A stretch of 64,000 nucleotides of DNA, from positions 4,103,947-4,167,946 of the forward strand of contig OZ244143.1 in NCBI GenBank assembly GCA_965216005.1, read 5' to 3'. This stretch comes from Candidatus Azotimanducaceae bacterium (GTDB lineage Bacteria > Pseudomonadota > Gammaproteobacteria > Pseudomonadales > Azotimanducaceae). The number at the start of each line of letters is the position of its first letter. Position 1 is the first letter of the stretch. The position numbers were made by a program, and so were the translations under genes. Below the pieces are notes generated by a model that was given only the letters and a program-made list of their open reading frames with translations, was not told where the DNA came from and ran no database searches. Of the stretch, positions 1-64,000 are shown piece by piece.

Positions 1-132
1 TAGGAATTCGGCTTTGAACTGATCGCCACCGCCGATATCGACGGGCACGATGTCGTATGGCAACCCGCATTCTTCCAGCATGATGGTGACCTTCCACCCG
101 TTCGGCGTCGGCCAGTAGTGCACGTCGATCAT
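1..132 (-). CDS. Glutathione S-transferase, N-terminal part (runs off the window start)
   Basis: Manual translation MIDVHYWPTPNGWKVTIMLEECGLPYDIVPVDIGGGDQFKAEFL has the YfcG/Ure2-like GST N-terminal signature (TPNG.K). A GGGAG RBS lies upstream. Not in the ORF track. Confidence 0.85.
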   Translation of the reverse strand, partial: MIDVHYWPTPNGWKVTIMLEECGLPYDIVPVDIGGGDQFKAEFL

Positions 133-232
133 CGTCACTCCCGCGTGAACATAAGTCGTGGCACAAAGCTTAATGCATTTTTTTCGGTTTGCGGTAGTTT
201 ACGAAAGGTGATGACGCAATGGGGAACGTGGG

Positions 233-1054
233 ATGCTGGAATTGACTGGACTAGAGGGCAAAGTAGCGGTGGTCACTGGTGCCGGACGCATGCGCAGTAT
301 CGGGCGACCAATTGCCGTGGCGTTGGCACGCGGAGGTTGCAGCATCGTGCTGACCGGAACGGGTCGGTCGCCGGAGAACTATCCTGACGACGAACAGCAA
401 GCCGGTTGGCGCGATATCGATTCTGTTGCCCAGGAAGTGCGTGACGCCGGAGGTGACGCATTGGAGGTGGTGAGCGACGTAGCCGATCCCGCTGCTGTCG
501 ATGCGTTGGTAGCGGCGACGCTGGATCGCTTCGACCGCGTGGACTTCATTGTCAACAACGCAGGAGCTGCACGAGGCAGCGATCGCGTGCCGGTCATCGA
601 TTTGACGGTGGAAGACTGGCTCAAGGTGATGAACGTGAATCTCAACGGGACGTTCTACATGAGCCGGGCGTTCGGTCGAGTGTTGAAAGAACGTGACCAG
701 GGTGGCGCCATCGTGAACATCAGTTCCATCGCCGGCAAAGCGCTGCCGCCCAACACAGCGGCCTACGCCGCAAGCAAAGCGGGCATTCAGGCGTTGACCG
801 CTTCCATGGCGCGCGAAATGGGGCGTTATCGGGTACGCGTGAATGCCATCTGTCCCGGGGTCATCGACACTTACCGCATGGACGACATAGGCCGCGGTGA
901 AGCGTGGACGCAGATGTTGAAACAAATCCCACTCGCGAGACCTGGCACCGGCGAAGACATTGCAGCGATGGTCGCATTTTTGTGCAGCAATGAAGGCAGT
1001 TGGATCACCGGTCAGGCATACAACGTGGACGGCGGTCATGTGGTACAGCATTGA
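233..1054 (+). CDS. Short-chain dehydrogenase/reductase
   Basis: VTGAG Rossmann motif, NNAG, YAASK catalytic motif. Confidence 0.92.
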   Translation: MLELTGLEGKVAVVTGAGRMRSIGRPIAVALARGGCSIVLTGTGRSPENYPDDEQQAGWRDIDSVAQEVRDAGGDALEVVSDVADPAAVDALVAATLDRFDRVDFIVNNAGAARGSDRVPVIDLTVEDWLKVMNVNLNGTFYMSRAFGRVLKERDQGGAIVNISSIAGKALPPNTAAYAASKAGIQALTASMAREMGRYRVRVNAICPGVIDTYRMDDIGRGEAWTQMLKQIPLARPGTGEDIAAMVAFLCSNEGSWITGQAYNVDGGHVVQH

Positions 1055-1094
1055 ACGTGCTAACCTCGCTCACGCTTGAGACGTGGGGGTGCGG

Positions 1095-1967
1095 ATGAGA
1101 CTAGAAGGGAAGGTCGCGGTGATCACGGGCGGCGCCAGCGGCATGGGTAAAGCGACGGTGTTGAAGTTTCTGGAGGAAGGCGCGCGTGTCGTGGTCGCCG
1201 ACTTCAATGCCGAAACGGGTGCCGAGACCGTGGCCGAAGCCGAGAAGAGCGGTTACGCGTCAGCCAATCGATTCATCAAGACCGACGTTGCCAGCGAGAC
1301 CGATATCGAGGCCATGATCGCTTGCGCCGTAAACCACTTCGGTCGAGTCGACATTGTGTTCAACAATGCCGGGGTCGGCGGGGCCATTGGCCCGTTGACC
1401 GAGACATCGGTGGCATCCTGGGACTACACGATGGACGTGCTGGCTAAGGGTGTGTTCTTAGGGATCAAGCACGCCGCGCGTGCGATGCGCGTTCAAGGTG
1501 AGGGAGGATCGATCATCAACACCGCGTCGATCGCGGGATTGAGCGGAGATGCCGGTCCCATGATCTACTCTGCTGCCAAAGCAGCCGTGATCAGCCTGAG
1601 CCAATCCGCTGCCGTCGAACTGGCGCCGGACAAGATCAGGGTCAACGCCATCTGCCCGGGTTTCATTGCCACACCCTTGGCTGCCGGGGGCGATGTGGAG
1701 GACAGTTTTCGCGAGCGTTTCGCCACCTCACAACCCTGGCCCGAGTGTGGTGACGGGACGCACATTGCCGGTGCGGCTCTGTTTCTCGCCAGCGACGACG
1801 CCCGCTTCGTAACGGGTGAAAAAATCGTCGTGGACGGCGGTCTTACCGCTGCGGGACCCGAGCTGTCCAGGCGTTTCCCCCGGGCGTCAGCGCGCACCGC
1901 CCCGGTGACCGGCGTGACGAAAGGCAGCACGGGAGAAGCGCACGACGTCACGCGTCTTGACGCGTAA
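1095..1967 (+). CDS. Short-chain dehydrogenase/reductase
   Basis: TGGASGMG, NNAG, YSAAK. Start placed at the ATG of MRLEGK. Confidence 0.92.
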   Translation: MRLEGKVAVITGGASGMGKATVLKFLEEGARVVVADFNAETGAETVAEAEKSGYASANRFIKTDVASETDIEAMIACAVNHFGRVDIVFNNAGVGGAIGPLTETSVASWDYTMDVLAKGVFLGIKHAARAMRVQGEGGSIINTASIAGLSGDAGPMIYSAAKAAVISLSQSAAVELAPDKIRVNAICPGFIATPLAAGGDVEDSFRERFATSQPWPECGDGTHIAGAALFLASDDARFVTGEKIVVDGGLTAAGPELSRRFPRASARTAPVTGVTKGSTGEAHDVTRLDA

Positions 1968-1977
1968 GAAGAGCGCG

Positions 1978-2382
1978 TTAGGAGACAGCACGTAGGTGGC
2001 GTCGGTCGCGTCTGACTCGGCGCTCATGTTCCATGTACACGCGCGAGGGTAGGCCGTGATCGGAGTCGCGGCGCATATCCTGACGCCGGTCTTGATGGTA
2101 GCGATAGCGGCACTTACACGTTTTGGGATTGTCGCAGCCGCCGAGCGGCAGCGCCGGTGCGTGTGCGGCTAAGAATTTCTGCTCGGCGATGCGCCGGGCT
2201 GCCGGGCAGGGACTGAACGTATTGTAGATGGACACGGCCCGGTACTTCGACGGCACGGATTGAGGCCGCCCCTTCTGCACCCGCGTTTGTTTTTGTTTAC
2301 TTCGAACCGTGTTTTTGTCGGCACGCGAACCGCGACCGAAGAGTCGACTGAACCAGCTGATGACTGCTCTCCACGCCTGCAA
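1978..2382 (-). CDS. Hypothetical protein with Cys cluster and Arg-rich C-terminus
   Basis: 134-aa ORF filling the gap; CP..A..LPL.GC....C.C.Y pattern. Start uncertain. Confidence 0.65.
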   Translation of the reverse strand: MQAWRAVISWFSRLFGRGSRADKNTVRSKQKQTRVQKGRPQSVPSKYRAVSIYNTFSPCPAARRIAEQKFLAAHAPALPLGGCDNPKTCKCRYRYHQDRRQDMRRDSDHGLPSRVYMEHERRVRRDRRHLRAVS

Positions 2383-2464
2383 TAACTCCCCCAGGGTTAG
2401 GAATTATTGCGCAGTCTAGTGACTTTGTCTGTCACATTGATGACGTTTATAGCGCCCGTGCCCC

Positions 2465-4204
2465 TCATTCAGGGGGAGCGCAACGGGGTAGGTCGGAATT
2501 ATTGACAATTTTAATGACATTACTAGGTCGCCAGCCATAGCGAACGGCGCGAAATTCGAGTCCTTGGGGCGTATCGAGGGTGACTGGATCCGTCATCAGG
2601 CGCCATCGCTCCGCGGTGCCGGCGGCGCGAACGCCAACAGACACGGTCCCCGTAACTCCGATCCGCGGTGGGTCCCCATCACCACGGAGATCGTGCCGGC
2701 AGAGCATGGGGGCGGGCGTGACCGGGACGCGGCCGTTGTCCAAATACTGCGCCCGTAGGCTTGCTTCAGGCGTTTCGCTGGTATCGCCGACGCGCGTCTG
2801 AAACCGCTCGAGCGCACGGCGCAGGCGCTGGAGGTGGGCGGCATGGGACACCTTACCGGCCAGATTGTCGATCTCGTGAGGGTCCGTTTGCGTATCGAAC
2901 AGACGCTCAGCGCCCTGCGGTTGGAACCAGCGCGCTTGCAGGCCAGTCAACTCCCCGTCTTCAAAGAGGGTTCGCCAGATGCGCACCATGTCCAGATTGT
3001 CTCTGTAGTCGAGTGGATGACCTGCCGCCAGGTCGGCGCGATAACTTTTGATGTACTTGTAGCGCGCGTCGCGCACGGCACGCTGACGATCGGGCACTTC
3101 GTCGATGCGGTCGCGCGAGGCAAAAACGTACTCGCGGGGTGCCGCCGTGAGCATGGAGCGACCGTGCAAGTAGGCCGGGGGCGCAACACCGGCCAGTTCC
3201 AGGATAGTCGGCGCAAGATCGACAAAACTCACCAGGCGCTCATCGACGGTGCCGGCGTTCTGCGCGTCGCCGGGATGATGTAACAACAAAGGCACATGGA
3301 TCCCGGAATCATAAAGTTCGCGTTTAGCGCGCGGCAATCCGTCGCCGTGATCGCTGGTCCAGATCACCACGGTGTCGTTCGCCAGACCATCCTGCCGCAA
3401 AGCCTCGAGGATACGTCCCACGCGCGCGTCCATGGCCGCGATGTTGTCGTAGTGGCGCGCAATGTCGCGCCGCACTTCGGGTACGTCGGGATAATACGGC
3501 GGTAGCTCGATGACGGCAGGTGCGGTCACCTTTGGGGCCATCAACCCCGCCGAGGCACGCATTCTTTGAGTCGCCCGGTGCGACTCACTGTGTGCGGGGC
3601 CGTCGGGACGCATCACACCGCTCTCGTGGGTCTCTAGAAAATTGATCATGCCGAAGAAGGGCTGATCCTGGGCCCGCTGTCGCCACGCGGTATCTCCGGC
3701 CCCGTCGATGTCCCAGATGGTGAAGGGTCCGGAACCGGCACGGATGCCACTGAATTGGTAGTCGAGCTTGCTGTCGGTAAACGTGAAATACCCAGCCGCT
3801 CTCAGGAGTTCCGGAAAGGCACGCACGTCGCTCGGCGGTTGCGCATAGTACTCACCCAGCGGACCTGTCGACGCGCGCATGTGCTGGGCGCCGAAGCTGA
3901 TCTGGTGCAGACCGGTGATCAGCGCGGCACGACTCGGTGCGCACACACCGGCGGTGGTGAAGACGTTGGTGAACCTTACCGAGCGGCCAGCGAGCGCATC
4001 CAGGTTGGGCGTCTGCGCCACTCTATCGCCGTACGCACCCAGTCGAGGACTTAAGTCTTCCGCGACGAGCAGTAAAACGTTGGGTCTGGGTGACGCCTTG
4101 CTGTTTGTAACCGGTGGCGCGGCGACCCGCGCATCTTCGAGCGCACAGGCACTACAGATCAGCATCAAGCAGCTAATACCCAGTGCAGTGCGCAATGGGG
4201 CCAT
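2465..4204 (-). CDS. Cys-type sulfatase, probable lipoprotein
   Basis: CAPSR formylglycine motif and SDHG. N-terminus MAPLRTALGISCLMLICSAC resembles a lipoprotein signal. Start trimmed from the track ORF. Confidence 0.92.
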   Translation of the reverse strand: MAPLRTALGISCLMLICSACALEDARVAAPPVTNSKASPRPNVLLLVAEDLSPRLGAYGDRVAQTPNLDALAGRSVRFTNVFTTAGVCAPSRAALITGLHQISFGAQHMRASTGPLGEYYAQPPSDVRAFPELLRAAGYFTFTDSKLDYQFSGIRAGSGPFTIWDIDGAGDTAWRQRAQDQPFFGMINFLETHESGVMRPDGPAHSESHRATQRMRASAGLMAPKVTAPAVIELPPYYPDVPEVRRDIARHYDNIAAMDARVGRILEALRQDGLANDTVVIWTSDHGDGLPRAKRELYDSGIHVPLLLHHPGDAQNAGTVDERLVSFVDLAPTILELAGVAPPAYLHGRSMLTAAPREYVFASRDRIDEVPDRQRAVRDARYKYIKSYRADLAAGHPLDYRDNLDMVRIWRTLFEDGELTGLQARWFQPQGAERLFDTQTDPHEIDNLAGKVSHAAHLQRLRRALERFQTRVGDTSETPEASLRAQYLDNGRVPVTPAPMLCRHDLRGDGDPPRIGVTGTVSVGVRAAGTAERWRLMTDPVTLDTPQGLEFRAVRYGWRPSNVIKIVNNSDLPRCAPPE

Positions 4205-4206
4205 GA

Positions 4207-6021
4207 TTACAGATACAGTTCCGCGAGAACGAAGCTCAGTGTAATCCACATGATCAGCGTCAGCGGCACGCCGACACGAACGAACTCCCCGAAGGAGTAG
4301 TTGCCCGCGCTCATGACGAGCAGGTTGGTTTTGTAGGCCATGGGCGTGGCATAGCTCATGTTGGCACCGAACAGCACGGCCAGCACAAAAGGCTCGGGCG
4401 CAAGATTCAGATGTGCTGCGATGCCGATTGCAATGGGGGTGCCGATGACGGCTGCAGCGTTGTTGGACACCACGTTGGTGAGAATGGCCAGCAGCAGCAT
4501 GAGTGCCGAGAGCACCACGAAAGGGCTGGACCCGGAGGTGGCGTAGAGAAACAACTGTGTCAGGTATTCGGTGGCCCCGGTCACCTGCAGGGCCAGTCCG
4601 AGCGCCAAACTCGCCGCCACCACGAAATAGACGGACGGACTGATGGCGCGAATGGCGGCACCCAGGTTCAAGCAGCGGGTGACCAGCATGAGCGCGCATC
4701 CCGCCACTGCCGAGATTGCGATGGGCATGAGGCCGGTGGCTGCCAAGGCTACGACACCGGTCAGGATGCCGAGGGCGAGGGTGGCCTTTGCCGACGAGGG
4801 TAGATCCACACTGCTGTCGAGGACCAGAAACTCGGTCGATTGCTTGAGTTTGCTCAATTGGTCGCGCGGACCCTGCACCAGCAACACATCACCCGGTTGC
4901 AGGATGACTTCGTAAATCTCCTCTTTGGGCCGCCACACGTCCTTACCGGCACGGTGCAAAGCGATCACCGCGAGTTGATACGACTCCAGGAAACGTGCAT
5001 AAGCGAGGTTGGCGCGATCCAGTGTCGAGCCCTGCACGACGGCGATCTCCGCCAGCGTTTGGTTGTCCGCAGACAGCGGGTGGCTGTCGTCCACGCGCGT
5101 ATCGTCCGAGTAGAGTTCACCTTTCAGCACGTCTTCGTAGAGTTTCAAGTTGCTGGGAGTGTCGCGCAATCTAAGCCGATCGCCTTCCTTCAGCACAACG
5201 TCGGGGAGGGGCATGACCACCGCTCCGCCCCGGCGAATACGCACGATCGGCAACTCACCGCCGACGAGGGCGATGGTTTCTGCGAGGGTTTTGCCGACAG
5301 CGACAGATTCCGGACCGAGTAGAAGGCGCGCTTCGAACAATCGGGGACTTGCATCCGAAAGTTTCGAAGCCCTATCCGGTAACAGACGGGGTGCGATCAG
5401 CCACAGATACAGGATCGCCACGGAGCCGGCGATGACGGCGGGAATGGCGAAGTCGAACAGACCGAACTTCTTCAAGCCGAGATCCGCGGCCACGTTGACG
5501 ACCAGCAGGTTGGTCGATGTGCCGATGGTGGTCGCCATGCCCCCGACCAGGGTAGCGAAACCCATCGGCATCAGCACACGGGAGGGAGAACTGTTGTTCT
5601 GCAGGCACACACTGATGAGGATGGGCAACAGCAGAACGACAATGGGCGTATTGTTGACGAAGGCCGACAGCACAGCGCCGACGATGAGCGTCAGCAGCAA
5701 GGAAAGAAACGGCGCGCGTTTCCAGATCTTACCGAGGATCCGACCGACGGGCTCCAGCGCCCCGGTGCGGACCAAACCCTGGCCGAGCACCATGAGCGCG
5801 CAAACGGCGATCAACGCTTCGTGCGCGAAGCCGAAAAAGAGATCGATGGGATCGAAGTCGGCGTAAGGGAAAATCGCAAACACGACGACCAACAAGACCA
5901 GCAGCGACAGGGATGTGATTTCCAGCATCCAGCGGTCTTTGGCGAACAGATACAAAGCTACGACGGTGGTCGCCAGCATCGCCAGGGCGTGCAGGTTGGG
6001 TAGTTCCGGAAAGCTAGTCAT
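4207..6021 (-). CDS. SLC13/DASS family permease with TrkA-C domains
   Basis: SAFVNNTP, GTSTNL, NVVSNNAAA and TPMAYKTN motifs; many TM segments. Confidence 0.9.
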   Translation of the reverse strand: MTSFPELPNLHALAMLATTVVALYLFAKDRWMLEITSLSLLVLLVVVFAIFPYADFDPIDLFFGFAHEALIAVCALMVLGQGLVRTGALEPVGRILGKIWKRAPFLSLLLTLIVGAVLSAFVNNTPIVVLLLPILISVCLQNNSSPSRVLMPMGFATLVGGMATTIGTSTNLLVVNVAADLGLKKFGLFDFAIPAVIAGSVAILYLWLIAPRLLPDRASKLSDASPRLFEARLLLGPESVAVGKTLAETIALVGGELPIVRIRRGGAVVMPLPDVVLKEGDRLRLRDTPSNLKLYEDVLKGELYSDDTRVDDSHPLSADNQTLAEIAVVQGSTLDRANLAYARFLESYQLAVIALHRAGKDVWRPKEEIYEVILQPGDVLLVQGPRDQLSKLKQSTEFLVLDSSVDLPSSAKATLALGILTGVVALAATGLMPIAISAVAGCALMLVTRCLNLGAAIRAISPSVYFVVAASLALGLALQVTGATEYLTQLFLYATSGSSPFVVLSALMLLLAILTNVVSNNAAAVIGTPIAIGIAAHLNLAPEPFVLAVLFGANMSYATPMAYKTNLLVMSAGNYSFGEFVRVGVPLTLIMWITLSFVLAELYL

Positions 6022-7054
6022 CGGCGTTGTCGAACTTCGTGACGATGTCGCGCAGGGATTCGAGTTGGTGCTCCCTCCAGGCAATTTCCAGGCGATTGGA
6101 ATCTTCCCGGCCGTCCTCGACGTTTTGTGCTTGTTTCAACGACTTGATTTCGGCTTCGAGCGTCACACACTGTTCACGAAAGCGTTCTATGCGCGCTGCA
6201 AGCTCGGCTTTGTCGAACATCATGCGTTCGGCTTTACCGGAATCGTTGTCGCGTTCGGGTGTGAGATCGCGCTTGGGGATCGCTTCCCACTGGGGCTCGA
6301 CCGGACGCTGGTTCATGATGGTGGGCGTCATGACCTCGATGCCATTGCGGTGCAGTGCGTCGAGAACATTCGCTTTCAGATCACTGCGTTTACTGACAAT
6401 GGTGCCAACGTCCTCCAGGAATCCGGTAATTCGATACGTCACCGCATAGTTGCCGATCTCGACGATGTGCACGAACGCATCGGTCAATTCGGTGTCTTCT
6501 GCGGCCGACAGCAGTTGGTCGCGAACGCGGCGGCGGTGTACGTCGAAACCAATGCCGACTTCGGCCGAGATCAGTGTGCCTGATTGATCGACCACCTGCA
6601 CCGGATTGGTAATGACGAACAGGTTAGGCAGATTAACCATGTCCCGGTCTTCGCTTTGCAACTCGGTATGCAACAGGGCTTTTTCCGTGACTCTGCCGAA
6701 GTGGCCGGCGACCCGAATGAAGTCGCCGGTATGAAAAATGCCCATGGCTTTCAGCATGAGACCGGCCATCGCGTTGGCGACAAAAGTCGTCGACGATAGC
6801 GCAATCACGGCAGTCAAAACCAGACCGAAGAGGCTCAGGAGTTGTTCCTGGGTTTGATCGGCGAACGGCAACACCAACACCAGCACGATCATGGCGACGA
6901 CGAACAAGCCAATGTAGGCGAGCTGTCGGTACAAGCGATTGTTGGGTTGATTGGCGAAAGTTTTACCGATGAGCCAATAGACGGCAATCGTGACGATCAA
7001 CGTCACGACGAGCGGTGTCCCCCAGGAAAAGAGATTCGGTAACAAGGCCTCCAT
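6014..7054 (-). CDS. Mechanosensitive ion channel (MscS family)
   Basis: Three N-terminal TMs, GDFIRV..HFGRV motif, C-terminal coiled-coil-like extension. Confidence 0.85.
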   Translation of the reverse strand: MEALLPNLFSWGTPLVVTLIVTIAVYWLIGKTFANQPNNRLYRQLAYIGLFVVAMIVLVLVLPFADQTQEQLLSLFGLVLTAVIALSSTTFVANAMAGLMLKAMGIFHTGDFIRVAGHFGRVTEKALLHTELQSEDRDMVNLPNLFVITNPVQVVDQSGTLISAEVGIGFDVHRRRVRDQLLSAAEDTELTDAFVHIVEIGNYAVTYRITGFLEDVGTIVSKRSDLKANVLDALHRNGIEVMTPTIMNQRPVEPQWEAIPKRDLTPERDNDSGKAERMMFDKAELAARIERFREQCVTLEAEIKSLKQAQNVEDGREDSNRLEIAWREHQLESLRDIVTKFDNADD

Positions 7055-7172
7055 TGGCCGCATTGTACAGCCCCTTCCGAACAAACGTCATACAAACGCC
7101 GGGCTTGCGTACGCGGGACAGTCTGATAGATTGCCGCGGTTTATCGATCCATTATCAGGACATGACGCCCTC

Positions 7173-9035
7173 ATGACTCAGTTCGAGCACAGCGGCGACG
7201 CCGCCGATCAAGACGATCTTTACAAGGTGCGTCATAGCTTGGCCCACGTTTTGGCGCAAGCCGTGCTGGAGATGCGTCCTGGGAGCACGCTGGGTTTCGG
7301 ACCCCCGATCAGCGATGGGTTCTACTATGACTTCATTCTGAGCGAGCCGATCACCGAGGAAGACTTTCCCGAACTCGAGCGGCGCATGAAGAAGATATGC
7401 AAGAAAGGACAGCGCTTCGATTTCGAAGAGCTACCCGCCGACGCTGCGCTGGCGCGTATCGAAGAAATGGGAGAGCCCTACAAGAGAGAGTACGGTGCCG
7501 AACTGATCGAGAAGCACGGCCTGGACTCGCTGTCATTTTACCGTAACGGTCCTTTCGTCGACATGTGTGAGGGGCCGCACGTGACCACGACCAAGGACAT
7601 TCCGCGCGATGCGTTCAAGTTGCGCAGCGTGGCGGGCGCATACTGGCGGGGTAACTCGGACAACGTCATGATGACGCGCATCTACGCGTGGGCGTTCCTC
7701 GACAAAGCGCAGTTGGATACGCACATCAAAGCCTATGAAGAGGCTCTGGCGCGCGATCACAAGAAGCTTGGGCGCGAGCTCGGCATCTTCACGATCGATC
7801 AGGACGTGGGCAAAGGTCTACCGCTGTGGCTGCCTAACGGCACGGTGGTGCGTGACGAACTGGAAAAGCTGGCGAAAGAACTCGAATTCAAAGCAGGGTT
7901 TCAGCGGGTCGCGACACCGCACCTGGCGAAGGAGTCCATGTACCACACTACCGGCCACCTGCCGTACTACGCCGACGACATGTATCCGTCGATGACGCTG
8001 TACGAAACCGTGGACGAGGCTGCGGGTGAGGCTGCGTCGAGCACTGAGCGGGTCAAGGAAGCTTACCGGCTGCGTCCGATGAACTGCCCACACCATCACA
8101 AAGTGTTCGCCGCACAGCCACGCAGCTACCGTGATTTGCCGTTGCGCCTGGCGGAGTACGGACAAGTCTACCGTTTCGAAGATTCGGGTGCGGTCAGCGG
8201 CCTGTTGCGGGTGCGGGGCATGGCGATGAACGACGCGCACATCTACTGTACCCAGGAGCAGATCAAGGACGAATTCAAATCCGTGATCGATATGTCCACG
8301 CAAGCCTACCGCATACTTGGGATAGACGATTTTCGTATTCGTCTTTCGCGTTGGGATCCCGAGGATCCCAAAGGTAAAGATAAATATGTGGACAACCCCG
8401 CCGCGTGGGACGCTTCCGAGACCCTGTTAGCTGAAGTGCTCGCCGAGATGCAGATCGACTATGAGGAAGGGGTCGGGGAGGCCGCCTTTTACGGACCCAA
8501 ACTCGACTTTCAGTTCGTCACGGTCACCGGGCGCGAGGAAAGCGTTTCGACGGTGCAACTGGATTTCGCGCAACCTGCGCGCATGGGGCTGAAATACGTG
8601 GGCGCAGACGGAGCGGAACACACGCCCTACTGCATTCACCGGGCGCCGTTCAGCACTCACGAGCGTTTTGTTGCGTTTCTGCTCGAACACTATGCGGGGG
8701 CTTTCCCGACGTGGCTGGCGCCTATTCAAGTGCAACTGCTGACCGTTTCGGATCAGTACGACGACTACGCCAACGACTTGGTGGCACGCCTGCGCGCCAA
8801 CATGGTGCGTGCGGAACTTGCTCCGTCCAACGACACGTTGCCGAAGAAAATCCGTCAAGGGACCACGCAAAAAATCCCCAATTTGCTCATCGTAGGCGAA
8901 CGTGAAGTGGCGGAGGGTACCGTGACCTTAAGGCGTTATGGACATCGCGATCAGCACACGATGGATGCGGCGAGTTTCGAGGCGGCCCTGACTAAGACGA
9001 TCGCGGCGCGCAGTCTCGAGTTTCAGTTACCCTGA
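7173..9035 (+). CDS. thrS: Threonine--tRNA ligase (short form lacking the N-terminal TGS domain)
   Basis: HSLAH and CEGPH editing motifs, RDHKKLG, PMNC, FYGPKLD, anticodon-binding domain. Confidence 0.96.
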   Translation: MTQFEHSGDAADQDDLYKVRHSLAHVLAQAVLEMRPGSTLGFGPPISDGFYYDFILSEPITEEDFPELERRMKKICKKGQRFDFEELPADAALARIEEMGEPYKREYGAELIEKHGLDSLSFYRNGPFVDMCEGPHVTTTKDIPRDAFKLRSVAGAYWRGNSDNVMMTRIYAWAFLDKAQLDTHIKAYEEALARDHKKLGRELGIFTIDQDVGKGLPLWLPNGTVVRDELEKLAKELEFKAGFQRVATPHLAKESMYHTTGHLPYYADDMYPSMTLYETVDEAAGEAASSTERVKEAYRLRPMNCPHHHKVFAAQPRSYRDLPLRLAEYGQVYRFEDSGAVSGLLRVRGMAMNDAHIYCTQEQIKDEFKSVIDMSTQAYRILGIDDFRIRLSRWDPEDPKGKDKYVDNPAAWDASETLLAEVLAEMQIDYEEGVGEAAFYGPKLDFQFVTVTGREESVSTVQLDFAQPARMGLKYVGADGAEHTPYCIHRAPFSTHERFVAFLLEHYAGAFPTWLAPIQVQLLTVSDQYDDYANDLVARLRANMVRAELAPSNDTLPKKIRQGTTQKIPNLLIVGEREVAEGTVTLRRYGHRDQHTMDAASFEAALTKTIAARSLEFQLP

Positions 9036-9053
9036 ACCACCCTGTTTCCGTCG

Positions 9054-11372
9054 CTAGCCGTCGCTAGCCGCCTTTGCTGTGGGTGCGGGCAACTGTACGG
9101 CGGTCTCTATGGAAGGCGTTGCCGGTACACTTTCGAGTTGCGCGATCTGCAGTGACAGACCGATCAAATCCAGGAGTACGCGACCGGCTTCTTCCAACAT
9201 GGCATCATCCTTGATGTCTTCAATCTCTTCGTCTTCGTTCTCGGTTACGCTAGAACCGCTGGTCGCGGTGTCTGCAATGTCCTCACCCTCTGCCGCGGCT
9301 TCGGCGTCTTCCAGCGCCTTGAACTCTGCCTCCTGCAGTTCGTCCAGATGGTCCAACGACTCGGCTAAGGTTTTACCCTTGGCCTTGCGGAGCGTATTCT
9401 CGAGATCCAAGCGCCACTGGTCGTCGTCGGCTTTTTCGCGCAAGCGTTGGATTTCGTTCAACGACAAGTGCGTGCGGGCGGCGTTTTCTTTGCTCTTGGA
9501 AGCAATAGCGCGGAAATAATTGAAGTCGACATTGTCCGCCGTGCGTTGTTCGTGACGGCTGTTCAGTTCCGGTAGCAACGGTGTAATGTGATTGGACTGA
9601 TCGTAGATGGCTGGTTGAATCATGTCCCATGGCATTGCATCTTCCAACGAACTCTCACCGACCTCTTCGACATCGTACAGTTCAGGGAACGGCACGTCCG
9701 GGAGAATGCCTTGGTGTTGCGTACTTTGACCGCTCACGCGATAAAACTTGGCCGCCGTGATTTTCAACTGCCCGCGATTGAGCGGGATCAGCGTTTGCAC
9801 GGTGCCTTTGCCGAATGTTTGACTGCCGAGAATGATGCCGCGTCCGTAGTCCTGTATAGCGCCTGCGAAAATCTCCGAGGCGGAAGCCGACAAACGATTG
9901 ACCATGACGGCGAGCGGCCCCTCCCACGTAATTGAGTCGTCAGTATCGGCGTAGACGTTGGCTCGGCGCCGTGCCGATTTGACCTGCACGGTGGGACCGG
10001 ATTCGATGAAGAGCCCGGTCAGCGTGTCGGCTTCCTGCAGAGACCCTCCGCCGTTGTTGCGCAGATCGATGACCAAGCCGTCGATCTCTTCCTCCTTGAG
10101 CTTGGCGATCAAACGCGACACGTCGCGGGTGGTGGAACGATAGTTCGGATCGCCCTGTTGACTGGCTTTGAAATCGACGTAGAACGTGGGAATGTCGATG
10201 ATACCGATGCGGTATTCCTGTCCGTCCTGATTGAGTGTCAGCAACTTGGCTTGTGCGGCCTGTTCTTCCAGTTGCACGGTGTTGCGTGTGATTTCGACGA
10301 CCTTGCTGATACCTTCCTCGCTATCTGCTTCGATCACTTCCAGGCGCACCATCGAGCCTTTCGGTCCGCGAATGAGCTCCACGACGTCGTCCAGCCGCCA
10401 TCCCACCACGTCGATCAAGGGACCTTTTTCGCCTTGTCCCACGCTGACGATTTTATCGTTGACGTCGATGACGCCGGCCTTGTCGGCGGGTCCCGCCGGA
10501 ACCAGGCGTACCACGGACGTGTAATCCTCATCGCTGCGCAACACGGCACCGATGCCCTCCAATGACAACGACATGTTGATGTTGAAATTCTGCGAGGTAC
10601 GGGGAGAGAAATATTGTGTGTGCGGGTCGTAAGTCGTCGCAAAAGCGTTGATGTAAACCCCGAAAGCGTCTTCGCTCTTACTTTGCAGCGTCTGTTTCAA
10701 ACGGTTCTTGTAGCGCTTGGTCAAGAGCTCGGCGATTTCCGGCAGCTCTTTGCCGTTGAGCTTCATGCCGAGTACCGCCGCTTTCAGCCGTTTGCGCCAC
10801 AATTCGTCTTGCAGAGCCTGGGTGTTCGGCCAGGGCGCGTTCTCGCGATCGATCTGAATCGATTCGTCGACAGTGAAGTCGATGTCGGTGATGCCTTTTT
10901 CGACTTCCTTCAGTAGATACTGCAAGCGATCGACGGCCCGCATCTGGTAGCGGTTGTAAATCTCATAGGCAGGTACCAGGTTGCCGCGAATCAGAGCATC
11001 GTCCAGGGTGTAGCGATATTTTTCGAATTCTGCAATGTCAGCGGCGAGGAAGTAGGTGCGCGTGCTGTCGAGGGTGTCTAAGTACTTATCGAAAACGTCG
11101 CTGGAGATACCGTCATCGATGCTTTTTTTGACGTAGTGATTATGGCGCAGCTGCTCGACCACCGTGAGACTGGTGCGCGGGTGGATGTCCAAAGGTTCGA
11201 GGACGGGTGCTGCTACAGGCTCCATGACTGCTGACGCAGTTACTTCCGTCGAGGGTGTGACCGTAGCCAGCTCTGCTTGCGCAAAGGCGAACGTCGCGCC
11301 GCCAAGGGCCGCGAGAAAGACCGTGGTGCGTAACCCGGTCGGCAAGGTCGTGGAACTGGTATTAGGTCTCAT
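9054..11372 (-). CDS. prc: Tail-specific (carboxy-terminal processing) protease, S41 family
   Basis: DPHTQY, GIGA PDZ entry, IDLRNNGGG, SASASEI, GKGTVQ. Confidence 0.95.
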   Translation of the reverse strand: MRPNTSSTTLPTGLRTTVFLAALGGATFAFAQAELATVTPSTEVTASAVMEPVAAPVLEPLDIHPRTSLTVVEQLRHNHYVKKSIDDGISSDVFDKYLDTLDSTRTYFLAADIAEFEKYRYTLDDALIRGNLVPAYEIYNRYQMRAVDRLQYLLKEVEKGITDIDFTVDESIQIDRENAPWPNTQALQDELWRKRLKAAVLGMKLNGKELPEIAELLTKRYKNRLKQTLQSKSEDAFGVYINAFATTYDPHTQYFSPRTSQNFNINMSLSLEGIGAVLRSDEDYTSVVRLVPAGPADKAGVIDVNDKIVSVGQGEKGPLIDVVGWRLDDVVELIRGPKGSMVRLEVIEADSEEGISKVVEITRNTVQLEEQAAQAKLLTLNQDGQEYRIGIIDIPTFYVDFKASQQGDPNYRSTTRDVSRLIAKLKEEEIDGLVIDLRNNGGGSLQEADTLTGLFIESGPTVQVKSARRRANVYADTDDSITWEGPLAVMVNRLSASASEIFAGAIQDYGRGIILGSQTFGKGTVQTLIPLNRGQLKITAAKFYRVSGQSTQHQGILPDVPFPELYDVEEVGESSLEDAMPWDMIQPAIYDQSNHITPLLPELNSRHEQRTADNVDFNYFRAIASKSKENAARTHLSLNEIQRLREKADDDQWRLDLENTLRKAKGKTLAESLDHLDELQEAEFKALEDAEAAAEGEDIADTATSGSSVTENEDEEIEDIKDDAMLEEAGRVLLDLIGLSLQIAQLESVPATPSIETAVQLPAPTAKAASDG

Positions 11373-11769
11373 GTATGTGTGTACCACTCTCGGTTTGGCC
11401 GAAGCCTCTCAACTTCGGGTGATGTGCAGACTCCCTTGTATGCCCGATGCGAACTGCGCCTTCTTGGCTCATCATACCTCTGGGTCACTGCTCCCATTGG
11501 ACTGATGCCGGTGCCGTTCGTTCCCCCAGAGCATAGTCAGGCAAAGTAGTGGACACTCGAGCGATCTTCCCCGATGCTCTTCCCCGCTTCAGGTGAGTGA
11601 GGATTTGTACGGCCACTGTCTCTCTGGCTCTCTAGGACGGTCGCTTAGCAGGTTATCAAATCTGCCCGCAAGAACTGTCTAGAGAATGTAACCTGCTAGT
11701 AATGTGCCTAGCAACAGCAGAGTCACTCTCCAGCATCAATGTTTGGTAAAACTTTTTGGAATATTCCCT

Positions 11770-12573
11770 ATGTCGAATCTCAGCTCCCCGGGCGAGACCC
11801 CTACTCGTCCGCCGCGTTTCTATGGCTTGGCCGTGTGGGTAAGCATAATCCTTGTCACGGCTACCGGGTGTGAACCACGAGCCATTGCCGGGGGTGCCGC
11901 GGCCGGTAACGCCTCTGAAGCCGCTACGGATAATGTCAATAATATTGACTTAAACGATGCCGGTGCGCTGGAGGGGGACATCGCCAAAGCCAGCTACCTG
12001 ATCGGATTCAGCAGCGCGAAGAATATTGTCGGACAAACATCCGGCGCAGTGGATCTCGAGGCTTATTTAGAAGGGGTGACGGACGCCGTTCAAGACCGGG
12101 CCGTCCGGGTCGACCCCGCACAGCAAGAGGTATTATTCGCCGCGCTGCAAGCGGAGATCACCAGGGGCCAAGAAGCGGCGAGTGCGGATGTCATTGCCGC
12201 GGGCAAAACCTATCGCGAAGCCTATGCCCAGAAGGACGGCGTCACGACCTTGCCGTCAGGATTGATGTACGAGGTGATCGCGTCCGGGGAAGGCGCCAAG
12301 CCTAAACTCACCGACACGGTGACGACCCATTACCACGGTCAACTCATCGACGGCACGGTGTTCGACAGCTCGGTCCAGCGAGGGACGCCGGCAAGCTTTC
12401 CGGTCAATGGGGTGATCAAGGGGTGGACTGAAGCGCTGCAGCTCATGAATGTGGGTTCGAAGTGGCGGTTGGTCATTCCGCCTGAGCTTGCGTATGGCGA
12501 ACGGGGCGCCGGCAGCGACATTAAACCGCATGCCACGTTGGTCTTTGAGGTCGAGCTGCTGTCCATCCAGTGA
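11770..12573 (+). CDS. FKBP-type peptidyl-prolyl isomerase with N-terminal dimerisation domain
   Basis: HYHGQLIDGTVFDSS, VIKGWTE, IPPELAYG, LVFEVELL. Confidence 0.95.
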   Translation: MSNLSSPGETPTRPPRFYGLAVWVSIILVTATGCEPRAIAGGAAAGNASEAATDNVNNIDLNDAGALEGDIAKASYLIGFSSAKNIVGQTSGAVDLEAYLEGVTDAVQDRAVRVDPAQQEVLFAALQAEITRGQEAASADVIAAGKTYREAYAQKDGVTTLPSGLMYEVIASGEGAKPKLTDTVTTHYHGQLIDGTVFDSSVQRGTPASFPVNGVIKGWTEALQLMNVGSKWRLVIPPELAYGERGAGSDIKPHATLVFEVELLSIQ

Positions 12574-12586
12574 CGCCGTGGTGACC

Positions 12587-13294
12587 TCAAAGTGTCGGAT
12601 CCGCTTCCAACTCGATGCCGATGGGCGCCAGAAGCGCCGGGACCTGACTCACCGTAAGCCGCACACCCCGCAAGTCGATTTCCCGGGGATTGATGTTGTT
12701 GAATGCGGCACCGCGCAAGTCTGCATCGATGAGCGTAACGCCGCGCGCGCTTAGGTTGTTCAACTCACAGCCCGTAAGATCGGCGCCCGTGAGATCGCAG
12801 TAATCGAGGCACGCCTCGTTCATGCGGGTCCCTGCCAACACCGCATGCGCAAGATAGGTGTTGGCGAAACTCCCATAAGCGAAGTTACAGTCGGTCATGT
12901 GAAAGTCGACCAGATCCGATTCACCAACAGGTAGACGGAAGTCCGCTTTCTCGAAGTCTGCACCTTGTAGCTGACAGTGCTCGAGGTGAAGGCCATAGGC
13001 CCGGCTGCGTTGGAACGACACTACAGTGAGATTGCAGTGGCGAAACGTCGTTTCGCGCAGGTTGGCTTGCGCAAAATCCGCGGGATTATCCGAGGCGTCG
13101 TTGTTGAACTGGCAGCGCACGAAGCGGGTGGAGGTGAGATCGCATGCACGAAAATTACAATCGGTGAAATCGCATTGCTCAAAAACGCAATCGGTGAGGC
13201 CCTTGCGTGCAAAATTCGCTTCTGCAAAGGCGCCATCCTTTACAGTGGACCCGGTTGTTAGAGATGCCGTATGTTTGGAACGTGAATTGTTCAT
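12587..13294 (-). CDS. Qnr-family pentapeptide repeat protein (putative gyrase-protecting)
   Basis: Pentapeptide repeats interrupted by two loops at the Qnr loop A and loop B positions. C-terminus INPREIDLRGVRL...LLAPIGI resembles the Qnr C-terminal helix region. Confidence 0.8.
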   Translation of the reverse strand: MNNSRSKHTASLTTGSTVKDGAFAEANFARKGLTDCVFEQCDFTDCNFRACDLTSTRFVRCQFNNDASDNPADFAQANLRETTFRHCNLTVVSFQRSRAYGLHLEHCQLQGADFEKADFRLPVGESDLVDFHMTDCNFAYGSFANTYLAHAVLAGTRMNEACLDYCDLTGADLTGCELNNLSARGVTLIDADLRGAAFNNINPREIDLRGVRLTVSQVPALLAPIGIELEADPTL

Positions 13295-13413
13295 GTTCGC
13301 GCCTTCATCTTCGGCGGTTACAGTGTGCCAGGGGGAGACGGAACCAGCGGCAAGCAATCGCCATAAGAGCTTAATCAATCCAGAGCGGGTTTGACACAGG
13401 AGGCCACAGATCC

Positions 13414-14196
13414 TTGAGCAACACGACGCCGGCTAAACCTCGATCAAAGTGGCGCGGACTATGGGGCGCTTTCATCCGGAAGGACCCTATGGAGCGCTTT
13501 CGGCTGCTGCGTCAGGCGGCGCGTTTTTTGGTCCCCGAGTACCGCATGAAGTGGCCGCACATGCTGTGGTGGGAAGATGAGTTTTTTACCCAGTATCTGC
13601 GCCGGTTCCATGAACTGGACGGCTTGAACACCGACCGCCGCTGGATGATGTACCAGCTTCTACGAATGTGCGCGCGGGTCCCGGGCGATACGGCTGAGTG
13701 CGGTGTTTTCAAGGGTGCAGGTTCCTATCTCATCGCCCACATGAATCAAATGCATCGGCTGGGCCGCACGCACTTGATTTTCGATTCGTTCGAAGGCTTG
13801 TCCGAGCCGGAAGATATCGACGGTGCACATTGGAGCACGGGGGATCTGAGTTTTTCGAAAACCGAGCTCGAAGCAAACTTGATTGCATTCGAGAGCGATC
13901 TGGAGATCTATTCCGGTTGGATTCCGGATACGTTTGCGAACCTGGGCGAACGGACGTATGCGTTTGTCCACATCGACGTAGATTTGTACGCACCCACGCT
14001 TGCGAGCATCGAGTACTTCTATCCGCGGTTGAATGCGGGTGGCGTACTTTTGTGCGACGACTACGGTTTGACAACATGTCCCGGTGCAACGCAGGCGATG
14101 GATGAATTCTTTGCGGACAAACCAGAGAAGTGTCTCGCACCTTCGGGCGGTTCCGGCTTCATCATCAAGGGCAATTCAACGGCGACTGCATTGTGA
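13414..14196 (+). CDS. TylF/MycF family O-methyltransferase
   Basis: GDTAECGVFKG, FDSFEG, HIDVDLY, DDYG. AGGAGG RBS before a TTG start. Confidence 0.9.
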   Translation: MSNTTPAKPRSKWRGLWGAFIRKDPMERFRLLRQAARFLVPEYRMKWPHMLWWEDEFFTQYLRRFHELDGLNTDRRWMMYQLLRMCARVPGDTAECGVFKGAGSYLIAHMNQMHRLGRTHLIFDSFEGLSEPEDIDGAHWSTGDLSFSKTELEANLIAFESDLEIYSGWIPDTFANLGERTYAFVHIDVDLYAPTLASIEYFYPRLNAGGVLLCDDYGLTTCPGATQAMDEFFADKPEKCLAPSGGSGFIIKGNSTATAL

Positions 14197-14251
14197 GGCC
14201 GTTTAGGTCGCCACTATCGTATCGTCGTGAACGACAAGACCTAAGCACGGT

Positions 14252-15499
14252 TTGACAAAGAGCACGACAGAGCCTCCCGGGGCCGACAGTATCTGGCGTA
14301 ACGGCCAGTTCCGTGTGTATCTCGGCAGCACCGCGTTCTCCGGCATGGGCTTTGCAATGCAGCAATTGCTGCTGAGCTGGATCTTGATCGGCATTCTCGA
14401 GCTGCCGGCGGACAAGGTCGGTTTGCTGCAAGCCTTGATCGGCATTCCCGGAGTGTTTTTGATGCTGATGGGCGGTGCCAGTGCGGATAGAGCCGATCCG
14501 CGCGCGATGCTGGTGTGGGTGTATCTCATAGCCCCGGTGTTTCCTGTGTTTCTCGTTGCCATGAACGCCGTCGACAGTTTGGCAGTGTGGAGCGTGGTGG
14601 TGTGGGGGTTCGGCATCAGCATCGCGCAGTCTTACAGCATGCCGGCACAACAAGCGATCTTGAACGAAGTGAGCGGCACGCTGGTGCAACAGGGGGTGAC
14701 GGCTGCAACCGCCGTGGGCTTTGTCGTGCAGGTCATCGGACTGACGCTGGCGGGTCAGATCGACCGCATCGGTATAACGCCCGTACTTTTGTGCCAGGCC
14801 GTCGCGCTATTGCTGGCTTCTTATGCCATGAGCCGCATTTACTCGAGTACCGGCAGTCGCAGTGCACCGAGTTCGATGAGTGCGTTGCAGGGTATTGTTG
14901 AGGGCTTTCGCGAAACGGTCAAAGACAGAGTCATTTTCAACGTGCTGACCATCAACTTCGTCTCATCGATCTTCAATGCGGGTTCTTTCATGACGGTGTT
15001 TCCGTTCATCGTGAAGCGCATCTACGAAGGCGATGCCGTGATGTTGTCTGCGCTGATGGCGTTGTTTTTCCTGGGCGCAGCGCTGTCCAATGCGTTGTTG
15101 TTACGCTTCATGCCGCTGCTGCGTCCGGGGAAGGTGTTTTTGATCATGCAGCTGTCCCGAATTGTCGTGCTTGGCTTGTTGTACTTGAAAGGCGACGTGT
15201 GGTTGCTTGTCATAGCGACCCTGGGCTGGGGTTTGAACATGGGCATCACTACGAATCTGGCGAGAATGATCGTCCAGGAATCGGCTAAGCCGGATTTCCG
15301 TGGGCGCATATTGGCGGTGTTCAGTGTGGGCATGGTGGGCAGTGCGCCTATTGGCGCGATTGTGCTCGGCGCGTTGATCGAATACGTGGGTGTGCTTCAG
15401 GCCCTGATTCCCGCCATGTTCGTCTCCGCCGCGCTGTTCGCTTATGGCGTGATCGCGACGGGTGTTTGGCGGTACGAAAGTGGTGGGGCGAGAGAGTGA
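14252..15499 (+). CDS. MFS transporter
   Basis: About 12 hydrophobic segments; GGASADRADPR MFS motif A-like. Confidence 0.88.
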   Translation: MTKSTTEPPGADSIWRNGQFRVYLGSTAFSGMGFAMQQLLLSWILIGILELPADKVGLLQALIGIPGVFLMLMGGASADRADPRAMLVWVYLIAPVFPVFLVAMNAVDSLAVWSVVVWGFGISIAQSYSMPAQQAILNEVSGTLVQQGVTAATAVGFVVQVIGLTLAGQIDRIGITPVLLCQAVALLLASYAMSRIYSSTGSRSAPSSMSALQGIVEGFRETVKDRVIFNVLTINFVSSIFNAGSFMTVFPFIVKRIYEGDAVMLSALMALFFLGAALSNALLLRFMPLLRPGKVFLIMQLSRIVVLGLLYLKGDVWLLVIATLGWGLNMGITTNLARMIVQESAKPDFRGRILAVFSVGMVGSAPIGAIVLGALIEYVGVLQALIPAMFVSAALFAYGVIATGVWRYESGGARE

Positions 15500-15511
15500 T
15501 ACACTAGCTCA

Positions 15512-16141
15512 ATGGCTACCGATTACTCCAGTTATCGCCGCGAGTACGAATATGCCGGACTGCGGCGTAATCATTTGAACGCCGACCCGCTCATGCAATT
15601 CGAGACATGGTTGACGCAAGCCTCGCGTGCCGGTGTCATCGATCCTACGGCAATGACGCTTGCCACCGTTAATAGCGCTCAGCAACCCAACGCACGCATT
15701 GTGCTTCTCAAGCATTTCGATGAAAAAGGCTATGTGTGGTACACCGACCAGTCCAGCATCAAAGGAATTGAACTTGCCGAATGTCCCTCGGCGGCATTGT
15801 TGTTCTATTGGAGCGGAATGGGGAGGCAGGTGCGAATTCGCGGAAGCATCAGCGCCGTCGAGGTTGCAGCAAGTGATGAATACTTCCGGTCCAGACCTTT
15901 GAACAGCCGCATAGCTGCATCTGTTTCACGGCAGTCCCAGCCCATTGAAAACAGAGCATCGTTGGAACGGCGCTTTGGGAAAGCCCTAGCAAAGCACGTA
16001 GAACGCCCTGAACGCTGGGGCGGATACCGCTTACACCCGGTGGAGTACGAGTTCTGGCAAGGCCGCGAAAATCGCTTACACGACCGGTTCATGTATCGGT
16101 TGGACGATACGGGTTGGGCAATTCAACGACTTCAGCCGTAG
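15512..16141 (+). CDS. pdxH: Pyridoxamine 5'-phosphate oxidase
   Basis: RIVLLK, RQVRIRG, EFWQGRENRLHDR. Confidence 0.96.
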   Translation: MATDYSSYRREYEYAGLRRNHLNADPLMQFETWLTQASRAGVIDPTAMTLATVNSAQQPNARIVLLKHFDEKGYVWYTDQSSIKGIELAECPSAALLFYWSGMGRQVRIRGSISAVEVAASDEYFRSRPLNSRIAASVSRQSQPIENRASLERRFGKALAKHVERPERWGGYRLHPVEYEFWQGRENRLHDRFMYRLDDTGWAIQRLQP

Positions 16142-16194
16142 CCTCGGGTAGCTACTGCTGAAGCCGTCGTTAGAACACTCAGCGGGATCTTACG

Positions 16195-16599
16195 TTAGTG
16201 CGTTACTTTTCGATCCAGACCCTTGGCTTGGCTGACCCAATCCTCGACTTGCGATTCATTGGGCAAGGCGCGCACGAGCTTCTTCTCTTCGTTGACTTCA
16301 GCCATCTTCGCCGTCAAGTTGGCGGCGTTGCGCTGGGCGAGCTCCGGAACCGTATCCACGCCGGCGCACTCGAGCAATTCTGAATACTCACCGCCTACAC
16401 CCTTAATACGCATCAGATCGGCGTGATTCACAAACTTGAGAATGAGCTTATCGCTGATCCCCGACTTTTCGACGATGGCGTCGCGCCCGGCTTTAGAGCA
16501 ACCTTGCTCCAATAGATCTTCGCACGAGCTGACACCCGCTTCTTGCAGTTTTTCTTCGTAAGCAGGCCCGATGCCTTCGATGGTTGATAGCGCCGCCAT
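16195..16599 (-). CDS. DUF4332-like helix-hairpin-helix protein
   Basis: IEGIGP and IKGVG HhH motifs, LECAGVDTVPELAQRNA. Confidence 0.85.
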   Translation of the reverse strand: MAALSTIEGIGPAYEEKLQEAGVSSCEDLLEQGCSKAGRDAIVEKSGISDKLILKFVNHADLMRIKGVGGEYSELLECAGVDTVPELAQRNAANLTAKMAEVNEEKKLVRALPNESQVEDWVSQAKGLDRKVTH

Positions 16600-16707
16600 G
16601 ACTGATCCTCTTTATTATCTTGCCGCGGAGAGTAGCCGATGATTATGGCAGGATAAACGGTGAATTGTAAAAGTGAGGTAAGCCCGCGCACCCTAACACC
16701 TCGGCGC

Positions 16708-17367
16708 TCAGGACGACGGAGGGCAAAGGGTGGCGATCTTCTCACCGACTAACGCGAAACAGAAAGTTGCGCCACAGGTTTGTGCGAGGATTTCGACGTG
16801 CTGGACATCGATGGCGTCCTTAGCCGTCAGCTCACCGACGAGATTGGCGCTCGACGGGCGCACTTGGTAGCAGGGTGGATACTGATACAGACTGGGGTAG
16901 CGGGCGACGATTTCATCGTATGCGGCCTGCTGTGGATCGACATCGTCGGTTGGGTCTCGTGCTTCACTTTTGAGCAGTGCCAGCAAGCTGTCGGTGCGAT
17001 ACCAGTACACGCGCGAGCGACCGTCGTCGCGCTTTAGAACGATGGTCTCGACGATTTCGTTGCCGGCTGTGTCGCGTGCGTTAAAGGTAATGTCGTAGAA
17101 GGTGCCTTGCACCCCACCGAACGCATCGCGCTCGACAATGGCTTGCACCTCCCGGGTTGCGGCATCCACGCGAGAGGCGTGATCCAGGTACTCGGCACAC
17201 GTGAACTGGGGATGTTTGAGCAACCCCAGCCCGTGGCACTCCTCCTCGGTGCGCGCGCCGCTTGCTGCCCGCGCGAACCAATCGTTCGCGGATCGCAGGG
17301 CCTGCGTCGTTGTCGATGCGGATTCGGCGCAGCCTGTCGCAGCGGCTATGAGCAGCGCCGCGCACAC
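16708..17367 (-). CDS. Hypothetical lipoprotein
   Basis: ORF downstream of the thiolase with a lipobox-like LLIAAATGC. The GTG start is my estimate. Confidence 0.6.
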   Translation of the reverse strand: MCAALLIAAATGCAESASTTTQALRSANDWFARAASGARTEEECHGLGLLKHPQFTCAEYLDHASRVDAATREVQAIVERDAFGGVQGTFYDITFNARDTAGNEIVETIVLKRDDGRSRVYWYRTDSLLALLKSEARDPTDDVDPQQAAYDEIVARYPSLYQYPPCYQVRPSSANLVGELTAKDAIDVQHVEILAQTCGATFCFALVGEKIATLCPPSS

Positions 17368-17402
17368 CAGCCTTTGAGTGCGCGGTGCACTTAAGGCTAT
17401 GG

Positions 17403-18641
17403 TTAAACCCGTTCGATAATGATGGCGGGGGCCATGCCACCCCCAGTACACATCGTGATCAAACCGGTGTTGAGGTCACGACGCTCCAGCTCGTCCAGAC
17501 ACGTACCGATCAGGATGGAACCCGTGGCGGCAATTGGATGGCCCAGTGCCATCGCGCCGCCGTTGACGTTGACCTTTTCCGGGTCGAGTTCCAAATCGCG
17601 GATGAACTTGGCGGCGACTACTGAAAAAGCTTCGTTGACCTCATACAGATCGATATCGTCCGCGGTCATGCCGGCGCGCGCCAAAACCTTGCGGGCGGCG
17701 GGTCCGGGTTCGTTCAACATCAAAGTCGGATCGCCGCCTACGGTGGCCATGGCCTTGATGCGCGCACGGGGTTTCCAGCCTGCGCCGTCAGCGTACGCTT
17801 TCGTGGATAGAATCAATGCCGCAGCCCCGTCCACGACACCGGAACTGTTACCTGCATGATGGACATGGTTGATTTTGAGGTCGGGATATTTACGTTTTAC
17901 CAATTGATCGAACGTTTCGCCCGTAACGTCGATGGGCGCGTCCATGAACTGATCGAATACGGTCTTCAACTCTGCCAACGATTCCATTGTGGTGCCTGGA
18001 CGCGGAAACTCCTCCCGGTCGAGCGCTACCGTGCCGTCGTCGTTATGAATCGGTACCAGGCTCTTGTCGAAGTGACCGTTGTCTATGGCGTGTTTGGCCC
18101 GGCGCTGGGATTCCACAGCCAAGGCGTCGACATCTTGTCGGGTGAAGCCATCCAGCGTGGCGATCATGTCCGCACAGATCCCTTGGTGCGGTTGCGGGTG
18201 AACGCTGCGTAAATGAAGGTTGCCGCCGTCGACCGTGCGATTGTTGGTGGCGTTGGTCAGGGTGGCTGTATACGACATCATCTCGACGCCGCCCGCCACA
18301 CACAGGTCGTCCATACCGCTCATGAGGTTGGCGGCGGCCAGATTGACGGAGGTAATACCCGAACCGCAAAAACGGTCCAGCGTGACCGCACTGGCCTTGG
18401 TGCTCCAGCCCGCATCCAAAGCGGCCATACGGCCGATACAGGAGCCTTGCTTGTCCACTTGGGAACTGCAGCCGACGACCACATCGTCGATCTCGTCGGT
18501 ATTCAAGCCGTTGCGCTCGGCTGTGGCTTCGAACACTTTGGCGAGCAGGCGACTCGGATGAAATTCCGCCAATGCGCCTTTGCCGGCTTTACCGATGCCT
18601 CGCGGTGAACGTACCGCGTCGATGATGTATGCGTCTGCCAT
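17403..18641 (-). CDS. Acetyl-CoA C-acyltransferase (thiolase)
   Basis: RFCGSG, NEAF, GHPIAATG, CTGGG. Confidence 0.95.
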   Translation of the reverse strand: MADAYIIDAVRSPRGIGKAGKGALAEFHPSRLLAKVFEATAERNGLNTDEIDDVVVGCSSQVDKQGSCIGRMAALDAGWSTKASAVTLDRFCGSGITSVNLAAANLMSGMDDLCVAGGVEMMSYTATLTNATNNRTVDGGNLHLRSVHPQPHQGICADMIATLDGFTRQDVDALAVESQRRAKHAIDNGHFDKSLVPIHNDDGTVALDREEFPRPGTTMESLAELKTVFDQFMDAPIDVTGETFDQLVKRKYPDLKINHVHHAGNSSGVVDGAAALILSTKAYADGAGWKPRARIKAMATVGGDPTLMLNEPGPAARKVLARAGMTADDIDLYEVNEAFSVVAAKFIRDLELDPEKVNVNGGAMALGHPIAATGSILIGTCLDELERRDLNTGLITMCTGGGMAPAIIIERV

Positions 18642-18694
18642 GGATGGTCCCTCCAGGTAATCAAATGCAAGTGGCGCATTCTAGCCGGCCAAGC

Positions 18695-18725
18695 AAAAAA
18701 AAGCCCCTTCGATTGAAGGGGCTTT
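18695..18725 (-). terminator. Rho-independent terminator of the TonB receptor gene
   Basis: AAAGCCCCTTC-AATC-GAAGGGGCTTT stem-loop continuing into a T run on the minus strand, about 20 bp after the stop. Confidence 0.9.
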
Positions 18726-18746
18726 CCAGCCGTTAGGCGCTTGCGG

Positions 18747-21700
18747 TTAGATGCTTCCGGAGACGCGCACGAAGAAGATTCGTCCGCGGCCGTCATGCAG
18801 CGTTCCATCGAACGCAGTCACCACAGCAATGTGCGGTGCCTCTTCGTCGAACACGTTCTGAACACCTACAGTTAAGTTCGAGTCCGCCAGGAAGCCGGTT
18901 TCGCCGAAGTTGTAGTTGTACTGCAAATCCACCGTGGTCATATCTTCGATCTCGTCGTCGTCCAGATCGTCGGCAACGGAGTTGTTGCCGGCGAGTCGTG
19001 CGGTAGACGCGAAGAAGAATCGCGTACCAGCCGGCACGTCGGATTCGATCTCATCCACCCAGCGGACCAGCGCGAACACGCGATGGTTGTCCTTGGACCA
19101 GCTCAGCGTACCGTTGACCTTAAATTCAGGCAGGGGACGCGCCACCGGGTTGGTGGAGTTGTAGTTGCCGACGCCGTCGAACACAGTCACACCGCCTGCG
19201 GTGTTGGGCACTTCGACGTCGAACGTCTCGATCCAAGCGGCTTGAACACCGACGCTCCAGTTGCCCCAATCGTTGTCGAAGCGATAGGAAGCGTTGAGGT
19301 CGAGACCACTGATGTCCGCGCCGTTGGCATTCGCGAAGTCGGGCAAAATGCGCAGCAGAATGCCGGAGTCATTGCGAATGATTTGGCTGCGGTTGCCGAT
19401 GCCGGCGTTGACCGCGTCGATTGCGTTAGGGCAGTTACCTGCGGTACAGGTGGCACCGGGTACGTTTGCGAGCACCCAAGCTTGCAATGCCTCGTTGTCT
19501 TCGCGGAGCAAAGTCGCAGAGGATTGTCGCGTGATGATGTCCGTGTACTCATAGTCGTACCAATCGAGGTCGATGGACAAGCCTTCGAGCCAGCCTTCTT
19601 GCGGTACCCAGGACAGACCGAAGTTGACGTTGTCCGCGGTTTCCGGCGTCAAATTAGGATTACCTGTCGTGATCGATGGCTTGAAGGTGGTCCCACCGAC
19701 CAGATCGGCCTGGTTGGCTACGGTCGTTAGTGCGCCGAAGGATTGCAGCAGGGACGGTACGCGGAAGGAGCTGCCCGCCGATGCCCTCAGAGTCAGTGAG
19801 TCTGTGGGTCGCAAGATCAATGTCACCTTCGGATCGATGGTGTCTTCGCCGATCTCGTCGAAGTCTTCGTAGCGGCCCGCGACGTTGATTTCACCCCAGT
19901 CGCCCAGCGGCACCCCGATTTCCACGAAAAATGCCGTGGTGGTGAGCCGCCCGCTCCAGTCGTCCGCACCGAACACGAAGTCCAAATTGTCGGAGGTCAG
20001 GGACGAGTCGAGCACTACCTTGCCTTTGTCGCTGCGTTGCTGGAAACCGATGGCCATGCCGACAGGGCCGTAGTCGGTCTGGAACAGGTCGCCTGATGCC
20101 ACGATGTCGATGACACGTTGACGGTAGTCGGTGTCGCTGCTGGCGCGTCCGATCAACCACTCGTAGAGCTCGGGTGCGTTGACCAGCTCCAAGTTGGTGG
20201 GACCGACACTGCCGTCGCGATTGAAGACGGAACTGCCGAAGGGGTTGAAGAAATAGCACGTCCCCGAGTCGAAATCACCGCCCGATGCGGCGAATGATGT
20301 GTTACCCGAGCCCGGTACCCCGTTGATGGGATCGCAGTTGGGGCCGCCGTAACCATTCAGGGCCAACTCCATGTGCGTCGACAACGTATCTTGCACCTGG
20401 GCGGTCTGGGAGGAGTGGTTGCTGGAAGTATAGGTGGCATCGAGCGTCCAGGAATTTTCGCCGACCTCGAAGTCCCAAGCGAGACCGAAGACCAACCGTT
20501 GGTCGTTGCGATTGGTATCCGTAAAGGTCTTGATCGGACGGATGGCGCTACCGTTTTCTGACGAAGAGTAGCCTTGCAGACGGGTCAGGTTGGCATAGGC
20601 GATCGGTTCGATACCGCGGCGGAAGGCGTCTTCCACGCTACCGGGGTTCGGTGCGAATTGGGTGACGCCGTTGCTGTCGAGGTAGGACGTACCTGTCGGG
20701 ATGGTCAAAGCCGGTGCGTTCGGGTTCAACGAGTTCAGGCGATCGAATTCGGACGCAGTCGAGGCGAATTCGAAGCGGGCCTCCAACGTGTCGGAAAGGT
20801 CGTAGTGACCCTCGACGAACAGGTTGCGCAGACTCTCTTCGGCTTGGATGGAGAAAAACGAGCCGTAGTCGTAGACACAGCGGTTAAACAGGTTGCCGAG
20901 CGCACCGCCGTTTCCGGGGGTCAGTGCCGCCGCGTCTTCGCAATTCACGTCCGCTTGCCCGAAATCGGTACCCAGCGGGTTGCGCGGTTGGTTGCCGTTA
21001 ACGGCGGCCGGTTGACCCGGGTTGAGGCCGTGTGCGGCCCAGACGATGTTTTGACCGGCGATGGGTAGCAAGCGACCTGGTTGACCCGTCGATGAAATCG
21101 TGGTGCCGCCGAAACGCTTGTAGTTGTCGGCGACGTTGATTTCGTCGCGGTTGAGGAACGACGCCGAGGCCACGATACCGCCGCGATCCCCTTGCACACC
21201 CCAGATCATACCGGCCTGGTTCGCATCACCCTGCTTGGTTTGATCGTCGGTCGTGAATTGGTACGAGAAATCGAACCCTTCGAAGTTCTTCTTGGTAATC
21301 ATATTGACCACGCCGGCGACCGCATCCGAACCGTACAAAGCGGATGCACCGTCCTTGACGATTTCGATACGCTCAACGGCGATGTTCGGTACCAGCGCAT
21401 TTACGTTCGTGGATGCGTTACCGCGGCCGTTGTACCAGGAAGGCACGTGACGCTTGCCGTTAACCAGCGGTAGCGTGGCACCGTGGCCCAGGTTGCGAAG
21501 GTTAATGTTGGCACGTCCGTCGGCGCCTTCGCCCTGGAACGTCGCAGCGCGCGTTTGACTGCCCGATGACCACGGCATCGCAGCAATCACTTCGGCGACA
21601 TCGGCGGCACCGATATCTTCGATATCCGCGGAGGACACGACCGATAGCGGTGACGGTGAATCTTGAGCAGTTCGCTTCAAATACGAACCTGTGACGACGA

Positions 21701-21812
21701 CTTCTTCGATGACCTCGTCGTCGTCTGCGGCGATGGCCGTTTGCCAACCGAAGCCGGCGACCAGCGTGCATAGAAGCAGTGTAGATAGCCTACGCAAAAC
21801 AACTCTCCCCAT
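18747..21812 (-). CDS. TonB-dependent receptor
   Basis: Signal peptide, EEVVVTGS TonB box, ERIEIVKDGASALYGSDAVAGVVN plug motif, NVFDE. Start could be the TTG at 21797. Confidence 0.95.
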   Translation of the reverse strand: MGRVVLRRLSTLLLCTLVAGFGWQTAIAADDDEVIEEVVVTGSYLKRTAQDSPSPLSVVSSADIEDIGAADVAEVIAAMPWSSGSQTRAATFQGEGADGRANINLRNLGHGATLPLVNGKRHVPSWYNGRGNASTNVNALVPNIAVERIEIVKDGASALYGSDAVAGVVNMITKKNFEGFDFSYQFTTDDQTKQGDANQAGMIWGVQGDRGGIVASASFLNRDEINVADNYKRFGGTTISSTGQPGRLLPIAGQNIVWAAHGLNPGQPAAVNGNQPRNPLGTDFGQADVNCEDAAALTPGNGGALGNLFNRCVYDYGSFFSIQAEESLRNLFVEGHYDLSDTLEARFEFASTASEFDRLNSLNPNAPALTIPTGTSYLDSNGVTQFAPNPGSVEDAFRRGIEPIAYANLTRLQGYSSSENGSAIRPIKTFTDTNRNDQRLVFGLAWDFEVGENSWTLDATYTSSNHSSQTAQVQDTLSTHMELALNGYGGPNCDPINGVPGSGNTSFAASGGDFDSGTCYFFNPFGSSVFNRDGSVGPTNLELVNAPELYEWLIGRASSDTDYRQRVIDIVASGDLFQTDYGPVGMAIGFQQRSDKGKVVLDSSLTSDNLDFVFGADDWSGRLTTTAFFVEIGVPLGDWGEINVAGRYEDFDEIGEDTIDPKVTLILRPTDSLTLRASAGSSFRVPSLLQSFGALTTVANQADLVGGTTFKPSITTGNPNLTPETADNVNFGLSWVPQEGWLEGLSIDLDWYDYEYTDIITRQSSATLLREDNEALQAWVLANVPGATCTAGNCPNAIDAVNAGIGNRSQIIRNDSGILLRILPDFANANGADISGLDLNASYRFDNDWGNWSVGVQAAWIETFDVEVPNTAGGVTVFDGVGNYNSTNPVARPLPEFKVNGTLSWSKDNHRVFALVRWVDEIESDVPAGTRFFFASTARLAGNNSVADDLDDDEIEDMTTVDLQYNYNFGETGFLADSNLTVGVQNVFDEEAPHIAVVTAFDGTLHDGRGRIFFVRVSGSI

Positions 21813-21990
21813 TTCGTTTTAGATGACTACGGCCCCAAGTCCCTTCCGTAAGTCAGGGGCCGGTATGTGACTCTCCCGAAATTCGCCTTGATCCTCTGTA
21901 ACTTAACGCGACGACTTCACTGTCACGGGTATCAGTGGAGTTCAACGAATTCCCATGTTTCGAGTTGTTTCAAGCTCGAAACGTAAGGCG

Positions 21991-22019
21991 TTTGTAAACA
22001 CCCCTAGGAAGCTTGTCAA
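21991..22019 (-). promoter_or_regulatory. Sigma70-type promoter for the TonB receptor
   Basis: TTGACA-17 bp-TACAAA on the minus strand. Confidence 0.6.
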
Positions 22020-22046
22020 CCCCTGTCTGACCGGCGCTTGCGGGGT

Positions 22047-22613
22047 TTATTGGATACGCGTCACCCGGGTGCTGGTGCCGCCTTCGGAGCGCATGATGTA
22101 CCCACCGAGCATAGCGCTCTTGATGGTCACCGAGTCGCCCACCTCGAAAGGTGAAGTACGCGGAGCGGTCTGGATCCAGACCTGGCCGTTTTCGAGCCGG
22201 AAGACCATTTTCTGCTGCGGTTCCGCTTTAATGGCGGCAATCGTGGTGGTGAAATCGATATCCGGACCGCGGTCGAACAGACGCTTCTCGCGCTCGGTTT
22301 GCCCGCGAATAGGGGCGTCTTCGTTGGGCGGAGTGACCTGGCCGGTATTGCGGTCTGTTTGGCGTTGGCCACCGGTCTGAGGCGTGGGTGCTGCGACGGC
22401 GCTTGAGGGTTGCGGCGCGGTGCGGGGTCGTAAAGGTGTGGAGTCGATGAAGGGCTTGTCCGGGTCCCGCGGATATTGGGCGTCGAAGCAGGCAAGACGC
22501 TCTCTGGCGTTTTCGATTTGCGCGCAATCCTGCGGGGCCGCGCTCGCCAAAACTTGCCCGGGCAGGCCCAGAATGGCCGTGAGCGCAACACGCGTAACTA
22601 GGGACTTCTTCAT
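22047..22613 (-). CDS. Hypothetical secreted protein
   Basis: Signal peptide, CAQI....RLACFD motif, Pro-rich linker, C-terminal beta domain (LENGQVW). Confidence 0.75.
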   Translation of the reverse strand: MKKSLVTRVALTAILGLPGQVLASAAPQDCAQIENARERLACFDAQYPRDPDKPFIDSTPLRPRTAPQPSSAVAAPTPQTGGQRQTDRNTGQVTPPNEDAPIRGQTEREKRLFDRGPDIDFTTTIAAIKAEPQQKMVFRLENGQVWIQTAPRTSPFEVGDSVTIKSAMLGGYIMRSEGGTSTRVTRIQ

Positions 22614-22651
22614 CTATTTATCCTACTACTCATTACGACTACCTATTCCGA

Positions 22652-23446
22652 CTACTGCCCTTTGAATTCCGGTGCGCGTTTTTCCATGAAGCTGGCCATG
22701 CCTTCCTTGAAGTCGTCCGATTGAAATAGCGGCAGCAACTGCAGGAACACGTGGTGCACGTGGTCGTTGAAGTTCTCATCCATGCCCATGCGCATCATCC
22801 GCTTGGACGCTTGCACCGCAAGGGGTGCGTTCTTGGCAATGGCTTGGGCCATGGCGAGCGCCTCGGCGTGCACTTCGTTGTTGTTGACTACGCGCGATAC
22901 CAAACCCATCTCGTCGCACTCGGCCGCTGTCAGCGTCTTGCCGGTGAAGATGATCTCGGAAGCTTTCGACCAGCCGATCAAGCGTGGCAGTATCCAAGTG
23001 CCGCCGGATTCGGGCACCACGCCTCTGGCAGTGAAGGCGGCGGCCAGTTTGGCGCCGTCGGCCATGATGCGAATGTCACAGCCGAGAGCGAGGTCCATGC
23101 CGTAGCCCGCTGCCGAGCCGTTGAGGGCTGCGATGGTGGGCGTATCCAGATTGTGCAATACCGTGGGTGGTGTGTTGCGCAGATCGAGGTTGGCCGGAGA
23201 TCGGTTGCCTTCGCTCAAATTGTCGGTGATGTCACTGCCCCGCAGATCGAGGCCTGCACAAAAGAACTTGCCCGTCCCCGTGATGACGATGGCGCGAACC
23301 TCCCGGTCGGCGTCCGCCTCCAGTAAAGACCGGCTCAGGGTGTCGAGCATCGGACCGGAAATCGTGTTCTGCCGGTCGGGACGGTTGAAGGTGATCACGC
23401 CGACATGATCGTGGATTTCGTAGAGTACTGCGTCGTCGTTGGCCAT
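22652..23446 (-). CDS. Enoyl-CoA hydratase/isomerase family protein
   Basis: FCAGLDL, AAGYGMDLALGCDIR, PESGG. Confidence 0.93.
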   Translation of the reverse strand: MANDDAVLYEIHDHVGVITFNRPDRQNTISGPMLDTLSRSLLEADADREVRAIVITGTGKFFCAGLDLRGSDITDNLSEGNRSPANLDLRNTPPTVLHNLDTPTIAALNGSAAGYGMDLALGCDIRIMADGAKLAAAFTARGVVPESGGTWILPRLIGWSKASEIIFTGKTLTAAECDEMGLVSRVVNNNEVHAEALAMAQAIAKNAPLAVQASKRMMRMGMDENFNDHVHHVFLQLLPLFQSDDFKEGMASFMEKRAPEFKGQ

Positions 23447-23571
23447 TAGGTTGTCGATAGTCGATTGGGACTCTTATCTAACATGATCGCGTGGTGAGGT
23501 GAAGTTAAAACCAGGACGAAAAAATTGGCGATCGCCGCGAGCGCCGTCTAGATTAAATACTCGCAAACGGA

Positions 23572-23811
23572 TTGAGTGAAACGCGGCGCATGGAAAAGCA
23601 TGGACAGGGACTGGTCGACCTCTTGGAAATCTATCACGCGCGTCAAGTTCGTGACGATCTCGTCCAACAATTGCGCCGCTTGCGTCAGTCGCAACAATTA
23701 CCGCTGTGCGAACACGCCAGGCGCAAGGAAGTGCGCCGACACTACGAGATGCTTTTGAGCTCGATCACCGATCTGCTCCGGCAGCTTGGCGATGAGGTGC
23801 CGTCAGGTTAG
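23572..23811 (+). CDS. Small hypothetical helical protein
   Basis: 79-aa ORF filling the intergenic gap; amphipathic pattern. Start may be the later ATG (MEKHG). Confidence 0.5.
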   Translation: MSETRRMEKHGQGLVDLLEIYHARQVRDDLVQQLRRLRQSQQLPLCEHARRKEVRRHYEMLLSSITDLLRQLGDEVPSG

Positions 23812-24605
23812 GACGCCTGGTCGGGCATCTTCTGCTCGTTGCCCGCATACCCTGCCTCAGGCGGGATACATAAATAGGTACCGTCTTCGCGTTGTTCGGT
23901 CCAAGGCAGCACCGGCACGATAGTGTCGTTTTGCGCCGCACGCACGGCCTCATCCACGGTGCTCGCACGGTCCAGCTTTTCGATGTTTTTCAATGTCGGA
24001 AAAATGACAGTGCGCGTACCCGCTGCGGCATCGGCGAGGGCCTGGGCTGGCGAGATCCACACCGAGTCTACCGATTCGTAACCGTCGTGCAGCGCCAACT
24101 GGTCTGCCGGGGCGTGCGCTAGGTAAAAGTGGGTATCGAACCGCTTCGGCATCATCGGTGGCGTTATCCAGCGCGCGAAGTGGGTCAGTCCGTCGCACGC
24201 TAGAATTAGATCGTGTGCTGAGAGGAACTCGAGTAAGGACAACTCGCCCTTATTGAGGGGTTCGCGATGGCGCTGTAAATCTTCCAGCTCGGCAGCCGCA
24301 ATGAGGTCGGCGTGACCTCGTTGACGCGCCAACAGCACGCCGCATTCCTCGAAGGCCTCGCGGATGGAGGCAACTTGCACGGCGCGCATGGCCGGGTCTC
24401 GAGCGGGAGAGCTCAGGTAAGGCAGCAAGGCGTCCTCGAAATCTTGCGGATCGGCCTTACCACCCGGGAAAACGAGTGCCCCTGAAGCGAAGTCGATCTG
24501 GTGATGGCGTACGACCATGAAGACTTCTAATCCGTCGGCACCGTCGCGCAATAACATCACGGTGGCAGCGGGTACCGGACTAGCCGGTGTGTCGGGTTGG
24601 CTCAT
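23808..24605 (-). CDS. NUDIX hydrolase (NUDT19-like)
   Basis: FPGGK, REAFEECG, WITP...KRFDTHFY. Confidence 0.9.
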   Translation of the reverse strand: MSQPDTPASPVPAATVMLLRDGADGLEVFMVVRHHQIDFASGALVFPGGKADPQDFEDALLPYLSSPARDPAMRAVQVASIREAFEECGVLLARQRGHADLIAAAELEDLQRHREPLNKGELSLLEFLSAHDLILACDGLTHFARWITPPMMPKRFDTHFYLAHAPADQLALHDGYESVDSVWISPAQALADAAAGTRTVIFPTLKNIEKLDRASTVDEAVRAAQNDTIVPVLPWTEQREDGTYLCIPPEAGYAGNEQKMPDQAS

Positions 24606-24635
24606 CGGGAGTCCTCAAGAGGGGTAGAAAGTGCC

Positions 24636-25532
24636 TTAACGCCCTGCCACTGCGGTGATGAAGCGGTCGAGGGTAGCGAGCTTCTGGGCCTTCGGTCCGA
24701 GGGTGAAATCGGGGACGATGAACTCGTCGACCCCGGCTTCGGCGTATTCGCTCATCACGTCTTTGACCTCTGCCGGTGTGCCGATGACGCTCGGGCGGCC
24801 GCTATCGTTGTTGCGCACACCTTCGAGGTATGCTTGGTCCTCGCTCATGAAGAGCAACGCCACCGCGCTGCGCTGGATGTCTTTAGGATTACGGTCGACA
24901 TCGCCGCAGTGTCGATCGAGGATGGCCATCTTGTGCCGCAACACCGCAGGATCCCCCCAGACGTTCCACTCATCGGCGTATTGGGCGGTTATCTTCAGTG
25001 TCATGCGTTCTCCGCCGCCACCGATGAGCAGGGGTAATGGGGTTTGTACGGGCTTTGGCTCGAGGGTCGCTGCCTTGAGCGTGTAGTGTCGACCCTCAAA
25101 AGAAGCGGCCGTCTCGCTGAACAGAGCCTTGATGACCTGGCAGGCTTCTGCCAGGCGGTCGAGCCGTTCTTTTACCGTGTAAAACTCGATACCGTATTGT
25201 ACATGTTCGTTTTCTTGCCAGCCGCTGCCGAGACCCAGAACGACGCGACCGTCGGTGATGTGGTCGAGCGTGGCCGCCATTTTCGCCAGTACCGCCGGGT
25301 GGCGGTAGGTGTTGCCGGTGACCAATGTGCCTATACGTAGCCTGGGCACGGTCGCGCCAAGGGCAGCGAGCGTGGTCCACGCTTCGGGAAAGGGCGGTGC
25401 CGTGTCTTCGGCGTTGGGCATGAAATGATCGGCATACCAGATGCCGTCCCACCCCGTGGCTTCCACATGTCGAGCGAGTTCGAGCACCTCGGTAAAGGGC
25501 TGTGAGGGGTTCGGCCAGAAACTGAAACGCAT
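24636..25532 (-). CDS. Luciferase-like monooxygenase (LLM class, F420-type family)
   Basis: WYADHF, RHPAVLAKMAATLDH, LGLGSGW, LLIGGGGE. Confidence 0.9.
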   Translation of the reverse strand: MRFSFWPNPSQPFTEVLELARHVEATGWDGIWYADHFMPNAEDTAPPFPEAWTTLAALGATVPRLRIGTLVTGNTYRHPAVLAKMAATLDHITDGRVVLGLGSGWQENEHVQYGIEFYTVKERLDRLAEACQVIKALFSETAASFEGRHYTLKAATLEPKPVQTPLPLLIGGGGERMTLKITAQYADEWNVWGDPAVLRHKMAILDRHCGDVDRNPKDIQRSAVALLFMSEDQAYLEGVRNNDSGRPSVIGTPAEVKDVMSEYAEAGVDEFIVPDFTLGPKAQKLATLDRFITAVAGR

Positions 25533-25598
25533 AATTTGAAATGTTCGCTTATGCAGGTAGCTATGGCAAACTCGCTCGAAGGGGCACCTGCCTGTCTG

Positions 25599-25653
25599 TA
25601 GAAGCGGCCGGCAATAGAAGCGGGCAGGCAATAGAAGCGGGCAGGCAATAGAA
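25599..25653. repeat. 17-bp tandem repeat (GGCAATAGAAGCGGGCA, about 3 copies)
   Basis: Full copies at 25610-25626 and 25627-25643, with partial copies on both sides. Confidence 0.9.
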
Positions 25654-25660
25654 ACGCGCA

Positions 25661-26194
25661 ATGGGGCACATCAAAACAGCACGCTTGCAGCTGCGTCCAC
25701 TGGACGGCAGCCACATCGATTCGTTACACGAAATGAGTGTAGACCGAGAGGTGCGCCGCTATCTGTGGGAGGATGAGATCATCCCGCGCGAGCGGGTTGA
25801 GGAGATGGTGCGATTGAGCGAAGCTTGTTTTGCCGACCATGGCACCGGCTTCTACGCGATGTACCTCGCGGACGCGGACGATCCGGCGTACGGTGAGTTC
25901 GTTGGGTTTTGCGGTCACCGGATATACGAAGACGGACACAGCATGGAGTTGTTGTTCGGCATGCTGCCGCGATTCTGGGGGCGGGGTTTCGGCCAGGAAG
26001 CGGCGCGCCGCGTGTTGGAACACGGCTTCAAGGATTGCGGGATCGAACGCGTGCTGGCAGTCACGGACACACCTAATCAACGCTCGGTGAGGGTCTTGCA
26101 GCGGCTCGGTATGTCGTTTGCTAAACGTGGCGAGCGTCACGGCTTGGATACGATGTTTTACGAAGTAACCTCGACGGACTTCGAGGCGTCTTGA
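25661..26194 (+). CDS. GNAT (RimJ/RimL-like) N-acetyltransferase
   Basis: RLQLRPL, RFWGRGFG, NQRSVRVLQRLGM. Confidence 0.88.
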   Translation: MGHIKTARLQLRPLDGSHIDSLHEMSVDREVRRYLWEDEIIPRERVEEMVRLSEACFADHGTGFYAMYLADADDPAYGEFVGFCGHRIYEDGHSMELLFGMLPRFWGRGFGQEAARRVLEHGFKDCGIERVLAVTDTPNQRSVRVLQRLGMSFAKRGERHGLDTMFYEVTSTDFEAS

Positions 26195-26475
26195 AAGTTG
26201 CCTGTTTAACGGTCTCCTTCTATCTACACGGCTGCCGCTCCCTGAAGGAAAAGCGCCGCCGTCTCGCGAAGCTGCGCGACAAATTCGGTAAACAAACCGC
26301 GTTGGCGGTGTGCGAGTCGAACTACGCCGACGAACTCAAGCGCGGGCAATGGTCGTTCATCGCGACAGCGGCCGAGCGGGTGGTGGTTGAGCAATGTCTT
26401 ACCCAGGTCGAACGTTACGTGGCGAGCGAAGTGGATGCGGATGTTGTCGGTGTGCAACGTGATTGGTTGAGTTGA
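26191..26475 (+). CDS. DUF503 (YlxP-like) protein
   Basis: SLKEKRR....LRDKF...AVCE pattern. Confidence 0.85.
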   Translation: MKVACLTVSFYLHGCRSLKEKRRRLAKLRDKFGKQTALAVCESNYADELKRGQWSFIATAAERVVVEQCLTQVERYVASEVDADVVGVQRDWLS

Positions 26476-26483
26476 GATAAGCG

Positions 26484-26882
26484 TTGATGTCTTTGTTAGT
26501 AGTCATCCTCGTTGCCTTGGGCGTGTATCTGTATGTGCGCAGCATGCGCGTCAGCCGTCGGAACTGGTTGCAACGCATCGACCTGATCGGCACCTGGCGT
26601 TGTGACGAAGATGGCATCACGCTCAAATTTGCGGGTCAGCTGGACGCAGGCCGCTATCAGTGGCACGAAACCGCAGCGCAGGCACAGGATGGGACTTGGC
26701 GTCTGGTAGGTCACACGCTGTTGCTTCGTAGTTCCGACGGCGAACGCGAATTCGATCTTAGTTTCTTCAAGCCCGGTCACATTGGGCTGGAAGACACTGC
26801 AAAAAAACGCCGCGTGTTTACTAAAGCCACGGACAATGTCGTGGAACTGCGCAAGCGGGGTCCGCAAAACGGTGCCAACTGA
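26484..26882 (+). CDS. Hypothetical membrane-anchored protein
   Basis: N-terminal TM segment; sits between operon-like neighbours. Confidence 0.7.
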   Translation: MMSLLVVILVALGVYLYVRSMRVSRRNWLQRIDLIGTWRCDEDGITLKFAGQLDAGRYQWHETAAQAQDGTWRLVGHTLLLRSSDGEREFDLSFFKPGHIGLEDTAKKRRVFTKATDNVVELRKRGPQNGAN

Positions 26883-27780
26883 CCGCGAGCGCAACGCTCA
26901 AAGACGCCGGCGTAACTGGCTGCTGGTGGTGGCGGTGCTGGTGCTGATGTTTTTCGGGCGGTGGTCGGTCGACCCCGAAAGGGTGGATGCCACAACTCTG
27001 CCGTTCTACACCACATCGCACGACCCGCTGGTGATTGCGCACCGGGGCGGAGCGCATCTCAGACCGGAGAACACTTTGCCTGCCTTCGATCACGCTGTCG
27101 CGCTGGGTGCCGACGTGCTGGAGATGGATTTGCGCAGCACCGCCGACGGTCACATCGTCGTGTTTCACGATGAAACCGTAGAGCGCACGACGAACGGCAA
27201 CGGTTTCGTGCACGCGTTGACACTGGACGCGCTCAAATCCCTGGATGCGGCCTATCACTTTACCGATCAAGATGGCGGCAACGGCTGGCGCGGGCAGGGT
27301 GTGCAGGTGCCGACCCTGGCGGAAGTATTGGAACGCTACCCTGCGCAACGCATGAGCGTAGAGATCAAGCAACGCGAGCCGTCTTTGGTGAATACGTTGT
27401 GTGCGCAATTGGCAGACAAGCGCGATCACGTGTTGGTGGCATCGTTCATCGACGAGGAGATCAATCGGTTTCGTGAGGTGTGTCCGGATTTTCTGACAAG
27501 CGCGTCAACGCCGGAAATAACCTGGTTTGTGACGTATCAGACTCTGGGCGTTAGCAAACTGTTCACGAGCACGGTGAACACCTTGCAAATCCCGCGGGAA
27601 AAGTACGGTTTCAATCTGCTCAAACGCAGTCTGGTGCGCGATGCCGGACGCTGGGGTATGGCAGTCGAGTACTGGACTCTAAACGATGTCGAGGCGATGC
27701 GCTCAGCCATAGAGAGCGGTGCTCGGGGTATCGTCACAGATCGGCCCGATGTATTGCTTGCGGAGCTGGGCCGGCTCTAA
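26872..27780 (+). CDS. Glycerophosphodiester phosphodiesterase
   Basis: IAHRGG, PENT, LEMD, HDETVERTT, GIVTDRP. GTG start estimated. Confidence 0.92.
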   Translation: MPTDRERNAQRRRRNWLLVVAVLVLMFFGRWSVDPERVDATTLPFYTTSHDPLVIAHRGGAHLRPENTLPAFDHAVALGADVLEMDLRSTADGHIVVFHDETVERTTNGNGFVHALTLDALKSLDAAYHFTDQDGGNGWRGQGVQVPTLAEVLERYPAQRMSVEIKQREPSLVNTLCAQLADKRDHVLVASFIDEEINRFREVCPDFLTSASTPEITWFVTYQTLGVSKLFTSTVNTLQIPREKYGFNLLKRSLVRDAGRWGMAVEYWTLNDVEAMRSAIESGARGIVTDRPDVLLAELGRL

Positions 27781-27789
27781 TTCAACTGC

Positions 27790-28005
27790 TCAGCGAGTGC
27801 GGCGGTCGGGGAGGTCAGGATTGCGTCGAGGTAACAGATCTTCGGCGACTCGATCTTCGTTGCGCCGGTCCGCGTTCATCTGCCGGCGGTCCGATAATCC
27901 CACACGCCGTTCCGACCCGCTGGCGCGCGGTTCTGCGATTTCAGGTGTAGACGGATTGAGTTGTGAACTGGATGACGCAGCAGGCATAGCGGTGACTGGA
28001 GACAC
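27790..28005 (-). CDS. Small hypothetical protein with repeated (E/D)RR motifs
   Basis: 71-aa ORF in an otherwise empty gap. Confidence 0.5.
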   Translation of the reverse strand: MSPVTAMPAASSSSQLNPSTPEIAEPRASGSERRVGLSDRRQMNADRRNEDRVAEDLLPRRNPDLPDRRTR

Positions 28006-28124
28006 TCATTTGAACGAAGGAAATTCGACCGAGATTTTACCATGAATCGCTCGCCTGGCTACGGTAATTCAGTACAATGCGCGCGCCTTTTTGGGTCTAA
28101 ATCTAACTGAAGACGGATAATCGC

Positions 28125-28997
28125 GTGTCGTTGAAAAAAGCAGTATTCAAGAGACTGCTGGAGCTATTGCCGGAGCCTGCCGCCATCGATTGGTCGACCA
28201 CGTACGCGGCAGCGTGGCAGTTGCGTCGCGGTTATTCGCAGTTTGTCGCGCATCCGTCGCTCGATGACACGACACTCGACGATCTACTGCATATAGACGA
28301 TCAAAAGCGCAAACTGGTGACGAACACGCAGCAGTTCCTGTCCGGCTTGCCGACCAATCATGCGCTGTTGTGGGGTGCTCGGGGCACCGGTAAGTCATCG
28401 TTGATCCACGCCATACTCAATCGCTTTGCTGCCGACGGCTTGCGCCTGATAGAGGTAGACAAAGAACGCCTGCGCGATCTACCGGAAATCGTCGATGAGC
28501 TTGCCCGCGAGCCGTACCGATTTATTGTGTTCTGCGACGATTTGTCCTTTGCAGCGGAAGACGGTTCCTACCGGGAGCTTAAGAGCACGCTCGAGGGGTC
28601 GATCTTCAAAACCACCGCGAACGTGGTGGTCTACGCCACGTCGAATCGTCGCCACCTCGTCACAGAATACATGTCCGACAACCAGGACGCCCGGGTCGGG
28701 GATCACGAACTGCACGAATCGGAAGCCGTCGAGGAAAAGATCTCGCTGTCCGACCGCTTCGGTTTGTGGTTGTCGTTTTATCCGTTCCGACAAGACGACT
28801 ATCTCGCCGTCGTGATGCACTGGGTTGCGGCGTTCGCCGCCCGCCACGATGTGCAAGTCGACCTCGATGCAGAGGCACTGCGCGCAGAAGCGCTGCGCTG
28901 GGCTTTGGCACGAGGTGTGCGCAACGGCCGTACCGCACAGAACTTCGCAAAGCACTGGGTAGGTGCACAAGGACTTTCACGAAGTAACCAATCCTAA
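28125..28997 (+). CDS. DUF815 family AAA+ ATPase
   Basis: GARGTGKSS Walker A, FCDDLSF, YATSNRRH, LSDRFGLW. Confidence 0.92.
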   Translation: MSLKKAVFKRLLELLPEPAAIDWSTTYAAAWQLRRGYSQFVAHPSLDDTTLDDLLHIDDQKRKLVTNTQQFLSGLPTNHALLWGARGTGKSSLIHAILNRFAADGLRLIEVDKERLRDLPEIVDELAREPYRFIVFCDDLSFAAEDGSYRELKSTLEGSIFKTTANVVVYATSNRRHLVTEYMSDNQDARVGDHELHESEAVEEKISLSDRFGLWLSFYPFRQDDYLAVVMHWVAAFAARHDVQVDLDAEALRAEALRWALARGVRNGRTAQNFAKHWVGAQGLSRSNQS

Positions 28998-29022
28998 AGG
29001 ATCAACAGTAAGGAACGAGACT

Positions 29023-30036
29023 ATGAAGAGTTGGATGGCAACGCTGGTTGCTAGTGCGTTGATTGCGTGCGTTTCGATCGGTGCCTTCGCCGACGTGGTG
29101 ATTATGTCGAATGGCGATCGCATTAGCGGGACGGTCAACAGAATCGTCGGCGGCAACCTGATCGTCACCACAACCTACGCCGGTGACGTGCCCGTCGCCT
29201 TGGGTGCCATTGCGCAGATCGAGAGCGATGCCGAGTTTTCAATGCTGTCCGGCGATTCGCGCTTAAAAGGCAAGTTTGTCAATGTCGATGGACGCCTGGG
29301 CTTGCAAACGGCAACCGGCGTGCAACCTTTGGACATCAACACGGTGGCGAAAGCGCAGCCTGGGGATCTTACGTACGCGGCGTTGACTACCGAGTGGAGC
29401 TCGCGCGCCGATCTTTCGGCAATTCTCTCGCACGGTAACTCGGATACCGAGAGCATCAATGCGCTGATCACCTCACTGTACTCCCGTGGCAACGTAGAGC
29501 ACTTCTTCTCTTTGCTGGTGTCGCAGGAGGAAGCCGAGGAAGTCACGACCAAGGACCAACTCGACTTCGACTATCTATACAAGCGCTTTCTCTCGGAAAA
29601 GTGGTACGCCGCGGGTAATGCGGAGTATTTCAAGGACGAGTTGAAAGGCATCGATTCGCGTATCTCGCTTGGCGCTGGTATGGGTTATCAGTTCTGGGCG
29701 AACGATGTGAGCGCGTTCTCGATGGATCTCGGCGTCAGTGCCGTATACGAGGACTTGGACACCGGCTCCGAATCGAATCCAGCGGTACGCTGGGGGTTGA
29801 ACTACAACCGCTGGTTGATGAAAGAACGTCTAGAGTTTTTCCACAACCAATCGGTGCTCTTCATTCCGGATTCCGATCGCGGCGAGGTGATTCAATCGTC
29901 TACCGGATTACGTTACGCGTTGAACGCGCACATCGATGCTGCCGCGCGCGTCGATTTAAACCACGAAACGGAGCCGACGCCACCGAACAGCAAGTCCGAT
30001 GTTACCTGGGTGCTTGGTGTTGGCATCAAATTCTAG
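29023..30036 (+). CDS. DUF481 (YdiY-like) outer-membrane beta-barrel protein
   Basis: Signal peptide, NGDRISG, SHGNSDTE, C-terminal GIKF. Confidence 0.85.
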   Translation: MKSWMATLVASALIACVSIGAFADVVIMSNGDRISGTVNRIVGGNLIVTTTYAGDVPVALGAIAQIESDAEFSMLSGDSRLKGKFVNVDGRLGLQTATGVQPLDINTVAKAQPGDLTYAALTTEWSSRADLSAILSHGNSDTESINALITSLYSRGNVEHFFSLLVSQEEAEEVTTKDQLDFDYLYKRFLSEKWYAAGNAEYFKDELKGIDSRISLGAGMGYQFWANDVSAFSMDLGVSAVYEDLDTGSESNPAVRWGLNYNRWLMKERLEFFHNQSVLFIPDSDRGEVIQSSTGLRYALNAHIDAAARVDLNHETEPTPPNSKSDVTWVLGVGIKF

Positions 30037-30694
30037 CTTGCTCGGGCAACCTTGCTTGAATGCGTTCGATGTCTTGTGAGATCAGCGCATTCAGAGACTG
30101 ACCGGTAGCCGGAGGCAGTTTTCTGCATAAGCCTTGTGCCTGATAGGCAAAGCGCAGCGCTTGAGGGTATGCCTTCACGTGTTCCGCGTCTTGGGCGGAA
30201 CGGCGAGCAATCTCGATCGCCAGCTGCTGCGCTGCGTACAACGCTGACGCCCGTGCGAGATCTGCGGTCTTCTGTTTGATCAGGCCATCGACGGATGCTG
30301 AGCGTAGCAACACCGCCAACTTCTCGAACGCGACCAACGCGGCCTGGCGTGCCGACTTCGAACGCAGCGGCTCTCGCTTCAAACCGGTGGGAATACGATT
30401 CAGCTGCGCCACTTTACGGCGCATGTGGTGTAGGTGCGGATGCTCGGGATTGGCGATTTTCAACCGGTCCAGGTGCGCGGACACCATCAGCACCAAACCC
30501 TTGCGCAGATCGCGGCTGAGCATCGTGCTCGGCACACTCTCGAGGGCGGTAAAAACCGCATGGCAGGTCGACAGCGCGTTACGCAACTGACGCGTCGAGC
30601 GCAGCGCCGCGGCACGCCGGCGTAGGTACAGTCCAGCCCACAGCGTGCAGGATATGGCTGCTGATCCCAACATGATACCCAGGATGATTGACAC
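30026..30694 (-). CDS. Hypothetical membrane-anchored helical protein
   Basis: 222-aa ORF with an N-terminal TM segment. Confidence 0.7.
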   Translation of the reverse strand: MSIILGIMLGSAAISCTLWAGLYLRRRAAALRSTRQLRNALSTCHAVFTALESVPSTMLSRDLRKGLVLMVSAHLDRLKIANPEHPHLHHMRRKVAQLNRIPTGLKREPLRSKSARQAALVAFEKLAVLLRSASVDGLIKQKTADLARASALYAAQQLAIEIARRSAQDAEHVKAYPQALRFAYQAQGLCRKLPPATGQSLNALISQDIERIQARLPEQARI

Positions 30695-30849
30695 GATTGC
30701 TCCTTCTCGGTGCCAAATTTATGGCGTTCTAAGGGAAGTGTAGTGCGGGATTGGGATTTGTGGAGGGATGGGTGGAGTGGTGTGCGGAGCCCGCCCGGCG
30801 CGTGGCTCGCTAGTTTGGGGCGGCCGGCGCCGGGCGCCTTGTAGCCCAT

Positions 30850-31092
30850 CCCGGGTGTCATCACACCCAGTTCCTGGATGCGCATCACATTCAACACTGG
30901 TGTGATGGCGGGGAGACTAAGCTCGACAACTTGATCTTACTCTGTAGTCATCATCACACGTTGATGCATGAGGGTGGATTCGGTCTGAAACAGAAAGAAG
31001 ACCGGTTCTACTTTGCCCGACCGGATGGACGTCCCGTCGAGATTGCGTCTTCCGCGGAAGACGGCATCCATGGCTGTTGCTTGACGCCATAA
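30850..31092 (+). pseudogene. HNH endonuclease C-terminal remnant (DUF222/HNH-like)
   Basis: Manual translation PGCHHTQFLDAHHIQHWCDGGETKLDNLILLCSHHHTLMHEGGF. In-frame TAG at 30811 and no start codon before the motif. Not in the ORF track. Confidence 0.85.
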
Positions 31093-31116
31093 GGTGCCCC
31101 CCATAGAATGCGCCGC
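31081..31116 (+). promoter_or_regulatory. Sigma70 promoter of tRNA-Glu with GC-rich discriminator
   Basis: TTGACG (31081)-17 bp-TAGAAT (31104) followed by GCGCCGC. Confidence 0.8.
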
Positions 31117-31153
31117 TCGCTGAGTGGCGGTTCTGAGCACTTGGCTATCCTAT

Positions 31154-31545
<392 letters not shown>

Positions 31546-31593
31546 TTAAGAGGGTTTTGCAGTAACAGCTGATTCACACATTCAGATCACGTT

Positions 31594-32820
31594 CTAACCC
31601 GCCGCGTACTGCGCAGCGAGCACCGAATACGCGAAACACCGCTCGAGGATGGCGATGTCGGCAGACAGCACATTCGCCTCAGCCATGTACTCCTGCCATA
31701 TGTTCGTCACATTCTGCACATCAGTCGCGATCTGCGTGGTCTGGTCATTGCTCAAGCCAAAGCGCTTGGCGGCGGCGCGCAGATTGTCCAGGCTAGGGAC
31801 GTTGCCGAACGCACCCAGCGCAATGGCGTGTGAACCCTGCAGCCCGGTGTTTGGGACGATGTCGTAGCCGGGCGTTAGTCGATACTCGGCTTCGCCGGCG
31901 CGTTTCAAGAATGCATGGTTGCGCAAGTGATCGTCCGTGTTGCCGATCGCGATGTTGAACAGCATGCGTCGAAACACATCCGCCGCTAGTGCTTCGCTTG
32001 CAGAGCCAATGCGTTTGCCCAGTTGGTAGATCCCAGGATAGGACATCGCGGCTTCGTCGTATTGGCTAATGTCGAACTTGTTGATCAGGGAGGCAACGGA
32101 CACCAGGTGGTGTTGGCGTCCGTCACTGTGATCAAAGCGTTCCACCAGCAGGACGGGGCCATAAGCGGTTTGCGTCAGCAGCACATCTGGCACCTCGATA
32201 CCCGCATCGGCGGCCATGCGCATGCTGGCGTATTCCACTTTGCACATGTCCACCAGATCCGAAGGCCGGCCGAACTTAGCGATCCAGTGTCGGTCCAGAT
32301 GATCGATCAGTGTCTTGGGCCGGGCGCCGCCCAGACCGCTGCCATGAAAGAAGAAGGGCTCCAAGTTGCGATCTACCTCGCGGCCCGCTTCGATATCGTC
32401 GGCGATCCGCTGCAGATGAATCAAATTGTCGAACGGGCGAGGCAGAGGCGTTTTCACTTTATCGGACACTCCTGCCGTAAAGCGCAGCGCACCGACACCT
32501 TCGCCCGACGCCGCCAGGAGAAACTCGACTGAGGTCATCGGTGGCGGCTGGCGAGTCTTGGACAGTTGCCGGCGACCCCACTCGTCCGGACCGGCATCCA
32601 GCAGCACGCCGAAAACGCCCGGTGATTCGCGCGAGCGGGGTGTCGTGTGAACGTCTTCGGTCAACGGCAGGTTGATCGGATCCAGCGCAAACGCGCGCGG
32701 GTGGGTTAAGTACTTCGGCGCATATTTAAAACGCCCCCGTTGTTGGTCGACGATGAGCTGACCGGCTAACACGTAGGTGCCCTGGCCTAGATCGACGTGT
32801 ACGAACAGCTTTTCAGGCAT
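31594..32820 (-). CDS. hipA: HipA-family Ser/Thr kinase toxin
   Basis: HipA N-terminal domain, GSGLGGARPK loop, WIAKF, GNTDDHLRNH, YDIVP. Start overlaps the antitoxin stop (TGATG). Confidence 0.9.
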   Translation of the reverse strand: MPEKLFVHVDLGQGTYVLAGQLIVDQQRGRFKYAPKYLTHPRAFALDPINLPLTEDVHTTPRSRESPGVFGVLLDAGPDEWGRRQLSKTRQPPPMTSVEFLLAASGEGVGALRFTAGVSDKVKTPLPRPFDNLIHLQRIADDIEAGREVDRNLEPFFFHGSGLGGARPKTLIDHLDRHWIAKFGRPSDLVDMCKVEYASMRMAADAGIEVPDVLLTQTAYGPVLLVERFDHSDGRQHHLVSVASLINKFDISQYDEAAMSYPGIYQLGKRIGSASEALAADVFRRMLFNIAIGNTDDHLRNHAFLKRAGEAEYRLTPGYDIVPNTGLQGSHAIALGAFGNVPSLDNLRAAAKRFGLSNDQTTQIATDVQNVTNIWQEYMAEANVLSADIAILERCFAYSVLAAQYAAG

Positions 32821-33167
32821 CAGAACTCCCACTCGTCACGGTTGGTGTGTGGTGTACGGGCTCGGCGACGGGCATCGCTGCGTCCGAGCGACTCGCCCAA
32901 AGTGTCCTGACCCGGGGTCAGCACCGCGTCCAAGGCGGTAGGTAAGCCGTAGATGTCGAGCAGCGCCAGGTAGGCGGATACCGTGATGTTAGTCGCGCCT
33001 CCTTCGACCTTCTTCACGGAACTCTCGGACAATCCTGCCTTTTCGGCAGCCAGCGCCTGCGTCCAGTTGCGGCGCAGCCGCGCCTCTTTCAGGCGCGCAC
33101 CGAGCCCATGCAGGCTACCCAGCGCCGCGTCACTGAGTAAGCTGGCCGATTTTGTCTTGCGAGGCAT
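32820..33167 (-). CDS. XRE-family HTH antitoxin (HipB-like)
   Basis: LKEARLRRNWTQALAAEKAGLS....KVEGG; translationally coupled to hipA. Confidence 0.88.
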   Translation of the reverse strand: MPRKTKSASLLSDAALGSLHGLGARLKEARLRRNWTQALAAEKAGLSESSVKKVEGGATNITVSAYLALLDIYGLPTALDAVLTPGQDTLGESLGRSDARRRARTPHTNRDEWEF

Positions 33168-33336
33168 ATAAATCTCTTAAATGCAGTTACAGTTGTATAT
33201 GCGACTCTACTACGGGAGAGGTAAGCATGCCGGTCCACGCTGTATAACGCCAGGAAGGCGGTCACAATAGCGTTGATAGCGTTATTAAGCTCTATTAAAC
33301 TCGTTTATAGATTTATATAAAGCTAAAAGCCGCAGA

Positions 33337-34491
33337 CTAGTCGGTGTTTGGATAGAGATCCAAGAAGTTTTGTGCAAAGAACCGATGCTGGATATCAGCG
33401 GACAATGCTGAGGTCGATTTGCCGAATCGACCCAGAGGATCGCGCCCACCTTCTGCATGCGGATAATCCGACGAGAACATAAAGAGTTCAGGTTTCGATT
33501 CCGCAACAAGCTGGCTAACGGGTTCGAACGGGTAGGGGGTAAAGCGCAGTTGCGCGACCGCTTGTTCCGTAGGCGTGCGTTTCATCTCTGCCAGTTGAGG
33601 TTCCGACTTGGACCAGATGGCCACCGCCGAGTCCAGACGGCGCAGCATGTCCGGGACCCACCCTGCGCCGATTTCCACGACACTCCCGCGCAGGTTTGGG
33701 TACTTCTCCAGCACGCCATCGAGAATCAGCGTGGAGATGAAGCGCTGCGATGCATGGTGGATGACGGTGAGGTCTTTACTCCCAATGACTTCGGCACCGC
33801 CTCGAGCACTGACGGTGTTTGGCTTGCCGTCATTCATCCACTCATCGTCGATGGTCAGGGGCGCACTGCCGACATGCAGAGTAAAGGGTAGACCCGCTTC
33901 CTGAAGCCTGGCCCAGATCGGATCATGGTCGGCATGACCGGGAGATCGTCCGCCGGGTGCGTCGGCTGGAATCCACACCGCGGCGAGTCCCTCTTTGATG
34001 ACCGCTTCGATTTCTGCGACAGCTCGGTTCACATTTTGCAGTGGCACCATGGCCACGCCCATCAAGCGTGGGTCTCCAGCACAAAACTCGGTCATGGCAC
34101 GGTTGTGAGCTGCCGCAGCGCCATAACCGATGTCGTCTGAATCGGCGTCGAAGATCAGCCGCGCGCAGAAAGATGAAAAAACGATTTGTCGTTTGAAGCC
34201 AAGTAGATCTAAAGCTCTTCCGCGCTCGGTGCCGTTGAATGCGCCTAACGCACCATGCCACTTGGGGCCGCGGGTGAGATTGTCGCCCAACGCGGCGACT
34301 TCATCCGCATAGGCGCGGTCGTGTTTCCGGTGGCCAGCGTATGCTTCTGCATTAAAAGAACCTGTGAGAACTCCTGCCAGGTCCGGCAATCGTGATCGGG
34401 TCTTGGCATCTGCGTGTCGTTCTAAGAAGTCAGGCAGTTCCATCAAGTGGCTGTCGGCATCGTAGACGATTCGGTCACTCGCATAACTCAT
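33337..34491 (-). CDS. Amidohydrolase_2 family protein
   Basis: DADSH, LHVG, EIGAGW, SSDYPH. Confidence 0.88.
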   Translation of the reverse strand: MSYASDRIVYDADSHLMELPDFLERHADAKTRSRLPDLAGVLTGSFNAEAYAGHRKHDRAYADEVAALGDNLTRGPKWHGALGAFNGTERGRALDLLGFKRQIVFSSFCARLIFDADSDDIGYGAAAAHNRAMTEFCAGDPRLMGVAMVPLQNVNRAVAEIEAVIKEGLAAVWIPADAPGGRSPGHADHDPIWARLQEAGLPFTLHVGSAPLTIDDEWMNDGKPNTVSARGGAEVIGSKDLTVIHHASQRFISTLILDGVLEKYPNLRGSVVEIGAGWVPDMLRRLDSAVAIWSKSEPQLAEMKRTPTEQAVAQLRFTPYPFEPVSQLVAESKPELFMFSSDYPHAEGGRDPLGRFGKSTSALSADIQHRFFAQNFLDLYPNTD

Positions 34492-34506
34492 AACGCGGCT
34501 CCGGAA

Positions 34507-34538
34507 GTGGCTGGCTCAGAATGTGGCTGGCTCAGAAT
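34507..34538. repeat. Exact 16-bp head-to-tail duplication (GTGGCTGGCTCAGAAT x2)
   Basis: Read directly from the sequence. Confidence 0.9.
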
Positions 34539-34796
34539 AGAGGTATGCGAAACGGATGTCGAAACTTGCCGTGAGCTGATCCGTCGTCAGCTTCTTCCGG
34601 AATTAGTATTAGAAATGAATGGATTAGAGTGAGTATTTAACTCGCAATCTAACGACCGCGTTAATGGACCCGGCGAAACTTTTTTGCAACTTCAATTGCC
34701 GGGGATTCTGGGATGATCTAGTATTTGCCGAACCTAGTCTGATGTCACACCACGCAGGGTGCAGTCAATGGTGGTGCGGTAAATGGTAATGGTGTA

Positions 34797-35681
34797 ATGG
34801 TAAGGGCGAATGCGCAACATCAGATAACGGCACGACGTTCGCAGGTCACGCTGAACGCCGACGCCGTTCAAGAACTCACCATCGCCGACGTTCACGTCGC
34901 CGAAACAACCGTTAGTGTGGCATTCGATGCCATGACGTCCGGCATACTGCACGACGTCAACGACCCCGATGAAGCGGACGCTCGGTTGTGGCGTGTCCCA
35001 GCCAACGCGCTTGCCTATGCGTTGTTAGCCGTTACCCCTGCCCAACGCGCTTCACTCGTTGGTGTCGAGCGACTGTTACGTCAGCGCGTGTGCGAGATCA
35101 TTGAGAATTCTCTGGATCGCACGACCTGGCTGGAACCTCGAAAGAAGCACGTAGCGAGCGCACAGCAACACCTCACGCTGCGTTCGTGGTCGCACGGTGA
35201 TCTCCCGGAGTACCACACGCTGCTCGATAATCAGGAGCTTTGGACCTATCTCCCCGAACCTTACCCCGCTCCTCTTACGCTCGAAATGGCGGACGATCTC
35301 ATTGAAGTGTCTAACGCGTTCCCAGAACGACATACCGTTCACGCCGTTGAATACGAAGGCAAACCGATTGGGCAAGTGCGGCTGCAATTGGACTCATCTA
35401 AAGAAGCCGACGAAGCAGAAATCAGTTATTGGATCGGCCAACCGTACTGGAACAAGGGCTTGGCTACGGAAATCGTCGCGCTGGGTACGGTTAACAGTTT
35501 CAAGCGTCTACCAAACGTGGATCGCATCTTTGCGCGCGTGATCGCCGGTAACGACGCCTCGGTCCGCGTGTTGGAAAAGGCGGGTTACCATCACGAACTT
35601 CGGTTGAGCGAGCGTGACGGACGAGAGACCGATGAGTTTGCGGTGTATCGCGCCGAGTACACGGGCATCCTTCAAGGGTGA
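34797..35681 (+). CDS. GNAT N-acetyltransferase with uncharacterised N-terminal region
   Basis: C-terminal RimJ/L-like domain (EISYWIG, WNKGLAT, NDASVRVLEKAGY). Start uncertain. Confidence 0.75.
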   Translation: MVRANAQHQITARRSQVTLNADAVQELTIADVHVAETTVSVAFDAMTSGILHDVNDPDEADARLWRVPANALAYALLAVTPAQRASLVGVERLLRQRVCEIIENSLDRTTWLEPRKKHVASAQQHLTLRSWSHGDLPEYHTLLDNQELWTYLPEPYPAPLTLEMADDLIEVSNAFPERHTVHAVEYEGKPIGQVRLQLDSSKEADEAEISYWIGQPYWNKGLATEIVALGTVNSFKRLPNVDRIFARVIAGNDASVRVLEKAGYHHELRLSERDGRETDEFAVYRAEYTGILQG

Positions 35682-35697
35682 TGAGAGGCGTCCTGAG

Positions 35698-36354
35698 TTA
35701 GCGATCAGACCAGAGCGGTTCGTCAATCTCATATCCCAGCGGTTCTCCCCACCTGTTTCTAAAGGATACTTCATGCACGGGTCGGCGCGGCGCCACACCC
35801 CACCGGCCGGTGGGATAACCCATCGGTACGAGACAGGCAAACTGCCAGCCTTCGTCTTCGGGTATGCCGAGGATTTCGTAGAATTGCTCGCGCTCAAACG
35901 CGATGACGCTGGTGATGGTGCTGCCGACCCCTTCGGCACGAGCGGCGAGCATTGCGCTCCATACCGCTGGGAAGATGGAGCCGCCGTCGCCCCCTTTGCT
36001 GAACGCGTTAAATAGAAGGGGATAATTTTCGAATTGATCGCCCATGTACTTGGCGGAACGGTGCATCTTGAGCAAAGCCGCATTCTCCGGCGAGGCCGGG
36101 TCTTTGTTGGCCTTCTCCAACGCGGGCCCATAGGCGGTGTCGAACAAACGCTCGATGCAAGTCCGATACAGAGGGGCCAGTTCGCTGATCACCCCGGGGT
36201 CGTCAACGATGAGGAAACGCCAGCCCTGTGCATTGCCGCCGGTTGGTGCACGAATGGCGGCGTCTAATATTTTTGCCTGGATGTCTTGCGGAATGGGGTC
36301 GGGCTTGACTCTGCGCATTGCGCGGGTGGTGTAAAGGGCTTCGTAAACGTCCAT
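35698..36354 (-). CDS. Nitroreductase family protein
   Basis: RAMRR, APTGGNAQGW, VPMGYP. Confidence 0.9.
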   Translation of the reverse strand: MDVYEALYTTRAMRRVKPDPIPQDIQAKILDAAIRAPTGGNAQGWRFLIVDDPGVISELAPLYRTCIERLFDTAYGPALEKANKDPASPENAALLKMHRSAKYMGDQFENYPLLFNAFSKGGDGGSIFPAVWSAMLAARAEGVGSTITSVIAFEREQFYEILGIPEDEGWQFACLVPMGYPTGRWGVAPRRPVHEVSFRNRWGEPLGYEIDEPLWSDR

Positions 36355-36475
36355 GCGGTTCTCCTTGAGCTAGGTAATCGGTCTGGGCTGCTGTAAACCC
36401 CCCCTAATTTGACCACAATCAAGTGACCACCTCCTCAGTTGTGCCAGCTTTAACGAATATGTGGAGGAGAAACGC

Positions 36476-37657
36476 ATGTCACGCGCACGACTGATTGAGA
36501 TTGCGCGCACCGATCTGGCTCACGGCCGTGAAGGCACCATGGATCAGACCGATGCGATTTACAAAGTCCCTGCTGCGGCTTATTACGACAAGGATCTGTG
36601 GGCGGGGGAAATGCAACAGATCTTCAGGCGGGTGCCACTGATGCTGGCCATGACTGCCGAAGTTCCCGAAGTAGGCGACTACAAGGCACTCGATGCAACG
36701 GGTATGCAAGTACTGATCACCCGAACCAGAAGTCGGCAGGTCAAAGCCTTCGTGAACATGTGCACCCATCGTGGAGCTTGCCTCGTGGATGAGGGCCGAG
36801 GCCGAACGCATAAATTCACCTGCCCCTACCATGCCTGGACCTTCAGCCCGGATGGCGATCTGGTGGCCGTGTATGCGGAAAGTGAATTCGGGGAGTTGGA
36901 TAAGGGCCAGTACGGTCTGACTGAACTGCCTTGTCTCGAAAGAGCGGGTCTGATCTGGGTCATACTGAATCCCGACGCGACGCTCGACATTGACAGTTTC
37001 CTCTGTGGTTACGACGACATGCTCAGCGACTTCGGTTTCGACACGTGGCACTTGCAGGCCACGCAGGTATTGGAGGGTCCCAACTGGAAGGTGGCTTACG
37101 ACGGCTATCTGGATTACTACCACCTACCCATTCTGCATGGTAGATCGTTCGGCACCGACATCGGGCACAAAGCGAACTATTACTTCTGGGGGCCGCACTC
37201 ACACCTCGGCCGACCCGACACCTACTTCGAGCAATATGAGGATCTGCCCGCGGAAGAGTGGCCGCTCGAAAGGCTGCTCGATGGTGTGTGGACCATATTT
37301 CCGCACATCTCCATCGCCAGCTTTCAGGGCGGCGGCCGGTCGGTGATGATTTCACAGCTGTTCCCCGGGGACCGGCCGGAGACATCCATGACCGTTCAGT
37401 ACTACTTGATGGAGAAGCAACCGGTGACGGACGATGACAAGCGGGAGGCGAAAGAGCAGTTCGACTTCCTGAAGTATGTGGTGTCTGAGGAGGATTACAA
37501 AACCGGCATCGCGCTGCAGAAAAACCTCAGCTTGGGCGTACTAGATCATGTGTTATACGGTAAGAACGAAGGTGGTAGTCAGAATTTCCACAAGTGGGTG
37601 GAGGCGATCGTCGGTGCCTCCGACGAGGACCTGCCGAAGTTGTTTCAGACTGGGTGA
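36476..37657 (+). CDS. Rieske non-heme iron oxygenase, alpha subunit
   Basis: CTHRG...CPYHAW Rieske motif; DYYH....H mononuclear iron site. Confidence 0.93.
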   Translation: MSRARLIEIARTDLAHGREGTMDQTDAIYKVPAAAYYDKDLWAGEMQQIFRRVPLMLAMTAEVPEVGDYKALDATGMQVLITRTRSRQVKAFVNMCTHRGACLVDEGRGRTHKFTCPYHAWTFSPDGDLVAVYAESEFGELDKGQYGLTELPCLERAGLIWVILNPDATLDIDSFLCGYDDMLSDFGFDTWHLQATQVLEGPNWKVAYDGYLDYYHLPILHGRSFGTDIGHKANYYFWGPHSHLGRPDTYFEQYEDLPAEEWPLERLLDGVWTIFPHISIASFQGGGRSVMISQLFPGDRPETSMTVQYYLMEKQPVTDDDKREAKEQFDFLKYVVSEEDYKTGIALQKNLSLGVLDHVLYGKNEGGSQNFHKWVEAIVGASDEDLPKLFQTG

Positions 37658-37671
37658 CTCGCAGCCCGGAG

Positions 37672-37716
37672 CCCGCTTCAATACTCGATAATGATCGCAC
37701 CGGCGGGGCAGCTATT
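37672..37716. repeat. 45-bp direct repeat, copy 1 (orphan 3' end of the ferredoxin gene)
   Basis: CCCGCTTCAATACTCGATAATGATCGCACCGGCGGGGCAGCTATT, identical to 41298-41342. Minus strand encodes NSCPAGAIIIEY*. Confidence 0.97.
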
Positions 37717-37778
37717 GGCTTGGCATTATTTTGGCCCTGGGGCGTCGAGTGTCGCCTAGTTCCGGGCTCTGTCGCCGA

Positions 37779-38705
37779 TCAGGTTGCCGTTAGCCACAAT
37801 TTCACCAGATCTCTATCTAGTAGTTCCGATAATGCCTCAACGTCCGTGTGGTACTCGCGCGTGATTGCCGCCCTGATTTCGTCGCTCATGGGTGCGCGCG
37901 GTGCCACCCGGTCGTTCCAGGTACGAACTTTGTTCAGCACGCCCAGTCGTTCAATGCCGAGCAGCGCTTTCGCACGTTCTACCGCCCGCACCGCCATGCC
38001 CGGTGGGCGCATGGACAGGTGCCCCAACAGCCGATTGCGGTGACTGCGGTTTTCATTAGCGCGGGGAAAAGTATCGGGCTCGATCACTGGTAGGTCCAGA
38101 AAGCGCAGTATCCCGACATACTCGCGCCGCGTATCCTCGATGAAATCATCGAACAGTACGACTTTTATTTGCGCCTGTGGAAACTGCTCGTACCAACGAA
38201 CCAACTGCGTGTGATACTTCGCGATCTGATCGTAATACACAACCTTCGGATCACGGTTGCTGCGAGGCAGTTCGAAGCCTTGTTTGCGTGCAGGTAAGAG
38301 TTGCCAGGCGCGTTCGAAGTCGGCTTCCGTTTCGTCACGCAGGTGCAGGTACTGGGCGTGAGCGGAATACACCATGTCTATGGGATTGCGCAGCAGTGCC
38401 AGAATGCGCGCATCGGGGTTGTAAGCCGCTACGTTTGCAGCGGCCTGTTCCGACATCAGGTAGGTATTGGAGGACTCACCAATTGCCATGTGTTGCGTCT
38501 GCACAGAATCAAAGAGACCCTGATACTGCTGCGCTTCGTGGATAGGGCGGTAGTTGGGAAAGTCCGTTGCAAAGAAGTGTGGCTCCTTTGGCACGGTGAT
38601 GAACACATTGGGATGCTCACGCAGGTAGTTGCAAAGGGCGGTCGTGCCCGACTTGGCGGCTCCCACCAAAAAGAAGTTGGCTTTAGGTTGCGCAGGCTGT
38701 GTCAT
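37779..38705 (-). CDS. PAPS-dependent sulfotransferase
   Basis: GAAKSGTT 5'-PSB loop, KEPHFF, GESS..Y, LRNPIDMVYS. Confidence 0.92.
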   Translation of the reverse strand: MTQPAQPKANFFLVGAAKSGTTALCNYLREHPNVFITVPKEPHFFATDFPNYRPIHEAQQYQGLFDSVQTQHMAIGESSNTYLMSEQAAANVAAYNPDARILALLRNPIDMVYSAHAQYLHLRDETEADFERAWQLLPARKQGFELPRSNRDPKVVYYDQIAKYHTQLVRWYEQFPQAQIKVVLFDDFIEDTRREYVGILRFLDLPVIEPDTFPRANENRSHRNRLLGHLSMRPPGMAVRAVERAKALLGIERLGVLNKVRTWNDRVAPRAPMSDEIRAAITREYHTDVEALSELLDRDLVKLWLTAT

Positions 38706-39991
38706 GCGCGCAGCGAAACCAACGTGCTGATGTGCAGGCGGCGGCGCACCGTAACAACACCCAGGATGTTCCACAATGCCGTGGCGGCAGTCGCTGCCAC
38801 AGCCGCACCCTCAATGCCATATAAGCTGATCAAAGGTATGCCCAGTAGCGGGCATGCGATGCAGGCGATCAGCATGTTGCGAGCGGCGGGTTGTTCGTTA
38901 CCGGTCATTAACTGCAACACGCCAACCGAGCCACATAGCGCGTTGATCAGTTGACCCAATAGCAGGATACGCAACGCATTTGCGGCGGCGCGGAAGGGCT
39001 CGCCGAACCAGCCTAGCACCCACTCTGCCTGCCAGCACAGCAGTAGCGCCACCACTGCCGTAAACAGGGTAGAAAAGCGCGCTGCGTTGTGGGCCAGTCG
39101 TTGCATGTTCGCGTGATCGCCCTTGCTGTGTGCGCTGGCGATCATTGGCGAGATGAGTACGTTGATGGCCGCCAGCGCGAAAGAGGCGAGCACAGACAGG
39201 CGCGCAGCCGCGCCGTAGATACCGGCGTGAGCTTCGTCGATGAGGAAACCGACCAGCAGTATGTCGAGCTGGCTGATGACCACGGTGGTGCCGGATACGA
39301 TCAGCAGCGCCCACTGCCCCTGCTGCCACAGGACAGTGTTTTGGGTTGCTGGGAGAACGGACTCGCCTCGCACGGAGGGCAGCAACAGGCGGCGGTAGGC
39401 GATGGCTGTTACCAAGGCGACGCACACCGCAATAGTGCTGAGCAGCAATAGGGTTGCAGCCGATAGCGCGGCATCTGTAGCTGTCAGTACGACGGCGACG
39501 AGCACACCGAATGTCAGCGGCCGTACCAGTTCGTCGGGAAGGCGGGCGTAGATGCCGCGCAAACCCTGATTCTTCGCCTGTGCCTGGGACAGGTTTACCG
39601 TCGCCCACAGCAGCAGCACACCGGCTCCAAATGCGAAGGCATGGCTGGGCCGGTCGCCAGCGAACAGACCGATCAGTAAGAGTGCCAGGACCGATACAGT
39701 GCTGGTTTGCAGCAGTAACCGTCGGCGTGCCCAACGCCAAAGGCCCATCAGGGCTTCACCTTCGTCGTTCCCGTGATATTGACCCGTGAAGCGGGTAAGA
39801 GTGGTATCCAGTCCTTGTCGTGCCACCAGCGCGGCGATAGCGAGACCTGCGGTGACGAGCACGAAAAGACCGTAAACATCGGCAGCTACGTTGCGTGCAA
39901 TGTAGATTTGCACACTTAACGCAACGGCAGCACCGAGTAGTTTTATGCCAAGTACGACGGTACTCGCCCCGGTCAGGAACCGGGCGTTCAT
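38702..39991 (-). CDS. Wzx/MOP-family oligosaccharide flippase
   Basis: More than 12 TMs; DILLVG.....AGIYGAAARL, GIEGAAVAT. Confidence 0.88.
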   Translation of the reverse strand: MNARFLTGASTVVLGIKLLGAAVALSVQIYIARNVAADVYGLFVLVTAGLAIAALVARQGLDTTLTRFTGQYHGNDEGEALMGLWRWARRRLLLQTSTVSVLALLLIGLFAGDRPSHAFAFGAGVLLLWATVNLSQAQAKNQGLRGIYARLPDELVRPLTFGVLVAVVLTATDAALSAATLLLLSTIAVCVALVTAIAYRRLLLPSVRGESVLPATQNTVLWQQGQWALLIVSGTTVVISQLDILLVGFLIDEAHAGIYGAAARLSVLASFALAAINVLISPMIASAHSKGDHANMQRLAHNAARFSTLFTAVVALLLCWQAEWVLGWFGEPFRAAANALRILLLGQLINALCGSVGVLQLMTGNEQPAARNMLIACIACPLLGIPLISLYGIEGAAVAATAATALWNILGVVTVRRRLHISTLVSLRA

Positions 39992-40139
39992 ACTCGAATG
40001 GTCGGTTGCAACAGCATCTGCGCAGCTTAGCATCCGGATATTCTCCGGCCCAAGCTGTCCCGATTTTTGTGCTCGCGATCACAGTTTGACAAGCCGCTAC
40101 GGGGAAACTAGCGTGCTCGGCTTTCAGCAAGGATTCTGA

Positions 40140-41087
40140 GTGTTGCGCAATCCCCATTTCGACGACGACCGTGTCGTCTGGTCCGATAGCTATTCCGGTC
40201 AGTACGAGTCACCTGTTTACAACGAGCAATTCGAGCTGCAATGGAACATTGCGTTCAAGGGGAACCAGGAGTATTTCGACAACCCGGGTACGTCGACTGA
40301 AGACGACTACATTGCCGACCGGGTCTATGAGTGGACAGGTCAGCATCCGCATGGGCGGCAGGATTTCAAATACCCCGGCATGGGTAGCTACGTGATGGAT
40401 AACCCCATCGATCCGGCGCTGATTAAAGGCAAGCGCTGTATCGATGTCGGTTGCGGTATGGGCCGCTGGACACGCACAATGCAGATGATCGGCGCAGCGG
40501 AAGTGCTGTCCGTTGATGTCTCGGAGAGCGGCCTGGCGAGCACTAGTCAGTTCAATCCCAATGTGCTGCGGGCCAACATTCTGAAGCTGCGCGATGAGCA
40601 TCCGGAACTCGTCGGCCAGTTCGACTTTGCCAACCTGTGGGGCGTTGCCATGTGCACGCACGATCCTAAGGAAGCCTTTGCCAGCGCAGCAGCCATGGTG
40701 AAGGACGGTGGTGCGATTTATCTGATGGTGTACGCACCCGAGGGCATCCATAACCGGCGGCTCACGCTGGCGCAGCGCAAACGCTTTCATGAACTGGATT
40801 CGGTTGAAGAACGCCTCGCCTGGGTTGACCGCGTGCAGTCCCGCTGCTGGGACAGCCACTACGCTCTCACCGACAATCTCCTCAATGTTACGCGTAACCT
40901 GCGCGGTTTGCCTAAAGGCAGCAAGATGGGTGTATTGGATATGCTTGAGCCAGTCTACAACTGGGTGATCCCGCTGGAAGTGGTGCACGATTGGATGGCC
41001 GCCAACGGCTTCAGCCAGGTCACAGTGTTGAATCCGCACCAGCAGAACAAAGCGGCGCATCATGTGCTCGGGGTAAAGGCCGCTTAG
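40140..41087 (+). CDS. Class I SAM-dependent methyltransferase
   Basis: CIDVGCGMGRW motif I. Confidence 0.88.
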   Translation: MLRNPHFDDDRVVWSDSYSGQYESPVYNEQFELQWNIAFKGNQEYFDNPGTSTEDDYIADRVYEWTGQHPHGRQDFKYPGMGSYVMDNPIDPALIKGKRCIDVGCGMGRWTRTMQMIGAAEVLSVDVSESGLASTSQFNPNVLRANILKLRDEHPELVGQFDFANLWGVAMCTHDPKEAFASAAAMVKDGGAIYLMVYAPEGIHNRRLTLAQRKRFHELDSVEERLAWVDRVQSRCWDSHYALTDNLLNVTRNLRGLPKGSKMGVLDMLEPVYNWVIPLEVVHDWMAANGFSQVTVLNPHQQNKAAHHVLGVKAA

Positions 41088-41111
41088 GCGCTCTGGCGCG
41101 ACGCGGCGTTA

Positions 41112-41297
41112 TTGGCGTGCGCACAGTCTTGCCAATCCTTGGGCACGGAGGCGCTGAAAGTGTCGCTTCGAACCCTGATCGAAGGGCTGCAGAAGCGGGG
41201 TCAAGAAGTTGATTGTGCGACGATCGCGGGCACGGGGTCTAACTTCTATTCCTTGCTCCCGAATACCACGCGCCATAATTTGGATGCGGCGTCGGAA
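41112..41297 (+). pseudogene. Probable truncated GT4 glycosyltransferase N-terminus
   Basis: SLGTEALKVSLRTLIEGLQKRGQEVDCATIAGTGSNFYSL resembles GT4 starts such as that at 47501; similarity stops at the 45-bp repeat. Confidence 0.45.
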
Positions 41298-41342
41298 CCC
41301 GCTTCAATACTCGATAATGATCGCACCGGCGGGGCAGCTATT
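41298..41342. repeat. 45-bp direct repeat, copy 2 (within the intact ferredoxin 3' end)
   Basis: Identical to 37672-37716. Confidence 0.97.
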
Positions 41343-41495
41343 AGCCGCGGATTGGGCTTCTATCTCCAATTCTTCGGTGACGCCGTCGGCCTTGGCTCTG
41401 GCTTTGTCGTGTTCCCCGATTTCGAACAGCTCAGGATAGAGATTGATGCAGCGGTGATGGGCTTCGCATCGGTCAGGATCGACTCGGCATTTCAT
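41304..41495 (-). CDS. Ferredoxin, [3Fe-4S]-type P450 partner
   Basis: CxxHxxC...CP motif (CEAHHRC, NSCP); start overlaps the P450 stop. Confidence 0.92.
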   Translation of the reverse strand: MKCRVDPDRCEAHHRCINLYPELFEIGEHDKARAKADGVTEELEIEAQSAANSCPAGAIIIEY

Positions 41496-42748
41496 GACAC
41501 ACGCTCCTTAAATTTGTCCTGTGCCGCGTCCGATTGGATCCACAGATAAGCCATCTGGCGCAGCGCTAAGCCCGGTACGTAGTCATAGCTGTCAGCACCG
41601 CGCGCCAATCTGAAATTCTGCCGTTGCGACAACAGAATCTGGAAGGACAGGTTCAGTTCCAGTCTGGCGAGGGGCGCACCCAGGCAGTGATGGGTTGCAT
41701 GGCTGAAGGCCACGTGTGAGCCGGCATTGCCCCTGTCGATATCGAGGGTCTCCGCGTCCGGGAAGTGACGCTCATCGCGGTTGGCTGCGGCAAAGCGCAG
41801 GTGCACGGCGGCCCCTGGCGGAATAGTCACCCCGTGCAGTTTTACCTCTTCCTTCGTGAACCGGTACATACCAGCGGTAGGGGAGTGCAGCCGCAGACAT
41901 TCCTCCACGAACGTCTTAATACGCTTGGGCTGATTGCGCAGCTGACTTTCCAGACCGGGTTCATCGATCATCGCGCACATGGCCATGGCAAGCCCGTTCT
42001 GGGTCGTTTCGTTGGCACCGACGATGGCTTGTTCCGCAAACCCGACAATTTCCTTGGTGGTCAGCGGGCTACCGTCCTCACGCCGGATCTGTATTAGCAG
42101 GGACAGCAGATCGTCTCCTGGATCCAGACGCTTCTTGTCCAGATTCTCAAGAATGTAGTTCTGCAACTTCACGCCTTCTTCTGCGACATACATTTCCTGT
42201 GCCGGTGTCATGGCGTGGGAGTAGGGCAGTACCCAGACGTCGGTAAAGTGCTTGAGCAGTTTATGGTCTGCCAACGGCAGCCCTAAGAGGATCGTCATGA
42301 CGCTCATGGGCAGTGGGAAACAGAATGCGCTCACGAAATCCACCGGTTCATCGGTCTCCAGAGCACCCGTCAGATCTTCGATGAGCGCGCGCAACTGCGG
42401 CTCCCAGCGGCGGATGCGGCTGGACGTAAAAAACGGCTCCACGCGGCTGCGGAAGTCCGTGTGATAGGGTGGATCGGTAGACAAAGGCGTGTAACGCGGC
42501 AAGCCGTTGTCTTCGTAGTACTTCACGGCTGCTTCCGTGCGAAACAGAAAGCCACGATCGGGCTTCTCCATGGAGAAGCGTTTAGAGTCGCGCACGATAT
42601 TACAAATGTCTTCGTAGCGGGTGATGACGTACATGTCGACATCGGCTAAATAGTGGACCGGCGCCTCGTCGCGGAGCAGTCGGTATGCCTCCCACGGGCA
42701 CTTTTGGATCTCGACATTCGACAGATTTATTCTGTTGGCATCCGCCAT
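41492..42748 (-). CDS. Cytochrome P450
   Basis: DPP.HT..R, GANETT I-helix, EECLR ExxR, HHCLGAPLARLE heme ligand. Confidence 0.95.
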   Translation of the reverse strand: MADANRINLSNVEIQKCPWEAYRLLRDEAPVHYLADVDMYVITRYEDICNIVRDSKRFSMEKPDRGFLFRTEAAVKYYEDNGLPRYTPLSTDPPYHTDFRSRVEPFFTSSRIRRWEPQLRALIEDLTGALETDEPVDFVSAFCFPLPMSVMTILLGLPLADHKLLKHFTDVWVLPYSHAMTPAQEMYVAEEGVKLQNYILENLDKKRLDPGDDLLSLLIQIRREDGSPLTTKEIVGFAEQAIVGANETTQNGLAMAMCAMIDEPGLESQLRNQPKRIKTFVEECLRLHSPTAGMYRFTKEEVKLHGVTIPPGAAVHLRFAAANRDERHFPDAETLDIDRGNAGSHVAFSHATHHCLGAPLARLELNLSFQILLSQRQNFRLARGADSYDYVPGLALRQMAYLWIQSDAAQDKFKERVS

Positions 42749-42767
42749 GGCGTTCCCCGCGCGCAAT

Positions 42768-44303
42768 TTAATCCCTCGACAGCCACTCATCATACAGTTT
42801 GTGAAAGTGGCGGGGCTTGGTTTCGCCGTAGTTGGCGAAAATCACCTCATCCAGCGAGTGCAGTCCTTTCTGCACAAACGGTAAGTTTAAGGTGTCCTGG
42901 TTGAACACCTTGGCAAGATGCCCGAGTTGGGGGGCTTCCACGTAGTCGTCCTCGAGGTCCAGCCACTGCATTTTGGCAGCGGGCGGTCGGGGTTCACCGG
43001 CCGGTGTCGGCCACATGAAAAAGCATTCGTGGATGCACTCTTCGGGATTGTCGCCGTAGGGGCGGAATCGATAAAAAATCTGGTTGAACGAACCCCAGGG
43101 ACTGATGTTGGGAAAAACGCTGTAGTAGATCGGGTCTAACAGCTCCGCATCGCTGACCTCGTCCATGACATCACCCAACGTCTTGCGCAGTTCCTCACGC
43201 CGGACCGCTGCAGCGGCGGCGCGCTTCTCTGCGAAATCGCCTGTTGGAACATTGGATGGCAACTCGTCCATGCCTTCCACTAAGCGTCCGCCGACCCAAT
43301 TGCACAGATGGATGTCGGCATGGAACTTGTCGCCATCCAGATGATTGCCCCAATCGTCGAAGTAGCCCACCTGTTTGTCTGGGGTGGTGACCTTGACCCG
43401 GCCTTCCTCTACCCGCTCGTAAATGCTGCCGGTCAGCTCGTGGCGCTGCCGGGTGAAGGGAGTCGCTTCCATGTAGGGATGTTCCGCCAGCTCCGTCGGT
43501 ACGTGGGGGCTACCGATGAGATGGGCCGACAACGCTCGGGAGAAGTTGCCGAAAATGTCGTATTTAGAATTGGCGCATCCGAGGCTCCCGAGCAGGGTGG
43601 GGTGTGTTGCTACGGAATGATAGGCTTCGGCGAAAGCCTCGTGTGCGACCTTCCAGTTACACGGCAGACGCTTGGCGACATGTACCGCCTTATAGCGCCG
43701 CTCCATGGGGAGGTGCGTGAAGTGTTCGTCCAAGTTACCGAGAAAATCCGCCAACGGTTCGCAATCGGGGTCGGGGTTGATGAACACGAATCCACCCCAG
43801 CGGTCGACCCTCACTTGAGGTAGGGAGTGGGTTGCCTTCGAGACGGTGGGAAAGTCCCAGTGGCAGGGCACTTCCTCCAGAGTGCCCTCCAGCGACCAAG
43901 CCCAGCCGTGGAAAGGGCAACGGAAATTGTGCAAGGCTTGCTCGTCCTGATGCAGCAGTTGGCGTCCCCTGTGCAAACACGCGTTCGGGAAGGCGTGGAA
44001 CCCGTCCTTTGCGCTGCGTACTACGATGTAGGACAGATCGGCGATGTCGTAGACGATAGCGTCGCCGACGTTAGGGATGTCGTCCTCGTGGCAAGCCATC
44101 TGCCACACCCGCTTCCAGAGACGTTCCTTCTCCAACTCGTGGAATTCTCTGGAATAGTAGACCTTGGGGTCGACGATTGTAGGACCCGGAGGTAGGGGAT
44201 TATCGACTCGGAGAATGTCCCTGACAGGATGGGAATCCCTGTCGAGCACTTCGTTGTAGCTGATTCCGGCTGACCGGTCGGTACCCGTAACCGTTTCCAC
44301 CAT
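42768..44303 (-). CDS. Rieske non-heme iron oxygenase, alpha subunit (long form)
   Basis: CLHRG...CPFHGW; EAYH....H; QD..NL. Confidence 0.93.
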   Translation of the reverse strand: MVETVTGTDRSAGISYNEVLDRDSHPVRDILRVDNPLPPGPTIVDPKVYYSREFHELEKERLWKRVWQMACHEDDIPNVGDAIVYDIADLSYIVVRSAKDGFHAFPNACLHRGRQLLHQDEQALHNFRCPFHGWAWSLEGTLEEVPCHWDFPTVSKATHSLPQVRVDRWGGFVFINPDPDCEPLADFLGNLDEHFTHLPMERRYKAVHVAKRLPCNWKVAHEAFAEAYHSVATHPTLLGSLGCANSKYDIFGNFSRALSAHLIGSPHVPTELAEHPYMEATPFTRQRHELTGSIYERVEEGRVKVTTPDKQVGYFDDWGNHLDGDKFHADIHLCNWVGGRLVEGMDELPSNVPTGDFAEKRAAAAAVRREELRKTLGDVMDEVSDAELLDPIYYSVFPNISPWGSFNQIFYRFRPYGDNPEECIHECFFMWPTPAGEPRPPAAKMQWLDLEDDYVEAPQLGHLAKVFNQDTLNLPFVQKGLHSLDEVIFANYGETKPRHFHKLYDEWLSRD

Positions 44304-44524
44304 GACTACCTCCTCCCCTGCTGAGAACATTCAATCCATGAGAGTGTAGTGTCATGATGCGGACGGGAAATTGACTTCGATCAAGTGGTCTGCGGCACCA
44401 GCTTGTGATCGATGCCCCAGAATAGCTGTGCGACTCACGCTAGCGTAGACGATGAGAGACGGCCGGTAGCGGATGCCGGTTAGAGAGAGGGCCCACACGG
44501 ACGGCCATCACCGGAGTACATCCA

Positions 44525-46129
44525 ATGGGCGCACGTGGTGTGTTGCTGTTCATGTGGGTGAGTGTGTCGGTCCCAGCCTTTGCCGAACACCCTAAGCGCG
44601 ACCTAGAGAAGTTGTCAGAACGTCCGACGCTTGACTTCACATCCGACAAGAATCGTTACGAAGCGGGTGAGCGTGCGACGCTCAAATGGACTTCGTCCAA
44701 CACCAGACGCTGTCGTGCGCGAGGTGACTGGCGGGGCAGACGACCGACGGAGGGTTCGTTCACGACGCCGCCGCTGGATGCTAATAGCATTTTCAAGTTG
44801 CGTTGCCGTGGACCCGCAGGCAGAGTGGTGCGCCGTTTGCGAATTCGGGTAGAACCGCCAACGGTCACACCGGCGCCTCAACCTGAGCCGATTCCCCCAC
44901 CGCCGTTTCCGGAGCCACCACAGGCGCCAACGGTGTCGTTGAGTGTCGACAATACCCACCTAGCCAGCGGCTCGGCAACCACTGTTCGGTGGTCTTCCTC
45001 CAGTGCGACATCATGTCATGCCTCGGGTGATTGGACCGGTAGTCAGGCTGTCAACGGCCGGTACGACACCGGCGGTCTGTTTGCAGACCACACATATGAG
45101 TTGACTTGTGATGGGCTCGGCGGGCGCGCGAGCGACAAAGTCACAGTCGAAGTCGAGTCGCCGCCGACGGTGAGTCTCGAGGCTGAATCAGTGGTCGTGT
45201 CGTCCGGTAGTCCCGCGAATCTGTTTTGGGCTTCTTCAGGCGCAGACCGCTGTACGGCTAGCGGTGGCTGGGAGGGTGACAAGCCAGTCGACGGCAGTCA
45301 ACGCAGCGATCTAATCGAAGACACCACGACGTTCACGCTGACGTGCGTGAACGATTTCGGTACCGAGAGTGCGTCGGTGACCGTGGGTGTCAATCGTGTA
45401 GAGGAACCCTCGGTTGAGATATCGGCTGATCGCACCAGTGTAGGCGAAGGTGAGTCCGTCAACGTTTCGTGGACCTCGGCACATGTCGACAGTTGCAACG
45501 CATCCGGGGACTGGTCGGGTTCGAAGCTGCCGGCGGGCAGTTATCGAACGGCGGCGCTCAGGACAACGAGCACGTTTACGATCAATTGTGACGGACCCGG
45601 CGGTCGAGTGAGTGACACCGTGGCCGTGTCGGTGAGTACGCCACCCACCGTGAGTATCGCTGTGGGAGATCAGGCGGTTGATGTCGGTGCGAACACGACG
45701 CTGTCGTGGAGTTCGAGAAACGCAGACCGTTGCACGGCGAGCGGTGGTTGGGAGGGGCCTCAGACGCTTAACGGTATGGTCTCAGTGGGCCCCATCGATA
45801 CCGCGACCAGCTTCTCGCTCACTTGCGAAGGGCCGAGTGGTACGGCCGTGGCGATCGCGTCGGTCGGTGTCAACGCTCGACTGACGGTCAATTGGCAACC
45901 GCCGACCGAAAATACTGACGGGAGTCAGGTGACAACGCTCATGTGGTATCGAATTCTCTGGGGCACGACATCCGGTAGCTATTCGGATCAAGTGACGGTA
46001 GACGACGGAGCGAGAACGTCACATACGCTTGCAGTACCGCCGGGGGATTACTACGTGGTGATGACAGTAACCGATGACACGGGTCAGGAGAGTGCTTATT
46101 CGAACGAGGTTAAGCTCGTCGCTCAATGA
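44525..46129 (+). CDS. Secreted protein with five Cys-paired Ig/PKD-like repeats and a C-terminal FN3-like domain
   Basis: Signal peptide; five W.S....C.A.G.W.G...C repeats; Pro-rich linker; W.PP.EN.DG and SAYSNEV FN3-like end. Confidence 0.85.
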   Translation: MGARGVLLFMWVSVSVPAFAEHPKRDLEKLSERPTLDFTSDKNRYEAGERATLKWTSSNTRRCRARGDWRGRRPTEGSFTTPPLDANSIFKLRCRGPAGRVVRRLRIRVEPPTVTPAPQPEPIPPPPFPEPPQAPTVSLSVDNTHLASGSATTVRWSSSSATSCHASGDWTGSQAVNGRYDTGGLFADHTYELTCDGLGGRASDKVTVEVESPPTVSLEAESVVVSSGSPANLFWASSGADRCTASGGWEGDKPVDGSQRSDLIEDTTTFTLTCVNDFGTESASVTVGVNRVEEPSVEISADRTSVGEGESVNVSWTSAHVDSCNASGDWSGSKLPAGSYRTAALRTTSTFTINCDGPGGRVSDTVAVSVSTPPTVSIAVGDQAVDVGANTTLSWSSRNADRCTASGGWEGPQTLNGMVSVGPIDTATSFSLTCEGPSGTAVAIASVGVNARLTVNWQPPTENTDGSQVTTLMWYRILWGTTSGSYSDQVTVDDGARTSHTLAVPPGDYYVVMTVTDDTGQESAYSNEVKLVAQ

Positions 46130-46184
46130 GTGGTTTGGATACGGATAGCGGGTACTATGAGCGAGGCAACTCAGGGAGACTCAT

Positions 46185-46970
46185 ATGCCGGGTACGCAAT
46201 TATTGGACCAGTTCAAACTCGATGGCCAGGTCGCTGTCGTAACCGGCGCCGGGCGCGGTATTGGCGAGGGGATCGCGCTGGGTTTGGCCGAAGCCGGGGC
46301 GGATGTGGTGCTCGCCGCGAGACGCACGGAAGAGATCGAAGCCGTGGCTGAGAAGGTCCGTGGGCTGGGGCGTCGCGCGTTGGCACTGACCACAGACGTC
46401 ATGGAGATTGAGCAAGTGCAGACGCTTGCGCAGACCGCGTTCGACGACATGGGTGCGCTCACTTGTTGGGTGAGCAACGCGGGCGGCGCTGATGATCGGG
46501 TACCGCGCACGTTTCTCGAAATGCCCGAGCGTCAGTGGGACTTTCAGATGAATCTGAACTTGAAAGCGGTTTGGACCGGCGCACAGGCTGCTGCGAACAT
46601 CATGAAAGACAACGGCGGCGGCACGATCATCAACATCTCGTCACAAGCAGCCAATCGGCCATCACCGCACAACGGTCCCTACGCGGTCGCAAAAAGTGGC
46701 GTGAACAACTTAACCCAGACTTTGGCAGTCGAGATGGCGCCACTCGGGATAAGGGTGAATTCCGTTTCTCCCGGTCCCATTCCAACGGAAGTATTCCTCG
46801 AATTCCTAAACCTCAAAGAAGAAGATATTCCGAATCTCGGTAAGCAGTTCGGTGTGCCGCTCGGTAGAGTCGGGACGCCGGAGGATATAGCCCCGGCGGT
46901 CGTTTATCTTGCGTCGGCCGCGTCCAGTTGGCTGACGGGGCAGGACATCAAGATCAACGGCGGGTTGTGA
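46185..46970 (+). CDS. Short-chain dehydrogenase/reductase
   Basis: TGAGRGIG, SNAG, YAVAK. Confidence 0.92.
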   Translation: MPGTQLLDQFKLDGQVAVVTGAGRGIGEGIALGLAEAGADVVLAARRTEEIEAVAEKVRGLGRRALALTTDVMEIEQVQTLAQTAFDDMGALTCWVSNAGGADDRVPRTFLEMPERQWDFQMNLNLKAVWTGAQAAANIMKDNGGGTIINISSQAANRPSPHNGPYAVAKSGVNNLTQTLAVEMAPLGIRVNSVSPGPIPTEVFLEFLNLKEEDIPNLGKQFGVPLGRVGTPEDIAPAVVYLASAASSWLTGQDIKINGGL

Positions 46971-47051
46971 TTGTGGCGTACAATTCGCTAGTGTCAGACC
47001 ACACCGCCGGTTAAATCTATCCCACCTTTGCGTTTCCATCGCTTTTTGACA

Positions 47052-47504
47052 ATGAGCGCCAATCGATTGCGCGGAGTGTCGGCATTAAACCGCGAGATAC
47101 TGCGCGGCATGCTGATGGTCTTTCTGTTTGCGGTCTTTGTCGCGGCTATCGGTGCTGCCAAAGAAGTAGCCATAGCGTGGCACTACGGCGTCGGGGCGAC
47201 GGTCGACGCCTACCCATTTCTCTTCACCTTGGCACAGTGGCCGCTCGGCTTGTTGGCCACTGTGTTCACTGTTACTTTGGTTCCGCTGGTTGCCAATTTG
47301 CGCGTTTCCGATGCCGGTGGACTGGCATCGTTTCAATCGCAAGTGTTGGGCGGTATGTTGTTGCCGGGCTTTGCCATTGGTGTGCTCGTAGTGTTTGCGA
47401 TTCTGGTGGTGGAAAAAGTGCGGCTGCGAGGTTTGTTACTGGCCACCGCGATTGTCTATTTCGTCTCCTGTGTGCACTGTTTAGCACACCTTCGCCGCTG
47501 GTGA
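47052..47504 (+). pseudogene. MurJ/MOP-like flippase with a large in-frame internal deletion
   Basis: N-terminus GAAKEVAIAWHYGVG..VDAY is MurJ-like and joins directly to a C-terminus-like GLLLATAIVY. Only 150 aa; stop overlaps the next start (GTGA). Confidence 0.7.
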
Positions 47505-48625
47505 ACGTTGCGGTGCACATTCACTGTCTTGCGGGGGGCGGTGCCGAGCGTATTGCTGCATTGCTGTGTAGCCAGCTGGCCGAACGAGGTCATCGAGTAC
47601 TCTTGATTACGCAACTACCCGCTGACCCCGGTGATTACCCTGTCGATGTGCGGGTGGAGCGAATCAGTATCGGTGGCACAGATGTGACGAATGCAGGTTG
47701 GCGTTGGTTACGGATGTTGCGAAGAGTGGTGCGATTAAGGACCGCGCTTAGGCAGTTCGAGGCAGAGGTTGTGTTGGGTTTTATGACGACCTCCGCGCTG
47801 TATGTCGCCATGGCAAGTGTTGCTTCTCGTGTGAAGGCGGTGTGTTGTGAAAGGGTGGATCCGAAGCAACAGAGGCTGAGCGCGGGCGCGAGCCGATTGA
47901 GAAAGTGGCTGTACCCACGAGCAGAACATGTAGTCGTACAGACTGAGGGCGCACTCGCTTGGTTAGAAGCCGAGATTCCCATGGCGACCGGTTGCGTGAT
48001 CCCCAACCCGATTCAGTATCCGCTCACTGAATTGCCTCCAATTCTACAACCCGAAGTCGTGCTCGAGGCAGGCGCCTCGCTGGTGCTGGGCGTGGGTCGG
48101 TTGGACCACCAGAAGGGGTTTGATCGATTGATCGAAGCCTTCGTCATGCTCGCTGCGGAGTTTCCGTTAGCCGAGTTGGTGATTCTAGGTGAAGGCGAAA
48201 TGCGAGCCGGGCTCGAGGCCCTGATCGAGGCGCGCGAGCTGGCGGATCGAATCCATCTGGTGGGTCGTGTGGGTAATCTATCAGCCTGGTACGGGCGGGC
48301 TGAGCTTTTTGTGCTGTCCTCACGTTATGAGGGATTTCCCAACGCGTTGGCGGAAGCGATGGCACACGGCTGTGCGGTGTTGGCCACCGATTGCGACTTC
48401 GGTCCCGACGATCTGATTGAGAACGGACACAGCGGTGTTCTAGCGGATGCCGATACGGCAGAAGCGTTGAGCGAAGCGATGCGACGGTTGCTTTCGGATG
48501 CTGCATTGCGCGTTACGCTCGGTACAAACGCTCGGACCGTGCGCGAGCACTATGACGTTCACAAGGTCATCGATCGGTGGGAAACATTGCTCCTAGGGCA
48601 GGACGGATCGGTGGTGGAGTCTTGA
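47501..48625 (+). CDS. GT4 glycosyltransferase (PglH/PglJ-like)
   Basis: GGGAER, GRLDHQKG, SRYEGFPNALAEAMAHG. Confidence 0.92.
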   Translation: MNVAVHIHCLAGGGAERIAALLCSQLAERGHRVLLITQLPADPGDYPVDVRVERISIGGTDVTNAGWRWLRMLRRVVRLRTALRQFEAEVVLGFMTTSALYVAMASVASRVKAVCCERVDPKQQRLSAGASRLRKWLYPRAEHVVVQTEGALAWLEAEIPMATGCVIPNPIQYPLTELPPILQPEVVLEAGASLVLGVGRLDHQKGFDRLIEAFVMLAAEFPLAELVILGEGEMRAGLEALIEARELADRIHLVGRVGNLSAWYGRAELFVLSSRYEGFPNALAEAMAHGCAVLATDCDFGPDDLIENGHSGVLADADTAEALSEAMRRLLSDAALRVTLGTNARTVREHYDVHKVIDRWETLLLGQDGSVVES

Positions 48626-49707
48626 ACGTTGTTTTCGTAATCGGTTCGCTTCGCGGTGGCGGTGCAGAACGACAGGTGCGGTATCTCGCCCGATCGATGA
48701 GTGCACTTGGCGATCAGGTGACCATTGCGGTCATCGAGCGTGGTCAGCACCCGACTGCGATCGATGCAGTGCCGGTTGTGCCGCTGCGCGGTGTCGGTGA
48801 CTCGTGGATAAAAGCGGTGGCGCGTTTGCGAGTGCTTGCCGGAGACGCCGATGTCATTTATAGCTGGATGGACATTGCCAATGTCATTGCGGTGTTGGCT
48901 ACGATTAAGTTGCCAGTTCCGTTAGTCTGGGGATTGCGGAGCAGCGGCATGAACCACGGCATGGTGGCACGATGCGGTTTCTTGGCTGCTCGATGGTTGT
49001 CTTATAAAGCCGCGCTGGCGATCAGCAATTCTCAAGCTGTGCAGAGTTTCTATCGCACGGCAGGCTTCTCGCCGCGGGGGTGGCAGGTCATCGCCAATGG
49101 CGTCGACACTCGGCAGTTCGCGCCGAGTACGGCGCGGCCGTCGGCTGCGGACAACGCCGTGGTCGGCATGGTCGCCCGGGCACAGCCATACAAGCGTTAC
49201 GACTTGTTCTTCGAAATGGTGAGGTTGCTGGACGAGCGTTTTACCGGCGTGCGCTGGATTGTCGCGGGATTGGGTGCGCACGCATCGCATCCCGAGTTTC
49301 GCCAACTCCTGGATCGGTACGGCGTGACTGACCGCGTGCAGGCATTGGGTGAAGTCGGCGATGTTGCGGAAGTAGTCGCCGGCCTCGACATCACGGTGTG
49401 CTGTTCTGATTTCGAGGGTTCGTCCAACAGTGTGCTGGAAGCCCTGTCTTGTGGCGTGCCGGTGGTTGCGTTTCCGGTGGGGGATGCGGAAAGCATGCTG
49501 AGCAATTGCGGGATAATCGTGCGTGAACGCAGCGCCGCAGCGTTAGCGGAGGCGGTGGCTCAACTACTCGACGATCCGGAACTGCGGGGTAGTTTGGGCG
49601 TTGCAGCACGCCAACGAGCAGTGAGTCAGTACAGCCTCGATGCGCTCACAGAGCGCACAAGAGCTATTTTAGAGCAGACTGTACAGTGCGCTGGGAGCGA
49701 TCGCTGA
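48622..49707 (+). CDS. GT4 glycosyltransferase
   Basis: GGGAER, NGVD, EGSSNSVLEALSCG. TTG start overlaps the upstream stop. Confidence 0.92.
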   Translation: MNVVFVIGSLRGGGAERQVRYLARSMSALGDQVTIAVIERGQHPTAIDAVPVVPLRGVGDSWIKAVARLRVLAGDADVIYSWMDIANVIAVLATIKLPVPLVWGLRSSGMNHGMVARCGFLAARWLSYKAALAISNSQAVQSFYRTAGFSPRGWQVIANGVDTRQFAPSTARPSAADNAVVGMVARAQPYKRYDLFFEMVRLLDERFTGVRWIVAGLGAHASHPEFRQLLDRYGVTDRVQALGEVGDVAEVVAGLDITVCCSDFEGSSNSVLEALSCGVPVVAFPVGDAESMLSNCGIIVRERSAAALAEAVAQLLDDPELRGSLGVAARQRAVSQYSLDALTERTRAILEQTVQCAGSDR

Positions 49708-51623
49708 TGTGTGGCATCGCCGGATTTTGTGTCGCACTCGGCGCGTCGCCCGACGAGGGTGTACTGCGCAGCATGGGACACGCACTGGTTCAGCGTGGGC
49801 CGGACAGCGAAGGCATCTGGATCGATGCCAACGTCGGACTGGCGCACCAACGGCTTGCCGTCATCGATCTGTCGGTGGAGGGTCACCAACCGATGGTGAG
49901 CGAGGACGGTCGTTTGGTGCTGGTGTTCAATGGGGAGATTTACAACTTCGAGGCACTGCGTTCCCGTCTTCCTGCCACGCAGTACCGGGGCCGCAGTGAT
50001 ACCGAGGTGCTATTGCGGGCGCTACAGGAGTGGGGAGTTGAGAAGACCGTCCCTGAGTTGGTGGGCATGTTCGCGTTTGCCTTGTTCGATCGCACCACCG
50101 GTCGATTGACGCTGGTGAGGGACCGGTTAGGCATCAAACCGCTCTACTACGGGCGCCACGAAGGGCGGTTTCTGTTTGCCTCCGAGTTGACCGCCATCGA
50201 AGCTGCAGTTTCAAGCCGTCCGCGGGTATCTCGCGACAGTCTTGCATTGATGATGCGTCACAATCATGTACCGGCGCCTTACTGCATCTATGAAGATTTC
50301 TATAAGCTGCCACCGGCCAACATTCTGCATATCGATACCCGGTCCGATGGCTTTCAAGTCACCGGTTCGCGGGTGTTTTGGTCACCCCAAGCAGCGCTCG
50401 AGGCTGACGTTGCAATGAGCGATGTCGGTTGGCAGCAGGCGCTGCACGAGCGCTTACGTGAGGCGGTGCGGGTGCGTTTGGTCAGCGATGTGCCGCTAGG
50501 CGGATTCCTGTCGGGCGGCATCGATTCCACGCTGGTGGTGGCGTTGATGCAGGAGCAGTCGGAAAGGCGTGTCAGCACCTACACGATTGGCTTCGAGGAC
50601 GAGGCACTGAACGAGGCCGAATTCGCCAGACAAACGGCGAAGCACCTGGGTACGGATCACCATGAACTCTATCTAAATCACAGTCACGTGCTAGCCGCGG
50701 TGAGCGAGTTACCCCGATTGTGCGACGAACCCTTCGCCGATCAATCGATTCTACCGACATTCCTGTTATGTCAGATGGCAAGGCGCGATGTCACCGTGGC
50801 CCTGTCTGGCGACGGCGGCGATGAAATCATGTGGGGGTATCAACGTTATCCCACGCGGGAGCGCTTGGACCGGCTGCGTAACTGGGTGCCTGGGTTGCTG
50901 CGGCCCGTCGCTTCCCAGATGCTGGGCAGTAAGTTCCTGGCTCAAACCCTCGGTATGTTGCCCACGCCCAAGGCGTTGGGTCGCGCTTCGCGTCTTGCCG
51001 ACAAGTTACACATGTCTGCACGGTTGTTGTCCAGCGAAGACGATGATGAACGGTATCGCTACCTGATGTCTCATTGGAAAAACCCGACCGAGTTGGTGCC
51101 GGGCGCGGAGGAGCCGCCCACAGTGTATAGCCACCCACCGGCCTGGGCGCAGGAACTACCGGTTTGGCAACGCATGTGTGTTTTGGATCTGCTGGCCTAC
51201 CTGCCCAACGATTGCCTGACGAAGGTGGACCGGGCCAGCATGGCGGTGGGCTTGGAAGCTAGGGTGCCTTTATTGGATCACCGGGTAGTCGAACTGGCTT
51301 ATCAGTTGCCGGAACATCTTGTGCGCACCGGCGGGAGGGGGAAACTCTTGTTACGCAGCGTTCTCGATCACTATGTACCACGAGCCATGATGGAGCGACC
51401 GAAGTCCGGCTTTGGCGTGCCCTTGGCAGACTGGCTGCGCGGTCCGTTGCGAGGTTGGGCGGAGGACCTTCTGAGTGAGCCGAGCTTGGAACGCAGTGAG
51501 TTGTTTAACGTATCGCTGGTGACGGATTTACACCGGCAGCACCAAAACGGTGTCGCGGACTGGTCGGCATACCTGTGGGATGTGCTGATGTTTCAGAACT
51601 GGGTGCAGTCGCGATGGGCTTGA
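49707..51623 (+). CDS. asnB: Asparagine synthase (glutamine-hydrolysing), glycan-locus amidotransferase type
   Basis: MCGIAG, HQRL, NGEIYN, DRLGIKPLYY, LSGGIDS, SGDGGDE, KVDRASM. Confidence 0.94.
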   Translation: MCGIAGFCVALGASPDEGVLRSMGHALVQRGPDSEGIWIDANVGLAHQRLAVIDLSVEGHQPMVSEDGRLVLVFNGEIYNFEALRSRLPATQYRGRSDTEVLLRALQEWGVEKTVPELVGMFAFALFDRTTGRLTLVRDRLGIKPLYYGRHEGRFLFASELTAIEAAVSSRPRVSRDSLALMMRHNHVPAPYCIYEDFYKLPPANILHIDTRSDGFQVTGSRVFWSPQAALEADVAMSDVGWQQALHERLREAVRVRLVSDVPLGGFLSGGIDSTLVVALMQEQSERRVSTYTIGFEDEALNEAEFARQTAKHLGTDHHELYLNHSHVLAAVSELPRLCDEPFADQSILPTFLLCQMARRDVTVALSGDGGDEIMWGYQRYPTRERLDRLRNWVPGLLRPVASQMLGSKFLAQTLGMLPTPKALGRASRLADKLHMSARLLSSEDDDERYRYLMSHWKNPTELVPGAEEPPTVYSHPPAWAQELPVWQRMCVLDLLAYLPNDCLTKVDRASMAVGLEARVPLLDHRVVELAYQLPEHLVRTGGRGKLLLRSVLDHYVPRAMMERPKSGFGVPLADWLRGPLRGWAEDLLSEPSLERSELFNVSLVTDLHRQHQNGVADWSAYLWDVLMFQNWVQSRWA

Positions 51624-51685
51624 GTAGGCGCTAACGCCGATATGTGGCACAGTGCTAGGCGCACGAAAAAGTTGAGAGCAAATCC

Positions 51686-53326
51686 ATGGGATTCATATCG
51701 CAACGCGCCAATGCGATGCTGTTCGCGAGCGTTTTCCTGCTCGTCGCCTGCGGCCAGAACGAGAACACAGTCACTACTGAACCGGCCACAGACCTGGTAA
51801 CGACCTCGGAAGATCCAGTGGCGTCTACGCAGTACGGTCGTGTGCGTGGATCGCAAATCGATGAGATCTTTGCCTTCAAAGGGGTTCGCTACGGGGCCGA
51901 CACGTCCACCACCCGATTTGCAGCACCGGCGCCCCCCGATTCCTGGAGAGAGGTGCATGACGCTACGGCGTATGGAGCTTCCTGCCCACAAACGCCGACC
52001 GGTAACCCGGGTGGTCTGTTTACCTCATGGCGGCCGGACCCCGCACCGGCACTGAGCGAAGATTGTCTATTTCTCAATGTCTGGACGCCGGGATTGGCGG
52101 ACGGCGGCAAGCGTGCGGTGATGGTCTGGCTGCATGGGGGTGGTTTTGCCAGCGGCAACGGCTCGTCGCTTGCCTATGAAGGGACCCGTCTGGCAAAGCG
52201 CGGTGACGTTGTGGTCGTCACGATCAATCACCGTCTGAATATCTATGGCTACATGGCGCTAAACCACTACGGCAAGGGATTCGAGGATTCGGCGGTAGCC
52301 GGCGTGTTGGATATGGTGCAAGCGCTCGAATGGGTCAGAGACAATATCGAGGCGTTTGGCGGCGATCCAGACACGGTCATGATCTTTGGCGAATCCGGTG
52401 GGGGTGCGAAGGTTTCGACATTAATGAACACACCTGCCGCGCAAGGGCTGTTTCACCGCGCCGTGGTTCAATCGGGTGCGATGCTGCAATTCCCCGATGC
52501 CGCCAACGCGCGAGCGGCTGCGGATGCAGTCGTGGCGAATCTCGGTTTGACTGCCGCAACGATTGAGCAAATAAAATCGGTGCCCGTTACGGTGCTGGAC
52601 GCTGCACGTGAGGGTACGAGCGCGGGTAATGCGCCGACCATCGATAATCGAACTCTGCATCGTCACCCGTTCGAACCCGACGCATCGCCCACGGGCGCCC
52701 AGGTACCGATGATGCTCGGTACCAATCGCACCGAGAGTTCGCTTTTTCTCGGTGCACAGAATCCCGCCACCTTCGAGCTTGACTGGGCTGGGGCGAAAGC
52801 CGCACTGGCTGCAACTTATCCCAACAAGGACATTGAGGCGATCGTCGCAGGTTATCGCGAGTTAGATCCCGAAGCCGACCCCAGTGACGTGTTCTTCGAG
52901 GCGACGACGGATGCCCGTTGGGCAGCCGGACACGTCACTCAGGCCGAACGCAAAACGGCCCAAAGTAGCGCGCCCACCTATCTCTATCTCTTCGATTGGG
53001 ATACGCCTGTAGACGGAGGAAAGTGGCGTTCGCCCCATGCACTCGAGATCGGTTTCGTGTTCGATAACGTTGCGAATTCTGAAAGCATTTCCGGCATCGG
53101 AGACGAGCAGCAGAAGGTGGCTGACATCCTCTCGGAAACGTGGATTGCATTTGCGAAAACCGGAAATCCAAACAACGCTCAGATCCCGGTGTGGCCTCAG
53201 TACGATACTGAGTCTCGACCTGTCATGGTGTTCGACGTTGATCCCGCCGTCGTAAACGATGCGCGCGGAGTTCAGCGCCAACTTCTGAACGACAGCGAGG
53301 CGTACGGCAATCGGTATGAGCGATAA
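51686..53326 (+). CDS. Type B carboxylesterase, probable lipoprotein
   Basis: SEDCLFLNVW, HGGGF, GESGG catalytic Ser, H.LEI; lipobox LVAC. Confidence 0.93.
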   Translation: MGFISQRANAMLFASVFLLVACGQNENTVTTEPATDLVTTSEDPVASTQYGRVRGSQIDEIFAFKGVRYGADTSTTRFAAPAPPDSWREVHDATAYGASCPQTPTGNPGGLFTSWRPDPAPALSEDCLFLNVWTPGLADGGKRAVMVWLHGGGFASGNGSSLAYEGTRLAKRGDVVVVTINHRLNIYGYMALNHYGKGFEDSAVAGVLDMVQALEWVRDNIEAFGGDPDTVMIFGESGGGAKVSTLMNTPAAQGLFHRAVVQSGAMLQFPDAANARAAADAVVANLGLTAATIEQIKSVPVTVLDAAREGTSAGNAPTIDNRTLHRHPFEPDASPTGAQVPMMLGTNRTESSLFLGAQNPATFELDWAGAKAALAATYPNKDIEAIVAGYRELDPEADPSDVFFEATTDARWAAGHVTQAERKTAQSSAPTYLYLFDWDTPVDGGKWRSPHALEIGFVFDNVANSESISGIGDEQQKVADILSETWIAFAKTGNPNNAQIPVWPQYDTESRPVMVFDVDPAVVNDARGVQRQLLNDSEAYGNRYER

Positions 53327-53363
53327 GATCAGGCAATAAACATGATGATCAACAGGGGGAGAC

Positions 53364-54395
53364 ATGTGCACGTCGCATGACGTAGATGACAAAACGAGCA
53401 GCGATGATCCGCGCGCCGGGTATCGGCTGGCGGAGAACTGGCCGAACTATCCCAGTGACATGCAATTCGAAATGGGTTCCGGCGTGGCGGTGGACAAGAA
53501 CGGGGTGATCTATCTTTTTACCCGTGACGTGGAGCATTGGGCTGCCCATCCGCTCGCGATGAAAGAGAAGATGGGTAAGAGCAGTATCTCCATGTTTACG
53601 CGAGACGGCGAGTATCTCGGCAAGTGGGGGTCCTCAGACGAGCGTGGCTTTGCGCTCGGTGGGCACACGCTCTACATCGAGAAGGACGGTATGTTCTGGA
53701 CCACGGATCGTGACGGCCATACTGTGCGCAAATACGATCCCGATGGCACGCTGCTGCTCGAGCTCGGTACATTTGCCGAGTGGGGCTGCGACGAGGATCA
53801 TTTCAATGGTCCCACAGCGGTCGTCGTGCTCGACGACGGCACGATCGTGGTGGCCGATGGTTACTGGAATTCCCGCCTGGTGTGGTTTACTCCGGAAGGC
53901 GACTTCATCCGCGCGCTCGGTACCTGGGGCCGGGGACCTTGTGAGTTCAATACGCCGCATGCGCTAACGCTCGACTCTCAAGACCGCATTCTCGTGGCGG
54001 ATCTCTGCGGTGGGAACTTTCACGATTATATGACGGTACCGGGACAGATCGCGCCTGAGCGAACGCAGGTGGAAGAGGGGGCGCAGCATCGGATTCAGCG
54101 CCTCACCGCGGAGGGTGAGTATATCGATGAGTGGACGCACGTGATGCCGTTGTCGCTCGCAACCTACGGTCACCGGATATATGCCAGCGATAAGATGAGT
54201 AACCTTGCCGTACTGGATGAAGATACCGGTGAGGTGGTGAGTCGCGTCGATGACATCGCCATCTACATTCATCAGCTGGCAATGGATGCGCACGGGGACC
54301 TCTACACGGCATCCGTCTATCCCGAGCACGCAGGCGCGGCGAGAGGTCCGACCGGTCCGTCGCATCGGCGATGGACCCGAGACGAAATTACCTAA
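53364..54395 (+). CDS. NHL-repeat beta-propeller (peptidyl-alpha-hydroxyglycine alpha-amidating lyase-like)
   Basis: FNGPTAV, VADGYWNSR, FNTPHAL. Confidence 0.8.
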   Translation: MCTSHDVDDKTSSDDPRAGYRLAENWPNYPSDMQFEMGSGVAVDKNGVIYLFTRDVEHWAAHPLAMKEKMGKSSISMFTRDGEYLGKWGSSDERGFALGGHTLYIEKDGMFWTTDRDGHTVRKYDPDGTLLLELGTFAEWGCDEDHFNGPTAVVVLDDGTIVVADGYWNSRLVWFTPEGDFIRALGTWGRGPCEFNTPHALTLDSQDRILVADLCGGNFHDYMTVPGQIAPERTQVEEGAQHRIQRLTAEGEYIDEWTHVMPLSLATYGHRIYASDKMSNLAVLDEDTGEVVSRVDDIAIYIHQLAMDAHGDLYTASVYPEHAGAARGPTGPSHRRWTRDEIT

Positions 54396-54416
54396 CCATT
54401 TGAATGGGACTAAGAA

Positions 54417-54764
54417 ATGATCATAGTTGTTGCAGCGCTCGAATTCGCCAATCAAGCTGATCGAGACCGCGCGGTCGAGATTTCGGCGGATGTGCAAATG
54501 GCGACCCGTGTCGAGGAGGCGGGATGTCGCGACTACTGTTTCGCTGCGGATCCGTCGGTTCCCACGCGTATACAAGTCTACGAACTGTGGGACGACAGCG
54601 AGTCGCTGGTTGCGCACTTCGATCACCCGAACTATCAGAAGATGGTCGAACTGCTGCAGGGCGCGGGTATCTTATCGAGCGACAACCAGGCCTATCTGGT
54701 TGAGCGCGGCGAGCCCGTTTATGGCGCCGAGGGTGAGAAAAAAACGGCGTTCTTCGCGGATTGA
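54417..54764 (+). CDS. ABM-family (putative quinol) monooxygenase
   Basis: R.EE.GC..Y, YELWDD.E.L.AHF. Confidence 0.85.
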   Translation: MIIVVAALEFANQADRDRAVEISADVQMATRVEEAGCRDYCFAADPSVPTRIQVYELWDDSESLVAHFDHPNYQKMVELLQGAGILSSDNQAYLVERGEPVYGAEGEKKTAFFAD

Positions 54765-54767
54765 GCC

Positions 54768-55976
54768 ATGCAGCAAACCGTCTACAAAAACCTGCGTCTT
54801 TTTACGGGTGTCGACGAGTCGGTCATCGAAGACGGCGCTTTACTGATAGAAGGCGACACCATTCGATTTGCGGGCGACGCGCAAGCCCTGCCGTCGACGA
54901 ACGCGGCGGCTGTGGTGGATCTGCAACGTGCATTTGTAATGCCCGGGATGACGGAAGCCCATGCACACCTGTCCTTTGCCGATGCCAGCCCCTTTGCGAT
55001 TGGCGACACGCCTGTGGAGGTCGCGACCATTACGGCAGTTCGAAATGCGGAGCTTATGCTCAACGCGGGTTTCACGTCCGCCATCAGCTTCGGCTCCACG
55101 TACAAGATCGATGTCGCGCTGCGAGACGCGATCAATGGGGGCAGAATCGTTGGACCGCGCATGCTCGCCGCCGGCCGGGACCTGGGTGCCACCGCGAGCA
55201 ACGTCGATTCACCCGGGGGCTTGAGCCAGATTGCGGATGGTCCATGGGCCTTGCGTCAGGCGGTGCGCGAACAACGTCGTGATCGTGTGGACGTGGTGAA
55301 GATCTTCATCGATGGCGAAGCGATCAATCCGACCAACCCACCGGGTGAGCTTTCGTTTTGTGACGAGGAAGTGAACGCAGTGGTTGACGAGGCACATCGA
55401 CGCAACATGCGCGTAGCCTGCCACGCAAGATCTGCAGCTGCGGTTAAACAGGCTGTGCGTGCGGGCGTGGATTTCATAGGCCATGCAAATTACTTGGACG
55501 ATGAAGCGGTGGATATGCTGGCCGCATGCAACGAACGCGTGATCGTGGGTCCCGCTATCGCATGGGAAATGCAGTACGTCGCGCAGTGCGAATCCCTGAG
55601 CGTATCCAAGGATACCGTGCGGGAGCAAGGCTACGAAGCGGAAATCGATGCGACGGTCGTTACCGTGGAAAAGCTGCGCAAGGCAGACGTGCGCCTGGTA
55701 GTTGGCGGAGATTACGGCATCAGTATCGCGCCGCACGGCACGTACGCCAGAGACCTCGAGTACTTTGTGGATCTATTCGGCATGCGCCCCGCGGAAGCGT
55801 TGGTCTGCGCAACACGCAACGGGGGCGAAGCGATGGCACCCGACGGAAGCCTCGGCACGCTGACAGAGGGAACATTGGCCGATTTCGTTGTCGTCGAGGG
55901 TGATCCGCTCGAAGACATCCGGGTGCTCCAGAACCACGCAGCGCTTCAAGTCTATAAGGGCGGCGCACCCGTCTGA
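54768..55976 (+). CDS. Metal-dependent amidohydrolase (Xaa-Pro dipeptidase-like)
   Basis: PGMTEAHAH, VKIF, ACHA, IGHAN, GGD. Confidence 0.88.
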   Translation: MQQTVYKNLRLFTGVDESVIEDGALLIEGDTIRFAGDAQALPSTNAAAVVDLQRAFVMPGMTEAHAHLSFADASPFAIGDTPVEVATITAVRNAELMLNAGFTSAISFGSTYKIDVALRDAINGGRIVGPRMLAAGRDLGATASNVDSPGGLSQIADGPWALRQAVREQRRDRVDVVKIFIDGEAINPTNPPGELSFCDEEVNAVVDEAHRRNMRVACHARSAAAVKQAVRAGVDFIGHANYLDDEAVDMLAACNERVIVGPAIAWEMQYVAQCESLSVSKDTVREQGYEAEIDATVVTVEKLRKADVRLVVGGDYGISIAPHGTYARDLEYFVDLFGMRPAEALVCATRNGGEAMAPDGSLGTLTEGTLADFVVVEGDPLEDIRVLQNHAALQVYKGGAPV

Positions 55977-55990
55977 GGGCTTGTCAGGCG

Positions 55991-57037
55991 CTACATCGTA
56001 GCGACGATATTCCTCAGCGTTTCACAATGACGCACGCGCTCCTCGGTGGTTTTTCCTATGAAACCCACGTTGAGCGATGTCACACCCGATTCCTTGAGCG
56101 CGTAGAGACGCTCCTTCACAAAGCCTTCCGGGCCGATCAGCGAGTTGCGTTCGAGGTAGTCGTCGGGGATTGCCGCCTCGGCTGCTTTTTTCTGACCGGC
56201 CAGGTACAGATTCTGGATTTCTTTTGCGGCGTCGCCATAACCGGACTGAGTAAAAATCTGGTTGTAGAAATTCTTCGATCGCGCGCCCATACCGCCGACG
56301 TATAGCGCAATCTGCGGCCGAGATAGGTTGCGTAGAGCTTCCAGGCCATCGCCGATCGCCACGGCACCGCCCGCAAACACTTCCAACGGCGGACGACTTG
56401 GATCGCGTTTGGCGGCGCCTTTCTTCAGCGACTGGCCCCAAACATCCTGTGCTGCCTCCGCGGTATAGAACGCCGGTAACCATGCGTCCGCGAGTTCCGC
56501 GGTCATCTCCACGCTTTGCGGACCCAGCGAGGCAATGGCGATGGGTATGTCTTCACGGATGGGATGGTTGATCAGCTTGAGCGGCTTGCCCAGTCCTGTG
56601 CCTTGATCCTGAGGCAGTGGAATCTGGTAGTGCGCGCCCATGTGCTGCACGCGATCGCGTCGCCAAACAGAGCGGCATATCTCAATGATCTCGCGAATGC
56701 GCTGTACCGGGGACGTATATGGAATCCCGTGAAAGCCTTCGATGACCTGCGGTCCTGAAGCGCCGAGTCCGAGCATGCACCGCCCGTCTGAGAGGTAATC
56801 AATACCTGCTGCTGTCATGGCGAGCAGACTGGGTGTGCGCGTGTAGATAGGCAGGATGCCCGAGGCAATCGTGATGCGTTCGGTGTTTGCAGCGAGGTAG
56901 CCCATCGCGCTAGGCGCATCGAAGCTGTAGGCCTCCGGTACCCACACAACGTCAAGCCCAGCTTGTTCAAGGGCTTTGATTTCCTCGACAGTTTCTTTGA
57001 ATCCGCCCGCGTAGCTGAGAAGAGATGAGATGCGCAT
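55991..57037 (-). CDS. Luciferase-like monooxygenase (LLM class, F420-type family)
   Basis: PEAYSFDA, RTPSLLAMTAA, GLGASGPQVIEGFHG. Confidence 0.9.
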   Translation of the reverse strand: MRISSLLSYAGGFKETVEEIKALEQAGLDVVWVPEAYSFDAPSAMGYLAANTERITIASGILPIYTRTPSLLAMTAAGIDYLSDGRCMLGLGASGPQVIEGFHGIPYTSPVQRIREIIEICRSVWRRDRVQHMGAHYQIPLPQDQGTGLGKPLKLINHPIREDIPIAIASLGPQSVEMTAELADAWLPAFYTAEAAQDVWGQSLKKGAAKRDPSRPPLEVFAGGAVAIGDGLEALRNLSRPQIALYVGGMGARSKNFYNQIFTQSGYGDAAKEIQNLYLAGQKKAAEAAIPDDYLERNSLIGPEGFVKERLYALKESGVTSLNVGFIGKTTEERVRHCETLRNIVATM

Positions 57038-57108
57038 GGGTGCTCCGATGCTCGTTGCTTGAGAATCGGGTGTTTTATATCACGAAACGGACGCTCCAGA
57101 GCGACCGG

Positions 57109-58092
57109 CTAATCGCTAGGTTGGTGTGATTCCAGATCCGGGCTGACTTCCATCGGCAAGCTGGGATCGGCAGCCCATTCCTGCAGCGATGCGGTGTAAA
57201 CGGCGACGTCTTTAAAGCCTAATCGAGTCATGATGAAAGCGTTCGAAGACGCTGCTATGCCCCCGCCGCAGTACGTAATCGTTCGCGCTTCGCGGCTCCC
57301 GCCTATTAGTTCGTCCAGCACTTCGAGCGACTTGAATTGGCCCGATTCGTCTCGTAGCTGATTCATGGAGACGTTTGTGGCGCCTCGAATATGGCCGGGC
57401 CTGGCGTACATTTGGATCTCACCTCGATATTGCGGCTCCGGTAGTGTATCGATGACGTTTACGTTGGCGTCGTCGATTGCGGCGAGCACGTCATGCCGGT
57501 CGGCAATCAACTCGGGTCTCACAGCAACCGTCAGTTTTCTCGCGGGTTTGTTTTCGGGTGCGGTCGAAATTGGGAAGCCCGCGTCTTGCCACGCTTGAAA
57601 CCCGCCGTCCAAAAGGGCGGCTCGATCGAACCCTATCCACCGCAGCATCCACCACACCCTTGCCGCCCAAACTGAGTTGTAGTTGTCATAGAGGACGACC
57701 CGGGTGTTGTCTCCGACCCCGAGTTTACTGATGGCGGCGGCAAATGCGTTAGGCGTCGGCACGGCGAACTGATGCTGACTGTCGGTGTCCGATAAATCTT
57801 CGAGCAGATCGGCAAAAACGGCGGTGGGGATGTGTGCGGATTTGTAGCTGTCGCGACCGTTTAACGTGAGCAGGCTCCCATCCTCCGCCTGCGAGATCAA
57901 CACTCGGCAATCGAGCACGACCAAGTCGGGGTCGTCGAGATGCTGCTTGAGCCAATCGACGCTGACCAGCGAATCCATCCCGTTCTTCGAAGTCGTGTCG
58001 GCGGTTGCCGCTAGGGTTTGCGCGTACGGCAACCACGCTACGGACAATAATGCCATGAACAATAACCGTCTTATCAAAACCCGAATCGTCAT
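57109..58092 (-). CDS. Tandem-domain sulfurtransferase (rhodanese/3-MST) with predicted signal peptide
   Basis: HIPTA, AARVWWML, GHIRGA, YCGGGIAAS, Y.ASL.EW. Confidence 0.9.
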   Translation of the reverse strand: MTIRVLIRRLLFMALLSVAWLPYAQTLAATADTTSKNGMDSLVSVDWLKQHLDDPDLVVLDCRVLISQAEDGSLLTLNGRDSYKSAHIPTAVFADLLEDLSDTDSQHQFAVPTPNAFAAAISKLGVGDNTRVVLYDNYNSVWAARVWWMLRWIGFDRAALLDGGFQAWQDAGFPISTAPENKPARKLTVAVRPELIADRHDVLAAIDDANVNVIDTLPEPQYRGEIQMYARPGHIRGATNVSMNQLRDESGQFKSLEVLDELIGGSREARTITYCGGGIAASSNAFIMTRLGFKDVAVYTASLQEWAADPSLPMEVSPDLESHQPSD

Positions 58093-58322
58093 CCATCACT
58101 CCTTAGTACAGCCTCTGGAGATCCTAACCCTCGAGCCCGGTCATGACATCGCCCACAAGTACGAAAAGAGCCTCCTTCTATAGGCGGAGGCAGCACCGAG
58201 GAGCGTCCGATTTTTGGTGGATGACAGGCTATTCGCAGTTGGATGACACTGTCCGGCGAGATGGTCTACATTGATTACACGAATAGCTTTGACGAGCACG
58301 CATCGTTGAGAGGTATTGCGCC

Positions 58323-59528
58323 GTGAGCCCACCGAAGGCTGCCGTAGACTCATCACTACTGCAGTCGTGGCGACCGATTCGCGGCCCGTTCCAACGCTGG
58401 CCTCGCACTACGGACATCGGTCTGGCCATGGCTGTGTTTATCCTGACGCTTGGGATGTGGTATGCGCCGACCATGGAGAGCGAGCTCGAAAGGCCTCTGC
58501 CGCCTGTCGCGTTTTTGTTGTTCTTGTCGGGTAGCGCCGTGCTCGTCATGCGTCGCGCTCAGCCAGACGTGGTACATGCGATGGTTATTCTGGCTTCGGC
58601 GGTGTCGATGTTCGCAGGATATGTAGAAGCGCCCCTTGCGGCCATGATGGTGTCTCTATATAGCTTAGGCCGGTACTCTGCGAGCGACGTGAATAGCTAC
58701 ATCGGCATGGGTGCGGCAATTGGGTTGCTTGCGATCAGTCGATTCGTCGTCGGGGGGGCTGCTTCGGGAAGTGGTTTTGGGCTCTTGGTTGCCTTCGTGC
58801 TGTGGTACGTCGGACGACGCTTGCGGGTGCGCGGTGAATACCTCAGGCTGTTGGAGGAACGAGCCGCACAACTTGAACGAGAACAGCTGGCTGAAGCCGA
58901 CAAAGCGGTTGCCGAGGAGCGAACACGGATAGCCCGCGAGCTGCATGACATCGTTGCACACCAGGTGAGCTTGATGACTGTACAGGCGGGCGCCGCCAAG
59001 ACCGTTGCTCACAAAGATCCCCAGTCAGCGGTACGTGCCATGGGCTCGGTAGAAGTTGCCGGTCGCCAGGCGCTAAACGACTTGAGACATTTACTGGGTG
59101 TGCTACGTGCAGACACTGACAATGAAGGCCTTGGTCCGCAACCGGGGATACGAGACATTCAAAACCTGGTTGATGAGGTGGAACAAACCGGCCGTCACGT
59201 ATCGTTTTCCTTGGAATGCGACACTGTGCTTCCCGCACGCGTCGATCTATCCGTATACCGTATCGTACAGGAAGCGTTGACCAACGTGTTAAAGCATGCG
59301 GGAGCGGTGGCGAGCGTCGACGTGATCGTTCGCGGTAATGCGCGTGGGGTGAGTATCGAGGTCACTGACGATGGATCCGCCCAAAGCCGCGAGCGCGGCT
59401 CCGGGTTTGGCATTTCCGGAATGCGCGAACGAGCGCACCTGCTTGGAGGCTGGTTGGAAGCTGGGCCGAAACCGGGTGATGGATTCTCAGTGACGGCGTA
59501 CTTACCTGCCTCTGGTGCCAGCATATGA
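58323..59528 (+). CDS. Sensor histidine kinase (HisKA_3, NarL-type pair)
   Basis: ERTRIARELHD H-box, EALTNV.KHA, DDG, G.G.SGMRER. Confidence 0.93.
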   Translation: MSPPKAAVDSSLLQSWRPIRGPFQRWPRTTDIGLAMAVFILTLGMWYAPTMESELERPLPPVAFLLFLSGSAVLVMRRAQPDVVHAMVILASAVSMFAGYVEAPLAAMMVSLYSLGRYSASDVNSYIGMGAAIGLLAISRFVVGGAASGSGFGLLVAFVLWYVGRRLRVRGEYLRLLEERAAQLEREQLAEADKAVAEERTRIARELHDIVAHQVSLMTVQAGAAKTVAHKDPQSAVRAMGSVEVAGRQALNDLRHLLGVLRADTDNEGLGPQPGIRDIQNLVDEVEQTGRHVSFSLECDTVLPARVDLSVYRIVQEALTNVLKHAGAVASVDVIVRGNARGVSIEVTDDGSAQSRERGSGFGISGMRERAHLLGGWLEAGPKPGDGFSVTAYLPASGASI

Positions 59529-60202
59529 GCGTGCGCGTTGCGGTTGTCGATGATCAGGCGCTGGTGCGCGGTGGTTTTGCGATGGTGCTCAATCATCAAG
59601 AAGACATCGAAGTTGTCGCTGAGGCTGGCAACGGTGAAGAAGCGGTAGAAGTGGCGCGAATGTATCGACCGGACGTCATTCTCATGGATATACGCATGCC
59701 GACAATGGACGGTTTCGAGGCAACCACTCAGATCGTGGCGGAAGCGGATTGGCCGGTACGTGTACTCATTTTGACGACATTCGATCCGGACGAGTACGTT
59801 TACAAAGCGCTGCGCGCCGGCGCGAGCGGGTTTGTGCTCAAGGATATTCCTCCAGAAGAACTCATTTCTGCCGTACGAGCAGTGGCGGAGGGCGGTGCGT
59901 TGCTTGCCCCCTCCGTGACCCGGCGACTGATTGGGCGATTCGCAAAACAGCTCTCTATCGACACCAAGATGGCAGATCGGATCGATCGTTTGACTGAACG
60001 CGAAAGGGAAGTACTTGTGGAGATGGCTCACGGGCTCAACAACGCCGAGATTTCCGAGACCCTGCGGATCGGCGCCGCCACGGTCAAATCCCATGTCTCC
60101 AGCGTGCTGAATAAACTGGGTTTGCGCGATAGAGCCCAAGCGGTGGTCTTCGCCTACGAGAGTGGTCTCGTCGAAGCAGGAGACCGCAACATCGGCAGAT
60201 AG
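59525..60202 (+). CDS. NarL/LuxR-family response regulator
   Basis: VVDD, MDIRMP, LTTFD, GFVLKD, LTEREREV HTH. Confidence 0.95.
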   Translation: MSVRVAVVDDQALVRGGFAMVLNHQEDIEVVAEAGNGEEAVEVARMYRPDVILMDIRMPTMDGFEATTQIVAEADWPVRVLILTTFDPDEYVYKALRAGASGFVLKDIPPEELISAVRAVAEGGALLAPSVTRRLIGRFAKQLSIDTKMADRIDRLTEREREVLVEMAHGLNNAEISETLRIGAATVKSHVSSVLNKLGLRDRAQAVVFAYESGLVEAGDRNIGR

Positions 60203-60349
60203 CCGATCTGCAGATCCACACGGCGTCTAATCCTCACGACAGCGATTGTTTTTCGCTTCCGCGAACGTCCAACGTACACGAATGGCCCAAGCCATCATCG
60301 ACCCTATGGGTCGTAACGAAGAGAAACCTGGAAAATAAGGGGGTATTCC

Positions 60350-61195
60350 ATGCAGCCGATTCGTATAGCCTTAGCCGCCACTGGCATCCTAGCCGCATCC
60401 GTCGCGCATGCGGCACACATTGACGTCTCAGAGCACTTTTTACCGAGTTTCGACGATGCCGTCTTTACCGGTGCGCCACCGACAAACACCTTTTTTCCGA
60501 TGATCGATTCGACCACCTACCTCTACTCGGGTTCCTTCTTCGACGAGGAGGAGGGCGAAGACGTCACGGAGAGTTTTGAGTTGACGAACCTCTCGACAGG
60601 TCCCGTCATCGGCGGCGTACAAACTTTTGCGCAACGCGATAGAGCGTTTGAAGATGATCTCATCGTCGAAGAAACGTTCGACTACTACGCGCAAGATACC
60701 GATGGGAACGTGTGGTACTTCGGGGAAGACGTCGTCAACTTCGAATATGACGACGATGACAATCTCATTGGCACCAACAACGAAAGCGCCTGGCTGGCCT
60801 TCGAGGACGAGGCGTTGCCCGGGCTCATCATGCCGAACGCACCGACCGTTGGGTTCAACTACTGGCAGGAATTCGCCGAAGCCAACGAGGCGCTCGATTT
60901 CGCCACCATATGGGCGATGGATCTCGTGATTGACCTGGATATCGGAGCGTTCATTGGTGTGTTGCAAATCCTCGAAGGCAACGTGTTGGAGCCGGATTCC
61001 CGCGAGTTTAAGTACTACGCCCCCGGGTTCGGTCTCATATTGGTCGAAGAGGCACTCGATGAAAATTTCATGAATCCTGAACTCATCGTTGCGTTGCAGG
61101 GACCGACGTCGGTCCCCGAACCGGGCTCGTTATCGTTGCTGGGAATGGGTCTCGGTGCCATTGTCTGGATGCGGCGACGGGTGGCCAAGCGTTGA
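60350..61195 (+). CDS. PEP-CTERM sorting-domain protein
   Basis: Signal peptide and C-terminal VPEPGSLSLLGMGLGAIVWMRRR. Confidence 0.92.
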   Translation: MQPIRIALAATGILAASVAHAAHIDVSEHFLPSFDDAVFTGAPPTNTFFPMIDSTTYLYSGSFFDEEEGEDVTESFELTNLSTGPVIGGVQTFAQRDRAFEDDLIVEETFDYYAQDTDGNVWYFGEDVVNFEYDDDDNLIGTNNESAWLAFEDEALPGLIMPNAPTVGFNYWQEFAEANEALDFATIWAMDLVIDLDIGAFIGVLQILEGNVLEPDSREFKYYAPGFGLILVEEALDENFMNPELIVALQGPTSVPEPGSLSLLGMGLGAIVWMRRRVAKR

Positions 61196-61426
61196 CGGCA
61201 GGTCGACTTAGGTCCGCCATCTTTCGTAGCTAAGCGCGAGATGACCTCGAGTTAGCGCATTCGCCTAATACACGCCCGAACGACTGACGCGCCGGTCGGA
61301 AAGGACCGGCACGTCGTCAGAGTTCACAACAATACTAGGCTGTAAGCACTTGCGACCGGCTCGATTGATTTCCGTGCCGGCCATCGTCTAACCGTCAACG
61401 CCCGCTGGCTTTGATGGAGCTACGAT

Positions 61427-62317
61427 GTGTCGCTGTTTTCGGTCGTCATTCCGACTTACAACGATGTTGATTATTTAGAGCGTAGTATCGGGTCGGTCCT
61501 CGGGCAGTCGTGTAATGATTGGTCCCTCATCGTCATAGACGATGGTTCGACCGATGCCACGAGCGAGCTGTTGCTCGAGTACGAGCGCCAGGACAGTCGC
61601 ATCAGCAGTCAGTATCAGGACAACAGCGGCGTGAGCAGTGCACGTAATCTGGGCGTCCACCTGGCCGAGTCCGCATTCGTCGTGTTTCTCGATGCGGACG
61701 ATGAATTGGACGGGCGTTGTCTGGAACAATATGCCGCCGCGATATCGGAACGTCATGACACGCAGTGGTTGATTGGCGCCAGTCAATGGGAGCGAGACGG
61801 TTTGGTACGCGCTCGAGGTGTCAACTTACCAGCAACACGCGAACAACGCTTCGTGCAGTTTCTGAACAAAGATCTTCACCTCGGTAATGTCTCAAACATG
61901 TGTTTTGCAAGAGAGCGGTTGCTTAAAGTGCCGTTCCCGGAAGACATGCGCTTTAGTGAAGATGCGGTGGTCATCGCCATTCTCCTGGCAACGGTCGATC
62001 CGGTCATGGTGCCCGGAGTTACCGCTACCGCGCATCGCCGCGACGATAGTTTACGCACCCGTGCAAGCTTGCAGGAGCTGATGATGTCGCCGTTGTACGA
62101 ACGGGTATTCGACCATCCCCTTTTACCGCAGCCGTTCGAACAGTACGAGCACCTGCTGCGGGCACGGCATTGCCGGTCCATCGCCAAGCGAGCCTACAAG
62201 GAAGGGGAATATGAGGTGGCGCGGGGTATGTTTCGCGAGATGTTGCAAGCGAATCCCAAGGCGCTGCTCGACTTCAACCTAATCTACAAGTTTGTCGTAA
62301 GCCTCGTCCGAGCCTAA
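61427..62317 (+). CDS. GT2 glycosyltransferase
   Basis: SVVIPTYN, DDGSTD, ARNLG, FLDADD. Confidence 0.92.
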   Translation: MSLFSVVIPTYNDVDYLERSIGSVLGQSCNDWSLIVIDDGSTDATSELLLEYERQDSRISSQYQDNSGVSSARNLGVHLAESAFVVFLDADDELDGRCLEQYAAAISERHDTQWLIGASQWERDGLVRARGVNLPATREQRFVQFLNKDLHLGNVSNMCFARERLLKVPFPEDMRFSEDAVVIAILLATVDPVMVPGVTATAHRRDDSLRTRASLQELMMSPLYERVFDHPLLPQPFEQYEHLLRARHCRSIAKRAYKEGEYEVARGMFREMLQANPKALLDFNLIYKFVVSLVRA

Positions 62318-63067
62318 CCGTTCAACCTGTGGTAGGGCGGCGGCGGATGTCATCACGCAATCGAACTCGACGACGTGCCCGGTTTGGCGGTGCCGATTGA
62401 CGGTATAGAGACCGGTCACGGAGTAGCCTTGCGATCGATACAGTGCCAGCGATTCCATGAAATCGGGCACGCCTTGATAAATCGGCGTGACCGCGATCTC
62501 CGATTGCAACAAAGCAAAGTCTCGTGCAAAGGGACCCGCACCTGCGAATACCTCGTGATCATGTCCCTGCGTGTCCATCTTGAGTAACACCTTAAGCTCA
62601 GGGAAGTGCGGAATGTGTTCCGTCAAAAAGGCATCCAACCTTTGTACGTCGACCGTTTCGGTACTGGCGCGGGACATACTCTCGCCGTATTTGTGCGTTC
62701 CGAATTCGCTGGGTTCGTAGACCGATGAAAACTCGCTGGAGGGCGAAATGTTCAGTTTCAGCTCACCGTCCGCGCTGCCCAGTGCCAAGCGGTGGACCTC
62801 CCATAGGGGATCCTCACACGCGGCTCGCGTCAATTCGGCGAACGCAGCGGAACCGGGTTCGAGGGAGACGATGCGTCCCTCGAAGCCAATGTAGCGCAGC
62901 ATCTGCGCGTATTGGCCTTTATTGGCGCCGACGTCGATGACGAGATCGATGTGCAGTCGGGGCATGAGCTCCCGCAGATGGGTCTCCAACGTCACCTGTT
63001 GATTGAATTTGACGAGATCGTAGCCCAGTTTGTGTGCAAGGCGGCGGTACCAACGGACTTTATGCAT
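62279..63067 (-). CDS. FkbM-family methyltransferase
   Basis: DVGANKGQY, SLEP, LKMDTQGHD. Confidence 0.92.
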   Translation of the reverse strand: MHKVRWYRRLAHKLGYDLVKFNQQVTLETHLRELMPRLHIDLVIDVGANKGQYAQMLRYIGFEGRIVSLEPGSAAFAELTRAACEDPLWEVHRLALGSADGELKLNISPSSEFSSVYEPSEFGTHKYGESMSRASTETVDVQRLDAFLTEHIPHFPELKVLLKMDTQGHDHEVFAGAGPFARDFALLQSEIAVTPIYQGVPDFMESLALYRSQGYSVTGLYTVNRHRQTGHVVEFDCVMTSAAALPQVERLGSDEAYDKLVD

Positions 63068-63102
63068 CGCGGCGTGTGTTGATGATTTGCGATCGTGGGT
63101 GA

Positions 63103-64000
63103 CTAAAACGACCAGCGCACGCCGATCGAAGGGACCAGCGGCATCAGTGTCTCATCGCTTGGATCGAGTTCGAATCCGCCTTCCTCGGTCTCCTCGATGT
63201 CGTATTCGATACCGCCGACATTGTGGCGATTGAGGGCGTTCGTCAACTCCAGAAACGCAGTGAACGATTGGGTCCGCGTTTCCCAGGTTCTGGAGATCTG
63301 CAGATCCAGCGAAAAGTAGTCACGGAGCCGGTGTTTGTTGCGTGCAAGGGAAAGCACCGCTCCGGCCTCGACCTCACTCGGCAGACGGGTGGTCCGCCAG
63401 CCGTCGTGCCAGGAGATGCTCGTGCTGAACTGCCAACCTCCGCGGATCCAAACGCCGCCCGCGGTCATGCTGTTGCCTTGATCCCACACCCGTGGTTCCC
63501 AGCGACCCGCAACGCGATCCTCGACGTCGGATTCGGTCAGCGTCAACCAGGCGCTGAAATCGTCATTGGGCTCGTAGCGCAACGTGACTTCGATACCTTG
63601 CGCCCGGGCCTTGGCCGGTGTGACTTCGAAGCGGTCCGAAGCGAGTTCAGGGAGTAGAACGATGGGATTGAGGACGTTTTCGAAACGCCGCTTTGGATTG
63701 TGAAAGCTCTTTGAAAAGAGTTCCACACGTAGACTGAAGCCGCTGTCGGCGAAGGTTTGATACCAACCGGCGATCAAGTGATCCGCGCGCTGCTCGCGCT
63801 GGAACCGATTCAGGCCGTCTTCCAGTTGCAACTCGTTGATACCCTGTGGCTGAAAAAACCTTCCAGCGGATAAACGTAACTCCGTCGATTCGAACGGATC
63901 GTACTTGAGGCTGACGCGGGGACTGAATTGTCGCGCTGAGCGCTGGGCGTAGTCTTGAAAGTCCCAACGCATCCCCAGTTCCACCGATACTTTGTCGGTG
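63103..64000 (-). CDS. TonB-dependent receptor, C-terminal barrel (runs off the window end)
   Basis: Beta-barrel strands, SPRVSL, C-terminal GVRWSF. Confidence 0.85.
   Translation of the reverse strand, partial: TDKVSVELGMRWDFQDYAQRSARQFSPRVSLKYDPFESTELRLSAGRFFQPQGINELQLEDGLNRFQREQRADHLIAGWYQTFADSGFSLRVELFSKSFHNPKRRFENVLNPIVLLPELASDRFEVTPAKARAQGIEVTLRYEPNDDFSAWLTLTESDVEDRVAGRWEPRVWDQGNSMTAGGVWIRGGWQFSTSISWHDGWRTTRLPSEVEAGAVLSLARNKHRLRDYFSLDLQISRTWETRTQSFTAFLELTNALNRHNVGGIEYDIEETEEGGFELDPSDETLMPLVPSIGVRWSF

Follow-up and report, generated by a model that had tools for sequence, protein, structure and literature searches.

How did three genes with predicted roles in glycan export and tailoring come to lie between a ferredoxin gene and an orphan copy of that gene's own 3′ end? 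The question is raised by a locus in a 64-kb stretch of DNA, referred to below as the window, in which a direct repeat brackets a small cassette. The features concerned are given with their coordinates in the window and their strand.

36461..37657, + strand: Rieske non-haem iron oxygenase alpha subunit (Rieske398), 398-aa ORF; Pfam Rieske and Ring_hydroxyl_A, all NCBIfam matches far under the cut-off
37667..37719, − strand: left copy of the repeat, made up of the final 13 ferredoxin codons, the stop and 11 nt of flank as an orphan gene end; exact core 37672-37716
37779..38774, − strand: sulfotransferase; Pfam Sulfotransfer_3/_1
38702..40033, − strand: Wzx-like polysaccharide flippase of the MOP superfamily, 443 aa; Pfam Polysacc_synt
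40140..41087, + strand: SAM-dependent methyltransferase of class I with 315 aa, encoded divergently from the flippase
41088..41292, no strand: non-coding gap of 205 nt, from the methyltransferase stop to the right repeat
41293..41345, − strand: right copy of the repeat, in which the ferredoxin gene has its functional 3′ end, with 11 nt of flank beyond it; exact core 41298-41342
41304..41495, − strand: single-cluster ferredoxin (fdx), 63 aa; Pfam Fer4_15/Fer4_13, last gene of the Rieske520-P450-fdx operon
41492..42793, − strand: cytochrome P450; called product of 418 aa, start near 42748
42768..44330, − strand: second Rieske oxygenase alpha subunit (Rieske520), about 511 aa, in an operon with P450 and fdx
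47501..51623, + strand: two GT4 glycosyltransferases and an XrtA/PEP-CTERM-type amidotransferase (context)

A duplicated ferredoxin gene end

A repeat search of the window returned a direct repeat of 53 nt with 51/53 identity and a spacing of 3626 nt, in which an exact core of 45 nt is embedded; 3581 nt separate the two copies of this core. With up to three mismatches allowed, the 45-mer matched the 64-kb window twice, and it was found in none of 100 dinucleotide-preserving shuffles (0/100), which rules out a chance origin. The pair is, moreover, the sole dispersed exact repeat of at least 18 nt in the 64 kb. Its edges are sharp: in local as in global alignment, the similarity ends at 53 nt on both sides. 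The two mismatches fall at positions 5 and 51 of 53, where the left copy reads G...G and the right copy A...A, and the one at position 51 is synonymous, altering the third base of an Ala codon (GCT/GCC). An RNA element or a terminator within the repeat was ruled out by the fold z-scores (+0.02 to +1.5) and by the lack of any Rfam match or terminator-like site. The duplication of 45-53 nt by far exceeds known target-site duplications, and neither inverted repeats between the cassette ends nor a transposase were found that would point to a transposon or to an IS-borne insertion.

The right copy spans the stop codon of fdx (41304-41306) and the last 12 codons of this gene (NSCPAGAIIIEY), whose start overlaps the P450 stop. 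In all relatives compared, the stretch encoded by the repeat is better conserved than any other region of the ferredoxin, so that this comparison does not discriminate a replaced fdx 3′ end from an original one. The Cys-Pro that the stretch contains is invariant in an alignment across five homologues. The left copy encodes fdx residues 51-63 at 100% identity (tblastn, 37719-37681). Its stop codon (37678-37680) lies 20 nt beyond the stop of the convergent Rieske398 gene (37657). This copy belongs to no gene because an in-frame stop is present three codons upstream of it; as nothing similar extends past the 53 nt either, an old fdx pseudogene with extended degenerate similarity was ruled out. 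A second copy of the fdx end was found in neither L001 nor L002. These results agree with the earlier note on this DNA, which had described an exact 45-bp direct repeat, extending to 50 bp with one mismatch and including the last 12 ferredoxin codons with their Cys-Pro and the stop, and an orphan stop 20 bp past that of the Rieske gene; the repeat search extends it to the 53 nt given above. The anatomy, with an intact gene end on one side and an orphan end on the far side, and sharp repeat edges, is the classical one for an element inserted at a gene's 3′ end.

Gene content and glycan context of the cassette

Translation of the sulfotransferase probably begins with the ATG at 38705, in an ATGA overlap with the stop codon of the flippase gene; the counterpart of the sulfotransferase in L014 (47% identity) aligns from residue 31 of the window ORF. 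The flippase shares 36-37% identity with the flippase found at the equivalent position in L014, and the methyltransferase has a paralogue, P0005 (73%), elsewhere in the 5.47-Mb genome. From these features, the cassette is predicted to form a three-gene module of glycan export and tailoring, with the flippase translationally coupled to the sulfotransferase.

Among the scanned ORFs of the 64-kb window, those of the cassette included, none was found to encode an integrase, a transposase or an excisionase, and neither the three interior genes nor the small ORFs of the gap gave a Pfam recombinase match. Pfam confirms what the earlier note had seen in the interior, namely a sulfotransferase, a flippase and a methyltransferase but no integrase, and the glycan-related character of the cargo is corroborated by the homologues of the methyltransferase, which cluster with GT4, Wzx and sulfotransferase genes. 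The 'probable GT remnant' of the same note was not supported: the sequence 41088-41292, small ORFs included, gave no Pfam match at E≤10, and seven GT4 proteins compared with the 205-nt gap by tblastn yielded fragments with E≥0.02-0.3 in a tiny search space. A remnant of a second methyltransferase was likewise unsupported. The cassette genes have a GC content of 0.565-0.603, a GC3 of 0.63-0.71 and a codon-usage distance of 0.144-0.154, all within the range of 37 window genes; the composition is native, and not the deviant one of a horizontally acquired island.

The block of two GT4 genes and the amidotransferase gene, 6 kb to the right of the cassette, probably encodes its functional partners, and the cassette plausibly contributes the flippase and tailoring functions to the same glycan pathway. 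Genes for a secreted repeat protein and for an SDR lie between the oxygenase operon and the GT4 genes. The block is syntenic in L020, with 53-73% amino-acid identity, and is immediately preceded there by genes for a flippase and for methyltransferases; these show no homology to the flippase and the methyltransferase of the window. Because the syntenic block of L020 carries such genes upstream, the cassette is functionally not foreign to its surroundings. Furthermore, methyltransferase homologues adjoin GT4 genes in L016-L018. In L014, a sulfotransferase, a flippase and a divergent methyltransferase recur together in a different context, with no repeats flanking them. Given this recurrence, the module behaves, over evolutionary time, as a unit that can be transferred.

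Origin of the repeat pair

The repeat pair may be read as the scar of one recombination event, a reading drawn from a single instance. We propose, with a probability of about 0.45, that one Campbell-type crossover at the 3′ end of fdx produced a CIME-like segment without a recombinase. The segment 37720-41292 would have entered the ferredoxin gene end by one reciprocal exchange between the chromosomal fdx end and a copy of 50-53 nt, about 96% identical, carried on incoming circular DNA, and this exchange would have left hybrid repeat copies on both sides. The right copy would keep fdx intact, including the third cluster ligand in the Cys-Pro motif, and the left copy would be the displaced orphan beside the Rieske398 gene. 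Each copy shows one state at both mismatches, as expected if the crossover took place inside the 45-nt core between slightly diverged partners. If the crossover was site-specific, the enzyme would have acted in trans or would have since been lost, giving the CIME-like state; a short-homology, RecA-type crossover fits the data equally well. The donor was most likely of the same lineage or the same genome rather than a foreign island, because the composition is native and the partners of the module lie 6 kb away. We infer the crossover, the direction that it took and any mobility at present; none of the findings demonstrates that the block is, or once was, a mobile element.

A serious rival, which we hold to be somewhat unlikely, is a local rearrangement in which no mobile element took part. 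On this view, a single glycan locus would once have comprised the cassette together with the GT4-GT4-amidotransferase genes. Either the Rieske520-P450-fdx operon moved or was duplicated and was then partly deleted within this locus, or a break beside Rieske398 was closed by copying a short stretch from the fdx end as template; in either case the orphan would be a scar of the rearrangement and not an att site. The flippase and methyltransferases directly preceding the block in L020, together with the methyltransferase homologues adjoining GT4 genes in L016-L018, are consistent with such an ancestral locus; however, the L020 genes lack homology to their counterparts in the window. Without the oxygenase operon, the methyltransferase would be co-directional with the downstream genes, but the secreted repeat protein and the SDR also separate the operon from the GT4 genes.

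The relatives bear on the same alternative. The Rieske520-P450-fdx operon, kept in L001, L021 and L022, is conserved as a unit and both its flanks differ in every relative, as a displaced operon would suggest. The gene that follows fdx in L001, L002, L021 and L022 is different each time and is never Rieske398, and no fdx lies downstream of the Rieske398 relatives in L003-L012. The repeat, however, brackets the cassette and not the operon, at which no flanking repeats were found. It runs from inside a gene to just beyond its stop and leaves fdx intact, which is expected for an insertion into a gene end and coincidental for filler DNA. The native composition of the cassette and the lack of a recombinase in the window would suit a rearrangement, but each of its routes needs at least two events (duplication plus deletions) against a single crossover. 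An empty Rieske398/fdx junction, which the earlier note had proposed to seek, was found in none of the relatives; the closest of them show 83-86% amino-acid identity and have lost synteny outside the operons, so that this absence is uninformative. The same note had regarded a shared gene order in relatives, with only weak similarity at the left copy, as evidence against insertion, and the order differs in the relatives examined.

In a stronger version of its reading, the earlier note had envisaged a trans-mobilised cassette that could switch surface-glycan sulfation or methylation. It is improbable that the cassette is actively mobilised in trans by a tyrosine or serine recombinase that is encoded elsewhere in the 5.47-Mb genome and uses the fdx 3′ end as attB. 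We give just as little credit to the corresponding function, in which the fdx end would be a true attB and the 3.6-kb cassette a minimal, cargo-only mobile unit whose reversible excision would switch exopolysaccharide export and sulfation or methylation, with the P450 electron-transfer chain kept intact. The repeat anatomy and the glycan type of the cargo would fit, as would a second duplicated gene end at a nearby tRNA-Glu, which suggests past integrase activity in the region. However, no recombinase was found in the window, and the similar module of L014 is devoid of such repeats. No third repeat copy or attP was seen in run X1, where only four flanks touch the repeat. In a hypothetical attP (reconstructed, 317 nt), repeated 8- and 9-mers remained at the level of the shuffles, with no arm-type sites and no significant fold, and searches for plasmid or viral-contig matches gave none. 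The depths of the cassette and its flanks (4.2 / 2.8 / 3.4 in X1 and 19 / 16-28 / 9.7 in X2) showed no consistent difference across runs and no evidence of heterogeneity; a cassette-free subpopulation, considered from the depth ratios, was dropped because these ratios disagree between the runs. For the proposals of the earlier note that a ferredoxin gene serves as attB and that the block is a decayed island or a trans-mobilised cassette, the repeat is thus the sole positive evidence.

The junction data consist of Logan unitigs with k=31, shorter than the 45-nt repeat. At the 45-mer the X1 and X2 unitigs are interrupted, so that the graph alone is ambiguous. The left junction is nevertheless crossed with zero differences by an X3 unitig (313 nt, 37508-37820) and an X4 unitig (7606 nt), which connect the Rieske gene, by way of the repeat, with the cassette. 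The right junction is crossed by an X6 unitig (5188 nt, zero differences), which links the cassette across the repeat to fdx-P450. The depth is zero on the fdx side in X4 and on the Rieske side in X6, and this lack of the opposite flank in junction-carrying runs argues against an 'empty site plus circle' there. Since unitigs of three metagenome runs carry both junctions, misassembly is unlikely; the earlier note had named junctions spanned by no reads as a sign of misassembly, and independent unitigs carry each of them. An assembly artefact, in which the true genome would read Rieske398-R-fdx and the cassette, located elsewhere or circular, would have been joined via the 45-mer, is very improbable in view of these unitigs, of a source contig of 5.47 Mb and of a 45-nt repeat shorter than any modern read.

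Comparison with known systems

The proposed crossover has its closest counterpart in the e14/phage 21 insertion in icd of E. coli, which uses the 3′ end of a protein-coding gene, leaves the gene intact and displaces a C-terminal fragment (icdC) to the far end; the two icd ends of e14 are near-identical, with few differences that are partly synonymous (PMC13626634). The cassette matches the icd / e14 / icdC layout, with its intact gene end and its far orphan end. However, e14, a prophage of 15 kb, brings its own integrase and has been shown to excise, whereas the insert in the window measures 3.6 kb, carries cargo genes only, lacks a recombinase and is known from sequence alone.

The cassette resembles a cis-mobilizable element (CIME) in that repeats bracket a segment devoid of mobility genes, these repeats being candidate att sites. 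By definition, however, a CIME descends from an ICE or IME and has att sites on which the integrase of a related element can act; the searches of the window, of run X1 and of plasmid and viral sequences revealed neither a related element nor an integrase, and no third att copy, and the cassette interior has a native composition and is free of mobility-gene remnants. With the Xer-dependent IMEX, which use dif-like sites, the cassette shares the flanking direct repeats and the lack of its own recombinase, but its repeat is not dif-like and lies in a gene end rather than at the terminus. The best match to E. coli dif was 14/28, a value reached by 8% of the shuffles.

Marine bacteria harbour additive flexible genomic islands and accrete cassettes beside tRNA genes; small, cargo-only and often glycan-related segments bounded by duplicated 3′ gene ends occur among them. 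The cassette likewise lies in a variable region, with a tRNA-Glu and its orphan 3′ ends 6 kb to the left, but here the target is a ferredoxin gene and not a tRNA gene, and no integrase is found nearby. If the integration were real, a P450-linked ferredoxin gene would join the short list of protein-coding genes with 3′-end insertion sites, and a glycan flippase with its tailoring genes would be movable as a three-gene unit without its own recombinase, which would bear on surface-polysaccharide diversity in marine Gammaproteobacteria. The perfect 45-nt repeat would make the cassette deletable by simple recombination with fdx left intact, so that strains with and without it may coexist. If the repeat pair were only a rearrangement scar, it would be an ordinary feature of a variable region. 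Only one further long exact repeat occurs in the window, a tandem array at the tRNA-Glu, 6 kb to the left of the cassette; it is likewise a duplicated gene 3′ end, and orphan 3′ ends are present there.

Direct repeat and the genes between its copies

A repeat search returned one direct repeat of 53 nt, with an identity of 51/53 and a spacing of 3626 nt, and flank alignment detected no similarity past these 53 nt on either side. Its 45-nt core is identical in both copies, has two matches in the window even if up to three mismatches are allowed, and was reproduced in none of 100 dinucleotide-preserving shuffles. The repeat claimed in the earlier note, an exact 45-mer in two copies, is therefore real. 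The only other exact repeats of at least 18 nt found by scanning the whole window were a tRNA tandem array and, at 25.6 kb, a repeat of 17-nt period (GGCAATAGAAGCGGGCA, about 2.6 copies, 25610-25653) at the junction of a luciferase-like and a GNAT gene. The exact cores are separated by 3581 nt, within which lie three genes. The features are the following.

37667-37719: left copy of the repeat, an orphan end of the ferredoxin gene fdx, matched only by residues 51-63 (tblastn)
37779-38774, minus strand: sulfotransferase; likely start ATG at 38705, in an ATGA overlap with the stop of the upstream gene
38702-40033, minus strand: Wzx-like flippase (Polysacc_synt)
40140-41087, plus strand: class I methyltransferase, divergent from the flippase
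41293-41345: right copy, comprising the fdx stop codon, the last 12 codons (13 with the synonymous edge codon) and 11 nt of 3′ flank
41304-41495, minus strand: ferredoxin fdx, 63 aa (Pfam Fer4_15 and Fer4_13)

The Cys-Pro encoded within the repeat is invariant across five ferredoxin homologues. Upstream of the left copy the frame is closed by a stop at a distance of three codons, and the stop codon within this copy comes 20 nt after that of the Rieske oxygenase gene Rieske398 (36461-37657, plus strand); an intact fdx end at right and an orphan end at left, as had been proposed, are thus both borne out. The two mismatches of the repeat are at positions 5 and 51, where the left copy carries G and the right copy A; the mismatch at position 51 is a synonymous GCT/GCC change in an Ala codon.

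The 205-nt gap before the right copy gave no Pfam match at E≤10, and seven GT4 proteins aligned to it by tblastn only in fragments at noise level, so that the glycosyltransferase remnant suspected there is not supported. No trace of a second methyltransferase remnant was seen in this gap either. In GC content (0.565-0.603), GC3 and codon usage, none of the three cassette genes departs from the range spanned by 37 genes of the window. The same 5.47-Mb contig encodes, outside the window, a paralogue of the cassette methyltransferase at 73% identity, P0005; its depth in metagenome run X2 is 15, close to that of the cassette.

Assembly across the two junctions

The proteins of the window are on record from one 5.47-Mb contig. 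The region is present in five metagenome runs, all from one study, which were examined as Logan unitigs (k=31). In runs X1 and X2 the unitig graph breaks at the 45-mer, where exactly four flanks meet, indicating two copies and no third. In the remaining runs one side lacks coverage, and a unitig passes through the repeat. Those of X3 (313 nt) and X4 (7606 nt) cross the left junction, joining the Rieske gene to the cassette, and that of X6 (5188 nt) crosses the right junction, joining the cassette to fdx-P450; all three have zero differences from the window. The misassembly considered in the earlier note is thus unlikely, and we take the assembled structure, Rieske-repeat-cassette-repeat-fdx, as real. 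The depth was zero for the fdx side in X4 and for the Rieske side in X6, a pattern not expected from an empty site plus a circle. Inside Rieske398 (36839-37079), unitigs of X1 to X3 replace about 239 nt by other sequence, one of them at a depth of 186 (X2); this probably reflects conserved Rieske motifs common to abundant other organisms and not a variant of the locus.

Origin of the arrangement

The most likely history, judged from sequence, is a crossover at the fdx end. One reciprocal exchange would have joined the chromosomal fdx 3′ end to a homeologous copy of 50-53 nt on a circular DNA, either by way of a trans-acting site-specific recombinase or through homologous recombination on short homology. 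This one event would explain why direct repeats with sharp edges flank the cassette and why fdx is intact and an orphan end is present; from partners that were unlike at positions 5 and 51, a crossover within the 45-nt core would leave G/G at left and A/A at right. The layout is that of icd/e14/icdC, the E. coli prophage e14 with its target gene and the displaced fragment (PMC13626634), and a crossover layout lacking a recombinase matches the term cis-mobilizable element (CIME; PMC5704250). The cassette locus is a fresh instance of a known scar type, at an unusual gene.

Pfam searches of about 55 larger ORFs distributed over the window, cassette included, matched no recombinase, transposase or phage family, in agreement with the reported lack of an integrase. 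In the attP site reconstructed for an excised circle (317 nt: methyltransferase stop, gap, repeat, gap, sulfotransferase stop), repeated 8- and 9-mers were not in excess over shuffles. The repeat region folded no better than shuffles and had neither an Rfam match nor a terminator-like site. No inverted repeats join the cassette ends, the oxygenase operon Rieske520-P450-fdx (41304-44330, minus strand) has no repeat on its flanks, and viral contigs and plasmids gave no matches. A dif-like site was rejected, the repeat matching E. coli dif at only 14/28, a score that 8% of shuffles attain. The interpretation given earlier is partly supported: the repeat anatomy at the fdx 3′ end fits an insertion, and fdx as attB is putative.

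The chief alternative supposes that a glycan locus and the oxygenase operon were rearranged locally in several steps, the orphan end being the scar. It fits well with the functional neighbourhood, but requires more events and leaves unexplained why the repeat brackets the cassette. A putative, actively switching cassette is possible but improbable. For the crossover at the fdx end, native composition and nearby pathway partners point to a source within the lineage or the genome itself.

Even the nearest relatives that the collections contain are only distantly related. The operon Rieske520-P450-fdx occurs at 72-89% amino-acid identity in L001, L021 and L022, and P450-fdx only, within the same range, in L002. 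The gene after fdx in L001, L002, L021 and L022 is a convergent GST, a GST, a zinc alcohol dehydrogenase and a 170-aa ORF, respectively, and in none of the four Rieske398; nor was fdx ever seen downstream of Rieske398 relatives (52-86% identity, L003-L012). Between relatives, no similarity at the DNA level extends beyond the stop codon of fdx. No empty Rieske398/fdx junction was found among L001-L012, L021 and L022, where synteny outside the operons is already lost.

Two of these relatives (L005, 6231-9170; L006, 3040-4568) have a carboxylesterase gene immediately next to the Rieske398 homologue, on its upstream side and in divergent orientation, with 53-57% identity to the window COesterase (51686-53326). 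The window places 14 kb between COesterase and Rieske398, a stretch that includes the cassette, the oxygenase operon and the glycan genes. The short metagenome contig L013 (1-1150), low in GC, carries just the final 34 codons of a Rieske398-like gene (76% identity); next to them, on the opposite strand, a P450-like gene begins. This fragment may be a degraded gene or one more orphan gene end.

Glycan context and neighbouring repeats

The module of sulfotransferase, flippase and divergent methyltransferase recurs in L014 (identities of 47%, 36% and 78%), where its neighbours are a flavin reductase gene and a luciferase-like gene; it has there a second methyltransferase in tandem with the first and no flanking repeats. 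More remote homologues of the methyltransferase belong to glycan clusters that also contain GT4, Wzx and sulfotransferase genes. The glycan label given to the cassette is sound, and in the course of evolution the module does change its genomic context.

Right of the oxygenase operon follow a secreted repeat protein, an SDR, two GT4 glycosyltransferases (from 47501) and an XrtA/PEP-CTERM-type amidotransferase; beyond 51623, where the GT4-GT4-amidotransferase block ends, are a PEP-CTERM protein and a GT2. This block is syntenic with the MAG contig L020 (53-73% amino-acid identity), in which a flippase and methyltransferases lie directly upstream of it, but are of other families. By this likeness, the cassette is plausibly the flippase and tailoring part of a local glycan pathway and not something foreign lodged among oxygenase genes. 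The secreted protein between the operon and the glycan genes (44525-46129, plus strand; 534 aa) has no Pfam match; it consists of about five Ig-like repeats, in which the motif C..SG.W.G recurs, and ends in an FN3-like part.

In the stretch 31154-31545, the last 20 nt of a tRNA-Glu (ttc) gene (31154-31229) make up, together with downstream sequence, a tandem repeat of 152 nt (2.2 copies at 99% identity), which contains orphan tRNA-Glu 3′ ends at 31362-31412 (51 nt, 100%) and 31514-31545 (32 nt, 100%) and, in its spacer, two hairpin-forming palindromes. This array, 6 kb left of the fdx repeat and with no integrase nearby, looks like att-type scars. It is adjoined by a HipA-like toxin kinase gene (31594-32832, minus strand; HipA_C and Couple_hipA), from which a variable island may extend rightwards.
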